A stretch of 64,000 nucleotides of DNA from Squalus acanthias (Eukaryota): assembly GCA_030390025.1 (NCBI GenBank), contig JASTWF010000034.1:2480001-2544000 (forward strand), written 5' to 3'. Of this stretch, positions 1 to 64,000 are shown piece by piece. Position 1 is the stretch's first letter. Each line of letters opens with the position of its first letter. Below the pieces are notes generated by a model. It was not told the origin of the DNA. It did no database searches and saw nothing but the letters and a program-made list of their open reading frames with translations. The position numbers and the translations under genes are program-made.

Positions 1-189
1 CTTTTGATGTGGCAAGTTGAGCGGAGCTTAACTCGGAGTTAAACCTTGCCCGTACCTCACCCGGGAGTGTTTGACACTTACATGTCGAGAGATCTTTATT
101 CTGTATTCATCCCATGCTGTACCCGAGCTGGTTGTGCTTCATTGGGTAGTGTCAAGGGAGCTGTACGCTGCACATGCTGTATTAGAGGG

Positions 190-935
190 AACTTTGCATG
201 TCACGCGCGCTGTACCTGCTCTGCGAGTGTTTGAGTGGACAGTGTAAAGGGAGCTTTACTCTGTATCGATCTGTCTAACCGGTGCTATACCTGCCCTTGG
301 ACTGTTTGATTGGGCATTGTAAAGGGAGCTTTATTCTGTATCTCTCTATCTAACCCGTGCTGTACCTGCTCTGCGAGTGTTTGAGTGGGCAGTGCAGAGG
401 AAGGTTTAGTCTGTATCTCTCTATCCAAACCGTGCTGTACCTGCCCTTGGACTGTTTGTTTGGGCAGTGTAAAGGAAGCTTTATTCTGAATCTAACCCGT
501 GCTATACCTGCCCTTGGACTGTTTGTTTGGGCAGTGTAAAGGGAGCTTTACTCTGAATCTAACCCGTGCTATACCTGCCCTTGGACTGTTTGATTGGGCA
601 GTGTAAAGGGAGCTTTACTCTGTATCTCTCTATCTAACCGGTGCTATACCTGCCCTTGGACTATTTGATTGGGCATTGTAAAGGGAGCTTTACCATGTAT
701 CTCTCTATCTAACCCGTGCAATACCTGCCCTTGGACTGTTTGATTAGGCAGTGTAAAGGGAGCTTTACTCTATATCTCTCTCTCTAACCCATACTGTACC
801 TGCCCTTGGACTGTTTGATTGGACAGTGTAAAGGGAGCTTCACTCTGTATCTCTCTATCTAACCGGTGCTATAACTGCCCTTGGACTGTTTGATTGGGCA
901 GTGTAAAGGGAGCTTTACTCTGTGTATAACTCATG
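190..935 (-). repeat. 67/75-bp minisatellite (same family as 2425-5860, opposite orientation)
   Basis: Unit ctgtacctgcccttggactgtttgattgggcagtgtaaagggagctttactctgtatct(ctctatct)aacccgtg; 'gggagc' recurs at 541, 608 and 683 (periods 67 and 75). Confidence 0.9.
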
Positions 936-1033
936 CTACATGCAGGAAGATTGTGACAAATGGAATTCAATCCGGAGAAGTGTGAGGTAATGCATTTGGG
1001 GAGGGCTAACAAGTCAACGGATCCTGCACTGAG

Positions 1034-2090
1034 GAACATAGGAAGAGGAGTCGGCCATTCAGCCCCTCGAGCCTGTTGCCCCATTCAATGCGATCATTGA
1101 CTGATCTGCGATCTAACTCCATAAACCCACCTTTGGCCCATATCCCTTAATACCTTTGGTTAACAAAAAGCAATAAATCTCCGATTTAAAATTAACAATT
1201 TATCTAGCATCAATTGACATTTGTGGAAGAGAGTTCCAAATTTCTACCACTTTGTGTGTCGAAGTGTTTCCTAATTTCACTCCTGAAAGGACTGCCTCTA
1301 ATTCTTAGACTGTGCCTCCAGTCCTAGTATCCCAACCAATGGAAATAGTTTCTCGCTATCTACTCTATCTGTTCCCTTTAATATCCTGAAAACTTCGCTC
1401 AGATAACCCCTTAACCTTCTAAATTCTAGGGAATAGTACCCTAATTTGTGTAATCTCTCCTCGTAACTTAACCCTTGAAGTCTGGGTATCATTCTGTTAA
1501 ACCTGCGCTGCACTCCTTCCAAGGCCAATATATCCTTCCTAAGGTGTGGTGCCCAGAACTGCTCACAGTGCTCCAGGTGTGGTCTAACCAGGGTTTTGTA
1601 TAGCTGCAGAATAACTTCTACCCCTTGTAATATAGTCCTTTAGATATAAAGACCAGCTTTCCATAAGCCTTTTTGATTATTTTCTGTACCTGTCCATGAC
1701 ATTTTAATGATCTATGTACCTGGACCTCCCAAGTCTCTTTGGACATCACTCTTTTTAGCTTTTCACCATTTAGAAAGTAACCTGTTCTATCCTTTTAGGG
1801 TCCAAAGTGTTTGACCTCACATTTGCTTACATTGAAATCCATTTGCCATAGTTTTGCCCATTCCCTTAATCTGTCAATATCCCTTTGTAATTTTATGGTT
1901 TCACCTACATTGCTTACAATGCTGCCTATCTTTGTGTCATCGGCAAATTTGGGTATATGACTTTCTATGACATCAGCTAAGTCATTAATAAATATTGTGA
2001 ATAGCTGAGGCCCCAAAACACAGCCCTGCCGAACACCAGGAGTCACATCCTGCCAATTTGAGTACCTACCCATTATCCCTACGCTGTATC
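1034..2090 (-). mobile_element. CR1-type LINE, 5'-truncated 3' end, degenerate
   Basis: Minus ORFs with GVRQGCVLGPQLF..FADDTK and ALEGVQRRFNRMIP..SYEERL; CR1 3' UTR motif near 1034-1100. Confidence 0.9.
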
Positions 2091-2094
2091 CTGA

Positions 2095-2424
2095 CGCTTT
2101 ATAAAGGGTTATAAAGGATTATGCTGGGTTATAAATTATTATAAATGAATATAAAGTATTATAATGATATATAAAGGTTGATAATAGAATATAAAGTGCT
2201 ATGATGAATGGTTAAGTAATATAAAAGGTTGTAATGATCGGCAAAGGCTTATAAAGTGTTATAATGATTGACAAAGGATTATAAAGGGATTTGAATGGGG
2301 TACAAAGTGATGCAAAATATGATAAAGGGACATGACCCTTTATAAATCATTATAATTCTTAATAACCCGTTATACACCTTTTGTAAATGATTATTAAGGA
2401 TTCTAATGTTATAAAGAGTTATAA
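2095..2424. repeat. AT-rich low-complexity (ttataa-rich) tract
   Basis: Repeated ttataa/tataaa words. Confidence 0.7.
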
Positions 2425-5400
2425 GGCTCCCACTACACTGTCCCATCAAACAGTCACAGTGCAGGTACAGCATTTGTTAGATACTTAGTAAAGATCCCTC
2501 TGCACTGTCCCATCAAACACTCGCAGGTTAGGTACAGCATGGGTTAGATATAGAGTAAAGAACACAATACACTGCCCGTTTTTGCACTCCCAGGGCAGGT
2601 ACAGCAAGGTTTAGATACAGAGTAAAGAGCCCTCTACACAATCCCATCAAACACTCCCAGGGCAGGTACAGCAAGGTTTAGATACAGAGTAAAGCTCCTC
2701 TACACTGTCCCAACACATACTCCCAGGGCAGGTTGAGTACGGGTTAGATACAGAGTAACGCTCTCTCCACATTATGCCATCAAACACTCCCAGGTCATGT
2801 GCAGCACGGGTTACATACAGAGTAAAGCTCTCTCTATACTGTCCCAACAAGCATTCCCAGGCAGCTACAGCACGAGTTAGATGCAGAGTAAAGCTCCCTC
2901 TACACTGTCCCATCAAACACTCCCAGGGCAGGAACAGTACGGTTTAGATACAGATTGAACATCCCTCTACACTGTCCCATCAAACATTTCCAGGGCAGGT
3001 ACAGCACGGGTTAGATACAGAGTAAAGCCCACGCTACACTGTCCCATCAAACACTCACATGTCAGGTACAGTACAAGTAAGATACAGAGTAAATCTGCCT
3101 CGACACTTTCCCATCAATGACTCCCAGGGCAGATACAGCACGGGTTAGATACCGACTAAAGCTCCCTCTACACTGTCGTTTCAATACCTGACAGGGCAGG
3201 CATATCACAGTTTAGCTGCAGATTAAATCTCATTCTAAAGGACCCATCACACACTCCCAGGGCAGCTACAGCACAGGGTAAGATACCGAATAAAGCTCCC
3301 TCTATACTATCCCTTCAAACACTCCCAGGTCAGGTACAGCACAGGTAAGATACAGAGCAAGGTTGCCTCTACACTGTTGCATCAAACACTCTCATGCCAG
3401 TTACAGCACGGGTTAGATGCAGAGTAAAGATCCCTCTACAGAATCCCATCAAACATGCCCAGGGCAGGTACAGCAATGGTTAGATATAGAATAAAGCTCC
3501 CACTGCACTGTCCCATCAAACACTCGCAGGGCAGTTAGTGCATGGGTTAGGTACAGAGTTAAGCTCCTTGTATACTATCACATCAAACACTCCCAGGCCC
3601 GGTACTGCACGGGTAAGATGCAGAGTAAAGCTGCCTCTGCACTGCCCTATCAAACACTCCCAGGGCAGGTACAACACGGGTTAGATACTGAGTAAAGACC
3701 CCTCTATCCTGTCCCATCAAACACTCCCAGGGCAGGTACAACACGGGTTAGATACTGAGTAAAGACCCCTCTATCCTGTCCCATCAAACACTCCCAGGGC
3801 AGGTACAGCACGGGTTAGATACAGAGTAAAGACCCCTCTATCCTGTTCCAACAAACACTCCCAGGCCAGGTACTGCACGGGTTAGATACAGAGTATAGCT
3901 CACTTTACATTGTGCCATCAAACACACCACGTGCAGATACAACAATGGTTAGATACAGAGTAAAGCTCCCTCCACACTGTCCCATCAAACACTCCCAGTT
4001 TAGGTACAGCACAGGTAAGATGAAGAGTAAAGCTACCTTGACACTGACCCATCCAACACTCCCAGGGCAGGTACAGCACAGGTTAGATACAGAGTGAAGC
4101 TCCCTCTACACTGTCCCATCAAACACTCGCTGGGCAGTTAGTGCATGGGTTAGTTACAGAGTAATGCTCCCTCAACACTGTCCCATCAAACACTCCCAGT
4201 TTAGGTACAGCACAGGTAAGATGAAGAGTAAAGCTACCTTGACACTGTCCCATCAAACACTCCCAGGACAGGTACAGCACAGGTAAGAGGCAGAGTAAAG
4301 ATCCCTCTGCAGATTCCCATCATACACTCCCAGGGCAGGTACTGCAATGGTTAGATATAGAATAAAGCTCCCTCTATACTGTCCCATCAAACACTCGCTG
4401 GGCAGTTAGTGCATGGGTTAGTTACAAAGTAAAGCTCCCTCTACACTGTCCCATCAAACACTCCCAGGGCAGGTACAGCACAGGTAAGATGCAGAGTAAA
4501 GCTCCCTCCACACTGCCCCATCAAACACTCCCAGGGCAGGTACAGCACGGGTTAGATATAGAGAAAAGCTCCCTCTACACTGTCCCATCGAACACTCCCA
4601 GGGCAGGTGCAGTACAGGTTAGATACAGAGTAAAGCTTCCTCTACACTGTCCCATCAAACACTCGCAGGGCAGTTAGTGCACGGGTTAGGTACAGAGTAA
4701 AGCTGCCTTTACAAAGACCCATCAAATACTCCCAGGCCAGGTACAGCACGGGTTAGATGCAGATTTAAGATACCTCTGCAGAATCCCATCATACAATCCC
4801 AGGGTAGGTACAGCACAGGTTAGATACCGAATAAAGCTCTCTCTATACTATCCCATCAAACACTGCCAGGTCAGCTACAGCTCAGGTAAGATACAGAGTA
4901 AAGTTTCCTCTACACTGTCCCATTAAACTTTCTCAGGCAGGTACAGCCCGCGTTAGATACCGAATAAAGCTCCCTCTACACTGTCCCATCAAACACTCCC
5001 AGGGCAGGTACAGCACGGGTTAGATACTTAGTAAAGACCCCTCTGCACTGTCCCATCAAACACTCCCAGGGCAAGTACAGCACAGGTTAGATATAGAGTA
5101 AAGCTCCCTCTTCACTGTCCCATCTAACACTCGCAAGGCATGTAGTGCATGGGTTCGGTACAGAGTAAAGCTCCCTTTACACTGTCCTATCAAAAAGTGC
5201 CAGGGCAGTTACAGAACAGTTTAGATGTAGAATAAAGCTTGCTGGACACTGACATCAAACATTTCCAGGGCAGGTACAGCCCGGGTTGGATACAAAGTAA
5301 AGCTCCCTTTAAATTGTGCCTTAAAACAGCCCCATGGCAGGTACAGCACTTTTTTGAAAGAGTAAAGCTCCCTCATCACTGTCACATTAAATACTCGCAG

Positions 5401-5860
5401 GGCAGGTAGTGCACGGGTTAGGTACAGATTAAAGCTCCCTCTACAAATACCTATCGAACACTCCCAGGGCAGGTACAGCACAGGGATTGATGCAAAGTAA
5501 AGCTTCCTCTACAATGTCCCTTCAAATATTCCCAGGAAGATACAGCCCGGGTTAGATACAGAGTAAAGCTCCCTCTACAAAGACCCATCAAACACTCCCA
5601 GGGCAGGTACAGCACGGTTTAGATACAGAGTAAAGCTCCATCTACACATATCCATCAAACACTCCCAGGGCAGGTACAGCACGGGTTAGATACAGAGTAA
5701 AGCTCCCTCTACACTGTCCCATCAAACACTCCCAGGGCAGATACAGCACGGGTTAGGTACAGAGTAAAGCTCCCTCTACACTGTCCCATCAAACACTCCC
5801 AGGGCAGATACAGCACGGGTTAGATACAGAGAAAAGCTCCCTCTACCCTGTTCCATCAAA
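2425..5860 (+). repeat. 67-bp minisatellite, about 50 diverged copies
   Basis: Unit agctccctctacactgtcccatcaaacactcccagggcaggtacagcacgggttagatacagagtaa; 'agctcc' at 5701 and 5768. Confidence 0.95.
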
Positions 5861-8800
5861 TTAGAGAGATGAATGCGTAGCTCAAAGACTGGTATGGGAG
5901 AAATTGGTTTCGATTCCTGGGGCACGAGCACCAGTACTGGGGAAAGTGGGATCTGTACCGTTGGGTTGGTCTTCACCTGAACCGTGCTGGGACCAGTGTT
6001 CTGGCGAGTCATCTAACTAGGGCGGTGGAGAGGGCTTTCAACTAAATATTGGGGGCCAGGGATCAAATCTGGGAAGATGTGGTAATTCAAAGTGTAGAAA
6101 CAAGACAAGAGAGAAAGGTATCAACATGGGAAATGATAAACAGACCGTGACGGGAAGGGATAGAGAGTACAAATCTAAGAGTAAATCAACAGATAAGGCT
6201 AAAGGTTACAAAAATAATAAAAGGACAAAACTAAAGGCTGTGTATCTGAATGCACGAAGCATTCGAAACAAAACAGATGAACTGATGGCGCAAATAGAAT
6301 TAAATAAGTACAATCTGATAGCCATTACAGAGACATGGCTGCAGGATGACAAACATTGGGACCTGAATATTGAAGGGTACATGATATTTAGGAAAAAGTG
6401 GAGGGGTGGCCCTGTAAATTAATAATGGTATTAGCGCAATAGAGGGATGACTTAAGTTCAGGAAACCAGGATGTAGAAGCGGTTTGGGTAGAGATGAGAA
6501 ATGATGAAGGCAAGAAGTCACTTGTGGAAGTGGTGTACAGGCCCCCTAACAGTAACCACACGTTATGATGGAGTATCAAGGAAGAAATAATGGGAGCTTG
6601 TCAGAAAGGTACGGCAGTAATAATGGGGGATTTTAATCTACATATAGATGGAAAAATCAGATGGGCAAAGGTAGCATAGATGAGGAGTTCATAGAATGTT
6701 TTTGGGTCAGTTTCTTAGAACAGCACGTTCTGGAACCAACCAGAGAGCAGGCTATAGTAGACCTGGTATTGTGAAACATGATAAGATTAATTAATGACCA
6801 CATAGTGAAGGTGCCCCTAGGTCGCAACGATCATAATATGATTGAATTTTACATTCAGTTTGAGGGAGAGGAGAGTTGGTCCAAGACTAGTTTTTTTTTT
6901 ACTTACATAAGGGCAATTATGAGGGCATGATAGCAGAGCTAGCTAAAGTGAAATGGTAAACTAGAGTAAGCGATAGGTCAATAGAGCTGCAGTGGCAGAT
7001 ATTTAATTGGATATTTCAGAATACACAGAATAGATCCATTCCAACGAGAAAGAAAAATTCCAAGGGGAGGACCCACCATCCGTGGTTAACTAAAAAAGTT
7101 AAAGATAGTATCATACTTAAAGATAAAGCATATAATTGTGCAAAGATGGGTGGCCGGTCAGAAGATTGGACAGAATATAAACAAACAGCAAAGAATTACT
7201 AAAAGATTAATAAGGAGAGAAAAATGAGAGTACGAGAGAAAGCTAGCTAGAAATATAAAAACAGATAGTAAGAGTTTCTATAGATATTCTAAAAAGAAGA
7301 GAGTTAACAAAGGGAGCGTTGGTCCTATAAAAAGTGAGTCTGGGGAATTAATAATGGAAAATAAGGAGATGGCAGTTGAATTGAACAGGTATTTTGCATC
7401 GGTCTTCACTACAGAGGATACAAGTAACATCCCAGAAACAGCTGTAAATCAGGAAATGGAAGGGAGGGAGGCAGTCAAGAAAATTACAATCACCAGGGAA
7501 GTAGTACTGAGGAAATTGTTGGAGATGCGGGCTGACAAGTCCCCGGGTCCTGATGGACTTCATCCTAGGGTCTTAAAAGAAGTAGCTAGTGAGATAGTTG
7601 ATGCGTTGGTTTTAATTTTCCAAAATTCCATAGATTCGGGGAATGTTCCATTAGATTAGAAAATAGCGATTGTAACTCCTTTATTCAAAAAGGGAGGGAG
7701 ACAGAAAGCAGGAAACTACAGGCCAGTTAGCAAAACACCTGTCTTCGGGAAGATGCTAGAAACTATTATTAAAGACGTTATAGCAGGGCACTTGTAAAAG
7801 TTCAAGGTAATCAGGCAGAGTCAGCATGGTTTTGTGAAAGGGAATTCACGTTTAACCAATTTACTGGAGTTCTTTGAGGAAGTAACATGTGCTGTGGATA
7901 AAGGGGAAGCGGTGGATGTACTGTACTTAGATTTCCAGAAGGCATTTGATAAGGTGTCACATCAAAGGTTATTTCGGAAAATAAAAGCTCCTGGTGTAGG
8001 GGGTAACATATTGGCAAGGATAGAAGATTGGCTAGCTAACCGGAAACAGAGTGCAGGCATAAATGGGTCATTTTCTGCTTAACAAATGTAATGTGTAGTG
8101 TGCCACAGGGATAATGCTGGGGCCTCAACTTTTACAATTTATATAATTGACATGGATGAAGGGACCGAAGGTATGGTTGCTAAATTTGCTGATTACACAA
8201 AGATATGATGCGGAGATGCCGGTGTTGCACTGGGGTGGACAAAAATGAGAAGTCGCACAACACCAAGTTATACTCCAACAGTTTTATTTAAAATTACTTT
8301 TAAATTAATTTTAAATAAAACTGTTGGACTATAACCTGGTGTTGTGCGACTTCTCATTTTTGACAAAAATATAGGTTGGAAAGTAAATTGTGAAGAGGAT
8401 ATACTGAGGCTACAAAGGTATATAAATAGGTTAAGTGAATTGGCAAATATCTGGCAAATAGAGTATAATGTGTGAAAATGTGCAATTGTGCATTTTGGCA
8501 GGAAAAATAAAAAACAAGCATGTTATCTAAATTTTGAGAGATTGCAGTGCTTTGAGATGCAGAGGGTTCTGAGTGTCCCAGTGCATGAATCGCAAAAGGT
8601 TAGTCTGCAGGTACAGCAAGTAATTAGGAAAGCTAATAGCATGTTAACATTTATTGCGAGGGGTATTGAATACAAAAGTAGTGAGTTTATGCTTCAGTTA
8701 TACAGGGCATTGGTGAGACCACATCTGGAGTACTGAGTACAGTATTAGTCTCCTTATTTAAGGAAGGTTGTAAATGCGTTGGAAGCAGTTCAGAGAAGGT

Positions 8801-9279
8801 TTACTAGACTAATACCTGGAATGGGCGGGTTGTCTTATGAGGAAAGGTTGGGCAGGCTAGGCTTGTATCCACTGGAGTTTAGAAGAGTAAGAGGTTACTT
8901 GATTGAAACCTATAAGATCCTGAGGGGTCTTGACAGGGTGGATGCGGAGAGGATGTTTCCTCTTGTGGGAGAATCTAGAACTAGGGGTCACTGTTTAAAA
9001 ATAATGGAGCGCCCATTTTAGACAGAGATGAGGAGAATGTTTTTTCTCAGAGGGTCGTGAGTCTTTGGAACTCTCTTCCTCAGAGGGCGGTGGAAGCAGA
9101 GTCTTTGAATATTTTAAGGCGGACGTAGATAGATTCTTGATAAGCAAGGGGGTGAAAGGTTATCGGGGGTTGGACGGGAATGTGGAGTAATCAGATCAGC
9201 CATGATCTTATTGAATGGCGGAACAGGCTTGAGGGACCGAATGGCCGACTCCTGCTCCTAATTCGTATGTTCGTTATGT
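5861..9279 (+). mobile_element. CR1-type LINE (end of ORF1, disrupted ORF2, 3' UTR)
   Basis: YLNARSIRNK..ITETWL (APE), DKSPGPDGLHPRVLKE, YLDFQKAFDKV and LVRPHLEY fragments split by stops/frameshifts; ends in the ctcctgctcctaattcgtatgttcgttatg tail. Confidence 0.95.
8207..8362. mobile_element. Short palindromic insertion, probably a Penelope-like element terminus, inside CR1 RT
   Basis: Inverted repeat 8240-8362, flanked by acaaagatat (8197-8206) and acaaaaatat (8363-8372), a TSD-like pair. Family call is from recalled similarity to shark PLE ends. Confidence 0.65.
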
Positions 9280-9334
9280 ACCTGCCCCGGGGGGATTGGG
9301 AGGGGCTTGGCCGCTTTAACATTTTTCCAGGCTG

Positions 9335-9458
9335 CTCTTTGATTGATTGGCTCCCTGCTCCTGTGTGATGTCACTTGGAAACAGGGCCCCGCCCCTGGTT
9401 ACGGCCCATCAGTGGGATGTCAGTGTGGGAGGAGCTGGAGTGACAGCTGACACTGGGG
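9335..9458 (+). promoter_or_regulatory. Putative Pol II promoter and non-coding first exon
   Basis: Inverted CCAAT (gattgattgg), CRE-like tgatgtca and GC box ccccgcccc, followed by donor GGG|GTGAGT at 9459. Confidence 0.45.
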
Positions 9459-9643
9459 GTGAGTTTAGTCCCAATAAACAGGGCAAAGGGCTGAAAGGAA
9501 CAATTTAATATTAATGTAAGTAATTCAAATACACATTAATTGCAAATATAATGAAATTAGATACAATCCCAGTCACAAAAACAGCCCCACTGTATTCCAG
9601 GTACTGGATCTGGGATTAATATGAATCATTTTTGTATTGACAG

Positions 9644-9813
9644 TCTCTGGGAGTGAGCAATATCTCAGGAAGGTGGAGAGAGAGAAGTCGAATCATCGCC
9701 ACACTCACTGGGACGAGAGAACTGTCGCTGGGTTCACAGAGCACATCTGGTGGGATCGAGACCCCCGTGTCGGAGACGGGATAAAACGGGAAGCTTCAAC
9801 AATGATTGGAAAG
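9644..9813 (+). other. Putative second exon of an unidentified host gene (possible ATG at 9802, MIGK|)
   Basis: Acceptor tttttgtattgacag ending at 9643; donor AAG|GTGAGG at 9814; one open frame; non-repeat sequence. Confidence 0.5.
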
Positions 9814-9912
9814 GTGAGGAACTTTACTGAGAATCCCATCAGTCCAGGATTTTGCTGAGGTGAGAGTCTAACCAGATACTGGGAGCTGGTCAATATCTGC
9901 CGTCAGGCTCGG

Positions 9913-10083
9913 CCTTTGATGTGGCAAGTTGAGCGGAGCTTAACTCGGAGATAAACCTTGCCCGTACCTCACCCGGGAGTGTTTGACACTTACATGTAGA
10001 GGGATCTTTATTCTGTATTCACCCCATGCTGTACCCGAGCTGGTTGTGCTTCATTGGGCAGTGTCAAGGGAGTTGTACGCTGC
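9913..10083 (+). repeat. Direct repeat of window positions ~2-172
   Basis: ctttgatgtggcaagttgagcggagcttaactcggag...tgtacgctgca is nearly identical at both sites. Confidence 0.9.
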
Positions 10084-10272
10084 ATTGAACACATGAGGTA
10101 TCAGAATTGGTTGTGATGATGAACCAAATTGGAGGGAACTTCACTCTGTAGATAATCCGTGCTGTACCTGCCCTGGGAATGTTTGGTGGGGCAGTGTAGA
10201 GGGAGCTTTACTTTGTATCTAACCCGTGCTGTACCTGCCCTGGAGGTATTTGATGAGAGCTTTACTCTGTAA

Positions 10273-10672
10273 CAGAGGATTACATGGGGTATACAGCACA
10301 GAACCAGGCCATTCGAACCAACCAGTCCATGCCAGCGTTTATGCTCCACTCGAGCCTCCTCCCGTCTTATCTCATCTGATTCTATCAGCGTAACCCTCTA
10401 TTCCCATCTCCAACATATGCTTATCTAACTGGCCCTTAAATGCATCTATACTATTTGCTTCAACCACTCCCTGTGGTAGCGAGTTCCACATTCTCACCAC
10501 TCTTTGGGTAAAGAGGTTTGTTCTGAGTTCCCTTATTGATTTCTTGGTGACTATCTTATATTGATGGCCTCTAATTTTGCTCTTCCCCACAAGTGGAAAC
10601 ACTCTGTCTGTATCTACTCCATCAAAATCTTTCCTCATTTTAAAGACCTCTATCAGGTCAACCCTTAGCCCT
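10273..10672 (-). mobile_element. CR1-type LINE 3' fragment
   Basis: RVFPLVG..RGH..FTQRVVRMWNSLP C-terminal ORF2 motif plus 3' UTR. Confidence 0.85.
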
Positions 10673-12892
10673 CAGACTTCCAAAAAAAGTATATTCCACT
10701 GAGAAGAAAAGGGTGTAAAAGAAAAGACAGTCATCCGTGGCTTAGTAAAGAAATTAAGGATAGTATTCGACTAAAAACAAGGGCTTTTAAGGTAGCTAAA
10801 TCTAGTGGGAGGATAGAGGATTGGGAAAACTTTAAAAGACAGCAAAAGATAACAAAAAGATTGATTAAGAAAGGGAAGATAGATTACGAAAGTAAATTAG
10901 CAAAAAATATGAAAGCAGATAGTAAGAGTTTTTATAGTTATATAAAAAGAAAAAGGGTGGCTAAAGTAAATGTTGGTCCCTTAGAGGATGAGACCGGGAA
11001 ATTAATGGTGGGAAATATGGAGATGGCAAATACACTAAATATTTTGTATCAGTCTTTACAGTAGAGGACACTAAGAATATCCCAACACTGGACAAACAGG
11101 GGGCTATAAGGGGGCAGCAGATAAACACGATCAAAATCACGAAGGAAGTGGGACACAAGGCGGATAAATCACCTGGACCGGAGGGCTTGCATCCTAGGGT
11201 CTTGAGGGAAGTGGCGGTAGGGATTGTGGATGCATTGGTAATAATTTTCCAAAACTCCCTGGACTCAGCAAAGATCCCGGCAGACTGGAAAACTGCTCAT
11301 GTAAAACGCTTATTTAAAAAGGGCAGTAGACAAAAGGCAGGAAACTATAGACCAGTTAGCATAACATCTGTGGTAGGTAAAATTTTGGAGTCCATTATTA
11401 AGGAGACTGTAACGGGACATTTGGATAATCATAATTTAATAGGACAAAAGTCAGCATGGTTTTATTAAGGGGAAGTCATGTTTGACAAATTTGCTGGAGT
11501 TCTTTGAGGAACTAACAAACAGGGTGGATAAAGGGGAACCAGTGGATGTGGTGTATTTAGACTTCCAAAAGGCTTTTGACAAGGTGCCACACAAAAGATT
11601 ATTGCTTAAGATAAAAAATCACGGGATTGGGGGTAATATTCTGGCATGCACAGAGGATTGGCTATCTAACAGAAGGCAGAGAGTTGTGATAAATGGTTCA
11701 TTCTCAGACTGGCAATCAGTAACTAGTGGTGTTCCGCAGGGGTCAGTGCTGGGTCCCCAACTCTTTACAATCTATATTAACGATTTCGAGGAGGGGACCG
11801 AGTGTAACATATCAAAGTTTGCAGATGATACTAAGATGGGAGGGAAAGTAGTGAATGAGGAGGACATAAAAAATCTGCACGGGGACATAGACAGGCTAAG
11901 TAAGTGGGCAGAGATTTGGCAGATGGAATACAATACTGGAAAGTGTGAGGTTATGCACTTTGGCAGGAAACATAGTAGAGCAAGTTATTATCTTAATGGC
12001 AAGAAACTGAAAAGTACTGAAGTACAAAGGGATCTGGGAGTCCCGGACCACGAAACTCAAAAGGTTAGTATGCAGGTGCAGCAAGTGATTAAGAAGGCCA
12101 ATGGAATGTTGGCTTTCATTGCTAGGGGGATAGAATATAAAAATAGGGAGGTATTGCTTCAGTTGTACAAGGTATTGGTGAGACCGCACCTGGAATACTG
12201 CATACAGTTTTGGTGTCCATACTTAAGAAAAGACATACTTGCTCTCGAGTCAGTACAAAGAAGGTTCACTCGGTTAATCCCGGGGATGAGGGGATGGACA
12301 TATGAGGAGAGGTTGGGTAGATTGAGACTCTACTCGTTGGAGTTCAGAAGAATGAGAGGCGATCTTATTGAAACATATACGATTGTGAAGGGGTTGGATC
12401 GGGTGGATGCGGGGAGGGTGTTCCCGATGATGGATGAAACTAGAACTAGGGGGCATAGTCTTAGAATAATGGGCTGCTCTTTCAAAACTGAGTTGAGAAG
12501 GAACTACTTCACTCAGAGGGTCGTAGGTCCATGGAATATGCTGCCCCAAAAAGCTGTAGAAGCTACATCATTACATAAATTTAAAACAGAAATAGATAGT
12601 TTCCTCGAAGTAAAGGGAATTAAGGGTTACGGGGAGCGGGCAGGAATTTGGACATGAGTCTAGGTTCGGATCGGTCATGGCCCTGTGGGTAGCGTAGTGG
12701 GCCCAGGGGCCGTGTAGCCTGATCCTGCTCCTATTTCGTGTGTCCAATTCTGTTAGGTTCAGGAGATGGTTCTGTGATAGTAGATTGGCGGTTAGGATCA
12801 GATCAGCCATGATCTGATTGAATGGAGGAGCAGCCTCGAGGGGCCAATTGGCCTACTCCGGCTCTTATTTCTTATGTTCTTATGTTCTTATG
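10673..12892 (+). mobile_element. CR1-type LINE, 5'-truncated; RT ORF 11482-12657 open
   Basis: 391-aa ORF with YLDFQKAFDKV, GVPQGSVLGP and FADD; upstream frameshifted segments; (ttcttatg)n tail. Confidence 0.95.
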
Positions 12893-15061
12893 AACACGGG
12901 AGAACTCCACTGTATACCTCCCTACAGATCCAAATACTGAACCCTGGGGAACTCCACTGTAAACCCACTCCAGCCCCTGCCACTGAACCCTGGGGAACTC
13001 CACTGTATACCTCACTCGAGCCCCCAGTACTGAACTTTGGGGAACTCCACTATATACCTCACTCGAGCCCCCAGTACTGAACTTTGGGGAACTCCACTGT
13101 ATACCTCCCTCCAGACCCCAGTACTGAACCCTGGGGAACTCCACTGTATACCTTCCTCCAGTCCCCAGTACTGAACCCTGGGGAACTCCACTGTATACCT
13201 CCCTCCAGTCCCCAGTACTGAACCCTGGGGAACTCCACTGTATACCTCCCTCCAGACCCCAGTACTGTACCCTGCGGAACTCCACTGTCTAACTCGCTCG
13301 AGCCCCCAGTACTGAAATGTGGGGAAGTCCAATGTATACATCTCTCCAGACCCTGGTACTGAACCCTGGGGATCTCCACTCTATACCTCCCTCCAGCCCC
13401 CAGTACTGAACCCTGGGGAACTCCACTGTTTACATCCCTCCAGCTCCCAGTACAGCGTCCTGGGTATGTCCAGTGTTTGCCTACTCCAACCCCCTGTTCT
13501 AAACCCTGGGGCTCTCCAATGTATAACTCCCTTCAGCCCACAGTACTGATCGCTGGTGAAATCCACTGTATACTGTACATCCCTCCAGCCCCCACGACTG
13601 CACACTGGGGAAATCCACATTCTACCTCCCTCCAGACCCTAGTACTGAACCCTGCGGAACTCCACTGAATACCCCCTTCCAGACCATGCTACTGAACCCT
13701 GGGGAACTAGACTGTATACCTCCAACCAGCTCCCAGTATTGAACCCTGGGGATCTCCACTGTATACCTTCCTCGAGCCCCCAGTACTGAACTGTGGGGAA
13801 CGCCACTGTACACCTCTCTCCAGACCCCAATACTGAACCCTGGGGAACTCCACTGTATACATCCCTCCAGCCCCCAGTACAGCGTCCTGGGTATGTCCAG
13901 TGTTTGCCTACCTCCAGCCCCCTGTTCTAAACCCTGGGGAACTCCAATGTATACCTCCCTTCTGCAAGCAGGACTGATCGCTAGGGAACTCCACTGTATA
14001 CCTCACTCCAGACCCCAGTTCTGAAACCTGGGGAACTCCACTCTATACCTCTCACCAGACAGCAGTACTGAACCCTGGGGAGGTCCTCTGCATACATCAC
14101 TCCAGACACCAGTACTTAATCCTGGGGAACTCCACTGTACAACTCCCTCGAGCCCACAGTACTTAACCCCGGGGAACTCCTTTGTATACCTCCTTGCAGT
14201 CCCCAGTACTGAACCCTTGGGAACTCCTCTGTATACCTTCCTCCAGTCCCCAAAACTGAATAATGCGGAACTCAACTGTCCACCTCTCTCCAGACCCCGG
14301 TATTGATCCCTGGGGAACTCCACTGTATACCTCCCTCCAGACACCAGCACTGAAACCTGGGGTACTCCGCTGTATACCTCACTCGAGCACCAGTACTGAA
14401 CTGTGGGGAACTACACTGTACACCTCTCTCCAGCCCCCAATACTGAACCCTGGGGAACTCCACTGTATACATCCCTCCAGCCCCCAGTACAGCGTCCTGG
14501 GTATGTCCAGTGTTTGCCTCCCTCCAGCCCCCTGTTCTAAAGGGAAACCTGGGGAACTCCACTCTATACCTCACCCCAGACACCAGTACTGAAACCTGGG
14601 GAACTCCACTGTACAGCTCCCCCCAGACAGCAGTACTGAACCCTGGGGAACTCCACTGTATACCTCCTTCCAGCTCACAATAATGAACCCTGGGGAACTC
14701 CACTGTACAGCTCCCTCCAGATCCAAATACTGAAACCTGGGGAACTCCACTGTATACCTCCTTCCAGCCCACAATACTGAACCCTGGGGAACTCCACTGT
14801 ATACCTCCCTCCAGACCCCAGTACTGAACCCTGGGGAACTCCACTGTATACCTCCCTCCAGACCCCAGTACTGAACCCTGGGGAACTCCACTGTATACCT
14901 CCCTCCAGCCCCCAGAACTGGACCCCGGGGAACTCCACTCTATACCTCCCTCCAGACCCCAGTACTGAACCCTGGGGAACTCCACTGTATACTGCCCTCC
15001 AGACCCCAGTACTGAACCCTGGGGAATTCCACTGTATAACTCCCTCCAGCCCCCACGACTG
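12893..15061 (-). repeat. 47-bp minisatellite derived from CR1 RT (left block)
   Basis: Unit ccactgtatacctccctccagaccccagtactgaaccctggggaact; minus strand translates to WREVYSGVPQGSVLG. Confidence 0.95.
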
Positions 15062-17998
15062 AACAAAGAATCATAGGAGCAGGAGTAGGCCATTCGGCCT
15101 CTCGAGCCAGCTCCGCCATTCAAGGAGATCATGGTTGATCATCCAAATTCAGTACCCGGTCCCTGCCTTCTCCCCACATCCCTTGATCCCTTTAGCCTTA
15201 AGAAATATATCTAACTCCTTCTTGAATATATTTAATGAGTTGGCCTCAACTGCCTTTTGTGATAGAGAATTCCACAGGTTCACCACTCTTTGGGTGAAGA
15301 AATTCCTCCTCATCTCACTCCTAAATGGCTTACCCCTTATCCTTAGACTGTGACACCTGGTTCTGGACTCCCCCACCATCGGGAACATGCTTCCTGCATC
15401 GAGTTTGACTAGTCCTGTTCGTTTTGTATAAGTTTCAATGAGATCCCCTCTCATTCTTCTAAACTCCAGCGAGTATAAGCCCAATCGACCCAATCTCTCC
15501 TCATACGTTATTCCTGCCATCCCAGGTATCAGCCTGGTGAATCTTCGCTGCACTCCCTCCATGGCAAGAACGTCATTCCTCAGATAAGGCGACCAAAACT
15601 GCACACAATACTCAAGATGTGGTCTCACCAAGGCTCTGTACAACTGCAGCAAGACATCCTTGTTCCTGTACTCAAACCCTCTCGCTACGAAGGCCAACAT
15701 ACCATTTGCCTTCTTAACCGCCTGCTGCACCTGCATGTTTACCTTCAGCGACTGGTGCACAAGGACACCCAGGTCTCGTTGCACTTCCCCTTCTCCCAAT
15801 CTATTGCCGTTCAGACAATAATCTGCCTCCTGTTTTTGCCACCAAAGTGGATAACCTCGCATCTATCCACATTGTACTGCATTTGCCATGCATCTGCCCA
15901 ATCACCCAACCTATCCAAATCGTACTGGAGTTTATCGGCATCCTCCTCACAGCACACACGCCCACCCAGCTTTGTGTCGTCTGAAAACTTGGAGATATTA
16001 CATCTAGGTCCCTCGTCTAGATCATTAATATATATTATGAATAGCTGGGGTCTTAGGACCGATCCCTGCGGTACCCCACCAGTCACTGCCTGCCACTCGG
16101 AAAAGGACCCGTTTATTCCATCTGTTTGCTATCTGTCTGCCAACCAGTTCTCTATCCAAGTCAGTACCCTGCCCCTAATCCCATGTGCCTCACCTTTACA
16201 CGCTAATCTCTTATGCGGGACCTTATCGAAAGCCTTCTGAAAGTCCAAATACACCACATCCACTGGTTCTCCCTTATCTATTTGACCAGTTATATCCTCA
16301 AAAAATTCCACTAGATTAGTCAAGCACGATTTACCTTTTATAAATCCATGTTGACTTTGACCGATTCTGTCACTATTTTCCAAGTGCTCTGCTATTACAT
16401 CTTTTATAATGGACTCTAGCATTTTCCCCACTACCGATGTCAGGCTTCCCGGTCTATTATTCTCCGTTTTCTCTCTCCCACCTTTTTTAAATAGTGGGGT
16501 AACATTAGCTACCCACCAATACATGGGAATTGTTCCAGTGTCGATAGAATTTTGGAAGATGACTAGCAATGCATCTACTATTTCTAGGGCCACTTCCTTA
16601 ATTACCCTAGGATGTAGATTATCAGACCCTGGGGATTAATCTGCCTTCAATCCCGTCAATTTCCCTAACACCATTTCCCTACAATTACTGATTTCTTTCA
16701 GTTCCTCCCTTTCATTAGACCCTATGTTCCCCGACATATCTGAGAGGTTATTTGTGTCCTCCTTTGTGAAGACAGAACCAAAGTATGTATTGGATTGGTC
16801 TGCCATTTCTTTGTTCCCCATTATATATTCCCCTGATTCTGACTGCAAGGGACCTACACTTGACTTCACCAATCTTTTTCTCTTCACATATCTTTAGAAG
16901 CTTTTACAGTAAGTTTTTATGTTCCCAACATGCATACTCTCATACTCTATTTTCCCCCTCTTAATTAATCCCTTTGTCCTCCTCTGCTGAAACCTAAACT
17001 GCTCCCAATCCTCCAGTTTGCTGCTTTTTCTGGCCAATGTATATGTCCTCTCTTTGGATCTTATGCTATCCCTAATTTCCCTTGTTAGGCACGGTTGATT
17101 CACATTTTTTGTTTATTTTTATGCCATACAGGGATGAACAAATTCTGTAGTTCATCTATGTGATCTTTCAATGTTTGCATTTGCCTATCCACCATCAACC
17201 CTTTGAGTAACATTCCCCAATCAATCCTACCCAATTCGCGCCTCGTACCATCGTAGTTTCCTTTATTTAAATTCAGGACCCTAGTCTCTGAGTCAACTAC
17301 TTCACTCTCCATCTTAATGAAGAATTCGATCATATTATGATCGCTCCGCCCCAAGGGGCCTCGCACAACAAGATTGCTAATTATTCCTTTCTAATTACAT
17401 AATACCTAGTCTAAGCTGGCCTGCTCTCGAGTTGGTTGCTCGACATATTGGTCCAGGAAACCATCCCGTATACACTCCAGGCATTCCTCCTCCACAATAT
17501 TGTTACTAATTTGGTTTGCCCAATCTATATGCAGATGAAAGTCACCCATGATAAGTGCAGTGGCCTTATTGCATGCGTCTCTAATTCCCATTTAATGCCA
17601 TCCCCAACCTCCGCATTACTGTTTGGGGGTCTGTATACAACTCCCACTAACGTTTTCTGTCCATTGCTATTTCTCAGCTCTACCCATACAGATTCTACAT
17701 CATCAGAGCTAATATCCTTCCTTACAATTGTGTTAATCTCCTCTTTAACCAGCAATGCTACCCGGCTTCCTTATCCTTTTTGCCTGTCTTTCCTGAATAT
17801 TGAATACCCCTGGATGTTGAATTCCCAGCCTTGGTCACCCTGGAGCCATGTTTCCGTTATCCCAATCATATCATATCCTTTTACATCTATTTGCGCCGCT
17901 AATTCATCCACCTTATTACGAATGCTACTCGCATTCAAACACAAAGCCTTCAGGCTTGTTTTTTTAACACTCTTAGACCGTTTAGAATTATTATTTAC
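15062..17998 (-). mobile_element. CR1-type LINE ORF2 (disrupted), inserted in the 47-bp array
   Basis: APE (LCLNASSIRNK, ITETWL) and RT fragments run to a 3' UTR at ~15062-15148; the array resumes in register at ~17999. Confidence 0.95.
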
Positions 17999-18452
17999 CA
18001 GGGAACCCCACTGTCTACCTGCCTCCAGACCCCAGTACTGAACCCTAGGGAACTCCACTGTATACCTCCCTCCAGCCCCCAGTACTGAACCCTGGGAAAC
18101 TCCACTGTATACCTCCCTCCAGACCCCAGTACTGAACCCTGGGGAACTACACTGTATACCTCCCTCCAGACCCCAGTACTGAACCCTGGGGAACTCCACT
18201 GTATACCTCCCTCTATCCTCCAGTACTGAACCCTGGGGAACTCCACTATATACCTCCCTCCAGACCCCAGTACTGGACCCTGGGGAACTCCAGTGTATAC
18301 CTCCCTCCAGCCCCCAGTACTGAACCCTGGGGAACTCCACCATATACCTCCCTCCAGACCCCAGTACTGAACCCTGGGGAACTCCACTGTATACCTCCCT
18401 CCAGACCCAGTACTGAACCCTGGGGAACTCCACTATTTACCTCCCTCCAGCC
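17999..18452 (-). repeat. 47-bp CR1-RT-derived minisatellite (right block)
   Basis: Same unit as 12893-15061. Confidence 0.95.
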
Positions 18453-18710
18453 CGAAGACAGCCATTCAACACAATTCTGTGTTTTCTGTCCCTGATCCAA
18501 TTTGTATCCATGCTGCTACTGCCCCTTTTATCCCATGGGCTTTAATTTGCTAACAATCCTAATATGTGTAACTTTATCAAACGCCTTTTTAATTTCCATA
18601 TCCAGAACATCAACTACGCAGCCCTCATCAACCCTGTTACCTCATCAAAACTCTTAATCAGTTTAGTCAAACACGATTTGCCTTCAACAAATCTGGGCTG
18701 GCTCTCCCTG
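18453..18710 (-). mobile_element. CR1 RT fragment, probable parent of the 47-bp array
   Basis: Continues the CR1 RT sequence immediately upstream of the GVPQG motif (tttatcccatgggcttt, actttatcaaacgcc, aaacacgatttgcc). Confidence 0.8.
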
Positions 18711-18857
18711 ATAACAAATACACAGTGGAATAAAGATCCAGTGAATGGGTAAATTGGGCTTGATCAGCAAGACACAGAGCAATAAATTTATCATTAATTG
18801 TTAACTTGAACATGACAACCAGCACAGAGGGGAATAGAGCGAGAGATTTCTCATCTA

Positions 18858-19861
18858 CTCGTTGCCCCTTGGTGACATCATTCCAAAACACAGCGTCAGT
18901 TTCCACATGTACGCTGACGACACCCAGCTCTACCTCACTACCTCTTCTCTCGACCCCTTTCAGTGTCTAAATTGTCAGACTGCTTGTCCGAGATACAGTT
19001 CTGAATGAGCTAAAAGTTTCTCCAAGTAAATATTGGGAAGACCGAAGCCATTGTTTTCGGTCCCTGCCACCAACACCGTTCCCGAGCCACTGACTCCATC
19101 CCTCTCCCTAACATCTGTCTGAGGCTGGACCATATTGTTCGCAACATTGATTTAATATTTGACCCTGAACTGAGCTTCCGACCACATATCCGCAGCATAA
19201 CAAAGGCCGCCTACTTCCACCTCCGTAACATCGCCCGTCTCCGCCCTTGCCTCATCTCATCCGCTGCTGAAACCCTCATCCATGCCTTTGTTACTTCTAG
19301 ACTTGACTATTCCAACGCACTCCTGGCTGGCCTCCCACATTCCACCCGATGTAAACTTGAGGCCATCCAAAACTCGGCTGCCCGTGTCCTAACTCGTACC
19401 AAGTCCCGTTCACCCATCAACCCTGTGCTCGCTGACCTACACTGGCTCCCGGTTAAGCAGCGCCTCGATTTCAAAAATCTCATCCTGGTTTTCAAATCCC
19501 TCCATGGCCTCGCCCCTTCCTATCTCTAATCTCCTACAGCCCCACAACCCCCCGAGATATCTGCGCTCCTGTAATTCTGTCCTCTTGAGCATCCCTGATT
19601 ATAATCGCGCAACATTTGTTGGCCGTGCCTTCTGTTTCCTCGGCCCTGAGCTCTGGAATTCCCAGCCTCAAACTCCCCACCTCTCTTTCCTCCTTTAAGA
19701 CGCTCCTTAAAACCTACCTCTTTTTACCAAGGTTTTGGTCACCTGCCCTCATTTATTCTTATGTGGAACGGAGCCAATTTTGTGTCTTAAACTCCTGAGC
19801 AGCGCCTTGGGACGTTTTACTCCGTTAAAAGGCGCTATATAAATACACGTTGTTGTTGTTG
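18858..19861 (+). mobile_element. L2-clade LINE, 3' portion
   Basis: cacatgtacgctgacgacacccagctctac = [20 protein letters not shown] and LHWLPV motifs; ends ggcgctatataaat..(gtt)n. Confidence 0.9.
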
Positions 19862-20079
19862 AGGTGGTTTTAAAATGGAAGTGGCAAACAATACACCGAG
19901 GAACAAAGGCACTGTTGATTGATAAAATGGACATGAAAACTAATAAACAGATTGCAGCGCAGGACCTACTCCTGATCCTATTTATTATTTTATTCAGGGC
20001 GTTGCAATTATTTGTACAAATTGACATATTAAGCATAGAGGGGAACCGACCTACAGTTATTTAAATTTGACTCGATAAA

Positions 20080-23000
20080 TAATACACAAGTGCATAAAGT
20101 TAGTTAATTGTTAAATTGGGTTTGATAAACAATACACAGGGTAAAACTGACACAGTTAATTGTTAAATTGGGTATGATAACCAATACACAGGGTAAAACT
20201 GTCAGTTAATTGTTAAATTGGGTATGATAATAAATACATAGGGTAGAACTGTCAGTTAATAATTAAATTGTGTATGATAAATATACAGTGTGAAACTTTC
20301 ACAGTTAATTGTTAAATTGGGTATGATAACCAATACACAGGGTAAAACTGAGAGTTAATTGTTAAATTGGGTATGATAATAAATACATAGGGAAGAACTG
20401 TCACTTTATTGTTAAATTGGGTATGATAATAAATACTCAGGGTAAAACTGTCACAGTTAATTGTTAAATTGGGTATGATAACAAATACACAGGGTAAAAC
20501 TGTCAGTTAATTGTTAAATTGGGTCAGATAACCAATACACAGGGTAAAATTGTCAGTTAATTGTTAAATTGGGTATGATAACCAATACACAGGGTAAAAC
20601 TGTTAGTTAATTGTTAAATTGGGTATGATAACCAATACACAGGGTAAAACTGTCACAGTTAATTGTTAAATTGGGTATGATAACCAATACACAGTGTAAA
20701 ACCGTCATTTAATTGTTAAATTGGTTATGATAACCAATACACAGGGTAAAACTGTCACAGTTAATTGTTAAATGGGGTATGATAACCAATACACAGTGTA
20801 AAACCGTCATTTAATTGTTAAATTGGTTATGATAACCAATACACAGGGTAAAACTGTCACAGTGAATTGTTAAATGGGGTATGATAATAAATACACAGGG
20901 TAGAACTGTCAGTTAATTGTTAAATTGGGTATGATAACCAATACACAGGGTAAAACTGTTAGTTAATTGTTAAATTGTGTATGATAACCAAAATACAGGG
21001 TAAAACTGTCACAGTTAATTGTTTAATTGGGTATGATAAAAATTACACAGGTAAAACTGTCATTTAATTGTTAAATTGGGTATGATATCCAAAACTCAGG
21101 ATAAAACTGCCACAGTTAATTGTTAAATTGGGTATGATTAACCAATACACAGGGTAAAACTGTCAGTTAATTGTTAAATTGTGTATGATAACAAATACAC
21201 AGGGTAAAACTGTCACAGATAATTGTTAAATTGGGCATGATAAATACACAGGGTAGAACTGTCACAGTTAATTGTTAAATTGGTTATGATAACCAATACA
21301 CAGGGTAAAACAGTCAGTTAATTGTTAAATTGTGTATGATAACAAATACACAGGGTAAAACTGTCACAGATAATTGTTAAATTGGGCATGATAAATACAC
21401 AGGGTAGAACTGTCACAGTTAATTGTTAAATTGGTTATGATAACCAATACACAGTGTAAAACTGTCAGTTAATTGTTAAATTCGGTATGATAAAAATGAC
21501 ACAGGTAAAATTGTCATTTAATTGTTAAATTGGGTATGTGATCCAAAACACAGGTTAAAACTGCCACAGTTAATTGTTAAATTGGTTATGATAACTAATA
21601 CACAGGGTAAAACAGTTAGTTAATTGTTAACGATAGCAAAATACTGCGGATGCTGGAAATCCGAAATAACAACAGAAAACGTTGGAAAAACTCAGCAGGC
21701 CAGGCAGCATCCGTGGAGAGAGAAAGAGAGTTAACGTTTCAGGTCAAAATTGGTTATGACAACCAATACACAGGGTAAAACTGTCAAAGTTAATTGTTAA
21801 ATTGGGTATGATAACCAATACACAGGGTAAAACTGTCACAGTTAATTGTTAAATTGGGTATGATAACCAATACACAGGGTAAAACTGTCAGTTAATTGTT
21901 AAATTGGGTATGGTCACCAATACACAGGGTAAAACTGTCACAGTTAATTGTTAAATTGGGTATGATAACCAATACACAGGGTAAAACTGTCATTTAATTG
22001 TTAAATTGGGTATGATAAACAATACACAGGGTAAAACTGTCAGTTAATTGTTAAATTGGGTATGATAACCAATACACAGTGTAAAACTGTCACAGTTAAT
22101 TGTTAATTTGGTTATGATAACCAATACATCGATGAAACTGTCACAGTTAATTGTTAAATTGGGTATGATAAACAATACACAGGGTAAAACTGTCAGTTAA
22201 TTGTTAAATTGGGTATGATAAACAATACACAGGGTAAAACTGTCAGTTAATTGTTAAATTGGGTATGATTAACCAATACACAGGGTAAAACTGTCACAGT
22301 TAATTGTTAAATTGGGTATGATAAACAATACTCAGGATGAAACTGTCAGTTAATTGTTAAATTGGGTATGATAACCAATACATAGGGTAAAACTGTCACA
22401 GTTAATTGTTAAATTGGGTATGATAACCAATACACAGGGTAAAACTGTCACAGTTAATTGTTAAATTGGGTATGATAACCAATACACAGGGTAAAACTGT
22501 CACAGTTAATTTTTAAATTGGGTATGATAACCAATACACAGGGTAAAACTGTCACAGTTAATTGTTAAATTGGGTATGATAACCAATACTCAGGGTAAAA
22601 CTGTCAGTTAATTGTTAAATTTGGTATGATAACCAATACACAGGGTAAAACTGTCACAGTTAATTGTTAAATTGGGTATGATAACAAATACACAGGGTAA
22701 AACTGTCAGTTAATTGTTAAATTGGGTATGATAACCAATACTCAGGGTAAAACTGTCAGTTAATTGTTAAATTGGGTATGATAACCAATACACAGGGTAA
22801 AACTGACAGTTAATTGTTAAATTGGGTATGATAACCAATACATAGGGTAAAACTGTCACAGTTAATTGTTAAATTGGGTATGATAACCAATACTCAGGGT
22901 AAAACTGTCAGTTAATTGTTAAATTTGGTATGATAACCAATACACAGGGTAAAACTGTCAGTTAATTGTTAAATTGGGTATGATAACCAATACACAGTGT

Positions 23001-26000
23001 AAAACTGTCACAGTTAATTGTTAAATTGGGTATGATAACCAATACTCAGGGTAAAACTGTCAGTTAATTGTTAAATTTGGTATGATAACCAATACACAGG
23101 GTAAAACTGTCAGTTAATTGTTAAATTGGGTATGATAACCAATACACAGGGTAAAACTGTCACAGTTAATTGTTAAATTGGGTATGATAACCAATACTCA
23201 GGGTAAAACTGTCAGTTAATTGTTAAATTTGGTATGATAACCAATACACAGGGTAAAACTGTCAGTTAATTGTTAAATTGGGTATGATAACCAATACACA
23301 GGGTAAAACTGTCACAGTTAATTGTTAAATTGGGTATGATAACCAATACACAGGTTAAAACTGTCACAGTTAATTTTTAAATTGGGTATGATAACCAATA
23401 CTCAGGATGAAACTGTCAGTTAATTGTTAAATTGGGTATGATAACCAATACAAAGGGTAAAACTGTCACAGTTAATTGTTAAATTGGGTATGATAACCAA
23501 TACTCAGGATGAAACTGTCAGTTAATTGTTAAATTGGGTATGATAACCAATACACAGGGTAAAACTGTCACAGTTAATTGTTAAATTGGGTATGATAACC
23601 AATACACAGGGTAAAACTGTCAGTTAATTATTAAATTAGGTATGATAACCAATACACAGGGTAAAACTGTCACAGTTAATTGTTAAATTGGGTATGATAA
23701 CCAATACTCAGGGTAAAACTGTCAGTTAATTGTTAAATTTGGTATGATAACCAATACACAGGGTAAAACTGTCAGTTAATTGTTAAATTAGGTATGATAA
23801 CCAATACACAGTGTAAAACTGTCACAGTTAATTGTTAAATTAGGTATGATAACCAATACACAGGGTAAAACTGTCACAGTTAATTGTTAAATTGCGTATG
23901 ATAAACAATACTCAGGATGAAACTGTCAGTTAATTGTTAAATTGGGTATGATAACCAATACATAGGGTAAAACTGTCACAGTTAATTGTTAAATTGGGTA
24001 TGATAACCAATACACAGGGTAAAACTGTCACAGTTAATTGTTAAATTGGGTATGATAACCAATACACAGGGTAAAACTGTCACAGTTAATTTTTAAATTG
24101 GGTATGATAACCAATACACAGGGTAAAACTGTCACAGTTAATTGTTAAATTGGGTATGATAACCAATACTCAGGGTAAAACTGTCAGTTAATTGTTAAAT
24201 TTGGTATGATAACCAATACACAGGGTAAAACTGTCACAGTTAATTGTTAAATTGGGTATGATAACAAATACACAGGGTAAAACTGTCAGTTAATTGTTAA
24301 ATTGGGTATGATAACCAATACTCAGGGTAAAACTGTCAGTTAATTGTTAAATTGGGTATGATAACCAATACACAGGGTAAAACTGACAGTTAATTGTTAA
24401 ATTGGGTATGATAACCAATACACAGGGTAAAACTGTCACAGTTAATTGTTAAATTGGGTATGATAACCAATACTCAGGGTAAAACTGTCAGTTAATTGTT
24501 AAATTTGGTATGATAACCAATACACCGGGTAAAACTGTCAGTTAATTGTTAAATTGGGTATGATAACCAATACACAGTGTAAAACTGTCACAGTTAATTG
24601 TTAAATTGGGTATGATAACCAATACTCAGGGTAAAACTGTCAGTTAATTGTTAAATTGGTATGATAACCAATACACAGGGTAAAACTGTCAGTTAATTGT
24701 TAAATTGGGTATGATAACCAATACACAGGGTAAAACTGTCACAGTTAATTTTTAAATTGGGTATGATAACCAATACACAGGGTAAAACTGTCACAGTTAA
24801 TTGTTAAATTGGGTATGATAACCAATACTCAGGGTAAAACTGTCAGTTAATTGTTAAATTTGGTATGATAACCAATACACAGGGTAAAACTGTCACAGTT
24901 AATTGTTAAATTGGGTATGATAACAAATACACAGGGTAAAACTGTCAGTTAATTGTTAAATTGGGTATGATAACCAATACTCAGGGTAAAACTGTCAGTT
25001 AATTGTTAAATTGGGTATGATAACCAATACACAGGGTAAAACTGACAGTTAATTGTTAAATTGGGTATGATAACCAATACACAGGGTAAAACTGTCACAG
25101 TTAATTGTTAAATTGGGTATGATAACCAATACTCAGGGTAAAACTGTCAGTTAATTGTTAAATTTGGTATGATAACCAATACACAGGGTAAAACTGTCAG
25201 TTAATTGTTAAATTGGGTATGATAACCAATACACAGTGTAAAACTGTCACAGTTAATTGTTAAATTGGGTATGATAACCAATACTCAGGGTAAAACTGTC
25301 AGTTAATTGTTAAATTTGGTATGATAACCAATACACAGGGTAAAACTGTCAGTTAATTGTTAAATTGGGTATGATAACCAATACACAGGGTAAAAATGTC
25401 ACAGTTAATTGTTAAATTGGGTATGATAACCAATACTCAGGGTAAAACTGTCAGTTAATTGTTAAATTTGGTATGATAACCAATACACAGGGTAAAACTG
25501 TCAGTTAATTGTTAAATTGGGTATGATAACCAATACACAGGGTAAAACTGTCACAGTTAATTGTTAAATTGGGTATGATAACCAATACACAGGTTAAAAC
25601 TGTCACAGTTAATTTTAAATTGGGTATGATAACCAATACTCAGGATGAAACTGTCAGTTAATTGTTAAATTGGGTATGATAACCAATACAAAGGGTAAAA
25701 CTGTCACAGTTAATTGTTAAATTGGGTATGATAACCAATACTCAGGATGAAAACTGTCAGTTAATTGTTAAATTGGGTATGATAACCAATACACAGGGTA
25801 AAACTGTCACAGTTAATTGTTAAATTGGGTATGATAACCAATACACAGGGTAAAACTGTCAGTTAATTGTTAAATTAGGTATGATAACCAATACACAGGG
25901 TAAAACTGTCACAGTTAATTGTTAAATTGGGTATGATAACCAATACTCAGGGTAAAACTGTCAGTTAATTGTTAAATTGGTATGATAACCAATACACAGG

Positions 26001-29000
26001 GTAAAACTGTCAGTTAATTGTTAAATTAGGTATGATAACCAATACACAGTGTAAAACTGTCACAGTTAATTGTTAAATTAGGTATGATAACCAATACACA
26101 GGGTAAAACTGTCACAGTTAATTGTTAAATTGGGTATGATAAACAATACTCAGGATGAAACTGTCAGTTAATTGTTAAATTGGGTATGATAACCAATACA
26201 TAGGGTAAAACTGTCACAGTTAATTGTTAAATTGGGTATGATAACCAATACACAGGGTAAAACTGTCACAGTTAATTGTTAAATTGGGTATGATAACCAA
26301 TACACAGGGTAAAACTGTCACAGTTAATTGTTAAATTGGGTATGATAACCAATACACAGGGTAAAACTGTCACAGTTAATTGTTAAATTGGGTATGATAA
26401 CCAATACTCAGGGTAAAACTGTCAGTTAATTGTTAAATTGGTATGATAACCAATACACAGGGTAAAACTGTCACAGTTAATTGTTAAATTGGGTATGATA
26501 ACAAATACACAGGGTAAAACTGTCAGTTAATTGTTAAATTGGGTATGATAACCAATACTCAGGTAAAACTGTCAGTTAATTGTTAAATTGGGTATGATAA
26601 CCAATACACAGGGTAAAACTGACAGTTAATTGTTAAATTGGGTATGATAACCAATACACAGGGTAAAACTGTCACAGTTAATTGTTAAATTGGGTATGAT
26701 AACCAATACTCAGGGTAAAACTGTCAGTTAATTGTTAAATTGGTATGATAACCAATACACCGGGTAAAACTGTCAGTTAATTGTTAAAATGGGTATGATA
26801 ACCAATACACAGTGTAAAACTGTCACAGTTAATTGTTAAATTGGGTATGATAACCAATACTCAGGGTAAAACTGTCAGTTAATTGTTAAATTTGGTATGA
26901 TAACCAATACACAGGGTAAAACTGTCCAGTTAATTGTTAAATTGGGTATGATAACCAATACACAGGGTAAAACTGTCACAGTTAATTGTTAAATTGGGTA
27001 TGATAACCAATACTCAGGTAAAACTGTCAGTTAATTGTTAAATTTGGGTATGATAACCAATACACAGGGTAAAACTGTCACAGTTAATTGTTAAATTGGG
27101 TATGATAACCAATACACAGGTTAAAACTGTCACAGTTAATTTTTAAATTGGGTATGATAACCAATACTCAGAATGAAACTGTCAGTTAATTGTTAAATTG
27201 GGTATGATAACCAATACACAGGGTAAAACTGTCACAGTTAATTGTTAAATTGGGTATGATAACCAATACTCAGGATGAAACTGTCAGTTAATTGTTAAAT
27301 TGGGTATGATAACCAATACACAGGGTAAAACTGTCACAGTTAATTGTTAAATTGGGTATGATAACCAATACACAGGGTAAAACTGTCAGTTAATTGTTAA
27401 ATTAGGTATGATAACCAATACACAGGGTAAAACTGTCACAGTTAATTGTTAAATTGGGTATGATAACCAATACTCAGGGTAAAACTGTCAGTTAATTGTT
27501 AAATTTGGTATGATAACCAATACACAGGGTAAAACTGTCAGTTAATTGTTAAATTAGGTATGATAACCAATACACAGTGTAAAACTGTCACAGTTAATTG
27601 TTTAAATTGGGTATGATAACCAATACACAGGTTAAAACTGTCACAGTTAATTTTTAAATTGGGTATGATAACCAATACTCAGGATGAAACTGTCAGTTAA
27701 TTGTTAAATTGGGTATGATAACCAATACACAGGGTAAAACTGTCAGTTAATTGTTAAATTGGGTATGGTCACCAATACACATGGTAAAACTGTCACAGTT
27801 AATTGTTAAATTGGGTATGATAATCAATACACAGGGTAAAACTGTCATTTAATTGTTAAATTGGGTATGATAAACAATACACAGGGTAAAACTGTCAGTT
27901 AATTGTGAAATTGGGTATGATAACCAATACACAGTGTAAAACTGTCACAGTTAATTGTTAATTTGGTTATGATAACCAATACATCGATGAAACTGTCACA
28001 GTTAATTGTTAAATTGGGTATGATAAACAATACACAGGGTAAAACTGTCAGTTAATTGTTAAATTGGGTATGATAAACAAGACACAGGGTAAAACTGTCA
28101 GTTAATTGTTAAATTGGGTATGATAACCAATACACAGGGTAAAACTATCACAGTTAATTGATAAATTGGGTATGATAACCAATACACAGCAAAACTGACA
28201 GTTAATTGTTAAATTGGGTATGATAACCAATACTCAGGGTAAAACTGTCAGTTAATTGTTAAATTAGATATGATACCAATACACAGGGTAAAACAGTCCA
28301 GTTAATTGTTAAATTGGGTATGATAACCAATACACAGGGTAAAACTGTCACAGTTAATTTTTAAATTGGGTATGATAACCAATACTCAGGATGAAACTGT
28401 CAGTTAATTGTTAAATTGGGTATGATAACCAATAAACAGAGTAAAACTGTCACAGTTAATTGTTAAATTGGGTAAGATAACCAATACACAGGGTAAAACT
28501 GTCACAGTTAATTGTTAAATTGGGTATGATAACCAATACACAGGGTACAACTGTCATTTAATTGTTAAATTGGGTATGATAACCAATACACAGGGTAAAA
28601 CTGTCACAGTTAATTGTTAAATTGGGTATGATAACCAATACACAGGGTAAAACTGTCACACTTAATTGTTAAATTGGATATGATAACCAATACACAGGGT
28701 AAAACTGTCACAGATAATTGTTAAATTGGGTATGATAACCAATACACAGAGTAAAACTGTCACAGTTAATTGTTAAATTGGGTATGATAACCAATACTCA
28801 GGGTAAAACTGTCACAGTTAATTGTTAAATTGGGTATAATAACCAATACACAGGGTAAAACTGTCTTAGTTAATTGATAAATTGGGTATGATAACCAATA
28901 CACAGTAAAACTGACAGTTAATTGTTAAATTGGGTATGATAACCAATACACAGAGTAACAACTGTCACAGTTAATTGTTAAATTGGTATGATAACCAATA

Positions 29001-32000
29001 CACAGGGTAAAACTGTCAGTTAATTGTTAAATTGGGTATGATAACCAATACACAGGGTAAAACTGTCAGTTAATTGTTAAATTGGGTATGATAACCAATA
29101 CACAGGGTAAAACTGTCACAGTTAATTGTTAAATTGGGTATGATAACCAATACACAGGGTAAAACTGTCACAGTTAATTGTTAAATTGGGTATGATAACC
29201 AATACACAGGGTAAAACTGTCACAGTTAATTGTTAAATTGGGTATGATAACCAATACACAGGGTAAAACTGTCAGTTAATTGTTAAATTGGGTATGATAA
29301 CCAATACACAGGGTAAAACTGTCACAGTTAATTGTTAAATTGGGTATGATAACCAATACACAGGGTAAAACTGTCACAGTTAATTGTTAAATTGGGTATG
29401 ATAACCAATACACAGGGTAAAACTTTCACAGTTAATTGTTAAATTGGGTATGATAACCAATACACAGGGTAAAACTGTCACAGTTAATTGTTAAATTGGG
29501 TATGATAACCAATACACAGGGTAAAACTGTCACAGTTAATTGTTAAATTGGGTATGATAACCAAGTCACATGGTAAAACTGTCACAGTTAATTGTTAAAC
29601 TGGTATGATAACCAATACACGTGTAAAACTGTCACACTTAATTGTGAAATTGGGTATGATAACCAATACACAGTGTAAAACTGTCACAGTTAATTGTTAA
29701 TTTGGTATGATAACCAATACATCGATGAAACTGTCACAGTTAATTGTTAAATTGGGTATGATAAACAATACACAGGGTAAAACTGTCACAGTTAATTGTT
29801 AAATTGGGTATGATAAACAATACACAGGGTAAAAACTGTCAGTTAATTGTTAAATTGGGTATGATAACCAATACACAGGTAAAACTGTCACAGTTAATTT
29901 TAAATTGGGTATGATAACCAATACACAGGGTAAAACTGACAGTTAATTGTTAAATTGGGTATGATAACCAATACACAGGGTAAAACTGTCAGTTAATTGT
30001 TAAATTGGGTATGATAACCAATACACAGGGTAAAACTGTCACAGTTAATTGTTAAATTGGGTATGATAACCAATACACAGGGTAAAACTGTCACAGTTAA
30101 TTGTTAAATTGGGTATGATAACCAATACACAGGGTAAAACTGTCAGTTAATTGTTAAATTGGGTATGATAACCAATACACAGGGTAAAACTGTCACAGTT
30201 AATTGTTAAATTGGGTATGATAACCAATACACAGGGTAAAACTGTCACAGTTAATTGTTAAATTGGGTATGATAACCAATACACAGGGTAAAACTGTCAC
30301 AGTTAATTGTTAAATTGGGTATGATAACCAATACACAGGGTAAAACTGTCACAGTTAATTGTTAAATTGGGTATGATAACCAATACACAGGGTAAAACTG
30401 TCACAGTTAATTGTTAAATTGGGTATGATAACCAATACACAGGGTAAAACTGTCACAGTTAATTGTTAAATTGGGTATGATAACCAATACACAGGTAAAA
30501 CTGTCACAGTTAATTGTTAAATTGGGTATGATAACCAATACACAGGGTAAAACTGTCACAGTTAATTGTTAAATTGGGTATGATAACCAATACACAGGGT
30601 AAAACTGTCACAGTTAATTTAATTGTTAAATGGTATGATAACCAATACACAGGGTAAAACTGTCACAGTTAATTGTTAAATTGGGTATGATAACCAATAC
30701 ACAGGGTAAACTGTCACAGTTAATTGTTAAATTGGGTATGATAACCAATACACAGGGTAAAACTGTCAGTTAATTGTTAAATTGGGTATGATAACCAATA
30801 CACAGGGTAAAACTGTCACAGTTAATTGTTAAATGGGTTTGTAAGGTTATAAACCTGTCATACACAGGGGGTTAAACTGTCACAGTTAATTGTTAAATTG
30901 GGTATGATAACCAATACACAGGGTAAACTGTCACAGTTAATTGTTAAATTGGGTATGATAACCAATACACAGGGTAAAACTGTCACAGTTAATTGTTAAA
31001 TTGGGTATGATAACCAATACACAGGGTAAAACTGTCAGTTTAATTGTTAAATTGGGTATGATAACCAATACACAGGGTAAAACTGTCACAGTTAATTGTT
31101 AAATTGGGTATGATAACCAATACACAGGGTAAAACTGTCACAGTTAATTGTTAAATTGGGTATGATAACCAATACACAGGGTAAAACTGTCACAGTTAAT
31201 TGTTAAATTGGGTATGATAACCAATACACAGGGTAAAACTGTCACAGTTAATTGTTAAATTGGGTATGATAACCAATACACAGGGTAAAACTGTCACAGT
31301 TAATTGTTAAATTGGTATGATAACCAATACACAGGGTAAAACTGTCACAGTTAATTGTTAAATTGGGTATGATAACCAATACACAGGGTAACTGTCACAG
31401 TTAATTGTTAAATTGGGTATAATAACCAATACACAGGGTAAAACTGTCAGTTAATTGTTAAATTGGGTATGATAACCAATACACAGGGTAAAACTGTCAG
31501 TTAATTGTTAAATTGGGTATGATAACCAATACACAGGGTAAAACTGTCAGTTAATTGTTAAATTGGGTATGATAACCAATACACAGGGTAAAACTGTCAC
31601 AGTTAATTGTTAAATTGGGTATGATAACCAATACACAGGGTAAAACTGACAGTTAATTGTTAAATTGGGTATGATAACCAATACACAGGGTAAAACTGTC
31701 AGTTAATTGTTAAATTGGGTATGATAACCAATACACAGGGTAAAACTGTCACAGTTAATTGTTAAATTGGGTATGATAACCAATACACAGGGTAAAACTG
31801 TCACAGTTAATTGTTAAATTGGGTATGATAACCAATACACAGGGTAAAACTGTCAGTTAATTGTTAAATTGGGTATGATAACCAATACACAGGGTAAAAC
31901 TGTCACAGTTAATTGTTAAATTGGGTATGATAACCAATACACAGGGTAAAACTGTCACAGTTAATTGTTAAATTGGGTATGATAACCAATACACAGGGTA

Positions 32001-35000
32001 AAACTGTCACAGTTAATTGTTAAATTGGGTATGATAACCAATACACAGGGTAAAACTGTCACAGTTAATTGTTAAATTGGGTATGATAACCAATACACAG
32101 GGTAAAACTGTCACAGTTAATTGTTAAATTGGGTATGATAACCAATACACAGGAAAACTGTCACAGTTAATTGTTAAATTGGGTATGATAACCAATACAC
32201 AGGGTAAAACTGTCACAGTTAATTGTTAAATTGGGTATGATAACCAATACACAGGGTAAAACTGTCAGTTAATTGTTAAATTGGGTATGATAACCAATAC
32301 ACAGGGTAAAACTGTCACAGTTAATTGTTAAATTGGTATGATAACCAATACACAGGGTAAAACTGTCACAGTTAATTGTTAAATTGGGTATGATAACCAA
32401 TACACAGGGTAAAACTGTCAGTTAATTGTTAAATTGGGTATGATAACCAATACACAGGGTAAAACTGTCACAGTTAATTGTTAAATTGGGTATGATAACC
32501 AATACACAGGGTAAAACTGTCACAGTTAATTGTTAAATTGGGTATGATAACCAATACACAGGTTAAAACTGTCACAGTTAATTGTTAAATTGGTATGATA
32601 ACCAATACACAGGGTAAAACTGTCACAGTTAATTGTTAAATTGGGTATGATAACCAATACACAGGGTAAAACTGTCAGTTAATTGTTAAATTGGGTATGA
32701 TAACCAATACACAGGGTAAAACTGTCACAGTTAATTGTTAAATTGGGTATGATAACCAATACACAGGGTAAAACTGTCACAGTTAATTGTTAAATTGGGT
32801 ATGATAACCAATACACAGGGTAAAACTGTCACAGTTAATTGTTAAATTGGGTATGATAACCAATACACAGGGTAAAACTGTCACAGTTAATTGTTAAATT
32901 GGGTATGATAACCAATACACAGGGTAAAACTGTCACAGTTAATTGTTAAATTGGGTATGATAACCAATACACAGGGTAAAACTGTCACAGTTAATTGTTA
33001 AATTGGGTATGATAACCAATACACAGGGTAAAACTGTCAGTTAATTGTTAAATTGGGTATGATAACCAATACACAGGGTAAAACTGTCACAGTTAATTGT
33101 TAAATTGGGTATGATAACCAATACACAGGGTAAAACTGTCAGTTAATTGTTAAATTGGTATGATAACCAATACACAGGGTAAAACTGTCAGTTAATTGTT
33201 AAATTGGGTATGATAACCAATACACAGGGTAAAACTGTCACAGTTAATTGTTAAATTGGGTATGATAACCAATACACAGGGTAAAACTGTCACAGTTAAT
33301 TGTTAAATTGGGTATGATAACCAATACACAGGGTAAAACTGTCACAGTTAATTGTTAAATTGGGTATGATAACCAATACACAGGGTAAAACTGTCACAGT
33401 TAATTGTTAAATTGGGTATGATAACCAATACACAGGGTAAAACTGTCACAGTTAATTGTTAAATTGGGTATGATAACCAATACACAGGGTAAAACTGTCA
33501 CAGTTAATTGTTAAATTGGGTATGATAACCAATACACAGGTAAAACTGTCACAGTTAATTGTTAAATTGGGTATGATAACCAATACACAGGGTAAAACTG
33601 TCACAGTTAATTGTTAAATTGGGTATGATAACCAATACACAGGTAAAACTGTCACAGTTAATTGTTAAATTGGGTATGATAACCAATACACAGGGTAAAA
33701 CTGTCACAGTTAATTGTTAAATTGGGTATGATAATACACAGGGTAAAACTGTCACAGTTAATTGTTAAATTGGGTATGATAACCAATACACAGGGTAAAA
33801 CTGTCACAGTTAATTTTAAATTGGGTATGATAACCAATACACAGGGTAAAACTGTCACAGTTAATTGTTAAATTGGGTAATAAAATACACAGGGTAAAAC
33901 TGTCACAGTTAATTGTTAAATTGGGTATGATAACCAATACACAGGGTAAAACTGTCACAGTTAATTGTTAAATTGGGTATGATAACCAATACACAGGGTA
34001 AAACTGTCAGTTAATTGTTAAATTGGGTATGATAACCAATACACAGGGTAAAACTGTCACAGTTAATTGTTAAATTGGGTATGATAACCAATACACAGGG
34101 TAAAACTGTCACAGTTAATTGTTAAATTGGGTATGATAACCAATACACAGGGTAAAACTGTCAGTTAATTGTTAAATTGGGTATGATAACCAATACACAG
34201 GGTAAAACTGTCAGTTAATTGTTAAATTGGGTATGATAACCAATACACAGGGTAAAACTGTCACAGTTAATTGTTAAATTGGGTATGATAACCAATACAC
34301 AGGGTAAAACTGTCACAGTTAATTGTTAAATTGGGTATGATAACCAATACACAGGGTAAAACTGTCAGTTAATTGTTAAATTGGGTATGATAACCAATAC
34401 ACAGGGTAAAACTGTCACAGTTAATTGTTAAAAGGGTATGATAACCAATACACAGGGTAAAACTGTCACAGTTAATTGTTAAATTGGGTATGATAACCAA
34501 TACACAGGGTAAAACTGTCACAGTTAATTGTTAAATTGGGTATGATAACCAATACACAGGGTAAAACTGTCACAGTTAATTGTTAAATTGGGTATGATAA
34601 CCAATACACAGGTAAAACTGTCACAGTTAATTGTTAAATTGGGTATGATAACCAATACACAGGAAAACTGTCACAGTTAATTGTTAAATTGGGTATGATA
34701 ACCAATACACAGGGTAAAACTGTCACAGTTAATTGTTAAATTGGGTATGATAACCAATACACAGGGTAAAACTGTCAGTTAATTGTTAAATTGGGTATGA
34801 TAACCAATACACAGGGTAAAACTGTCACAGTTAATTGTTAAATTGGGTATGATAACCAATACACAGGGTAAAACTGTCACAGTTAATTGTTAAATTGGGT
34901 ATGATAACCAATACACAGGTAAAACTGTCACAGTTAATTGTTAAATTGGGTATGATAACCAATACACAGGGTAAAACTGTCACAGTTAATTGTTAAATTG

Positions 35001-35054
35001 GGTATGATAACCAATACACAGGTAAAACTGTCACAGTTAATTGTTAAATTGGGT
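20080..35054. repeat. ~15-kb AT-rich satellite, 50/52-bp unit (about 290 copies), runs into the assembly gap
   Basis: Unit gttaattgttaaattgggtatgataaccaatacacagggtaaaactgtca(ca); e.g. period 52 between 22981 and 23033. Confidence 0.98.
21631..21748 (-). mobile_element. Penelope-like terminal fragment inserted in the satellite
   Basis: aatactgcggatgctggaaat...gttaacgtttcaggtc matches 63419-63525; truncated within the hammerhead motif. Confidence 0.8.
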
Positions 35055-35254
35055 NNNNNNNNNNNNNNNNNNNNNNNNNNNNNNNNNNNNNNNNNNNNNN
35101 NNNNNNNNNNNNNNNNNNNNNNNNNNNNNNNNNNNNNNNNNNNNNNNNNNNNNNNNNNNNNNNNNNNNNNNNNNNNNNNNNNNNNNNNNNNNNNNNNNNN
35201 NNNNNNNNNNNNNNNNNNNNNNNNNNNNNNNNNNNNNNNNNNNNNNNNNNNNNN
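35055..35254. other. Assembly gap (200 N)
   Basis: Run of N. Confidence 1.
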
Positions 35255-38105
35255 ACCAGGCAATTGCGATGGCTCAGTCATCACTTAATACCAGAATTTC
35301 TGGCTTTTGTATGGTTGAAATAACACTTAATGGTCACAGGTATCCCTCCACCCGGCTTTCGGTGCTCAAGGATTTATGTAGTGATCTTATCTTAGGGCTG
35401 GATTTTCAAAAGCAGCATAAGAAGCTCACCATTGAGTTCGGCGGATGCAAACCTGAACTCACTATTTCTAATATACGACCTCGATTACCGTTCTGTGCAT
35501 TGTCAGCAGCTTCACTGGATGAACCCTTACTGTTTACCAGTCTCCCTCCTCGATGCAAACCGATTATAACAAAGTCACGACGTTTCAGTCAGGAAGACCA
35601 GTCTTTTATTGCGGCTGAGATTTCTCGGCTTTTAGCAGAGGATATCATCGAGCCTTGTTCGTCACCATGGCGCGCCCAGGTCGTTATTGTTAAGAACCCT
35701 CTACAACCTCACAAGAAACGGCTGTGCATTGACTATTCACAGACCATCAATCAATATACGGACTTGGACGCATACCCATTGCCGCGCATCGATGATATGG
35801 TTAATAAACTGGCTGAGTACACGGTGTTCTCAACATATGATCTGAAAAGTGCCTATCATCAGGTACCCTTGAAGGTCTCTGACAATCAGTATACGGCCTT
35901 TGAAGCCAATGGACGGCTGTATCAATTTCGTCGCCTCCCCTTTGGGGTCACTAATGGAGTGGCTGTCTTCCAGCGAGCAATGGATGACCTGGTCAAACAG
36001 GAAGACTTGAAGGATACGTTTCCTTATCTGGACAATATTACTGTCGCAGGTCGCAATCAGCGGGAACATGACGCCAATCTCCAACGATTTTGGGATGCAC
36101 TCCAGCACCGTAATTTGACATTAAATGCGGCTAAATCCATTGAGTCACAACCAACCATCAACATCCTTGGCTATTGTGTGGGCAATGGCATCATTAAACC
36201 TGACCCTGAAAGGCTTCGCCCACTCCAAGAACTCCCGCCACCTAAGAATCCCGGCCTCCTTGCGCCGGGCCCTCGGCCTGTTTGCATACTATGCTAAATG
36301 GATTCCTAACTTCTCGGACCGAATCCAACCTCTACTGAAGGCCAGCACATTCCCACTAGACACAGCGGCTGTTGCAGCCTTTAACCTCCTGAAAAAACAG
36401 TTGGAGAAAGCGGCTCTTCACTCCATCGATGAGAGTCTTCCTTTTGTTGTTGAGTGTGATGCCTCGGAGGTGGCGATCTCGGCCACTCTGAATCAGGAAG
36501 GTCGTCCGGTGGCATTTTTGTCCAGGACTTTTCAAGGGGCTGAGCTACAGTATCCTCCAGTCGAGAAAGAAGCTACAGCCATCATAGAGGCAGTACGGAA
36601 GTGGAGTCATCTCCTAGCTCGCCAGCACTTTACCTTAATCACGGACCAACGATCGGTCGCCTTCATGCTCGATAATCGAAAACGGACCAAAATTAAAAAT
36701 AATAAAATCCAGCTTTGGCGGCTGGAATTGGCCTCTTTTGGTTACACCATCCACGATCGACCTGGCAAGGAGAATGTGGCTCCGGATACCCTCTCTCGAG
36801 CATTCTGCTCCGCCATGGCACCCTCTACGCTCGTAGACATCCATGATGGGTTGTGTCATCCGGGGCGTTACTCGCATGCTACACTTCGTGCGGTCCCGAA
36901 ATCTCCCATTCTCTACCGGGGATGTAAAGAAGATGTGCTCGGACTGCAGAGTCTGTGCGGAATTGAAACCTCAGTTTTTCCGCCCCTCGTGTGGTATACT
37001 CATACATGCGACCCAGCCAATGCAACGGCTTAGCATCGATTTTAAGGGGCCGTTGCCCTCTTCAACTCGCAACACTTATCTGTTGACCATGGTCGATGAG
37101 TATTCCCGTTTTCCGTTTGCCTTTCCCTGCCCCAATATGCTGACGACCACGGTTATCAGCTGCCTTGAGCAGGTATTTGCTTTCTGTGGCATGGCATCCT
37201 ATGTTCATTCGGATCGGGGCCCTTCTTTTATGTCAGGAGAACTCAAGGCCTATCTCTCGGAACGGGGTATTGCTGCCAGCAGAACGACGCCTTATTATCC
37301 GGTCGGGAATGGGCAAGTCGAGCGTTTTAACGCTATCATCTGGAATGCTGTACGTCTGGCTTTGAGATCTCGGGGCCTACCCAACCAGCAATGGGAAGCA
37401 GTACTTCCAGACGCATTACACTCCACATGGTCCCTCCTTTCGACCGCCACAAATACGACGCCTCATGAACGGTTCTTCCGATTTCAGCGTCGCTCATCCT
37501 ATGGGATATCTCTCCCGTCGTGGCTGACTACACCGGGACCAGTGCTACTCCGAAGATATGTCCGGGCATCTAAGAATGACCCCCTGGTAGATGAAGTTGA
37601 GCTCACTGACGTCAACCCTACCTACGCCTATATTCGGTATCCTGACGGTCGGGAATCTACCGTGTCATTGCGGGATCTGGCTCCCTGCCCGCCGAAACAT
37701 AGAGGGACACCAGGGGATGATATTGTACCAGGCACATCTCTGGGCTCGCCAGGTGCCTCTCATCACGATCTGGATCTGACGCCGGCTGGTACCTCACTCC
37801 AGCGTGCCGACCTGGGGCAGACTGAGTATGAGCCCGTCGGGGCTCGCACGCACAGCCACGATCCACCCCGTACCGTACGCTCGGAAACGGATCTGCCACA
37901 GCCCTGCCCGACACCCGTTCGGGCACCAGTACACAGTCAGGATCGTCCTGACCCCTCACAGAGCGGGCTGGATCACTCGGACTCTGGTCCACGGCCCGCG
38001 GCGGGTAAACGGGCTAGGGGCCCTCTACCGCAACGAGAACCCAAATGGGTGCGGCTCTCCCTCGTCCAGCGGCTACGAAATGGAGGGAGCATCCCGGCCT
38101 CCTAA
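35255..38105 (+). mobile_element. pol: Ty3/Gypsy LTR retrotransposon pol (protease C-terminus, RT, RNase H, integrase) with two +1 frameshifts
   Basis: LILGLDF; SPWRAQV; DLKSAYHQ; LPFGVTN; YLDN; RNase H CDAS..EKEA..TDQ; integrase HHCC plus D,D(35)E (SIDFKGP, HSDRG, NGQVER). RT-RH-IN order. Confidence 0.95.
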
Positions 38106-38123
38106 TCTTTTGTGGGGGGAGAA

Positions 38124-38317
38124 TGTGGTAACACAATACAGCTTCCTGTGACTCGAACTTTATTGCATCATTTCCTGTGATTAGTCCAGGATAAATACTG
38201 GACTGATCAGTTGAATCCTGGAGAGGCATAGAGTAAGACCTCTTTTGTATGTAGCACCTTTTTAGTTGATTAAAGCTTACTTTAAGTTCACCACGCGTAA
38301 GGCTCATTCTTACGACA
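38124..38317 (+). mobile_element. 3' LTR of the Gypsy element (~194 bp), preceded by a polypurine tract
   Basis: PPT ggggggagaa then TGTGGTAA...TTACGACA (imperfect terminal inverted repeat, TG..CA); attaaa near 38269. Confidence 0.85.
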
Positions 38318-38493
38318 CCCCCAGGTCTCTCTGTTCATGTACACCTTTTAGAATTATACCCTTTAGTTTATATTGCCTCTCCTCATTCTTCCTATCAAAT
38401 TTTATCATTTCTCACTTTTCTGCATTAAATTTAATCTGCCACGTGTCCGACCTTTCCAGCAATGTCTATGACCTCTTCAAGTCTATAATTATA
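38318..38493 (-). mobile_element. CR1 fragment (target of the Gypsy and RTE insertions)
   Basis: Similar to the CR1 copy at ~60858-61030. Confidence 0.7.
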
Positions 38494-40560
38494 TCTTCTT
38501 CTTCGGCAGCCCCATGGAACCGAAGATGACTTGCTTCCACGTTAAAATGAGTTCTCAGGTGACTGATGAGTCCGATGCGGGACCTACAGTCTGTGTCACA
38601 GGTGGGGCAGACGGTGGTTGAAGTACAGGATGGGTGGGGTGCTTGGGTTGACATGCGCTCCTTCCACTGTTTGCGCTTGGCTTCCACTTGCTCTTGGCGA
38701 AGGGACTCGAGGTGTTCATGGACTTCCCGGATGCTTCTCCACTTTGTTTGGTCGTGCGTCAGGGATTCCCAGCTGTTGGTGGGGATGTTGAACTTTTTCA
38801 AGGAGGATTTGAGGGTGTCCTTGAAGCGTTTCCTCTGCCCACCTGGGGCTCTCTTGCCGTGTTGGAGCTGCGAGTAGAGCGCTTATTTTGGGAGTCTCCT
38901 ATCGGGCATGTGGACGATGTGGCCCGTCCATCGCAGCTGATCGAGCGTGGTCAAAGCTTCGATGCTGGGTATGTTGGCCTGAGCGAGAACACTGACGTTG
39001 GTGCGCCTTTCCTGCCAATGGATTTGCAGGATCTTGCTGAGGCAGCATTGGTGGTACCTCTCCAGTGCTTTGAGGTGCCTGCTGTACATGGTCCATGTCT
39101 CTGAGGTATACAGCAGGGCGGGTATCACTGCTGTTCTGTACACCATGGGCTTATTGCCGGGGTTGAGGTCCTGGTATTCAAACAATCTCTTCCTCAGGCG
39201 ACAGAAGGCTGCACTGGCACACTGAAAGCGGTTTTTGACTTACTCATCGATGTCTGCCCTTGTTGACAGAAGTCTCCCGAGGTATGGAAAGTGGTCCACG
39301 TTGTACAAAGCCTTGTCCTGGATATTGATAATCGGGGGGCAATACTGTGTGGCGGGGGGCTGTTTGATAGAGGTCCTTTGTCTTGCAGATGATTAGTATA
39401 AGGCCTATGCTCTCGTATGCTTCGGTGAAGGTGTTGACGATGGTTTGGAGTTCGACCTCCATGTGAGCGCACACGCAAGCGTCGTCTGCATTCGACAACA
39501 GAGGATGGGACGACATTCGATCTGGACTGGAGACGACGGAGGTTGAACAGTTTCCGATTTGTTCTGTAAATTAGCTCCACTCCAGCGGGGAGCTTACTGA
39601 TGTTGAGATGGAGCATTAGAGCCAGGAAGATCGAGAGGAGCTTTGGAGCGATGACACAGCCTTGCTTGACTACGGTCCGTAGATGAATTGGGTCTGTGTT
39701 GGAACCGTTGGTCAGGATCACGGCTTGCATGTCGTGGTGAAGCAGGCGGAGGATGATGACAAACCTTTGAGGGCAGCCGAATTTGAGGAGGACACTCCAT
39801 AATCCCTCATGGTTGACAGAGTCAAAGGCCTTTGTGAGATCTAAGACAGCCATGTACAGCGGTTGGTGCTGTTCACTGCATTTCTCTTGTCATTGACGTG
39901 TGGTGAAGATCATGTCCATTGTGCCCCTTAGTGGGCGGAATCCGCATTGCGACTCTGGGAGGAGCTCTTCGAACACTGGGAGAAGGCGATTGAGGAGGAT
40001 TCTTGCGATGATTTTCCCTGTGGCAGACAGCAGGAAAACTGCTCTGTAATTACCGTATTCGGACTTGTCACCTTTCTCTGAGATCCCCTGGCATGCTCTC
40101 CTCCTGCCAGATAAGTGAAAGGAGTTCATGAATTTGCGCCTGTAGTGCTTCTCCGCCACGCTTTAATGCCTCGGCAGGGATTCCATCTGCTCCTGAGGCC
40201 TTGTTGTTCTTCAGATGTCGGATGGTCTTTGAAATCTCATGCCGGGCTGGGGTTGTGCTGAGATGCTGGCGGGTAGCATGCTGCAGGATGGAGTTGAGGA
40301 CACTCGCGTCGAAGACAGAGTCGCAGTTAAGGAGATCTTTGAAGTGTTCCTTCCAGCGGGCACTGACTGCCTCTCTGTGGTTGATGAGTACCTCTCCGTT
40401 CTTGGCCCGCAGTGGGGTAGGACCTTGGGTGCTTGGGCCATAGATGGTCTTGACTGTGCTCAAGAATCCACGCACGTCGGGTTTGTCAGCTAGCTGCTGG
40501 ATCTCCTGCTCTTTCTCCACCCAGCATCTGATCTTTAGGTCGCAAGTTTTTTGTTGCCTC
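38494..40560 (-). mobile_element. RTE-clade LINE, 5'-truncated, disrupted
   Basis: DLTKAFDSV, VKQGCVIAP, LLYTSETW..ALERYHQ..LRW, C-terminal CPTC..ISHLRTH; (GAA)n tail. Confidence 0.9.
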
Positions 40561-40634
40561 ACTGTTCACTATACTTACAAGTTTTGTGTCATCTGGAACT
40601 TTCGTATTTGTGCCCTGCACACCCAAGTCAAAGA

Positions 40635-41200
40635 AATTAATGTATATCTAGACAAGGGAACCATATGTAATTTCTCCAAGTTTGTAGACGACACAAAGCT
40701 GGGTGGGCGTGTGTGCTGTGAGGAGGATGCCGAGAAACTCCAGGATGATTTGGACAGGTTGGGTGATTGGGCAGGAGCGTGGCAGATGCAATATAACGTG
40801 GATAAATGCGAAGTTATCCACTTTGGTGTCAAAAACAGGAAGGCAGGTTATTATCTGAATGGCAATAGATTGGGAGAAGGGCAAGTGCAACGAGACCTGG
40901 GTGTCCTTGTGCACCAGTCGCTGAAGGTAAGCATGCAGCTGCAGCAGGCGGTTAAGAAGGCATATGTTGGCCTTCGTAGCGAGAGGGTTTGAGTACAGGA
41001 ACAAGGATGACTTGCGGCAGTTGTACAGGGCCTTCGTGAGACGTCATCTTGAGTATTGTGTGCAGTTTTGGTCGCCTTATCTGAGGAAGGATGTTCTTGC
41101 CATGGAGGGAGTGCAGCGAAGATTCACCAGACTGATAGCTGGGATGGCAGTAATGACGTATGAGGAGAGATTGGGTCGATTGGGCTTATACTTGCTGGAG
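40635..41200 (+). mobile_element. CR1 RT fragment
   Basis: SKFVDDTKLGG..QRDLGVLVH; very similar to 53172-53700. Confidence 0.9.
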
Positions 41201-41565
41201 TGCCTAATAGAAAGAGGAGGTGCTGTTCCTCGACCTTACGTTGTAAGAGGCCGAGGACAGGGAGGTCAGGGTGGGAGAGGAGCGCTTGTCACTTTAACTC
41301 TCCGCACCACTCCCACTCTGACTGCAGCTCAGGTGGCAGCTGATGATGATTCTCCCATTCCCATTTGCAACTTTTAACCAGTCCTGCCTCCCACCCTATC
41401 ACAGACCATCCCTTTTGTTATTCCCACCCCTTTCTCTGCCCCTGCACCTGCTTAAAACCTGTTACATCTCTAACTTTTTCCAGTTCTGACGAAGGGTCAC
41501 AGACCTGAAACGTTAAATCTGTTCCTCTTTCCACGGATGCTGCCTGACCTGCTGAGTGTTTCTAT
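41200..41565 (+). mobile_element. Non-autonomous Penelope-like derivative (centre plus one arm)
   Basis: Matches 63772-64000 directly and 63460-63705 in reverse; contains an HFNS..HSHSD-like remnant and a hammerhead core. Confidence 0.75.
41482..41518 (+). ncRNA. Minimal hammerhead ribozyme motif (PLE type)
   Basis: agtt-CTGACGA-agGGTC aca GACCt-GAAA-cgtt-aaat. Confidence 0.65.
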
Positions 41566-41569
41566 CTTA

Positions 41570-42800
41570 TACCTTCTTGGATTTTCTCTCAGTCTGACCC
41601 CACCTAATACCGTACTATTTCTCACTCTACTGCTATCTGTCTCTCCCAATCCTTTGTGCACCTTGTTTCTCCTTTCTAATGCCACATCCTGGTGCCCATC
41701 GCCCTGGCAGATTAGTTTAAACTTTCCCCAACAGCACTAGCACCCAGCCCCCACTCCCATCGTGAGTATATTGGTTCCGGCTCTGTTGAAGTGCAAACCA
41801 TCCGGCCTGTACAGGTCGCACCTCCCCCAGAACCGGTCCCAATGTCCCAGGAATCTGAGGCCTTCCCTCCTGCATCATCTCTCCAGCCACGCATTCATCT
41901 GCTCTATCCTCCTATTTCTATATTCACTAGCTCGTTGCATCGTTTGTAATCGGAGATTACTTCTTTCGTGGTCCTACTTTTTAAGCTAATTCCTAGCTCC
42001 GTATTATTTGCCTGCAGGACCACATCCCTCTTTCTACCTATGTCGTTGGTACCGATATGGACCACGACCTCAGACTGTTCACCCTCCCCTCTCAGAAGGT
42101 CCTGAAGCACTCAGTGACATCCTTGGCCCTGGCACCAGGGAGGCAACATATTATCCTGCAGTCACGTCAGCGGCAGCAGAAAGGCTTGCCTGTTCCCCTA
42201 ACTATCGAATGTCCTGTCAGTATTGCTTTGCCGATCTTCCTCCTCCCGCACCTACAGCTGAGCCACCATTGGTGCCGTGGACTTGGCTCTGGCTGTACTC
42301 CCCAGAGAAACCATTGAATACCGGTTCGAGAGTGAGATGCACTCAGGGGACTCCTGCACTACCTGCCTGGTCCACCTTGTCTGTCTGGCGTTCACCCATT
42401 CCCTCTCTGCCTGCACACTCTTATGCTGTGGGGTGACCACATCCTGAAACGTGGTATCCACGGGGCTCTCAGCCTCACGGATGCACCGCAGTGACGCCAG
42501 CTGCTGCTCCAGCTCCGAAACCCGTGTGAAGTTTCCTGGAGTTCCCACATGGCACAAGATGTGCATTCCACGGGACTGAGGTGCGCTGCCATGCCTCTAT
42601 TTAATAGACTATTAACTAACTTAACAGAATTAAACTCAAGACTTAAAAAAATCACAATCTACTTACCTTTTATTGTCTTTTCAGCGCCTTCCCTTTTGCT
42701 GACCTCACTTACCTCGTTCCTTGCGCTCGCTCCCGGCTCCGGGTTCTCCGGCTTACCTTTAACTCCGGCCGCTCCTCTCGTCTCTCCTCCTTAGTCTCTG
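41570..42800 (-). mobile_element. CR1 5' end: 5' UTR and disrupted ORF1 (zinc-finger/coiled-coil plus SGNH esterase-like)
   Basis: MAAHLSPVECTSCAMWE, VSELEQQLASL, VVVHIGTNDIG. Confidence 0.85.
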
Positions 42801-43029
42801 CTCCTAATTCACACTCTCTCCAAATCCATAACCTTAGCACTCTGTTGAGAATCTCTCCTTTTAGGATCACTGTGCAGACCATTCAATAAAATGGATCTCC
42901 CCACACTAGTTCTCTGATTTATTCCATATCTGGCCATCAGGTTAAAAAAAACAATAAATTAATGGTCCAAAACGGCAGGAGCTGAGAGATGACCCCAATG
43001 ACGGAATGATGGGACTCGCCTACATGACA

Positions 43030-43560
43030 TTGCACCTCAATCCAGGAATTTCATTCCCAAGGTCGCCTAGATTACACTGCTCCCGCCTTAGTCCAGGAAT
43101 TTTATTCCCAGGGCCGCCTAGTTTACACTGCTCCCGCCTCAGACCAGGAATTTTATTCCCAACGCCAACCAGTTTACACTGCTCCCGCCTCAATCCAGGA
43201 ATTTCATTCCCAGGGCCCCCTAGTTTACACTGCTCCCGCCTCAGACCAGGAATTTTATTCCCAACGCCAACCAGTTTACATTGCTCCCGCCTCAATCCAG
43301 GAATTTCATTCCCAGGGCCCCCTAGTTTACACTGCTCCCGCCTCAATCCAGGAATTTAATTCCCAATGTCGCCTAGATTACACTGCTCCTGCCTTAGTCC
43401 AGGAATTTTATTCCCAGGGCGGCTAGTTTACACTGCTCCCGCCTCAGACTAGGAATTTTATTCCCAGGGCCCTCTAGTTTACACTGCTCCCGGCTCAATC
43501 CAGGAATTTTATTCCCAGGGCCTCCTAGTTTACACTGCTCCCGCCTCAGTCCAGGAGTTC
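43030..43560. repeat. 51-bp minisatellite, about 10 copies
   Basis: Unit ccaggaattttattcccagggccgcctagtttacactgctcccgcctcaga; starts at ~43042, 43093, 43144. Confidence 0.95.
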
Positions 43561-43824
43561 AATTCACAGTTCATTTCTCTACTGCCTGAATCTCGAACAA
43601 GAATTATAAGAACATATTTATAAAGAGTGACCTTACCCAGACAAACATGTCATGGTGTTTGACCGAGGGGAAGACAAATTAATCGGAGCAAAGTGTGGAT
43701 ACCAAGGAATCAAATGAACACATTTAAAATATTAACAAATGAGATAAATACCCTGTAAGCACCCAAATGCTCTGGAGATATGGAATTCTCGCATAGGCAT
43801 ATTCACAAATCATAACTTTCAGTC

Positions 43825-44165
43825 AACATTCCCGAATCCTCCATCACCATCCCAGGCTGTATCCTGTTCCACTGGTAGCACAGGCACACCAGTGGTGGTT
43901 GCACAGCGTTATACAGTTGCGTGGGCGAGACCCTGCGAGTCCTCAACATTGCCTAAGAACATAATGAAGGCTAATGGCTTCCAGTCAGACATGGGCAAGG
44001 CAACTTCCTGCTTATTCCCACCTACCGCCCTCCCTCAGCTGATGAATCGGCACATCTTCATGCTGCACACCAGTTGATGGGAGCACCGAGAGCAGAAAGG
44101 GTACAAATTATACTCGGGGTTGGGGGAAACTTCAATGTCCATCACCAAAAGTGGCTCGGAAGTAC
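43825..44165 (+). mobile_element. Degenerate LINE APE endonuclease fragment
   Basis: cctaccgccctccc (YRPP) and ggggaaacttcaatgtccatcac (G[D/N]FNVHH) remnants. Confidence 0.55.
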
Positions 44166-44169
44166 CATC

Positions 44170-44865
44170 TTTAATAAAAAGGGAAACAATAGAATACGGG
44201 AGAAAACTAGCAAGAAATATAAAAGCAGATTGTAAGAGTATCTACAAGTATGTAAAAAGGAAAAGATTAGCAAAAGTACACATTGGTCCCTTAGAGGCTG
44301 AGACAGGATAAATTATTATGGTGAATAAGGCAATTGCAGAAATGTTAAACAAATATTTTGTATCTTTCTTCACAGTAGAAGACGCAATAAGCATATGAAA
44401 AATGGTGGGAACCAAGTGACTAATGAGGGTGAGGAACTTAATGTAATTAATATAAGTAGAGAAAAAGTACTAGAGAAACTAATGGGACTAAAAGTCGACA
44501 AATCCCCTGGACCTGACGACCTACATCCTAGAGTTCTAAAAGAGGTGACTGAAGAGATAGCGGATGCATTGGTTTTGATCTTCCAAACTCCCTAGATTCT
44601 AGAATGGTCCCAGCGGATTGGAAGGTCGCAAAGGAGGGAGAGAAAAAACAGGGAACTACAGGCCTGTTAGACTGACATCAGTCGTCTTCAAAATGCTTGA
44701 ATCCATCGTTAAAAAATGGTATCAAGTCACTTAGAAAATCATAACAAGATTAGGCAGAGTCAACGATGTTTTATGAAAGGGAAATCGTGTTTGACAAATT
44801 TATTAGAGTTTTTTGAGGATGTAACTAGCAGGGTAGATAAAGGGCTACCTGTGGATGTAGGATAT
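44170..44865 (+). mobile_element. CR1 ORF2 fragment
   Basis: KSPGPDDLHPRVLKE, KSCLTNLLEFFE. Confidence 0.85.
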
Positions 44866-44914
44866 GGTCTTTCTAGAGCAGAGAAGTTTAAGAAACATAT
44901 AATTATACAAGCTT

Positions 44915-45968
44915 AGAAATTTATGGCACAGGAGGCCATTCGGCCCATCGAATCTCTGCTGGTCGCGAAAGAGCTATCCAGCCTAATCCCACGACCCAGC
45001 TCTTGGTCCGTAGTCCTGTAGATTACGGCACTTCAAGTGCATATCCAAGCACTTTTTAAATGTGATGAGGCTTTCTCCCTCTACCCCGCTTTCCGGCAGT
45101 GAGTTCCAGAGCCCCACCGCCCTCTGGGTGAAAAAGTTCGCCTCATCTCCCCTCACATGCTTCTACCAATTAATTTAAATCTATGCTCCCTGGTTATTGA
45201 CCTCTTTGCGAAGGGAAATATGTCCTTCCTATTCACTCCATCGAGGGTCTTCATAATTTTATACACCTCAATTAAATCTCCCCTCAACCTGCTCTGTTCC
45301 AAAGAAAACAACCACAGCCTATCCAACCTTTCCTCATAGCTAAAATTCCCCAGTCCTGGCAACAGAATCGTAAATCTCCTCTGTACCCTCTCGAATGCAA
45401 TCATTTCTTTCCGGTAATGTGATGAACAGAACTGCAGCTGTGGTTAAACTTGTGTTTTATACAGTTCTAGCATAACCTCCCTGATCTTATATTCTATGCC
45501 TCGGCTAATAAATCAAAGTATCCTGTATGCCTTCTGAGCCACCTTATCTACCTGTCCTGATACCTTCAGGGATATGTGGACATGAACTCCAATGTCCCTC
45601 TGTTGCTCTACATTTCTCATTACCCGACCATTTATTCTGTATCCCTTTGCCTTTTTAGCCCTCCCCAAATTCCGTTATCTCTCATTTCTCCCGTTTGAAT
45701 TACATTTGCCAATGTTCTGCCCACCTGACAAGTCCATTGATATCTTTCTGCAGTCTACAGCTTTCTTCTTCATTATCAACCACACGGCCAATTATGTATC
45801 ATCTGCAAACTTCTTAATCGTGGACCCAACATTGAAGTCTAAATCATTGATATATGCCACAAAAAGAAAGGCTCCTAGTACTGAGCCCTACGGAAGACCA
45901 CTGAAAACAGCCTGCTAGTCACAAAAACATCCGTCGACCCTTACCCTTTGCTTCCTGACACTGAACCA
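44915..45968 (-). mobile_element. CR1 3' portion, degenerate
   Basis: ERVQRRFT..SYEERL..RLRGDLIEVYK; FADD remnant near 45800. Confidence 0.85.
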
Positions 45969-46075
45969 AGTTCTGACGAAGGGTCATCTACCTGAAACGT
46001 TAACTCTGTTTCGATCCACAGATACTGCCTGACCTGCTGAGTATTTCCAGCATTTTTTGTTTTTATTTCAGATTT
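45969..46075 (+). ncRNA. PLE terminal fragment with hammerhead core at 45969-46005
   Basis: AGTT-CTGACGA-agggtcatctacct-GAAA-cgtt-AACT (stem I AGTT/AACT). Confidence 0.65.
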
Positions 46076-49000
46076 CAGCTAGAGCGGCGAGGCGGCAGAG
46101 GCGGCGAGCACCGGTACTTAAGATGAGCCCCGAGGCGGCAGCGATGCCTGGAACGGCGAGGCGGCAGAGGCGGCGGACCTGCGAGGGAACAGAGGCGGCG
46201 GTACTTAAGGTGAGCCCCGAGGCGGCTTACAAATCCAAGTTCAGGGAGAGGGAAGCAAAAAGTATTCATAGTGTGATGTCACCAAAAAGCAGGTAAGTGA
46301 TTGGTTGGTGAGTGTTTTCTTTCTCAATTTTTCTAAACTTAAATTTTGTGGTTTCTACGATCTCTTTGTATAGCAGGGAGTACTAGGCAAGGGCCCTTGA
46401 GTATATCATTAATTCCAGTGTAATTGGTGGGTTTCATTTAATTTTAATTAAAGGGTAAGTCATGGCAGGACAGCTCTGTGCTGTGACATGGTCTTCCTGC
46501 ACTATGTGGGAAATCAGGGACACTTCCTGTGTCCCTGACAACCATGTGTGCGGTAGGTGTATCCAGCTGCAGCTACTGACAGACCGCATTGCGGCGCTGG
46601 AGCTGTGGCTGGATGCATACTGGAGCATTCGCGATGCTGAGGACATCGTGGATAGCACGTTTAGCGAGTTGGTCACACCGCAGGTAAAGGGTGTACAGGC
46701 AGGAAGTGAATGGGTGACCACCAGGCTGAGTAATAGGCGAAGGCAGGTAGTGCAGGGGTCCCCTGTGGCCATTCCCCTCTCAAACAGATATACCACTTTG
46801 GATATTGTTGAGGGAGATGGCTTATCAGGGGAAGACAGCAGCAGCCAACTTCCTAGCACCGTAGGTGGTTCTGCTGCACAGGATGGGAGAGCTATCGCGA
46901 TAGGGGATTCTAATGTAAGGGGAATAGATAGGCGTTTCTGCGGCCGCCAACGAGACTCCAGGATGGTATGTTGCCTCCCTGGTGCAAGATTCAAGGATGT
47001 TTCAGAGCGGTTGCAGAGCATTTTGGATCGGGAGGGTGAACAGCCAGTTGTCGTGGTGCATATAGGTACCAACGATATAGGTAAAAACGGGATGAGGTCC
47101 TAAAAGCAGAATATAGAGAGTTAGGAGGTAAATTAAAAAATAGGACCTCAAAGTAATCTCAGAATTGCTACCAGTGCCACGTGCTAGTCTGAGTAGAAAT
47201 AGAAGGATATTTCAAATGAATACGTGGCGAGAGGAATGTTGCAAGTGGGAGGGATTCAAATTCCTGGGGCATTGGAACCGGTTCCGGGGGAGGTGGGACC
47301 AGTACAAACCGGACGTTCTACACATAGGCAGGGCCGGGACCGATGTCCTCGGGTGAGTCATTGCTAGTGCTCTGGGGGAGGGTTTAAACTAAAATGGCAG
47401 GGGTTTGGGAACCTGAGCAGGGAGACAGAGGAAAGGGAAACAACGATAATAGCAAAAGGTAGGAAGAATAAAAGCAAAAGTGGCAGTCAGAGAAAACAAC
47501 GGTTTAAATCAAACATGGCCACAGTAAATAATAATTCTAATAGGTCTAAGAGCGTTAAAAAACAAGCCTGAAGGCTTTGTGTCTTAATGCAAGGAACATT
47601 CGGAACAAGGTGGATGAATTAGCTGCGCAAATAGAGGTAAACAAATATGATTTGTTTGGGATTACCGGAACATGGCTCCAGGGTGGCCAAGGCTGGGAAC
47701 TCAACATCCAGGGGTACTCAATATTCAGGAAATATAGGCAAAAAGGAAAGGGAGGTGGGGTAGCATTGCTGGTTAAAGAGGGGATTAACACAATTGAAAG
47801 GAAGGATATTAGCTCTGATGATGTGGAATCTGTATGGGTTGAACTGAGAAATAACAAGTGGCAATAAACATTAGTGGGAGTGATATATAGACCTCCAAAC
47901 AGTAATGCAGAGGTTGCGGATGGCATTAAAAGTAAAAATTAGAGAAGCGTGCAATAAGGGCACAGCAGTCATCATGGGTGACTTTAATCTACATATAGAT
48001 TGGACTAATCAAATTAGTAACAGTACTATGAAGGAGGAATTCCTGGAGTGCTAACCGGATGGATTCCTGGACCAATATGTCGAGGAACCAACCAGAGATC
48101 AGGCCATCTTTGACTGGGTATTATGCAATGAGGAAGGATTAATGAGCAATCTTGTTGTGAGAGGCCCCTTGGGTCAGAGTGATCATAATATGATAGAATT
48201 CTTCATTAGGATGGAGGGAAGTAGTTGACTCAGGGACTTGGGTCCTGAATTTAAATAAAGGAAACTACGATGGTATGAGGTGCGAGTTGGGTAGGATTGA
48301 TTGGGGAATGTCACTCAAAGGGTTGACGGTGGATAGGCAATGGCAAACATTTAAATACCGCATGGACGACCTACAGAATTTGTTCATCCCAGTTTGGCAT
48401 AAGAATAAAACAAAAAAGGTGACTCAACCGTGGCTAACAAGGGAAATTAGGGATAGCATAAGATCCAAGGAGAGGGCATATAAATTGGCCAGAAAAAGCA
48501 GTAACCCTGAGGATTCGGAGAAGTTTAAGATTCAACAAAAGAGGACAAAGGGATTAATTAAGAAGGGGAAAATAGAATACGAGACTAAGCTTGCAGGGAA
48601 CATAAAAACTGACTGTAAAAGCTTTCATAGATATGTGAAGAGAAAAAGATTAGTGAAATCAAGCATAGCTCCCTTGCAGTCAGAATCAGGGGAACTTATA
48701 ATGGGGAACAAAGAAATGTCAGGCCAATTAAATATATAGTTTGATTCTGCCTTCTCAAAGGAGGACACAAATAACCTCCCAGAGATGTTGGGGAACATAG
48801 GGTCTGATGAAAGGGAGGAACTGAAATAAATCATTATTCGTAGAGAAAGGGTGTTAGGGACATTGAAGGGATTGAAGGCCGATAAATCCCCAGGGCCTGA
48901 AAATCTACATCCTAGTGTACTTAAGGAAGTGGCCCTAGAAATAGTAGATGCATTGCTGATTATCTTCCAACATTCGATGGAATCTGAAACAGTACCCATG

Positions 49001-49618
49001 GATGGAGGGTAGCTAATGTTACCCCACTATTCAAAAAGTGTGGTAGAGAGAAAACGGAGAATTACAGACCGGTAAGCCTGGCATCGGCAGTGGGGAAAAT
49101 GCTAGAGTCCATTATAAAAGATGTAATAGCTGAGCACTTGGAAAACAGTGACAGGATCGGACAAAGTCAACATGGATTTACAAAAGTTAAATCATGCTTG
49201 ACTAATCAATTGTAATGTTTTGAGGTTGTAACTGGTAAAATAGATAAGGGAGAACCAGTGGATGTGGAGTATTTGGACTTCCAAAAGACTTTTGATAAGG
49301 TCCCGCATAAGAGATTAGCGTGTAAAGTTAAGGCACATGGGATTGGGGGCAAGGTATTGACTTGGATAGAGAACTGGTTGGCAGACAGAAAGCAAAGAGT
49401 TGGAATAAACGGGTATTTTTCCGAGTGGCAGGCAGTGACTAATGGGGAACCGCAGGGATCGGTACTTGGATCCCAGCTATTCACAATATATATTAATGAT
49501 CTAGACAAGGGACCTAAATGTAATATACATAGATACATAGAAGATAGGAGCAGGAGTAGGCCATCCGGCCCTTCGAGCCTGCTCCGCCATTTAATGAGAT
49601 CATGGCTGATCCTCCAAT

Positions 49619-52486
49619 TCAGTATCCCGTCCCCGCCTTCTCTCCGTAACCCTTAACCCCTTTTGCCTGTAGAAATACATCTAATTCCCTCTTAAATATA
49701 TTTAATAAGCTGGCGTACACTGCCCTCTGTGGCAATGAGTTCCACAGGTTCACCACCCTCTGAGTGAAGAAATTCCCCCTCATTTCTGTCCTAAATGGTT
49801 TAGCCCTTATCCTTAAATTATGTCCTCTAGTTCTGTTCTCACCCGCCAAGGGAAACATTCCTTCTGCATCTAGTCTGTCTAGACCTGTCAGAATTTTATA
49901 CACTTCTATGAGGTCCCCTCTCAATCTTCTAAACTCCAGTGTGTACATCCCTAAACTACATAGTCTCTCCTCATAGGTCAATCCCGCCATTCCTGGTATC
50001 AGCCTGGTGAATCGCCGCTGCACCCCCTCCATGGCAAGAACATCTTTCCTCAGATGAGGCGACCAAAACTGTACACAGTACTCGAGGTGTGGTCTCACCA
50101 GTGCCCTGTACAGCTGCAGCAAGGTATCCCTGTTCCTGTATTCCAACCCTTTTGCTATGAAGGCCAGCATACCGTTTGCCTTCTTGATCGCCTGTTGCAC
50201 CTGCATGCTCGCCTTCAGTGACTGGTGTACAAGAACACCCAGGTCTCTCTGTACTTCCCCCTCTCCCAATTTATTGCCATTTAAATAATAATTTGCCCTC
50301 CCGTTCCTGCACCCAAGGTGGATAACTTCGCACTTGTCCACATTATAGTGCATCTGCCATTTATCCGCCCAATCACCCAGTCTGTCCAAATCGCTCTGGA
50401 GCTTCCTGGTCTCCTCCTCTGAGCCCACCCCCCCTCCTAGTTTAGTGTCGTCTGCAAATTTGGAAATGCTGCATCCGACTCCCTGATCCAGGTCATTAAT
50501 GTAAATTGTGAACAGCTGGGGACCCAGGACAGATCCCTGTGGTACCCCACTTGTTACTGCCTGCCATTCAGAAAATGAGCCGTTTATTCCAACTCTCTGT
50601 TTTCTATCTGACAGCCAGTTCTCTATCCACGTCAATACTTTCCCCTTTATCCCATGAGCTTCAATTTTCCCTGCTAATCTTTTATGTGGGACCTTATCGA
50701 AGGCCTTTTGGAAGTCCAGGTACACCACATCTACTGGCTCTCCCCCATCTATTTTACCAGTTACTCCCTCAAAAAATTCCAATAGATTAGTCAAGCACGA
50801 TTTACCCTTTGTAAATCCATGTTGACTCTGTCCTATCCTGTCCCCATTTGCTAAGTGCTCCGCTATTTCATCCTTAATGATGGACTCCAGCATTTTGCCC
50901 ACAACTGATGTAAGGCTCACAGGTCTGTAATTACCTGCTTTTTCCCTACCCCCCTTTTTGAATAGTGGGGTAACGTTAGCTACCCTCCAATCCATGGGCA
51001 CTGTTCCCGAGTCTAATGAATTCTGAAAAATCATACTTAGTGCATCCGCTATCTCTAGGGCCACCTCCTTCAGCACCCTAGGATGCATGTTATCAGGCCC
51101 TGGGGATTTGTCCGCCTTCAATCCCTTTAGCTTCCTTAACACCATATCCTTAGAGATATTGACTTGCGTCAGTTCCTCCTTTGCAAATGTCCCTATTTTT
51201 CCCGATATCCCAGGGAGGTTTTTTGTGTCTTCCTTCGTAAAGACTGACCCAAAGTATGCATTTAGTTGGTCTGCCATTTCCTTATTTCCCGTTATATATT
51301 CCCCCGTATCTGACTGCAATGGGCCAACTTTGGTTTTCACCAGTCTTTTCCTCTTGATATACTTATAAAAGCTTTTGGAGTTAGTTTTTATATTTTCCGC
51401 CAGCTTGCTTTCGTAAGCTATTTTGCCCCTCTTGATTAAGCCCTTTGTCCTCCTTTGCTCTATCTTAAACTGTTCCCAATCTTCCGCTCTGGCGCTTTTT
51501 TTGGCTATTTTATACGCCCTATCTTTGGATTTTATGCTGTCTCTAATTTCCCCTGTTATCCACGGTTGAGTCACCTTTTTAGATTTCCTTTTATGCCAGA
51601 TTGGTATAAACAATTTTTGCAATTTTGTCATTCTATCTTTAAATGCTTGCCATTGTTTATCTACCTCCAGTCCTCCCAGGAACGTTGTCCAATCAGACCT
51701 ACTCAGTTCCCGTCTAATGGCATCATAATTCCCCTTGTTTAAATTCAGGACCTTAGTATCTGAGTCAATTTCTTCGCTCTCCATTTCGAGTGAGAAATCG
51801 ATCATGTTATGATCGCTCTGACCCAAGGGTCCCCGTACAACAAGATTACTAATTAGTCCCTTCTCATTGCACAGTACCCAGTCCAATATAGCCTGTTCCC
51901 GAGTTGGTTCCTCGACATATTGATCCAGATAACCATCCCTTAAACACTCAAGGAATTCCTCCTCCTCATTATTTTTACTGATTAGGCTATTCCAATCTAT
52001 ATGTAAGTTAAAGTCACCTATGATGACAGCTGTGCTCTTATTGCACGCTTCTCTAATTTCCCTCGTGATGCCCTCCCCAACCTCTATTTTACTATTTGGA
52101 GGCCTATATACCACTCCTATTAATGTTTTTCGCCCCTCGCTATTTCTTAGCTCCACCCATATAGATTCTGTATTAACTGAGTTAATATCCTTCCTTTCAA
52201 TTGCATTTATCCCTTCTTTTACCAGCAATGCTACCCCTCCTCCCTTTCTTTTTTGTCGATCCTTCCTAAATACTGAATACCCCTGTATGTTAAGCTCCCA
52301 GCCCTGCTCACCCTGCAACCATGTTTCCGTAATCCCAATTAGATCATAATTATTAACCTCTATTTCCACAGCTAATTCATCTACCTTGTTCCTGATGCTT
52401 CTCGCATTAAGGTATAAAACCCTCAGGCTTTTTTTATGCTCACATTTTTTATGAATTAGTTTGGCCCTTTGTTTTTTGTTCCTCAC
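49619..52486 (-). CDS. Intact CR1 ORF2 (APE endonuclease plus reverse transcriptase), 955 aa
   Basis: Uninterrupted ORF with NARS, ETW, YRPP, GDFN, SDH, DFQKAFD, GVPQGSVLGP and FADD. Confidence 0.95.
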   Translation of the reverse strand: MRNKKQRAKLIHKKCEHKKSLRVLYLNARSIRNKVDELAVEIEVNNYDLIGITETWLQGEQGWELNIQGYSVFRKDRQKRKGGGVALLVKEGINAIERKDINSVNTESIWVELRNSEGRKTLIGVVYRPPNSKIEVGEGITREIREACNKSTAVIIGDFNLHIDWNSLISKNNEEEEFLECLRDGYLDQYVEEPTREQAILDWVLCNEKGLISNLVVRGPLGQSDHNMIDFSLEMESEEIDSDTKVLNLNKGNYDAIRRELSRSDWTTFLGGLEVDKQWQAFKDRMTKLQKLFIPIWHKRKSKKVTQPWITGEIRDSIKSKDRAYKIAKKSARAEDWEQFKIEQRRTKGLIKRGKIAYESKLAENIKTNSKSFYKYIKRKRLVKTKVGPLQSDTGEYITGNKEMADQLNAYFGSVFTKEDTKNLPGISGKIGTFAKEELTQVNISKDMVLRKLKGLKADKSPGPDNMHPRVLKEVALEIADALSMIFQNSLDSGTVPMDWRVANVTPLFKKGGREKAGNYRPVSLTSVVGKMLESIIKDEIAEHLANGDRIGQSQHGFTKGKSCLTNLLEFFEGVTGKIDGGEPVDVVYLDFQKAFDKVPHKRLAGKIEAHGIKGKVLTWIENWLSDRKQRVGINGSFSEWQAVTSGVPQGSVLGPQLFTIYINDLDQGVGCSISKFADDTKLGGGVGSEEETRKLQSDLDRLGDWADKWQMHYNVDKCEVIHLGCRNGRANYYLNGNKLGEGEVQRDLGVLVHQSLKASMQVQQAIKKANGMLAFIAKGLEYRNRDTLLQLYRALVRPHLEYCVQFWSPHLRKDVLAMEGVQRRFTRLIPGMAGLTYEERLCSLGMYTLEFRRLRGDLIEVYKILTGLDRLDAEGMFPLAGENRTRGHNLRIRAKPFRTEMRGNFFTQRVVNLWNSLPQRAVYASLLNIFKRELDVFLQAKGVKGYGEKAGTGY

Positions 52487-52560
52487 TCTTTTACCATTTA
52501 TTTCTGTCTGCCTTTCACTTTCCTCTATTTCACTACATAGGTTTCTAGCCCCCTGCCATA

Positions 52561-53166
52561 CTAGTTTAAATGCTCCCGAACTGCTTTATCAAAAATTACC
52601 CCGAGAACATCAGTTCCATCTTTGCACAGGTGTAGACCGTCCCTTTTGTATAGGTCACACCTACCACAAAACTGGTTCCAATGCCTCAAAAATTTAAAAC
52701 CCTCCCTCTTACACCACTGCTCAAGCCACGTATTTAGCCTAACTATCCTGTTCTCTGTACTCTTACTAGCACGTGGCACTGGTAGTAATCCAGAGATTAC
52801 TACCTTCGAGGTCCTACTTTTTAGCTTGGCTCCTAACTCCCTAAATTCTACTTGTAGGAGCTCTTCCCTTTTTTTAGCTACGTCGTTGGTACCAACATGT
52901 ATCACGACAACTGGCTGTTCCCCCTCCCCCTCCAGAATGTTCTGCACCCGCGCCGAGACATCCTTGACCCTTGCACCAGGGAGGCAACATACCATCCTGG
53001 AGTCTCGGTCGCGACCACAGAAACCCCTATCTATTCCCCTTACAATCGAATCCCCTATTACTATAGCCCTGCCACTCTTTTTCCCTCCCTTCTTTGCAAC
53101 AGAACCAGTCATGGTGCCATGAGCCTGGCTGCTGGTGCCTTCCCCCGATGAGTCATCCCCCCCGAC
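52561..53166 (-). CDS. CR1 ORF1 C-terminal SGNH/esterase-like domain (5'-truncated)
   Basis: GDSIVRG, GTND and DGLH motifs in an open frame. Confidence 0.85.
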   Translation of the reverse strand, partial: VGGDDSSGEGTSSQAHGTMTGSVAKKGGKKSGRAIVIGDSIVRGIDRGFCGRDRDSRMVCCLPGARVKDVSARVQNILEGEGEQPVVVIHVGTNDVAKKREELLQVEFRELGAKLKSRTSKVVISGLLPVPRASKSTENRIVRLNTWLEQWCKREGFKFLRHWNQFCGRCDLYKRDGLHLCKDGTDVLGVIFDKAVREHLN

Positions 53167-54109
53167 AATATCTCCAAGTTTGCAGACGACACAAAACTGG
53201 GTGGGCGTGTGTGCTGCGAGGAGGATACCGAGAAACTCCAGGATGATTTGGACAGATTGGGTGAGTAGGCAGAAGCGTGGCAGATGCAATATAACGTGGA
53301 TAAATGCGAGGTTATCCACTTTGGTGTCAAAAACAGAAAGGCAGATTATTATCTGAATGGCAATAGATTGGGAGAAGGGGAAGTGCAACGAGACCTGGGT
53401 GTCCTTGTGCACCAGTCGCTGAAGGTAAGCATGCAGGTGCAGCAGGCGGTTAGGAAGGCAAATGGTATGTTGGCCTTCATAGTGAGAGGGTTTGAGTACA
53501 GGAACAAGGATGTCTTGCTGCAGTTGTACAGGGCCTTGGTGAGATCACACTTTGAGTACTGTGTGCAGTTTTGGTCAACTTATCTGAGGAAGGATGTTCT
53601 TGCCATGGAAGGAGTTCAGCGAAGATTCACAAGGCTGATAGCTGGGATGGCAGGAATGACGTATGAAGAGAGATTGGGTCGACTGGGCTTATACTCGCTG
53701 GAGTTCAGAAGAATGAGAGGGGATCTCATTGAAATTTATAAAATTCTGACAGGACAGGACAAACTAGATGCAGGAAGGATGTTCCCGATGGTCGTGAATC
53801 CAGAACCAGGGGTCACAGTCTAAGGATAAGGGGTAAGCCATTTCGGCAGAAATGAGGAGGAATTTGTTCACCCAGTGAGTGTTGAACCTGTGGAATTCTC
53901 TGCCACAGCAGGCGGTAGAGGGCAATTCATTAAATAGATTCAAGAAGGAGTTGGATATATTTCTTAAGGCTAAAGGGATCAAGGGATATGGGGAGAAAGC
54001 AGGGACAGGGTACTGAATTTGGATGGTCAGCCATGATCGCATTGAATAGTGGAGCAGGCTAGAGGGGCCGAATGGCCTACTCCTGCTCTTGTCTTCTATG
54101 ATTCTATGG

Positions 54110-55220
54110 ATCCAACTTGCCACTTTCCCTTGAATGCCATGGACTTTGACTTTTTATAACAACAGTCTTTTGGGACAGTGTTAAATGCTTTGCTGATATC
54201 TATGTGAACTACATCAAATGCACTACCCTCATCGACCCTCCTCCTCATGTTCTCAAAATATTCAATCAAGATACTCAGGCACGACCTTCCCTTAACAAAT
54301 CCATGCTATGTGTTCTTGATTAATCCGTGACTTTCTCAATGTCGATTTACATTGGCCATCAGAATTTTTGCAATAATTCTTTTTAACGCCGAGGTTAGGC
54401 TGACTGGCCTGTAATTACTCAGTCTATCCGTTTCTCCCTTTTTAAACAACATTGCAGCGTTAGCTGTCCTACGGTACTCTTGGCCATGTCAGCAGTTAGA
54501 GAGAATTGAAAAATGACGTTCTGAGCCTCCGCTATTTCCTCCCTTGCCTCTCTTAAATGCCTGGGATAAATTTCGTCATGATTTATCTACTTTCAAAGAT
54601 GCTAAACCCCTTAATGTTTCCTCTCACACTATGTTTATCTCACACTGCTCCTCCTTAACTACAATTTCTACTTCGTCCCTCTCTTTTGTGAAGACAGACA
54701 CAAAGTATTTATTTAGATCCATACCCACGTCTTCCGCCTCCACACTCTGGTTACATTTTTGGTCTCTAATAGGCCCCATCTTTCCTCAGTTATCCTCTTG
54801 CTCTTTATGTATTTATAAAATATCTTTGGGTTCTCCTTGATTTTACTTGACAATATTTTTGATGCCTTCGCTGTGCTTTCCTAATTTCCTTTTTTTTAAT
54901 TTCACCCCTGTAGTTTCTTTACTCCTCTCGGCTTTCCATAGTATTGAGCTCTCGGTATCTGTCAAAAGCTTCCCTTTTTTGCCTTATCCTACCCTGTATG
55001 CTCCTTGACATTCAGGGTGCTCTAGATTTGGGAGTCCCTTCCTTTTATATTTTTGGGAACGTATTTGCTCTGAACCCTGACTATCTCCTCTTTGGCTGCC
55101 TCCTGACTCTGATTTCCCTTCTCTGTTTCCAGTCCACTTTTGTAAAATCACATCCCAGCTTAGTAAAATTGGCCTTTCCCCAAGTGAGAACTTTTACACC
55201 TGGTCTATCATTGTCCTTTT
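54110..55220 (-). mobile_element. Old, highly degenerate CR1 ORF2 fragment
   Basis: Remnants such as aggctgactggcctgtaatt and ttttgtgaagacagacacaaagta. Confidence 0.65.
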
Positions 55221-55221
55221 C

Positions 55222-55592
55222 CAGAAGGGGAGATGCAATACAGATGTTGAAAATCATGCTGGGTTTTGATAGAGTAAGTCAGTTTCCAGTGGCAAAATGG
55301 TGGGTAACCAGAGGGCACAGATTTAAGGTAATTGCCAAAAGTACCGGAGGAGAGATGAGGAGAATTTACTTTACGCAGTGAGTTGTTGTGTTCTGGAATG
55401 CACTGTCTGAGAACGTGGTGGAAGCAGATTCAACAGTAACTTTCGAAAGGGAATTGGATAATTAGTTGAAGGGCAAGAATTACAGGGCTCTGGCTAAAGA
55501 GTAGGACTATTTAGATAGCTCTTTCAAAGAGACGGCACAGAAATGATGGGCCGAATGGTCTGCTCCTGTGCTGTGTCTTTCTTTGATTCTTT
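55222..55592 (+). mobile_element. CR1 3' fragment
   Basis: TRGHRFKV..MRRIYFTQ; gggccgaatgg..ctcctgtgctg 3' UTR. Confidence 0.75.
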
Positions 55593-55597
55593 GAGCA

Positions 55598-55628
<31 letters not shown>

Positions 55629-55660
55629 AAAGAAAGAGAGAAAGAAAAAGAGAGACAGAA
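55598..55660. repeat. (GA)n microsatellite
   Basis: Direct observation. Confidence 0.95.
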
Positions 55661-55771
55661 TAACTGGAAGAGGTAGAGGGAAATAAATTAACTTTAAAAT
55701 AGGAATTGGATAAACAAGAAGAGGAACAATTTGCAGGAAATGGGAAAAGAGCAGGGAATGGGACTAATTGT

Positions 55772-56262
55772 AGGGGTGAGGCCGTGGTGGTATTTGATCT
55801 TAAGGATGAGAATATTAAAATCGAGTTGTTGCCGGATCGGGAGCAAATGTTGATCAGTGATCACAGGGGTGATGGGTGAACGGGATTGGTGCGAGTTAGG
55901 ATATGGGCAGCAGAGTTTTGGATGAGCTCTAGTTTATGGAGGCTTGTAACCAGAAGGCCGGCCAGCAGAGCATTGGAATAGTTGAGTCTGGTTTTAACAA
56001 AGGCACGGATGATGGTTTATGCAGCGGAAGGGCTGAGGTGGAGCGTAGATGGGTGAAATTTTGGAAGTGGTAGCGGGCAGGACTGGTGATTCAGAAGATA
56101 TGAGTTCGGAACTCAGCTCAGGGACAAAGAGATCACAGAGGTTGCAAAGAGTCTGGTTCAGCCTCAGACATTGACCAGGGATGGGGACTGAATCGGATGA
56201 TAGAGAATGGAGTTTGCGATGTGGAGCGAAGACAATGGCTTTGCTCTTCCCAAGATTTAAAT
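55772..56262 (-). mobile_element. Degenerate L2 fragment
   Basis: Reverse-complement similarity to ~19030-19520. Confidence 0.75.
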
Positions 56263-56506
56263 GACAAACAGTAATAAAGTGAAACGTGGTTTACAGATCC
56301 AATTTCTGTATATGGAGACTTACCAAGGCCACCAACAGCAGCAAATAATGAAGAATAGTAATACAGTTAGCAAAGGTTTGCAGAGTTAATAGCCGGTTAG
56401 TGACACTTACCAGGAACAACAACTGCAGCAAGGAGTGGACAGTAAATGACAAGAACGGTAATACAGTAAAACATGGATAACAGAATAGCTGGATAGAGAG
56501 ACTTAC

Positions 56507-56729
56507 CAGGAACACCAACAGCAGCAAGGAGCGGATAGTAAATGCATTGAATAATCTGAAGTACGTAATAGATCCGATATTCTAATGTTAGTTCCTCATA
56601 ATGTTCTGCAAGATGGTCAACCTGCCAGGAGAAACTCCTGCCCATTGCTGTAACATTCCAATCTACTGTCCTCAGATTCCGACCCATTGTTGTAACATTC
56701 CAATCTACTGTCCTCAGATTCCGACCCAT
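56507..56729 (-). CDS. Exon 1 of a GPR139/GPR142-like class A GPCR (N-terminus and start of TM1)
   Basis: MGRNLRTVDWNVTT repeats then ..IQCIYYPLLAAVGVP G|GTAAGT, a phase-1 donor. Resembles GPR139 VYYSLLLCLGLPA, whose intron falls at this position (recalled). Exon 2 was not found in the window. Confidence 0.7.
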
Positions 56730-56829
56730 TGTTGTAACATTCCAATTAACTGTTTTCAGATTCCGAGTCCCGCTCTGTGGAGCAGCGCGCTGATCCCTGT
56801 CAGTGCCGGTGGTGATGTCCTCACTGACA

Positions 56830-56955
56830 CTATGGGATAACACATTGAAAGGAATCCCTTATTAATAGAAGAGGGAAACCCTGCACTGACACAATTAGAG
56901 TCCATGGAGACTGACATTAATTACAGTCACTAAACAAACAGCTTCAGTTAACCCC
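56830..56955 (-). promoter_or_regulatory. Promoter of GPCR copy 1
   Basis: TATTAATAA (minus strand, 56859-56867) and cattaattacagtcactaaacaaacag (56915-56941), both conserved with 59240-59360. Confidence 0.55.
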
Positions 56956-56989
56956 TTTCAATCCAACACTTTTTGTACCACAGTAAACT

Positions 56990-57600
56990 AGATCATTTAC
57001 CCGGTCCGGATGGGATGTATGAGGGTTGCTGAGGGAAGGAATGGTGGAAACAGCGCACGATCTGGCCAGAAGATTTTAATCCTCCTTGGATATGGGAGTG
57101 GTGCCAGAGGACTGGAGGGTTTAAAATGTTACACCCTGTTCAAAAAAGGAGAGAGGGATAAACCTTGTAACTACAGGCCAGTCAGCCTAACGACAGTGGT
57201 GGGTAAAATTTTAGAGGCCGTATTCCAGGAGAAAATTATCTGTCTTTGGAACAAACATGGATTAATAAATGACAACCAGCACAGATATGTTAACAGCAAA
57301 GTGTGTCTGACAAACCTGATTGAGTTCTGTGATGAAGTAACGGAGAGGGTTGATGAGGGTAGTGCGGTTGATGTTGTATATATGGACTTTAAAATTTATT
57401 TTTAATGAAGTGCCACTGAATAGATTGCTTGGACCAAAGGGACAGTGGTAGTGGGGATCTGACATTGGCTCAGGGACATAAAAGAGAATCGTGGTGAACG
57501 GTTGTTATTCAGATTGGAGGGAAATGTACAGTGGTGACCCCCAGGGGTGGCTATTCGGACCACTGCTCTTTTTGATATATGTTAATGATATAGACATATA
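56990..57600 (+). mobile_element. CR1 RT fragment
   Basis: NYRPVSLT, CLTNLIEF, VVYMDF. Confidence 0.85.
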
Positions 57601-57614
57601 TATAGACAGACTGG

Positions 57615-58113
57615 TGAAATGAGCAAAGTGATGAAAGGTGTCGTCGACAGTGCTATTAAGCGGCACTTACTCACCAATAACCTGCTCACCGATGTTCAGT
57701 TTGAGTTCCGCCAGGACCACTTGACTGCAGACCTCACTACAGGCTTGGTCCAAACATGGACAAAAGAGCTGAATTCCAGAGGTGAGGTGAGAGTAACTGC
57801 CCTTGACATCAAGGCAGCATTGGATTAAGTGTGGCATCAAGGATCCCGAGTAAAATTGAAGTCAATGGGAAGCAGGGGGAAAACTCTACACTGGCTGGAG
57901 TCATACCTACCACAAATAAAGATGATTGTGGTTTTTGGATGTCAATCATCACAGCCCCAGGACATCGCTGCAGGAGTTCCTCAGGGCAATGTCCTCGGCC
58001 CAGACATCTTAAGCTACTTCATCAATGACCTTTGCTCCATCATATGGTCAGATGTGGGGATGTTCGCTGATGATTGCTCAGTATTCAGTTCTATTCGCAA
58101 CTACGCAGATAAT
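57615..58113 (+). mobile_element. RT fragment of a different LINE family
   Basis: ALDIKAALD*VWH, GVPQGNVLGP, FADD. Confidence 0.8.
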
Positions 58114-58320
58114 GACCTCAGCAGCGTTCTGAGGTCGCGCCTCGATCCCCGACGTTTGTGCCTTCAGAGAGGTGTGTAGCGCCTGATTTGGTGCTCATAT
58201 CACCTCCAGGGGCGATAGAGGTGAATTTTGCATTCGGAGACGGTAACTCGCGCCGGGCGCTAAGCTTTGCGTCCGACCGATATTAGCGCCTCAGAATGGG
58301 CGATTCCCATTTCCCCCCCC
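58114..58320. mobile_element. CpG-rich fragment, possibly a MITE end
   Basis: Abrupt GC/CpG-rich segment ending in atttcccccccc; small hairpin gacctcag..ctgaggtc. Confidence 0.3.
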
Positions 58321-58540
58321 ATGGTCTACAGAATTAATAGCTGGAAACAGAGACATACCAGGAACACCAACAGTAGCGAGGATGTTCCAGTATGTTTATA
58401 CAAGAACCCATGTCTTAATAAAGACGCAAATACCTGAAACACAGAATACCACTAATAACTGAATACCCACGGTAAATATCAAGAATAATATTACAGTGTT
58501 ACATGGTTTATAGAATTAAAAACTGGACATAGATATTTAC

Positions 58541-58631
58541 TAGGAACAGCAACAGCAGCGAGGAGGGGATATTAAATATTTTGTATATCATAAAACATTC
58601 CCAATATCCAAAACACTTCACCGCAATCCAT
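58541..58631 (-). pseudogene. Exon 1 of a second GPR139-like paralogue, disabled
   Basis: MDCGEVFWILGMFYDIQNI*YPLLAAVAVP A|GTAAAT; TAA at 58572-58574; CR1 inserted at the ATG. Confidence 0.7.
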
Positions 58632-59177
58632 GCAGTTTTGGTCGCCTTATCTGAGGAAGGATGTTCTTGCAATGGAGAGATTGCAGCGAAGATTCACCAG
58701 GCTGATACCTGGGATTGCAGGAATGAGGTATGAGGAGAGATTGGGTCGATTGGGCTTATACTCGCTGGAGTTGAGAAGAATGAGAGGGGATTTCATTTAA
58801 ACTAATAAAATTCTAACAGGACTAGATAGACTAGATGCAGGAAGGACGTGCCCGATGGTGGGGGAGTCCAGAACCAGGGGTCACAGTCTAAGGATAAGAG
58901 ATAAGCCATTTAGTACAGCAATGAGGAGGAATTTCATCACCCAGAGAGTGGTAAACCTGTGGAATTCTCTACCAGAGAAGGCAGTGGAGGCCAATTCATT
59001 AAATATATTCAGGAAGGAGTTAGATATATTTCTTACGGCTAAAGGGATCAAGGGTAGTGGGGAAAAGGCAGGGACAGGGTACTGAATTTGGATGATCAGC
59101 CATGATCTCATTGAATAGCGGAGGAGGCTCGAGGGGCCGAATGGCCTACACCTGCTCCTATCATCTATGTTTCTATG
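58632..59177 (+). mobile_element. CR1 3' fragment inserted at the GPCR start codon
   Basis: QFWSPYLRKD..FITQRVVNLWNSLP plus 3' UTR; ATGC at both junctions (58630-58633, 59175-59178). Confidence 0.9.
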
Positions 59178-59360
59178 CCTTCCCTTCTGTGAGTGTCTGG
59201 TGGTCTTTGTGCAGGAGGCAGCGCGCTGACTGTGTGAGGTAACACAGTGAAGGGAGCTCTTTATTTACAGCAGAGGGAAATCCGCGAGTGACATCATTAG
59301 GCTTCAGTGTAACTGGCATTAATTACAGTCATTGAACAAACAGACTCATTGAACCATTGT
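59178..59360 (-). promoter_or_regulatory. 5' UTR and promoter of GPCR copy 2
   Basis: Aligns with 56780-56955. Confidence 0.55.
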
Positions 59361-59711
59361 CACAACACTTTACTGCAACACAATCTACCTCACCTTATTG
59401 TACACAGTTTTAAATTAAAGGTGAGCGAATGCGTAATATTTCACCTGCTAATAAATATAAGAATATACGAATTAGGAGTAGAAGTAGGCAATACGGCCCT
59501 TCGAGCCCTTCATTGAATGAGATCATGGCTGATCTTCGACCTCAAATCCACATTTCCCCCACACCCACCCCATCCTTATATCTCTTGATTCCTGTAGAGT
59601 CCAAAAATACCGAGGATAGAACAGAGAGAAGGGAGTTTCTCTTCCTGTATTGATCTAAAGCTGAGAATCAAAGACGAGAAGCTAACAGAAAAAAGGAAAG
59701 AATAATGTGTT

Positions 59712-60152
59712 AGCTGTAGCTCAGTGGGTAGGACACTCGCCTCTGACTAAGAAGGTTGTGGGTTCAAGACCCACTCCAAGGTCTTGTAGCGCATAAATCT
59801 AGGCTGACACTCCAGTGCAGTGCTGAGGGAGTGCTGCACTGTCGGAGGTACCGTCTTTCGGATGAGATGTTAAACAGTCTGTGCTCTCAGGTGGACGTAA
59901 AAGATCCCATGGCCCTATTTCGAAGAAGAGCAGGGGAGTTATCCCCGGTGACATGGCCAATATTTATCCCTCAATCAACATAATGGTCATTATCACATTG
60001 CCGTTTGTGGGAGCTTACTGTGCGCAAATTGGCTGCTGCGTTTCGACATTACAACAGTGGCTACACTTCCAAAAGTACTTCACTGGCTGTAAAGCGCATG
60101 AAACGTCCGTCTGTCGTGAAAGGCGCTATATAAATGCAAGTCTTTCTTTCTT
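59712..60152 (+). mobile_element. tRNA-derived Deu-domain SINE (SacSINE1/AmnSINE-like)
   Basis: A box tagctcagtgg, B box ggttcaagacc; Deu-like core ggaggt.ccgtctttcggatgaga.gttaaac; L2-like tail. Confidence 0.8.
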
Positions 60153-60157
60153 AAAAG

Positions 60158-63030
60158 ATAGAATCATAGAATGGTTACAACGCAGAAGGAGGCTATTCAG
60201 CCAGTCAAACCCGTGCCGGCTCTCTGCAAGAGCACTTCAGCAACTCCCACTCCCATGCCCTTTTCCCGTAGCTCTACAATTTATTTTCCTTCAGGTACTT
60301 ATCAAATTCCCTGTTGAAAGCCATAATTGAATCTGCCTCCTCCACCCTTTATGGCAGTGCATTCCAGATCCTAACCACTCGCTGCGTAAAAAGTTTTTTC
60401 TTATATCCCCTTTGGCTATTCTGCCAATCAAATTAAATCTGTTTCCTCTGATTCGTGACCTTTCCACCAATGGGAACAGTTTCTCTCTATCTACTCTGTC
60501 CAGACCCCTCATGATTTTGACCACCTCTATCACATCTTGTCTCAACCTTCTCTGCTCTAAGGATAACAACCCCAGCTTCTCCAGTCTATCCACGTAACTG
60601 AAGTCCCTAATCACTGGAATCATTCTTGTAAATCCTTCCCGCACCTGCTCTAAGTCATTCAAATCCTTCCTAAAGTGCGGTGCCCATAATTGGACACGAT
60701 ACTCCAGTTGAGGCCGAAACAGTGTTTTATACAGGTTCATCATAACTGCCTTGTTTCTGTACTTTATGCCTCTATTTATGAAGCCCAGGATCCCGTATGC
60801 TTTTGTAAGCGCTTTCACAACCTGCCCTGCCACATTCAACGATTTGTGCACATAAACACCCAGGACTCTCTGTTCATGCACCCCTTTTAGAATTGTACAC
60901 ATTAGTTTATATTGTCTCTCCTCATTCATCCGACCAAAATGTATCATTTCACACTCTTCTGTGTTAAAATTCATCTTCCACGTGTCCGCCCATTCCACCA
61001 GCTTGTCTATGTCCTCTTCAAGTCTATCACTATATGTCTCACTGTTCACTATACTTCCAAGTTGTATATCATCTCCAAATTTCGAAATTGTGCCCTGCAG
61101 CCCCAAGTCCAAGTCATTAACATATATCAAGAAAAGCAGTGGTCCTAATACCGACCCCTGGGGAACACCACTGTATACTTTCCTCCATTCTGAAAACAAC
61201 CGTTCACCACTAATCTCTGTTTCCTCTCACTTAGCCAATTTCGTATCCATTCTGCCACTGTCCCTTTTATTCCATGGGCTTCAACTTTGCTGCCAAGTCT
61301 ATTATGTGGCACTTTCTCCATGTCTTTTTGAAGTCCTTGTACACCACATCAACCGCATTGAGCTCATCAACCCTCTCTATTAAATCATCAGAAAACACGA
61401 TCAAGTTAGTTAAACACGATTTGCCTTTGACAAATCCGTGCTGGCTTTCCTTTATTAACCCACACTTGTCCAAGTGCCTGTTAATTTTGTCCCGGATTAT
61501 CGTTTCCAAAAGCATCCCAAACACCAAGGTTAAACTGACTGGCATATAGTTGCTGGGTTTACCCTTGAACAAGGGTGTAACATTTGAAATTCTCCAGTCC
61601 TCTGGCACCGCACCGTATCTAAGGAAGATTGGAAGAGTATGGCCAGTACCTCCGCAATTTCCACCCTTACCTCTCTCAGCATCCGAGGATCCATCCCATC
61701 CGCTCCTGGTGTTTTATCTGCTTTAAGTACAGCCAGCCTTTCTTGCACCTCATCTTTATCAATTTTTAGCACATCCAGTATCTCAACCACCTCATCTTTC
61801 ACTATGACTTTGGCAGCAGTTTCTTCCTTGGTAAAGACAGATGCAACGTACTAATTTAGTATCTCAGCCATGCCTTCTGTTTCCATTCATAGGTTTCCTT
61901 TCTGGCCCTTAATCGGCCCTACTCCTCCTCTTACTGCCCGTTTACTATTTATATGCCTATAGAAGACTTTTGGATTCCATTTTATGTTTGCTGCCAATCT
62001 ATTCTCATACTCTCTCTTTTCCCCTCTTATTTCCTTTTTCACTTCCTCTCTGAACTTTGTATATTTAGGTTGGTTCTCACATGTATTCTCAACTTGACAT
62101 CTGTCATATGCCCCCTTTTCCTGCTTCCTGTTACTCACTATCTCTTTCGTCATTCAGGGTGCTATGGCTTTGTTTGCGTTACCTAACCCCCTCGTGGAAA
62201 TGTACCTCGATTGTATCCGAATCACCTCTTCTTTAAAGGCAGCCCATTGTTCGATTACAGTTTTGCCTGTCAATCCTTGATTCCAATTTACCCAAGACAG
62301 CTCCGTTCTCAACCCACTGAAACTGGCCCTCCCCCAATTAAGTATTTTTAATCTTGATTGCTCCTTGTCCTTTTCCATAGCTAATCTAAACTTTATGATA
62401 CTATGATCACTGTTTCCTAAATGTTCCCTTACTGACACTTGCTCCACTTGATCTACCTCATTCCCCAGAACCAGATCCAATAATTGCGCCTTCCTCGTTG
62501 GGCCGGTACTTGCACCAATCAAGTAAGTTCTCTTGAACTCACGTCAGAAATTATTCCCCCTCTCTGCCCATTATACTATTGTTATCCCACTCTATATTAG
62601 GATAACTGAAGTCCCCCATTGTTGCTACTCTATATTCCTTCCACCTCTGTAATTTCCCTGCAAATTTGCTCCTCTATATCCTTCCCACTAGTTGCTGGCC
62701 TATAGAATACACCCAACAGTGTAATGGTCCGTCTATTGTTCCTTAACTCTAACCAAATATATTCTGTTCTTGACCTCTCCAGGACATCCTCTCTCTCCAG
62801 CACCAATATTCTCCTTAATCAATACTTCTACCGCTCCTCCTTTCTTTCCTTCCCTATCTTTCCCGAATATCTTATATCCAGGAATATTTAGTACACAATC
62901 CTGCCCTTTTTGAGCCAGGTCAATGTTATCGCCATGACATAATTTTCCCATGTGGCTATTTGCGCCTTCAGCTCATCAACCATATTTACCACGCTTCGTG
63001 CGTTGTCAAACATGCACTGTAAACCTATCG
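60158..63030 (-). mobile_element. CR1 ORF2, disrupted
   Basis: WRKVYSGVPQGSVLGP, KSCLTNL and SDH fragments; 3' UTR at ~60160-60250. Confidence 0.9.
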
Positions 63031-63036
63031 GACAGT

Positions 63037-63410
63037 GTCAGCTGTGGCTCAGTTGGCAGCACACTCACCTCTCAGTCAGCAGGTTGTGGGTTTCAAGTCC
63101 CACTCCAGGGATTTGAAGCCATACATCTGGGCTGACACTCCAGTGTAGCACTGAGGGGGTGCTGCACTGTTGGAGGTGCCGTCTTTCGGATGAGACGTTA
63201 AACCGAGGCCCCGTCTGCTCTCAGGAGGATGTCAAAGATCCCATTGCACTAGTTTGAAGATGAATAGTGGAGTTATCCCCGGTGTCCTGGCCAATATTTA
63301 TCCCTCAATCAACATAACAAAAACAGTTCATCTGAGCATTATCACATTACAGTTTGTGGGAGCTTACTGTGCCCAACTTGGCTGCCGCTTTTCCCACATC
63401 TTAGCCCTTA
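63037..63410 (+). mobile_element. Second Deu-domain SINE copy, 3'-truncated by a PLE insertion
   Basis: Colinear with 59712-60055. Confidence 0.8.
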
Positions 63411-64000
63411 CAATAGGAAAATACTGCGGATGCTAGAAATTTGAAATAACAACAGAAAATGCTGGAAACACTCAGCAGGAGAGGCAGCATCCGTGGAGAG
63501 AGAAACAGAGTTAATGTTTCAGGTCCGTGACCCATCGTCAGAACTGGAAAAAGTTCCAGATGTAACAGGTTTTAAGCAGGTGCAGGGACAGAGAAAGGGG
63601 GTAGCGGAGGAATGAACAAAAGGGATGGTCTATGATAGGGTGGGAGGCAGGAGTGTTGAAAAGTTGCAAATGGGTATGACAGAAACATCAACAACTGCCG
63701 CCTGAAAAAAAAGGGAACGAGGTTATGGTCTAAATTTGTTGAACTCAGTGTTGAGTCCCGAAGGCTGTAAAGTGCCTAATAGAAATATGAGGAGCGGTTG
63801 TCGATCTTACTTTGTAAGAGGCCGAGGACAGAGAGGTCAGAGTGGGATGGAACGCTGTCACTTTAATTCTCCGCTCCACTCCCACTCTGACTGCAGCTCA
63901 GGCGGCAGCTATTGATGATTCTGCCATCCACATTTGCAACATTTAAACACTCCTGCATTCCACCCTATCACAGACCATCCCTTTTATTATTTCCTCCCCT
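63411..64000. mobile_element. Fold-back non-autonomous Penelope-like element; hammerhead core on the minus strand at 63509-63545
   Basis: 63618-63705 is an inverted repeat of 63898-63985; minus strand reads agtt-CTGACGA-tgGGTC acg GACCt-GAAA-catt-aact. Confidence 0.75.

Follow-up and report, generated by a model that had tools for sequence, protein, structure and literature searches.

The window analysed here, a stretch of 64,000 nucleotides of Squalus acanthias DNA, contains two related modules on its minus strand, A and B, each comprising the promoter, the 5' UTR, exon 1 and the beginning of the intron, that is, the 5' module of a gene from a chondrichthyan family of class A G-protein-coupled receptors (GPCRs). 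The promoter cassette of copy A (56824..56972, delimited by blastn, by alignment of A with B and by inspection of motifs) carries, reading toward the start codon, a forkhead-like TGTTTGT (56934-56940), a homeodomain-like TAATTA (56918-56923), a second homeodomain-like site, TAATTG (56892-56897), a kB-like GGGTTTCC (56874-56881), a TATA-like element (56859-56867) and an initiator-like TCAGT (56823-56827). All of these motif names are matches to consensus sequences, and are presumptive in that sense. The cassette is followed by a presumed 5' UTR of about 95 bp (56730..56823), which is common to other family members as judged from five gene models that read through it (P0046, P0061, P0253, P0109 and P0114), and then by the coding part of exon 1 (56507..56729), an open frame of 74 stop-free codons with its ATG at 56729 in a strong start context. 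A 42-bp tandem repeat in three copies (56641..56766, by repeat analysis, same strand) specifies a 14-residue unit with an N-glycosylation sequon, which is present in 0 to 8 copies across the family.

Exon 1 of copy A ends in a TM1 motif with a consensus phase-1 donor (GT at 56506-56505), as in full-length family members, and by alignment the end of the exon with its donor recurs twice, in decayed form, at the start of the intron (56258..56506; GT at 56410 and at 56323). The second donor lies 96 bp farther and is in frame; its use would add 32 hydrophobic residues. The exon 1 peptide matches 26 full-length 7tm_1 proteins among 129 candidates at 41-66% identity, all of them from sharks and all named 'probable G-protein coupled receptor 139'. 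As far as it is seen, copy A looks intact.

Copy B is in a different state. Its cassette (59226..59371, by blastn, alignment and motif inspection) has the elements of A at the spacing of A, again as consensus matches: TGTTTGT (59336-59342), TAATTA (59320-59325), TAATGA (59294-59299), the kB-like counterpart GGATTTCC (59276-59283) and a TATA-like element (59261-59269). By alignment, only 48 bp of 5' UTR remain (59178..59225), and between promoter and start codon blastn identifies 547 bp from the 3' part of a CR1-type LINE on the plus strand (58631..59177), 88-90% identical to other copies within the window and with no target-site duplication seen. The remnant of exon 1 (58541..58631, by translation and alignment) has 30 codons of a subtype with a short N-terminus, with an in-frame TAA at 58572-58574, and at its donor an A replaces the G just before the GT. 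The aligned intron start (58320..58540) is homologous to that of A and contains two more repeats that resemble donors (GT at 58433 and at 58358). Among 302 proteins, the B peptide has its best local matches in P0034 and P0035, two Heptranchias proteins with a short N-terminus, and the loose ends of contigs from two public runs, X3 and X9, read by hand, show a B-type N-terminus without the stop. Copy B is dead because of the stop codon, the LINE insertion and the lack of an exon 2 before A, and it is a pseudogene fragment of another subtype, so that the outer N-termini of A and B cannot be aligned. The claim in the first-pass annotation that the N-termini are not alignable holds for this outer part; the last 12 codons, by contrast, align at 32/37 nucleotides.

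The likeness of the two modules had been noted as two pairs of short strings at matching spacing, and this is confirmed: all four strings are found where the first-pass annotation placed them, and the pairs are identical at 34/44 and 25/27 positions with a single constant offset of 2402. They belong to a gapless block of 104 bp (56838-56941 versus 59240-59343) with 78/104 identity, which blastn widens to 56824-56972 versus 59226-59371, and the homology runs on for about 220 bp into the intron. The local score of A against B is 99, compared with a maximum of 33 over 1000 dinucleotide shuffles, and the 27-bp core motif occurs exactly twice in the 64-kb window where 0 occurrences are expected. 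What was duplicated between A and B is a 5' module. The description of the pair as two tandem paralogues, taken to mean genes, does not survive, since both are exon-1 modules only, with no 7TM exon found in the 64 kb, and B is broken as described above. The observation is real but partly misread: what the window holds is a promoter passed down with two first exons, one of them intact and the other dead. Rfam gave no match within 55-64 kb of the window, a 26-bp array looked for in this interval was not found, and metagenomes scanned with either the core motif or the family protein P0016 gave no match.

The family to which the modules belong is large. In a search with P0016, 2,419 of the 8,000 candidate clusters reached E<=1e-10, of which those past the best 120 may include other receptors; the best 120 all come from five sharks, with 41 counted from Heptranchias and 65 from Heterodontus. 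Among 30 representatives, the first ten of them chosen as the most distant, 23 are from sharks, rays or a chimaera, five from bony vertebrates and one from a lamprey. In a quick tree of 79 hand-picked proteins, midpoint-rooted and without human GPR139, the named chondrichthyan proteins form one group with moderate support (88), and salamander, coelacanth, teleost and lamprey proteins fall outside it. Together with the dead copy inside the window, the family searches and the tree support the proposal of a birth-and-death GPCR family of cartilaginous fish.

The label 'GPR139-like' is right as to relationship but not as to identity. P0016 matches human GPR139 at 48.9 bits (E 6e-12), and its best match among solved structures is to GPR139/GPR142 entries (PDB 7vug and 9m42). 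The salamander, coelacanth and teleost proteins score 84-141 bits against the shark family and 53-70 bits against human GPR139. At 48.9 bits for P0016 and 53-70 bits for the bony relatives, neither is the GPR139 orthologue. The proteins P0241, P0250, P0259, P0269 and P0267, from salamander, coelacanth and teleost and also named 'probable GPR139', are distant from human GPR139, and from their sequences seem to form a further GPR139/142-related lineage that is closer to the shark family.

That the cassette is shared with genes other than the A/B pair is borne out both by bridging contigs from related sharks and by gene models that read through it. At an identity of at least 80%, 875 contigs in X3 and 1059 in X9 lie on copy A; the shares of these runs (0.26 and 0.15) mark them as relatives and not exact matches. 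Of the 8 long pieces listed for each run, 5 in X9 and 2 in X3 span the interval between the proximal cassette and the N-terminal repeat, and others cover the cassette, with identities of 81-87%. The promoter and intron are also covered in X15 and X17, which we guess to be RNA runs; no spliced joint is present among the joints listed for these two, and their coverage has no bearing on expression.

Translations of the cassette or UTR find counterparts in five gene models (blastp E<0.6 with a clear alignment). In one frame, P0046 from Heterodontus matches the translated cassette of A at 28/44 positions, P0061 from Pristiophorus at 18/27 and the truncated P0253 at 20/30; in another frame, P0109 (Heptranchias, short type) and P0114 give weak matches. 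The same UTR motif is present in P0126 and P0297 (Pristiophorus, short type). Three further blastp rows and one row for B were left out as chance TM1-like matches. For P0046, the 28/44 in pseudo-translation compares with 25/46 in the real exon 1 and implies a DNA identity of about 80%. A database search with the translated cassette gave no match among 15 candidates, the word index being too coarse for this (P0046 does match locally). The read-through models span three shark orders, represented by Heterodontus, Pristiophorus and Heptranchias, and because they use two different frames the stretch is non-coding. In other sharks, the cassette is linked to complete 7TM receptor genes.

A unit of 47-51 bp with the homeodomain and forkhead-like sites (56905-56954 in the window) forms tandem repeats in related sharks, as many of their contigs in X3, X9 and X15 show. 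In X9, 16, 6, 6 and 6 contigs support such repeat joints among the joints listed. The unit is single in both window copies.

Is the cassette conserved more strongly than its surroundings, as the first-pass annotation would have it? The comparison of A with B gives a different picture. The promoter is identical at 108/146 positions versus 138/206 for the intron (Fisher p 0.19) or 50/68 for the first 68 intron bases (p 1.0), and third codon positions are identical at 9/12. The core is more alike than the spacer (25/27 vs 19/33), which in simulations is not significant after choosing the best window (P 0.12-0.53). Mismatches in the gapless block are distributed 12/5/9 by codon position, which decides nothing. 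Two hints speak for special conservation: there is no indel in its 104 bp and there are several in the intron, and the pseudo-translated stretch in P0046 is as similar to A as the real exon 1 is. Intron pieces in relatives are 85-94% alike, as much as promoter pieces are, with the floor of 80% biasing both. A motif no better conserved than neutral flanking DNA had been named beforehand as an outcome that would count against the common-promoter proposal, and no better conservation is what we find, though the intron start may itself not be neutral, and there is no clean neutral control because retroelements bound both copies. Since the cassette is conserved no better than the intron start, descent by duplication explains the likeness, and special selection on the cassette is unproven. 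A third hint in favour is that in the quick tree the A-type and short-type genes form one clade with support 100 that has a skate protein inside it, so that the split between the subtypes, and with it the cassette, may be old.

We propose that the unit copied in the expansion of this two-exon GPCR family would be the core promoter with the 5' UTR, exon 1 and the intron start, and that A and B would be two such blocks from two subtypes, one with a long glycosylated N-terminus (A) and one with a short N-terminus (B). From its position and motifs, the cassette would be the ordinary proximal promoter of the family, with a TATA/initiator-like core and, about 60-115 bp above it, the homeodomain and forkhead-like sites. 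The same position and motifs suggest that all members may be expressed from it in much the same kind of cell, and the copies would have it in common mainly by descent. We regard this anatomy, together with the proximal-promoter reading, as likely to be correct.

The strongest competitor, which we consider quite possible though not our favoured account, is that both modules are relics: A, too, would be without its exon 2, and the likeness would be a neutral residue of slow substitution in sharks or of gene conversion. Specifically, no 7TM exon is found in the 64 kb, either by tblastn with full-length relatives, where the listed output covers about 15 of the 26 queries, or with an exon-2 profile built from 106 sequences, where the best domain has an E of 0.31; none is matched in the 56 kb downstream of A inside the window, nor among the retroelement fragments between A and B (56999..58319, by blastn and tblastn, with Pfam RVT_1 at 57829-58176). 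The surroundings are dominated by repeats (of the 64,000 bases, 49,643 belong to sequence that recurs inside the window), and a LINE fragment starts 27 bp above the cassette of A, with retroelements about 80 bp above that of B. The uniform identity of about 75% over promoter, intron start and third positions is also as expected of relics. Against this, A has its open 74-codon frame, strong start context and consensus donor. Exon 2 may be concealed or shifted by an assembly gap of 200 N (35055-35254), which follows a 15-kb satellite at a distance of 21 kb downstream of A. Moreover, 45 of 83 representative gene models are without exon 1, which points to introns that are often long or filled with repeats in the family. 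The 7TM exon of A may lie beyond the gap or beyond the window, or may have been lost.

A second alternative, which we think unlikely, is that the cassette is a selected choice element in the style of odorant receptors (ORs), that one receptor is expressed per sensory cell, and that a gene is more likely to be chosen when its 50-bp homeodomain/forkhead unit is multiplied. The excess of matches in the core over the spacer, the gapless spacing, the two homeodomain-like sites in each copy, the tandem repetition of the unit in contigs of X9, X3 and X15 and the possible age of the cassette, given the skate protein in the A-type and short-type clade, would all fit. However, the core excess is not significant, and tandem repeats arise everywhere at these loci, including the coding 42-bp unit and the intron donor repeats, so that the multimers need no function. 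By its consensus, neither cassette contains an O/E (Olf-1/EBF) site, which is typical of odorant receptor promoters.

The coding regions of OR and V1R genes are intronless. The intron of the shark family, unlike these, interrupts TM1. Like the present cassette, the promoters of mouse OR and V1R genes have in common a short signature that includes homeodomain sites, and they too belong to a large, clustered family with pseudogenes (PMC3247230); in our copies, the homeodomain sites near the start are two TAAT-core sites each, as sequence matches only. The shark cassette differs from these promoters in its forkhead-like, kB-like and TATA-like elements as well as in the missing O/E site. A special role of the common stretch as a gene switch is hypothetical.

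It is very improbable that A and B are alternative first exons with their own promoters and one shared 7TM exon, as in the protocadherin or UGT1 loci. The two do stand head to tail on the same strand with no exon 2 between them, but B is broken, and among 104 relatives there are 0 pairs with an identical exon 2 and a different exon 1 (the nearest is at 0.95/0.70), although clustering at 90% could hide some. That the cassette is coding, as an N-terminal extension or an upstream ORF from an ATG at 56905, is largely refuted and has next to nothing left in its favour: P0046 begins at the equivalent ATG and continues in frame into the receptor, but other models use another frame, the frame in A stops before the main ORF and this ATG is missing from B.

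Returning to the reading of the cassette as an inherited proximal promoter, what the receptors behind it detect can be approached through their relatives. GPR139 and GPR142 are class A orphan receptors activated by L-Trp and L-Phe, and according to PMC5430874 the four residues F109, H187, W241 and N271 are needed for activation of GPR139 by Trp and Phe. We mapped these positions by hand from a structure alignment, with H187 anchored on the TM5 proline, in 99 relatives, since the window lacks exon 2. Three of the four are retained or conservatively replaced in these relatives, F/Y3.33 (94/99), H5.43 (95/99) and W6.48 (99/99), but N is found in 0/99 at the N271 position, where they mostly have F, and P6.50 in 1/99. 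Conservation by column in the 99 relatives is 0.55 for the N-terminus, 0.59 for ECL2 and 0.69 for outer TM6/ECL3, versus 0.95-0.96 for TM3 and ICL1, i.e., the outer loops vary and the G-protein face is constant. The shark family also differs from GPR139 in its dozens of copies per species. According to PMC12208981, GPR139 is highly conserved in vertebrates, and 48.9 bits is much too low a score for an orthologue of such a gene.

From this pattern, the receptors probably form a diversified repertoire for amino-acid-like or peptide-like chemicals, in which a common G-protein face would be combined with a variable outer face. A chemosensory role of the family is plausible on these grounds, though GPCR paralogues often have variable outer loops whatever their function, which counts against that conclusion. 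For the proposition that the expressing cells might be external chemosensory cells, we see the balance as about even. The clade of MIP, sex-peptide and FMRFamide receptors has expanded into chemoreceptors (nematode srw and similar). GPR139 and GPR142 cluster with these invertebrate receptors (PMC8514136 and PMC12208981). One relative has a weak Pfam Srx match (E 3e-4, below the cut-off), which would be in keeping with that clade, but the shark family is an independent vertebrate expansion. A more far-reaching version, which we hold to be doubtful, is that cartilaginous fish possess a further, large class of chemoreceptors from the GPR139/142 peptide-receptor lineage, distinct from OR, TAAR, V1R and V2R, in which one-per-cell choice would act through the cassette and the copies of the core unit would set the frequency of choice.

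The large shark and ray receptor family behind the cassette is the chief point of interest, and it is apparently undescribed. Its annotation consists of the automatic name 'probable GPR139' only, and we could not find the expansion described in the literature searched, which covered few subscription journals and included PMC12294341; the main text of PMC11979771 has no mention of GPR139. According to PMC8455134 and PMC11979771, sharks have few GPCRs and odorant receptors, and PMC8455134 notes a paucity of GPCRs for cartilaginous fish. If a family of dozens or more members per species is concealed by a single automatic name, the view of sharks as GPCR-poor would have to change. The locus alone adds little, with one intact and one dead first exon; it is the family that carries the interest. 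The cassette provides a DNA signature for first exons that annotation often misses, as in the 45 of 83 models above, and a 150-bp reporter candidate for locating the cell type.

The rest of the window contains other repeats. The 15-kb satellite that ends at the 200-N gap (20102-35054) has a 52-bp unit in 292 copies with 92% matches, and directly after the gap follows an LTR-retrotransposon-like pol on the plus strand (35255-38105) with reverse transcriptase and integrase domains. A 47-bp satellite (12891-15064 and 18001-18450) is apparently derived from a short stretch of CR1 reverse-transcriptase coding sequence, and other satellites, whose units measure 75, 67 and 51 bp, lie at 209-923, 2422-5860 and 43035-43556. 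A near-intact CR1-type LINE on the minus strand (49619-53544) has an open frame of 988 codons for an endonuclease and a reverse transcriptase; ahead of it lies another frame, which contains a GDSL-esterase domain. Finally, two SINE-like copies of 340 bp (59707-60044 and 63035-63393) are 81% alike and have, by eye, a tRNA-like head.
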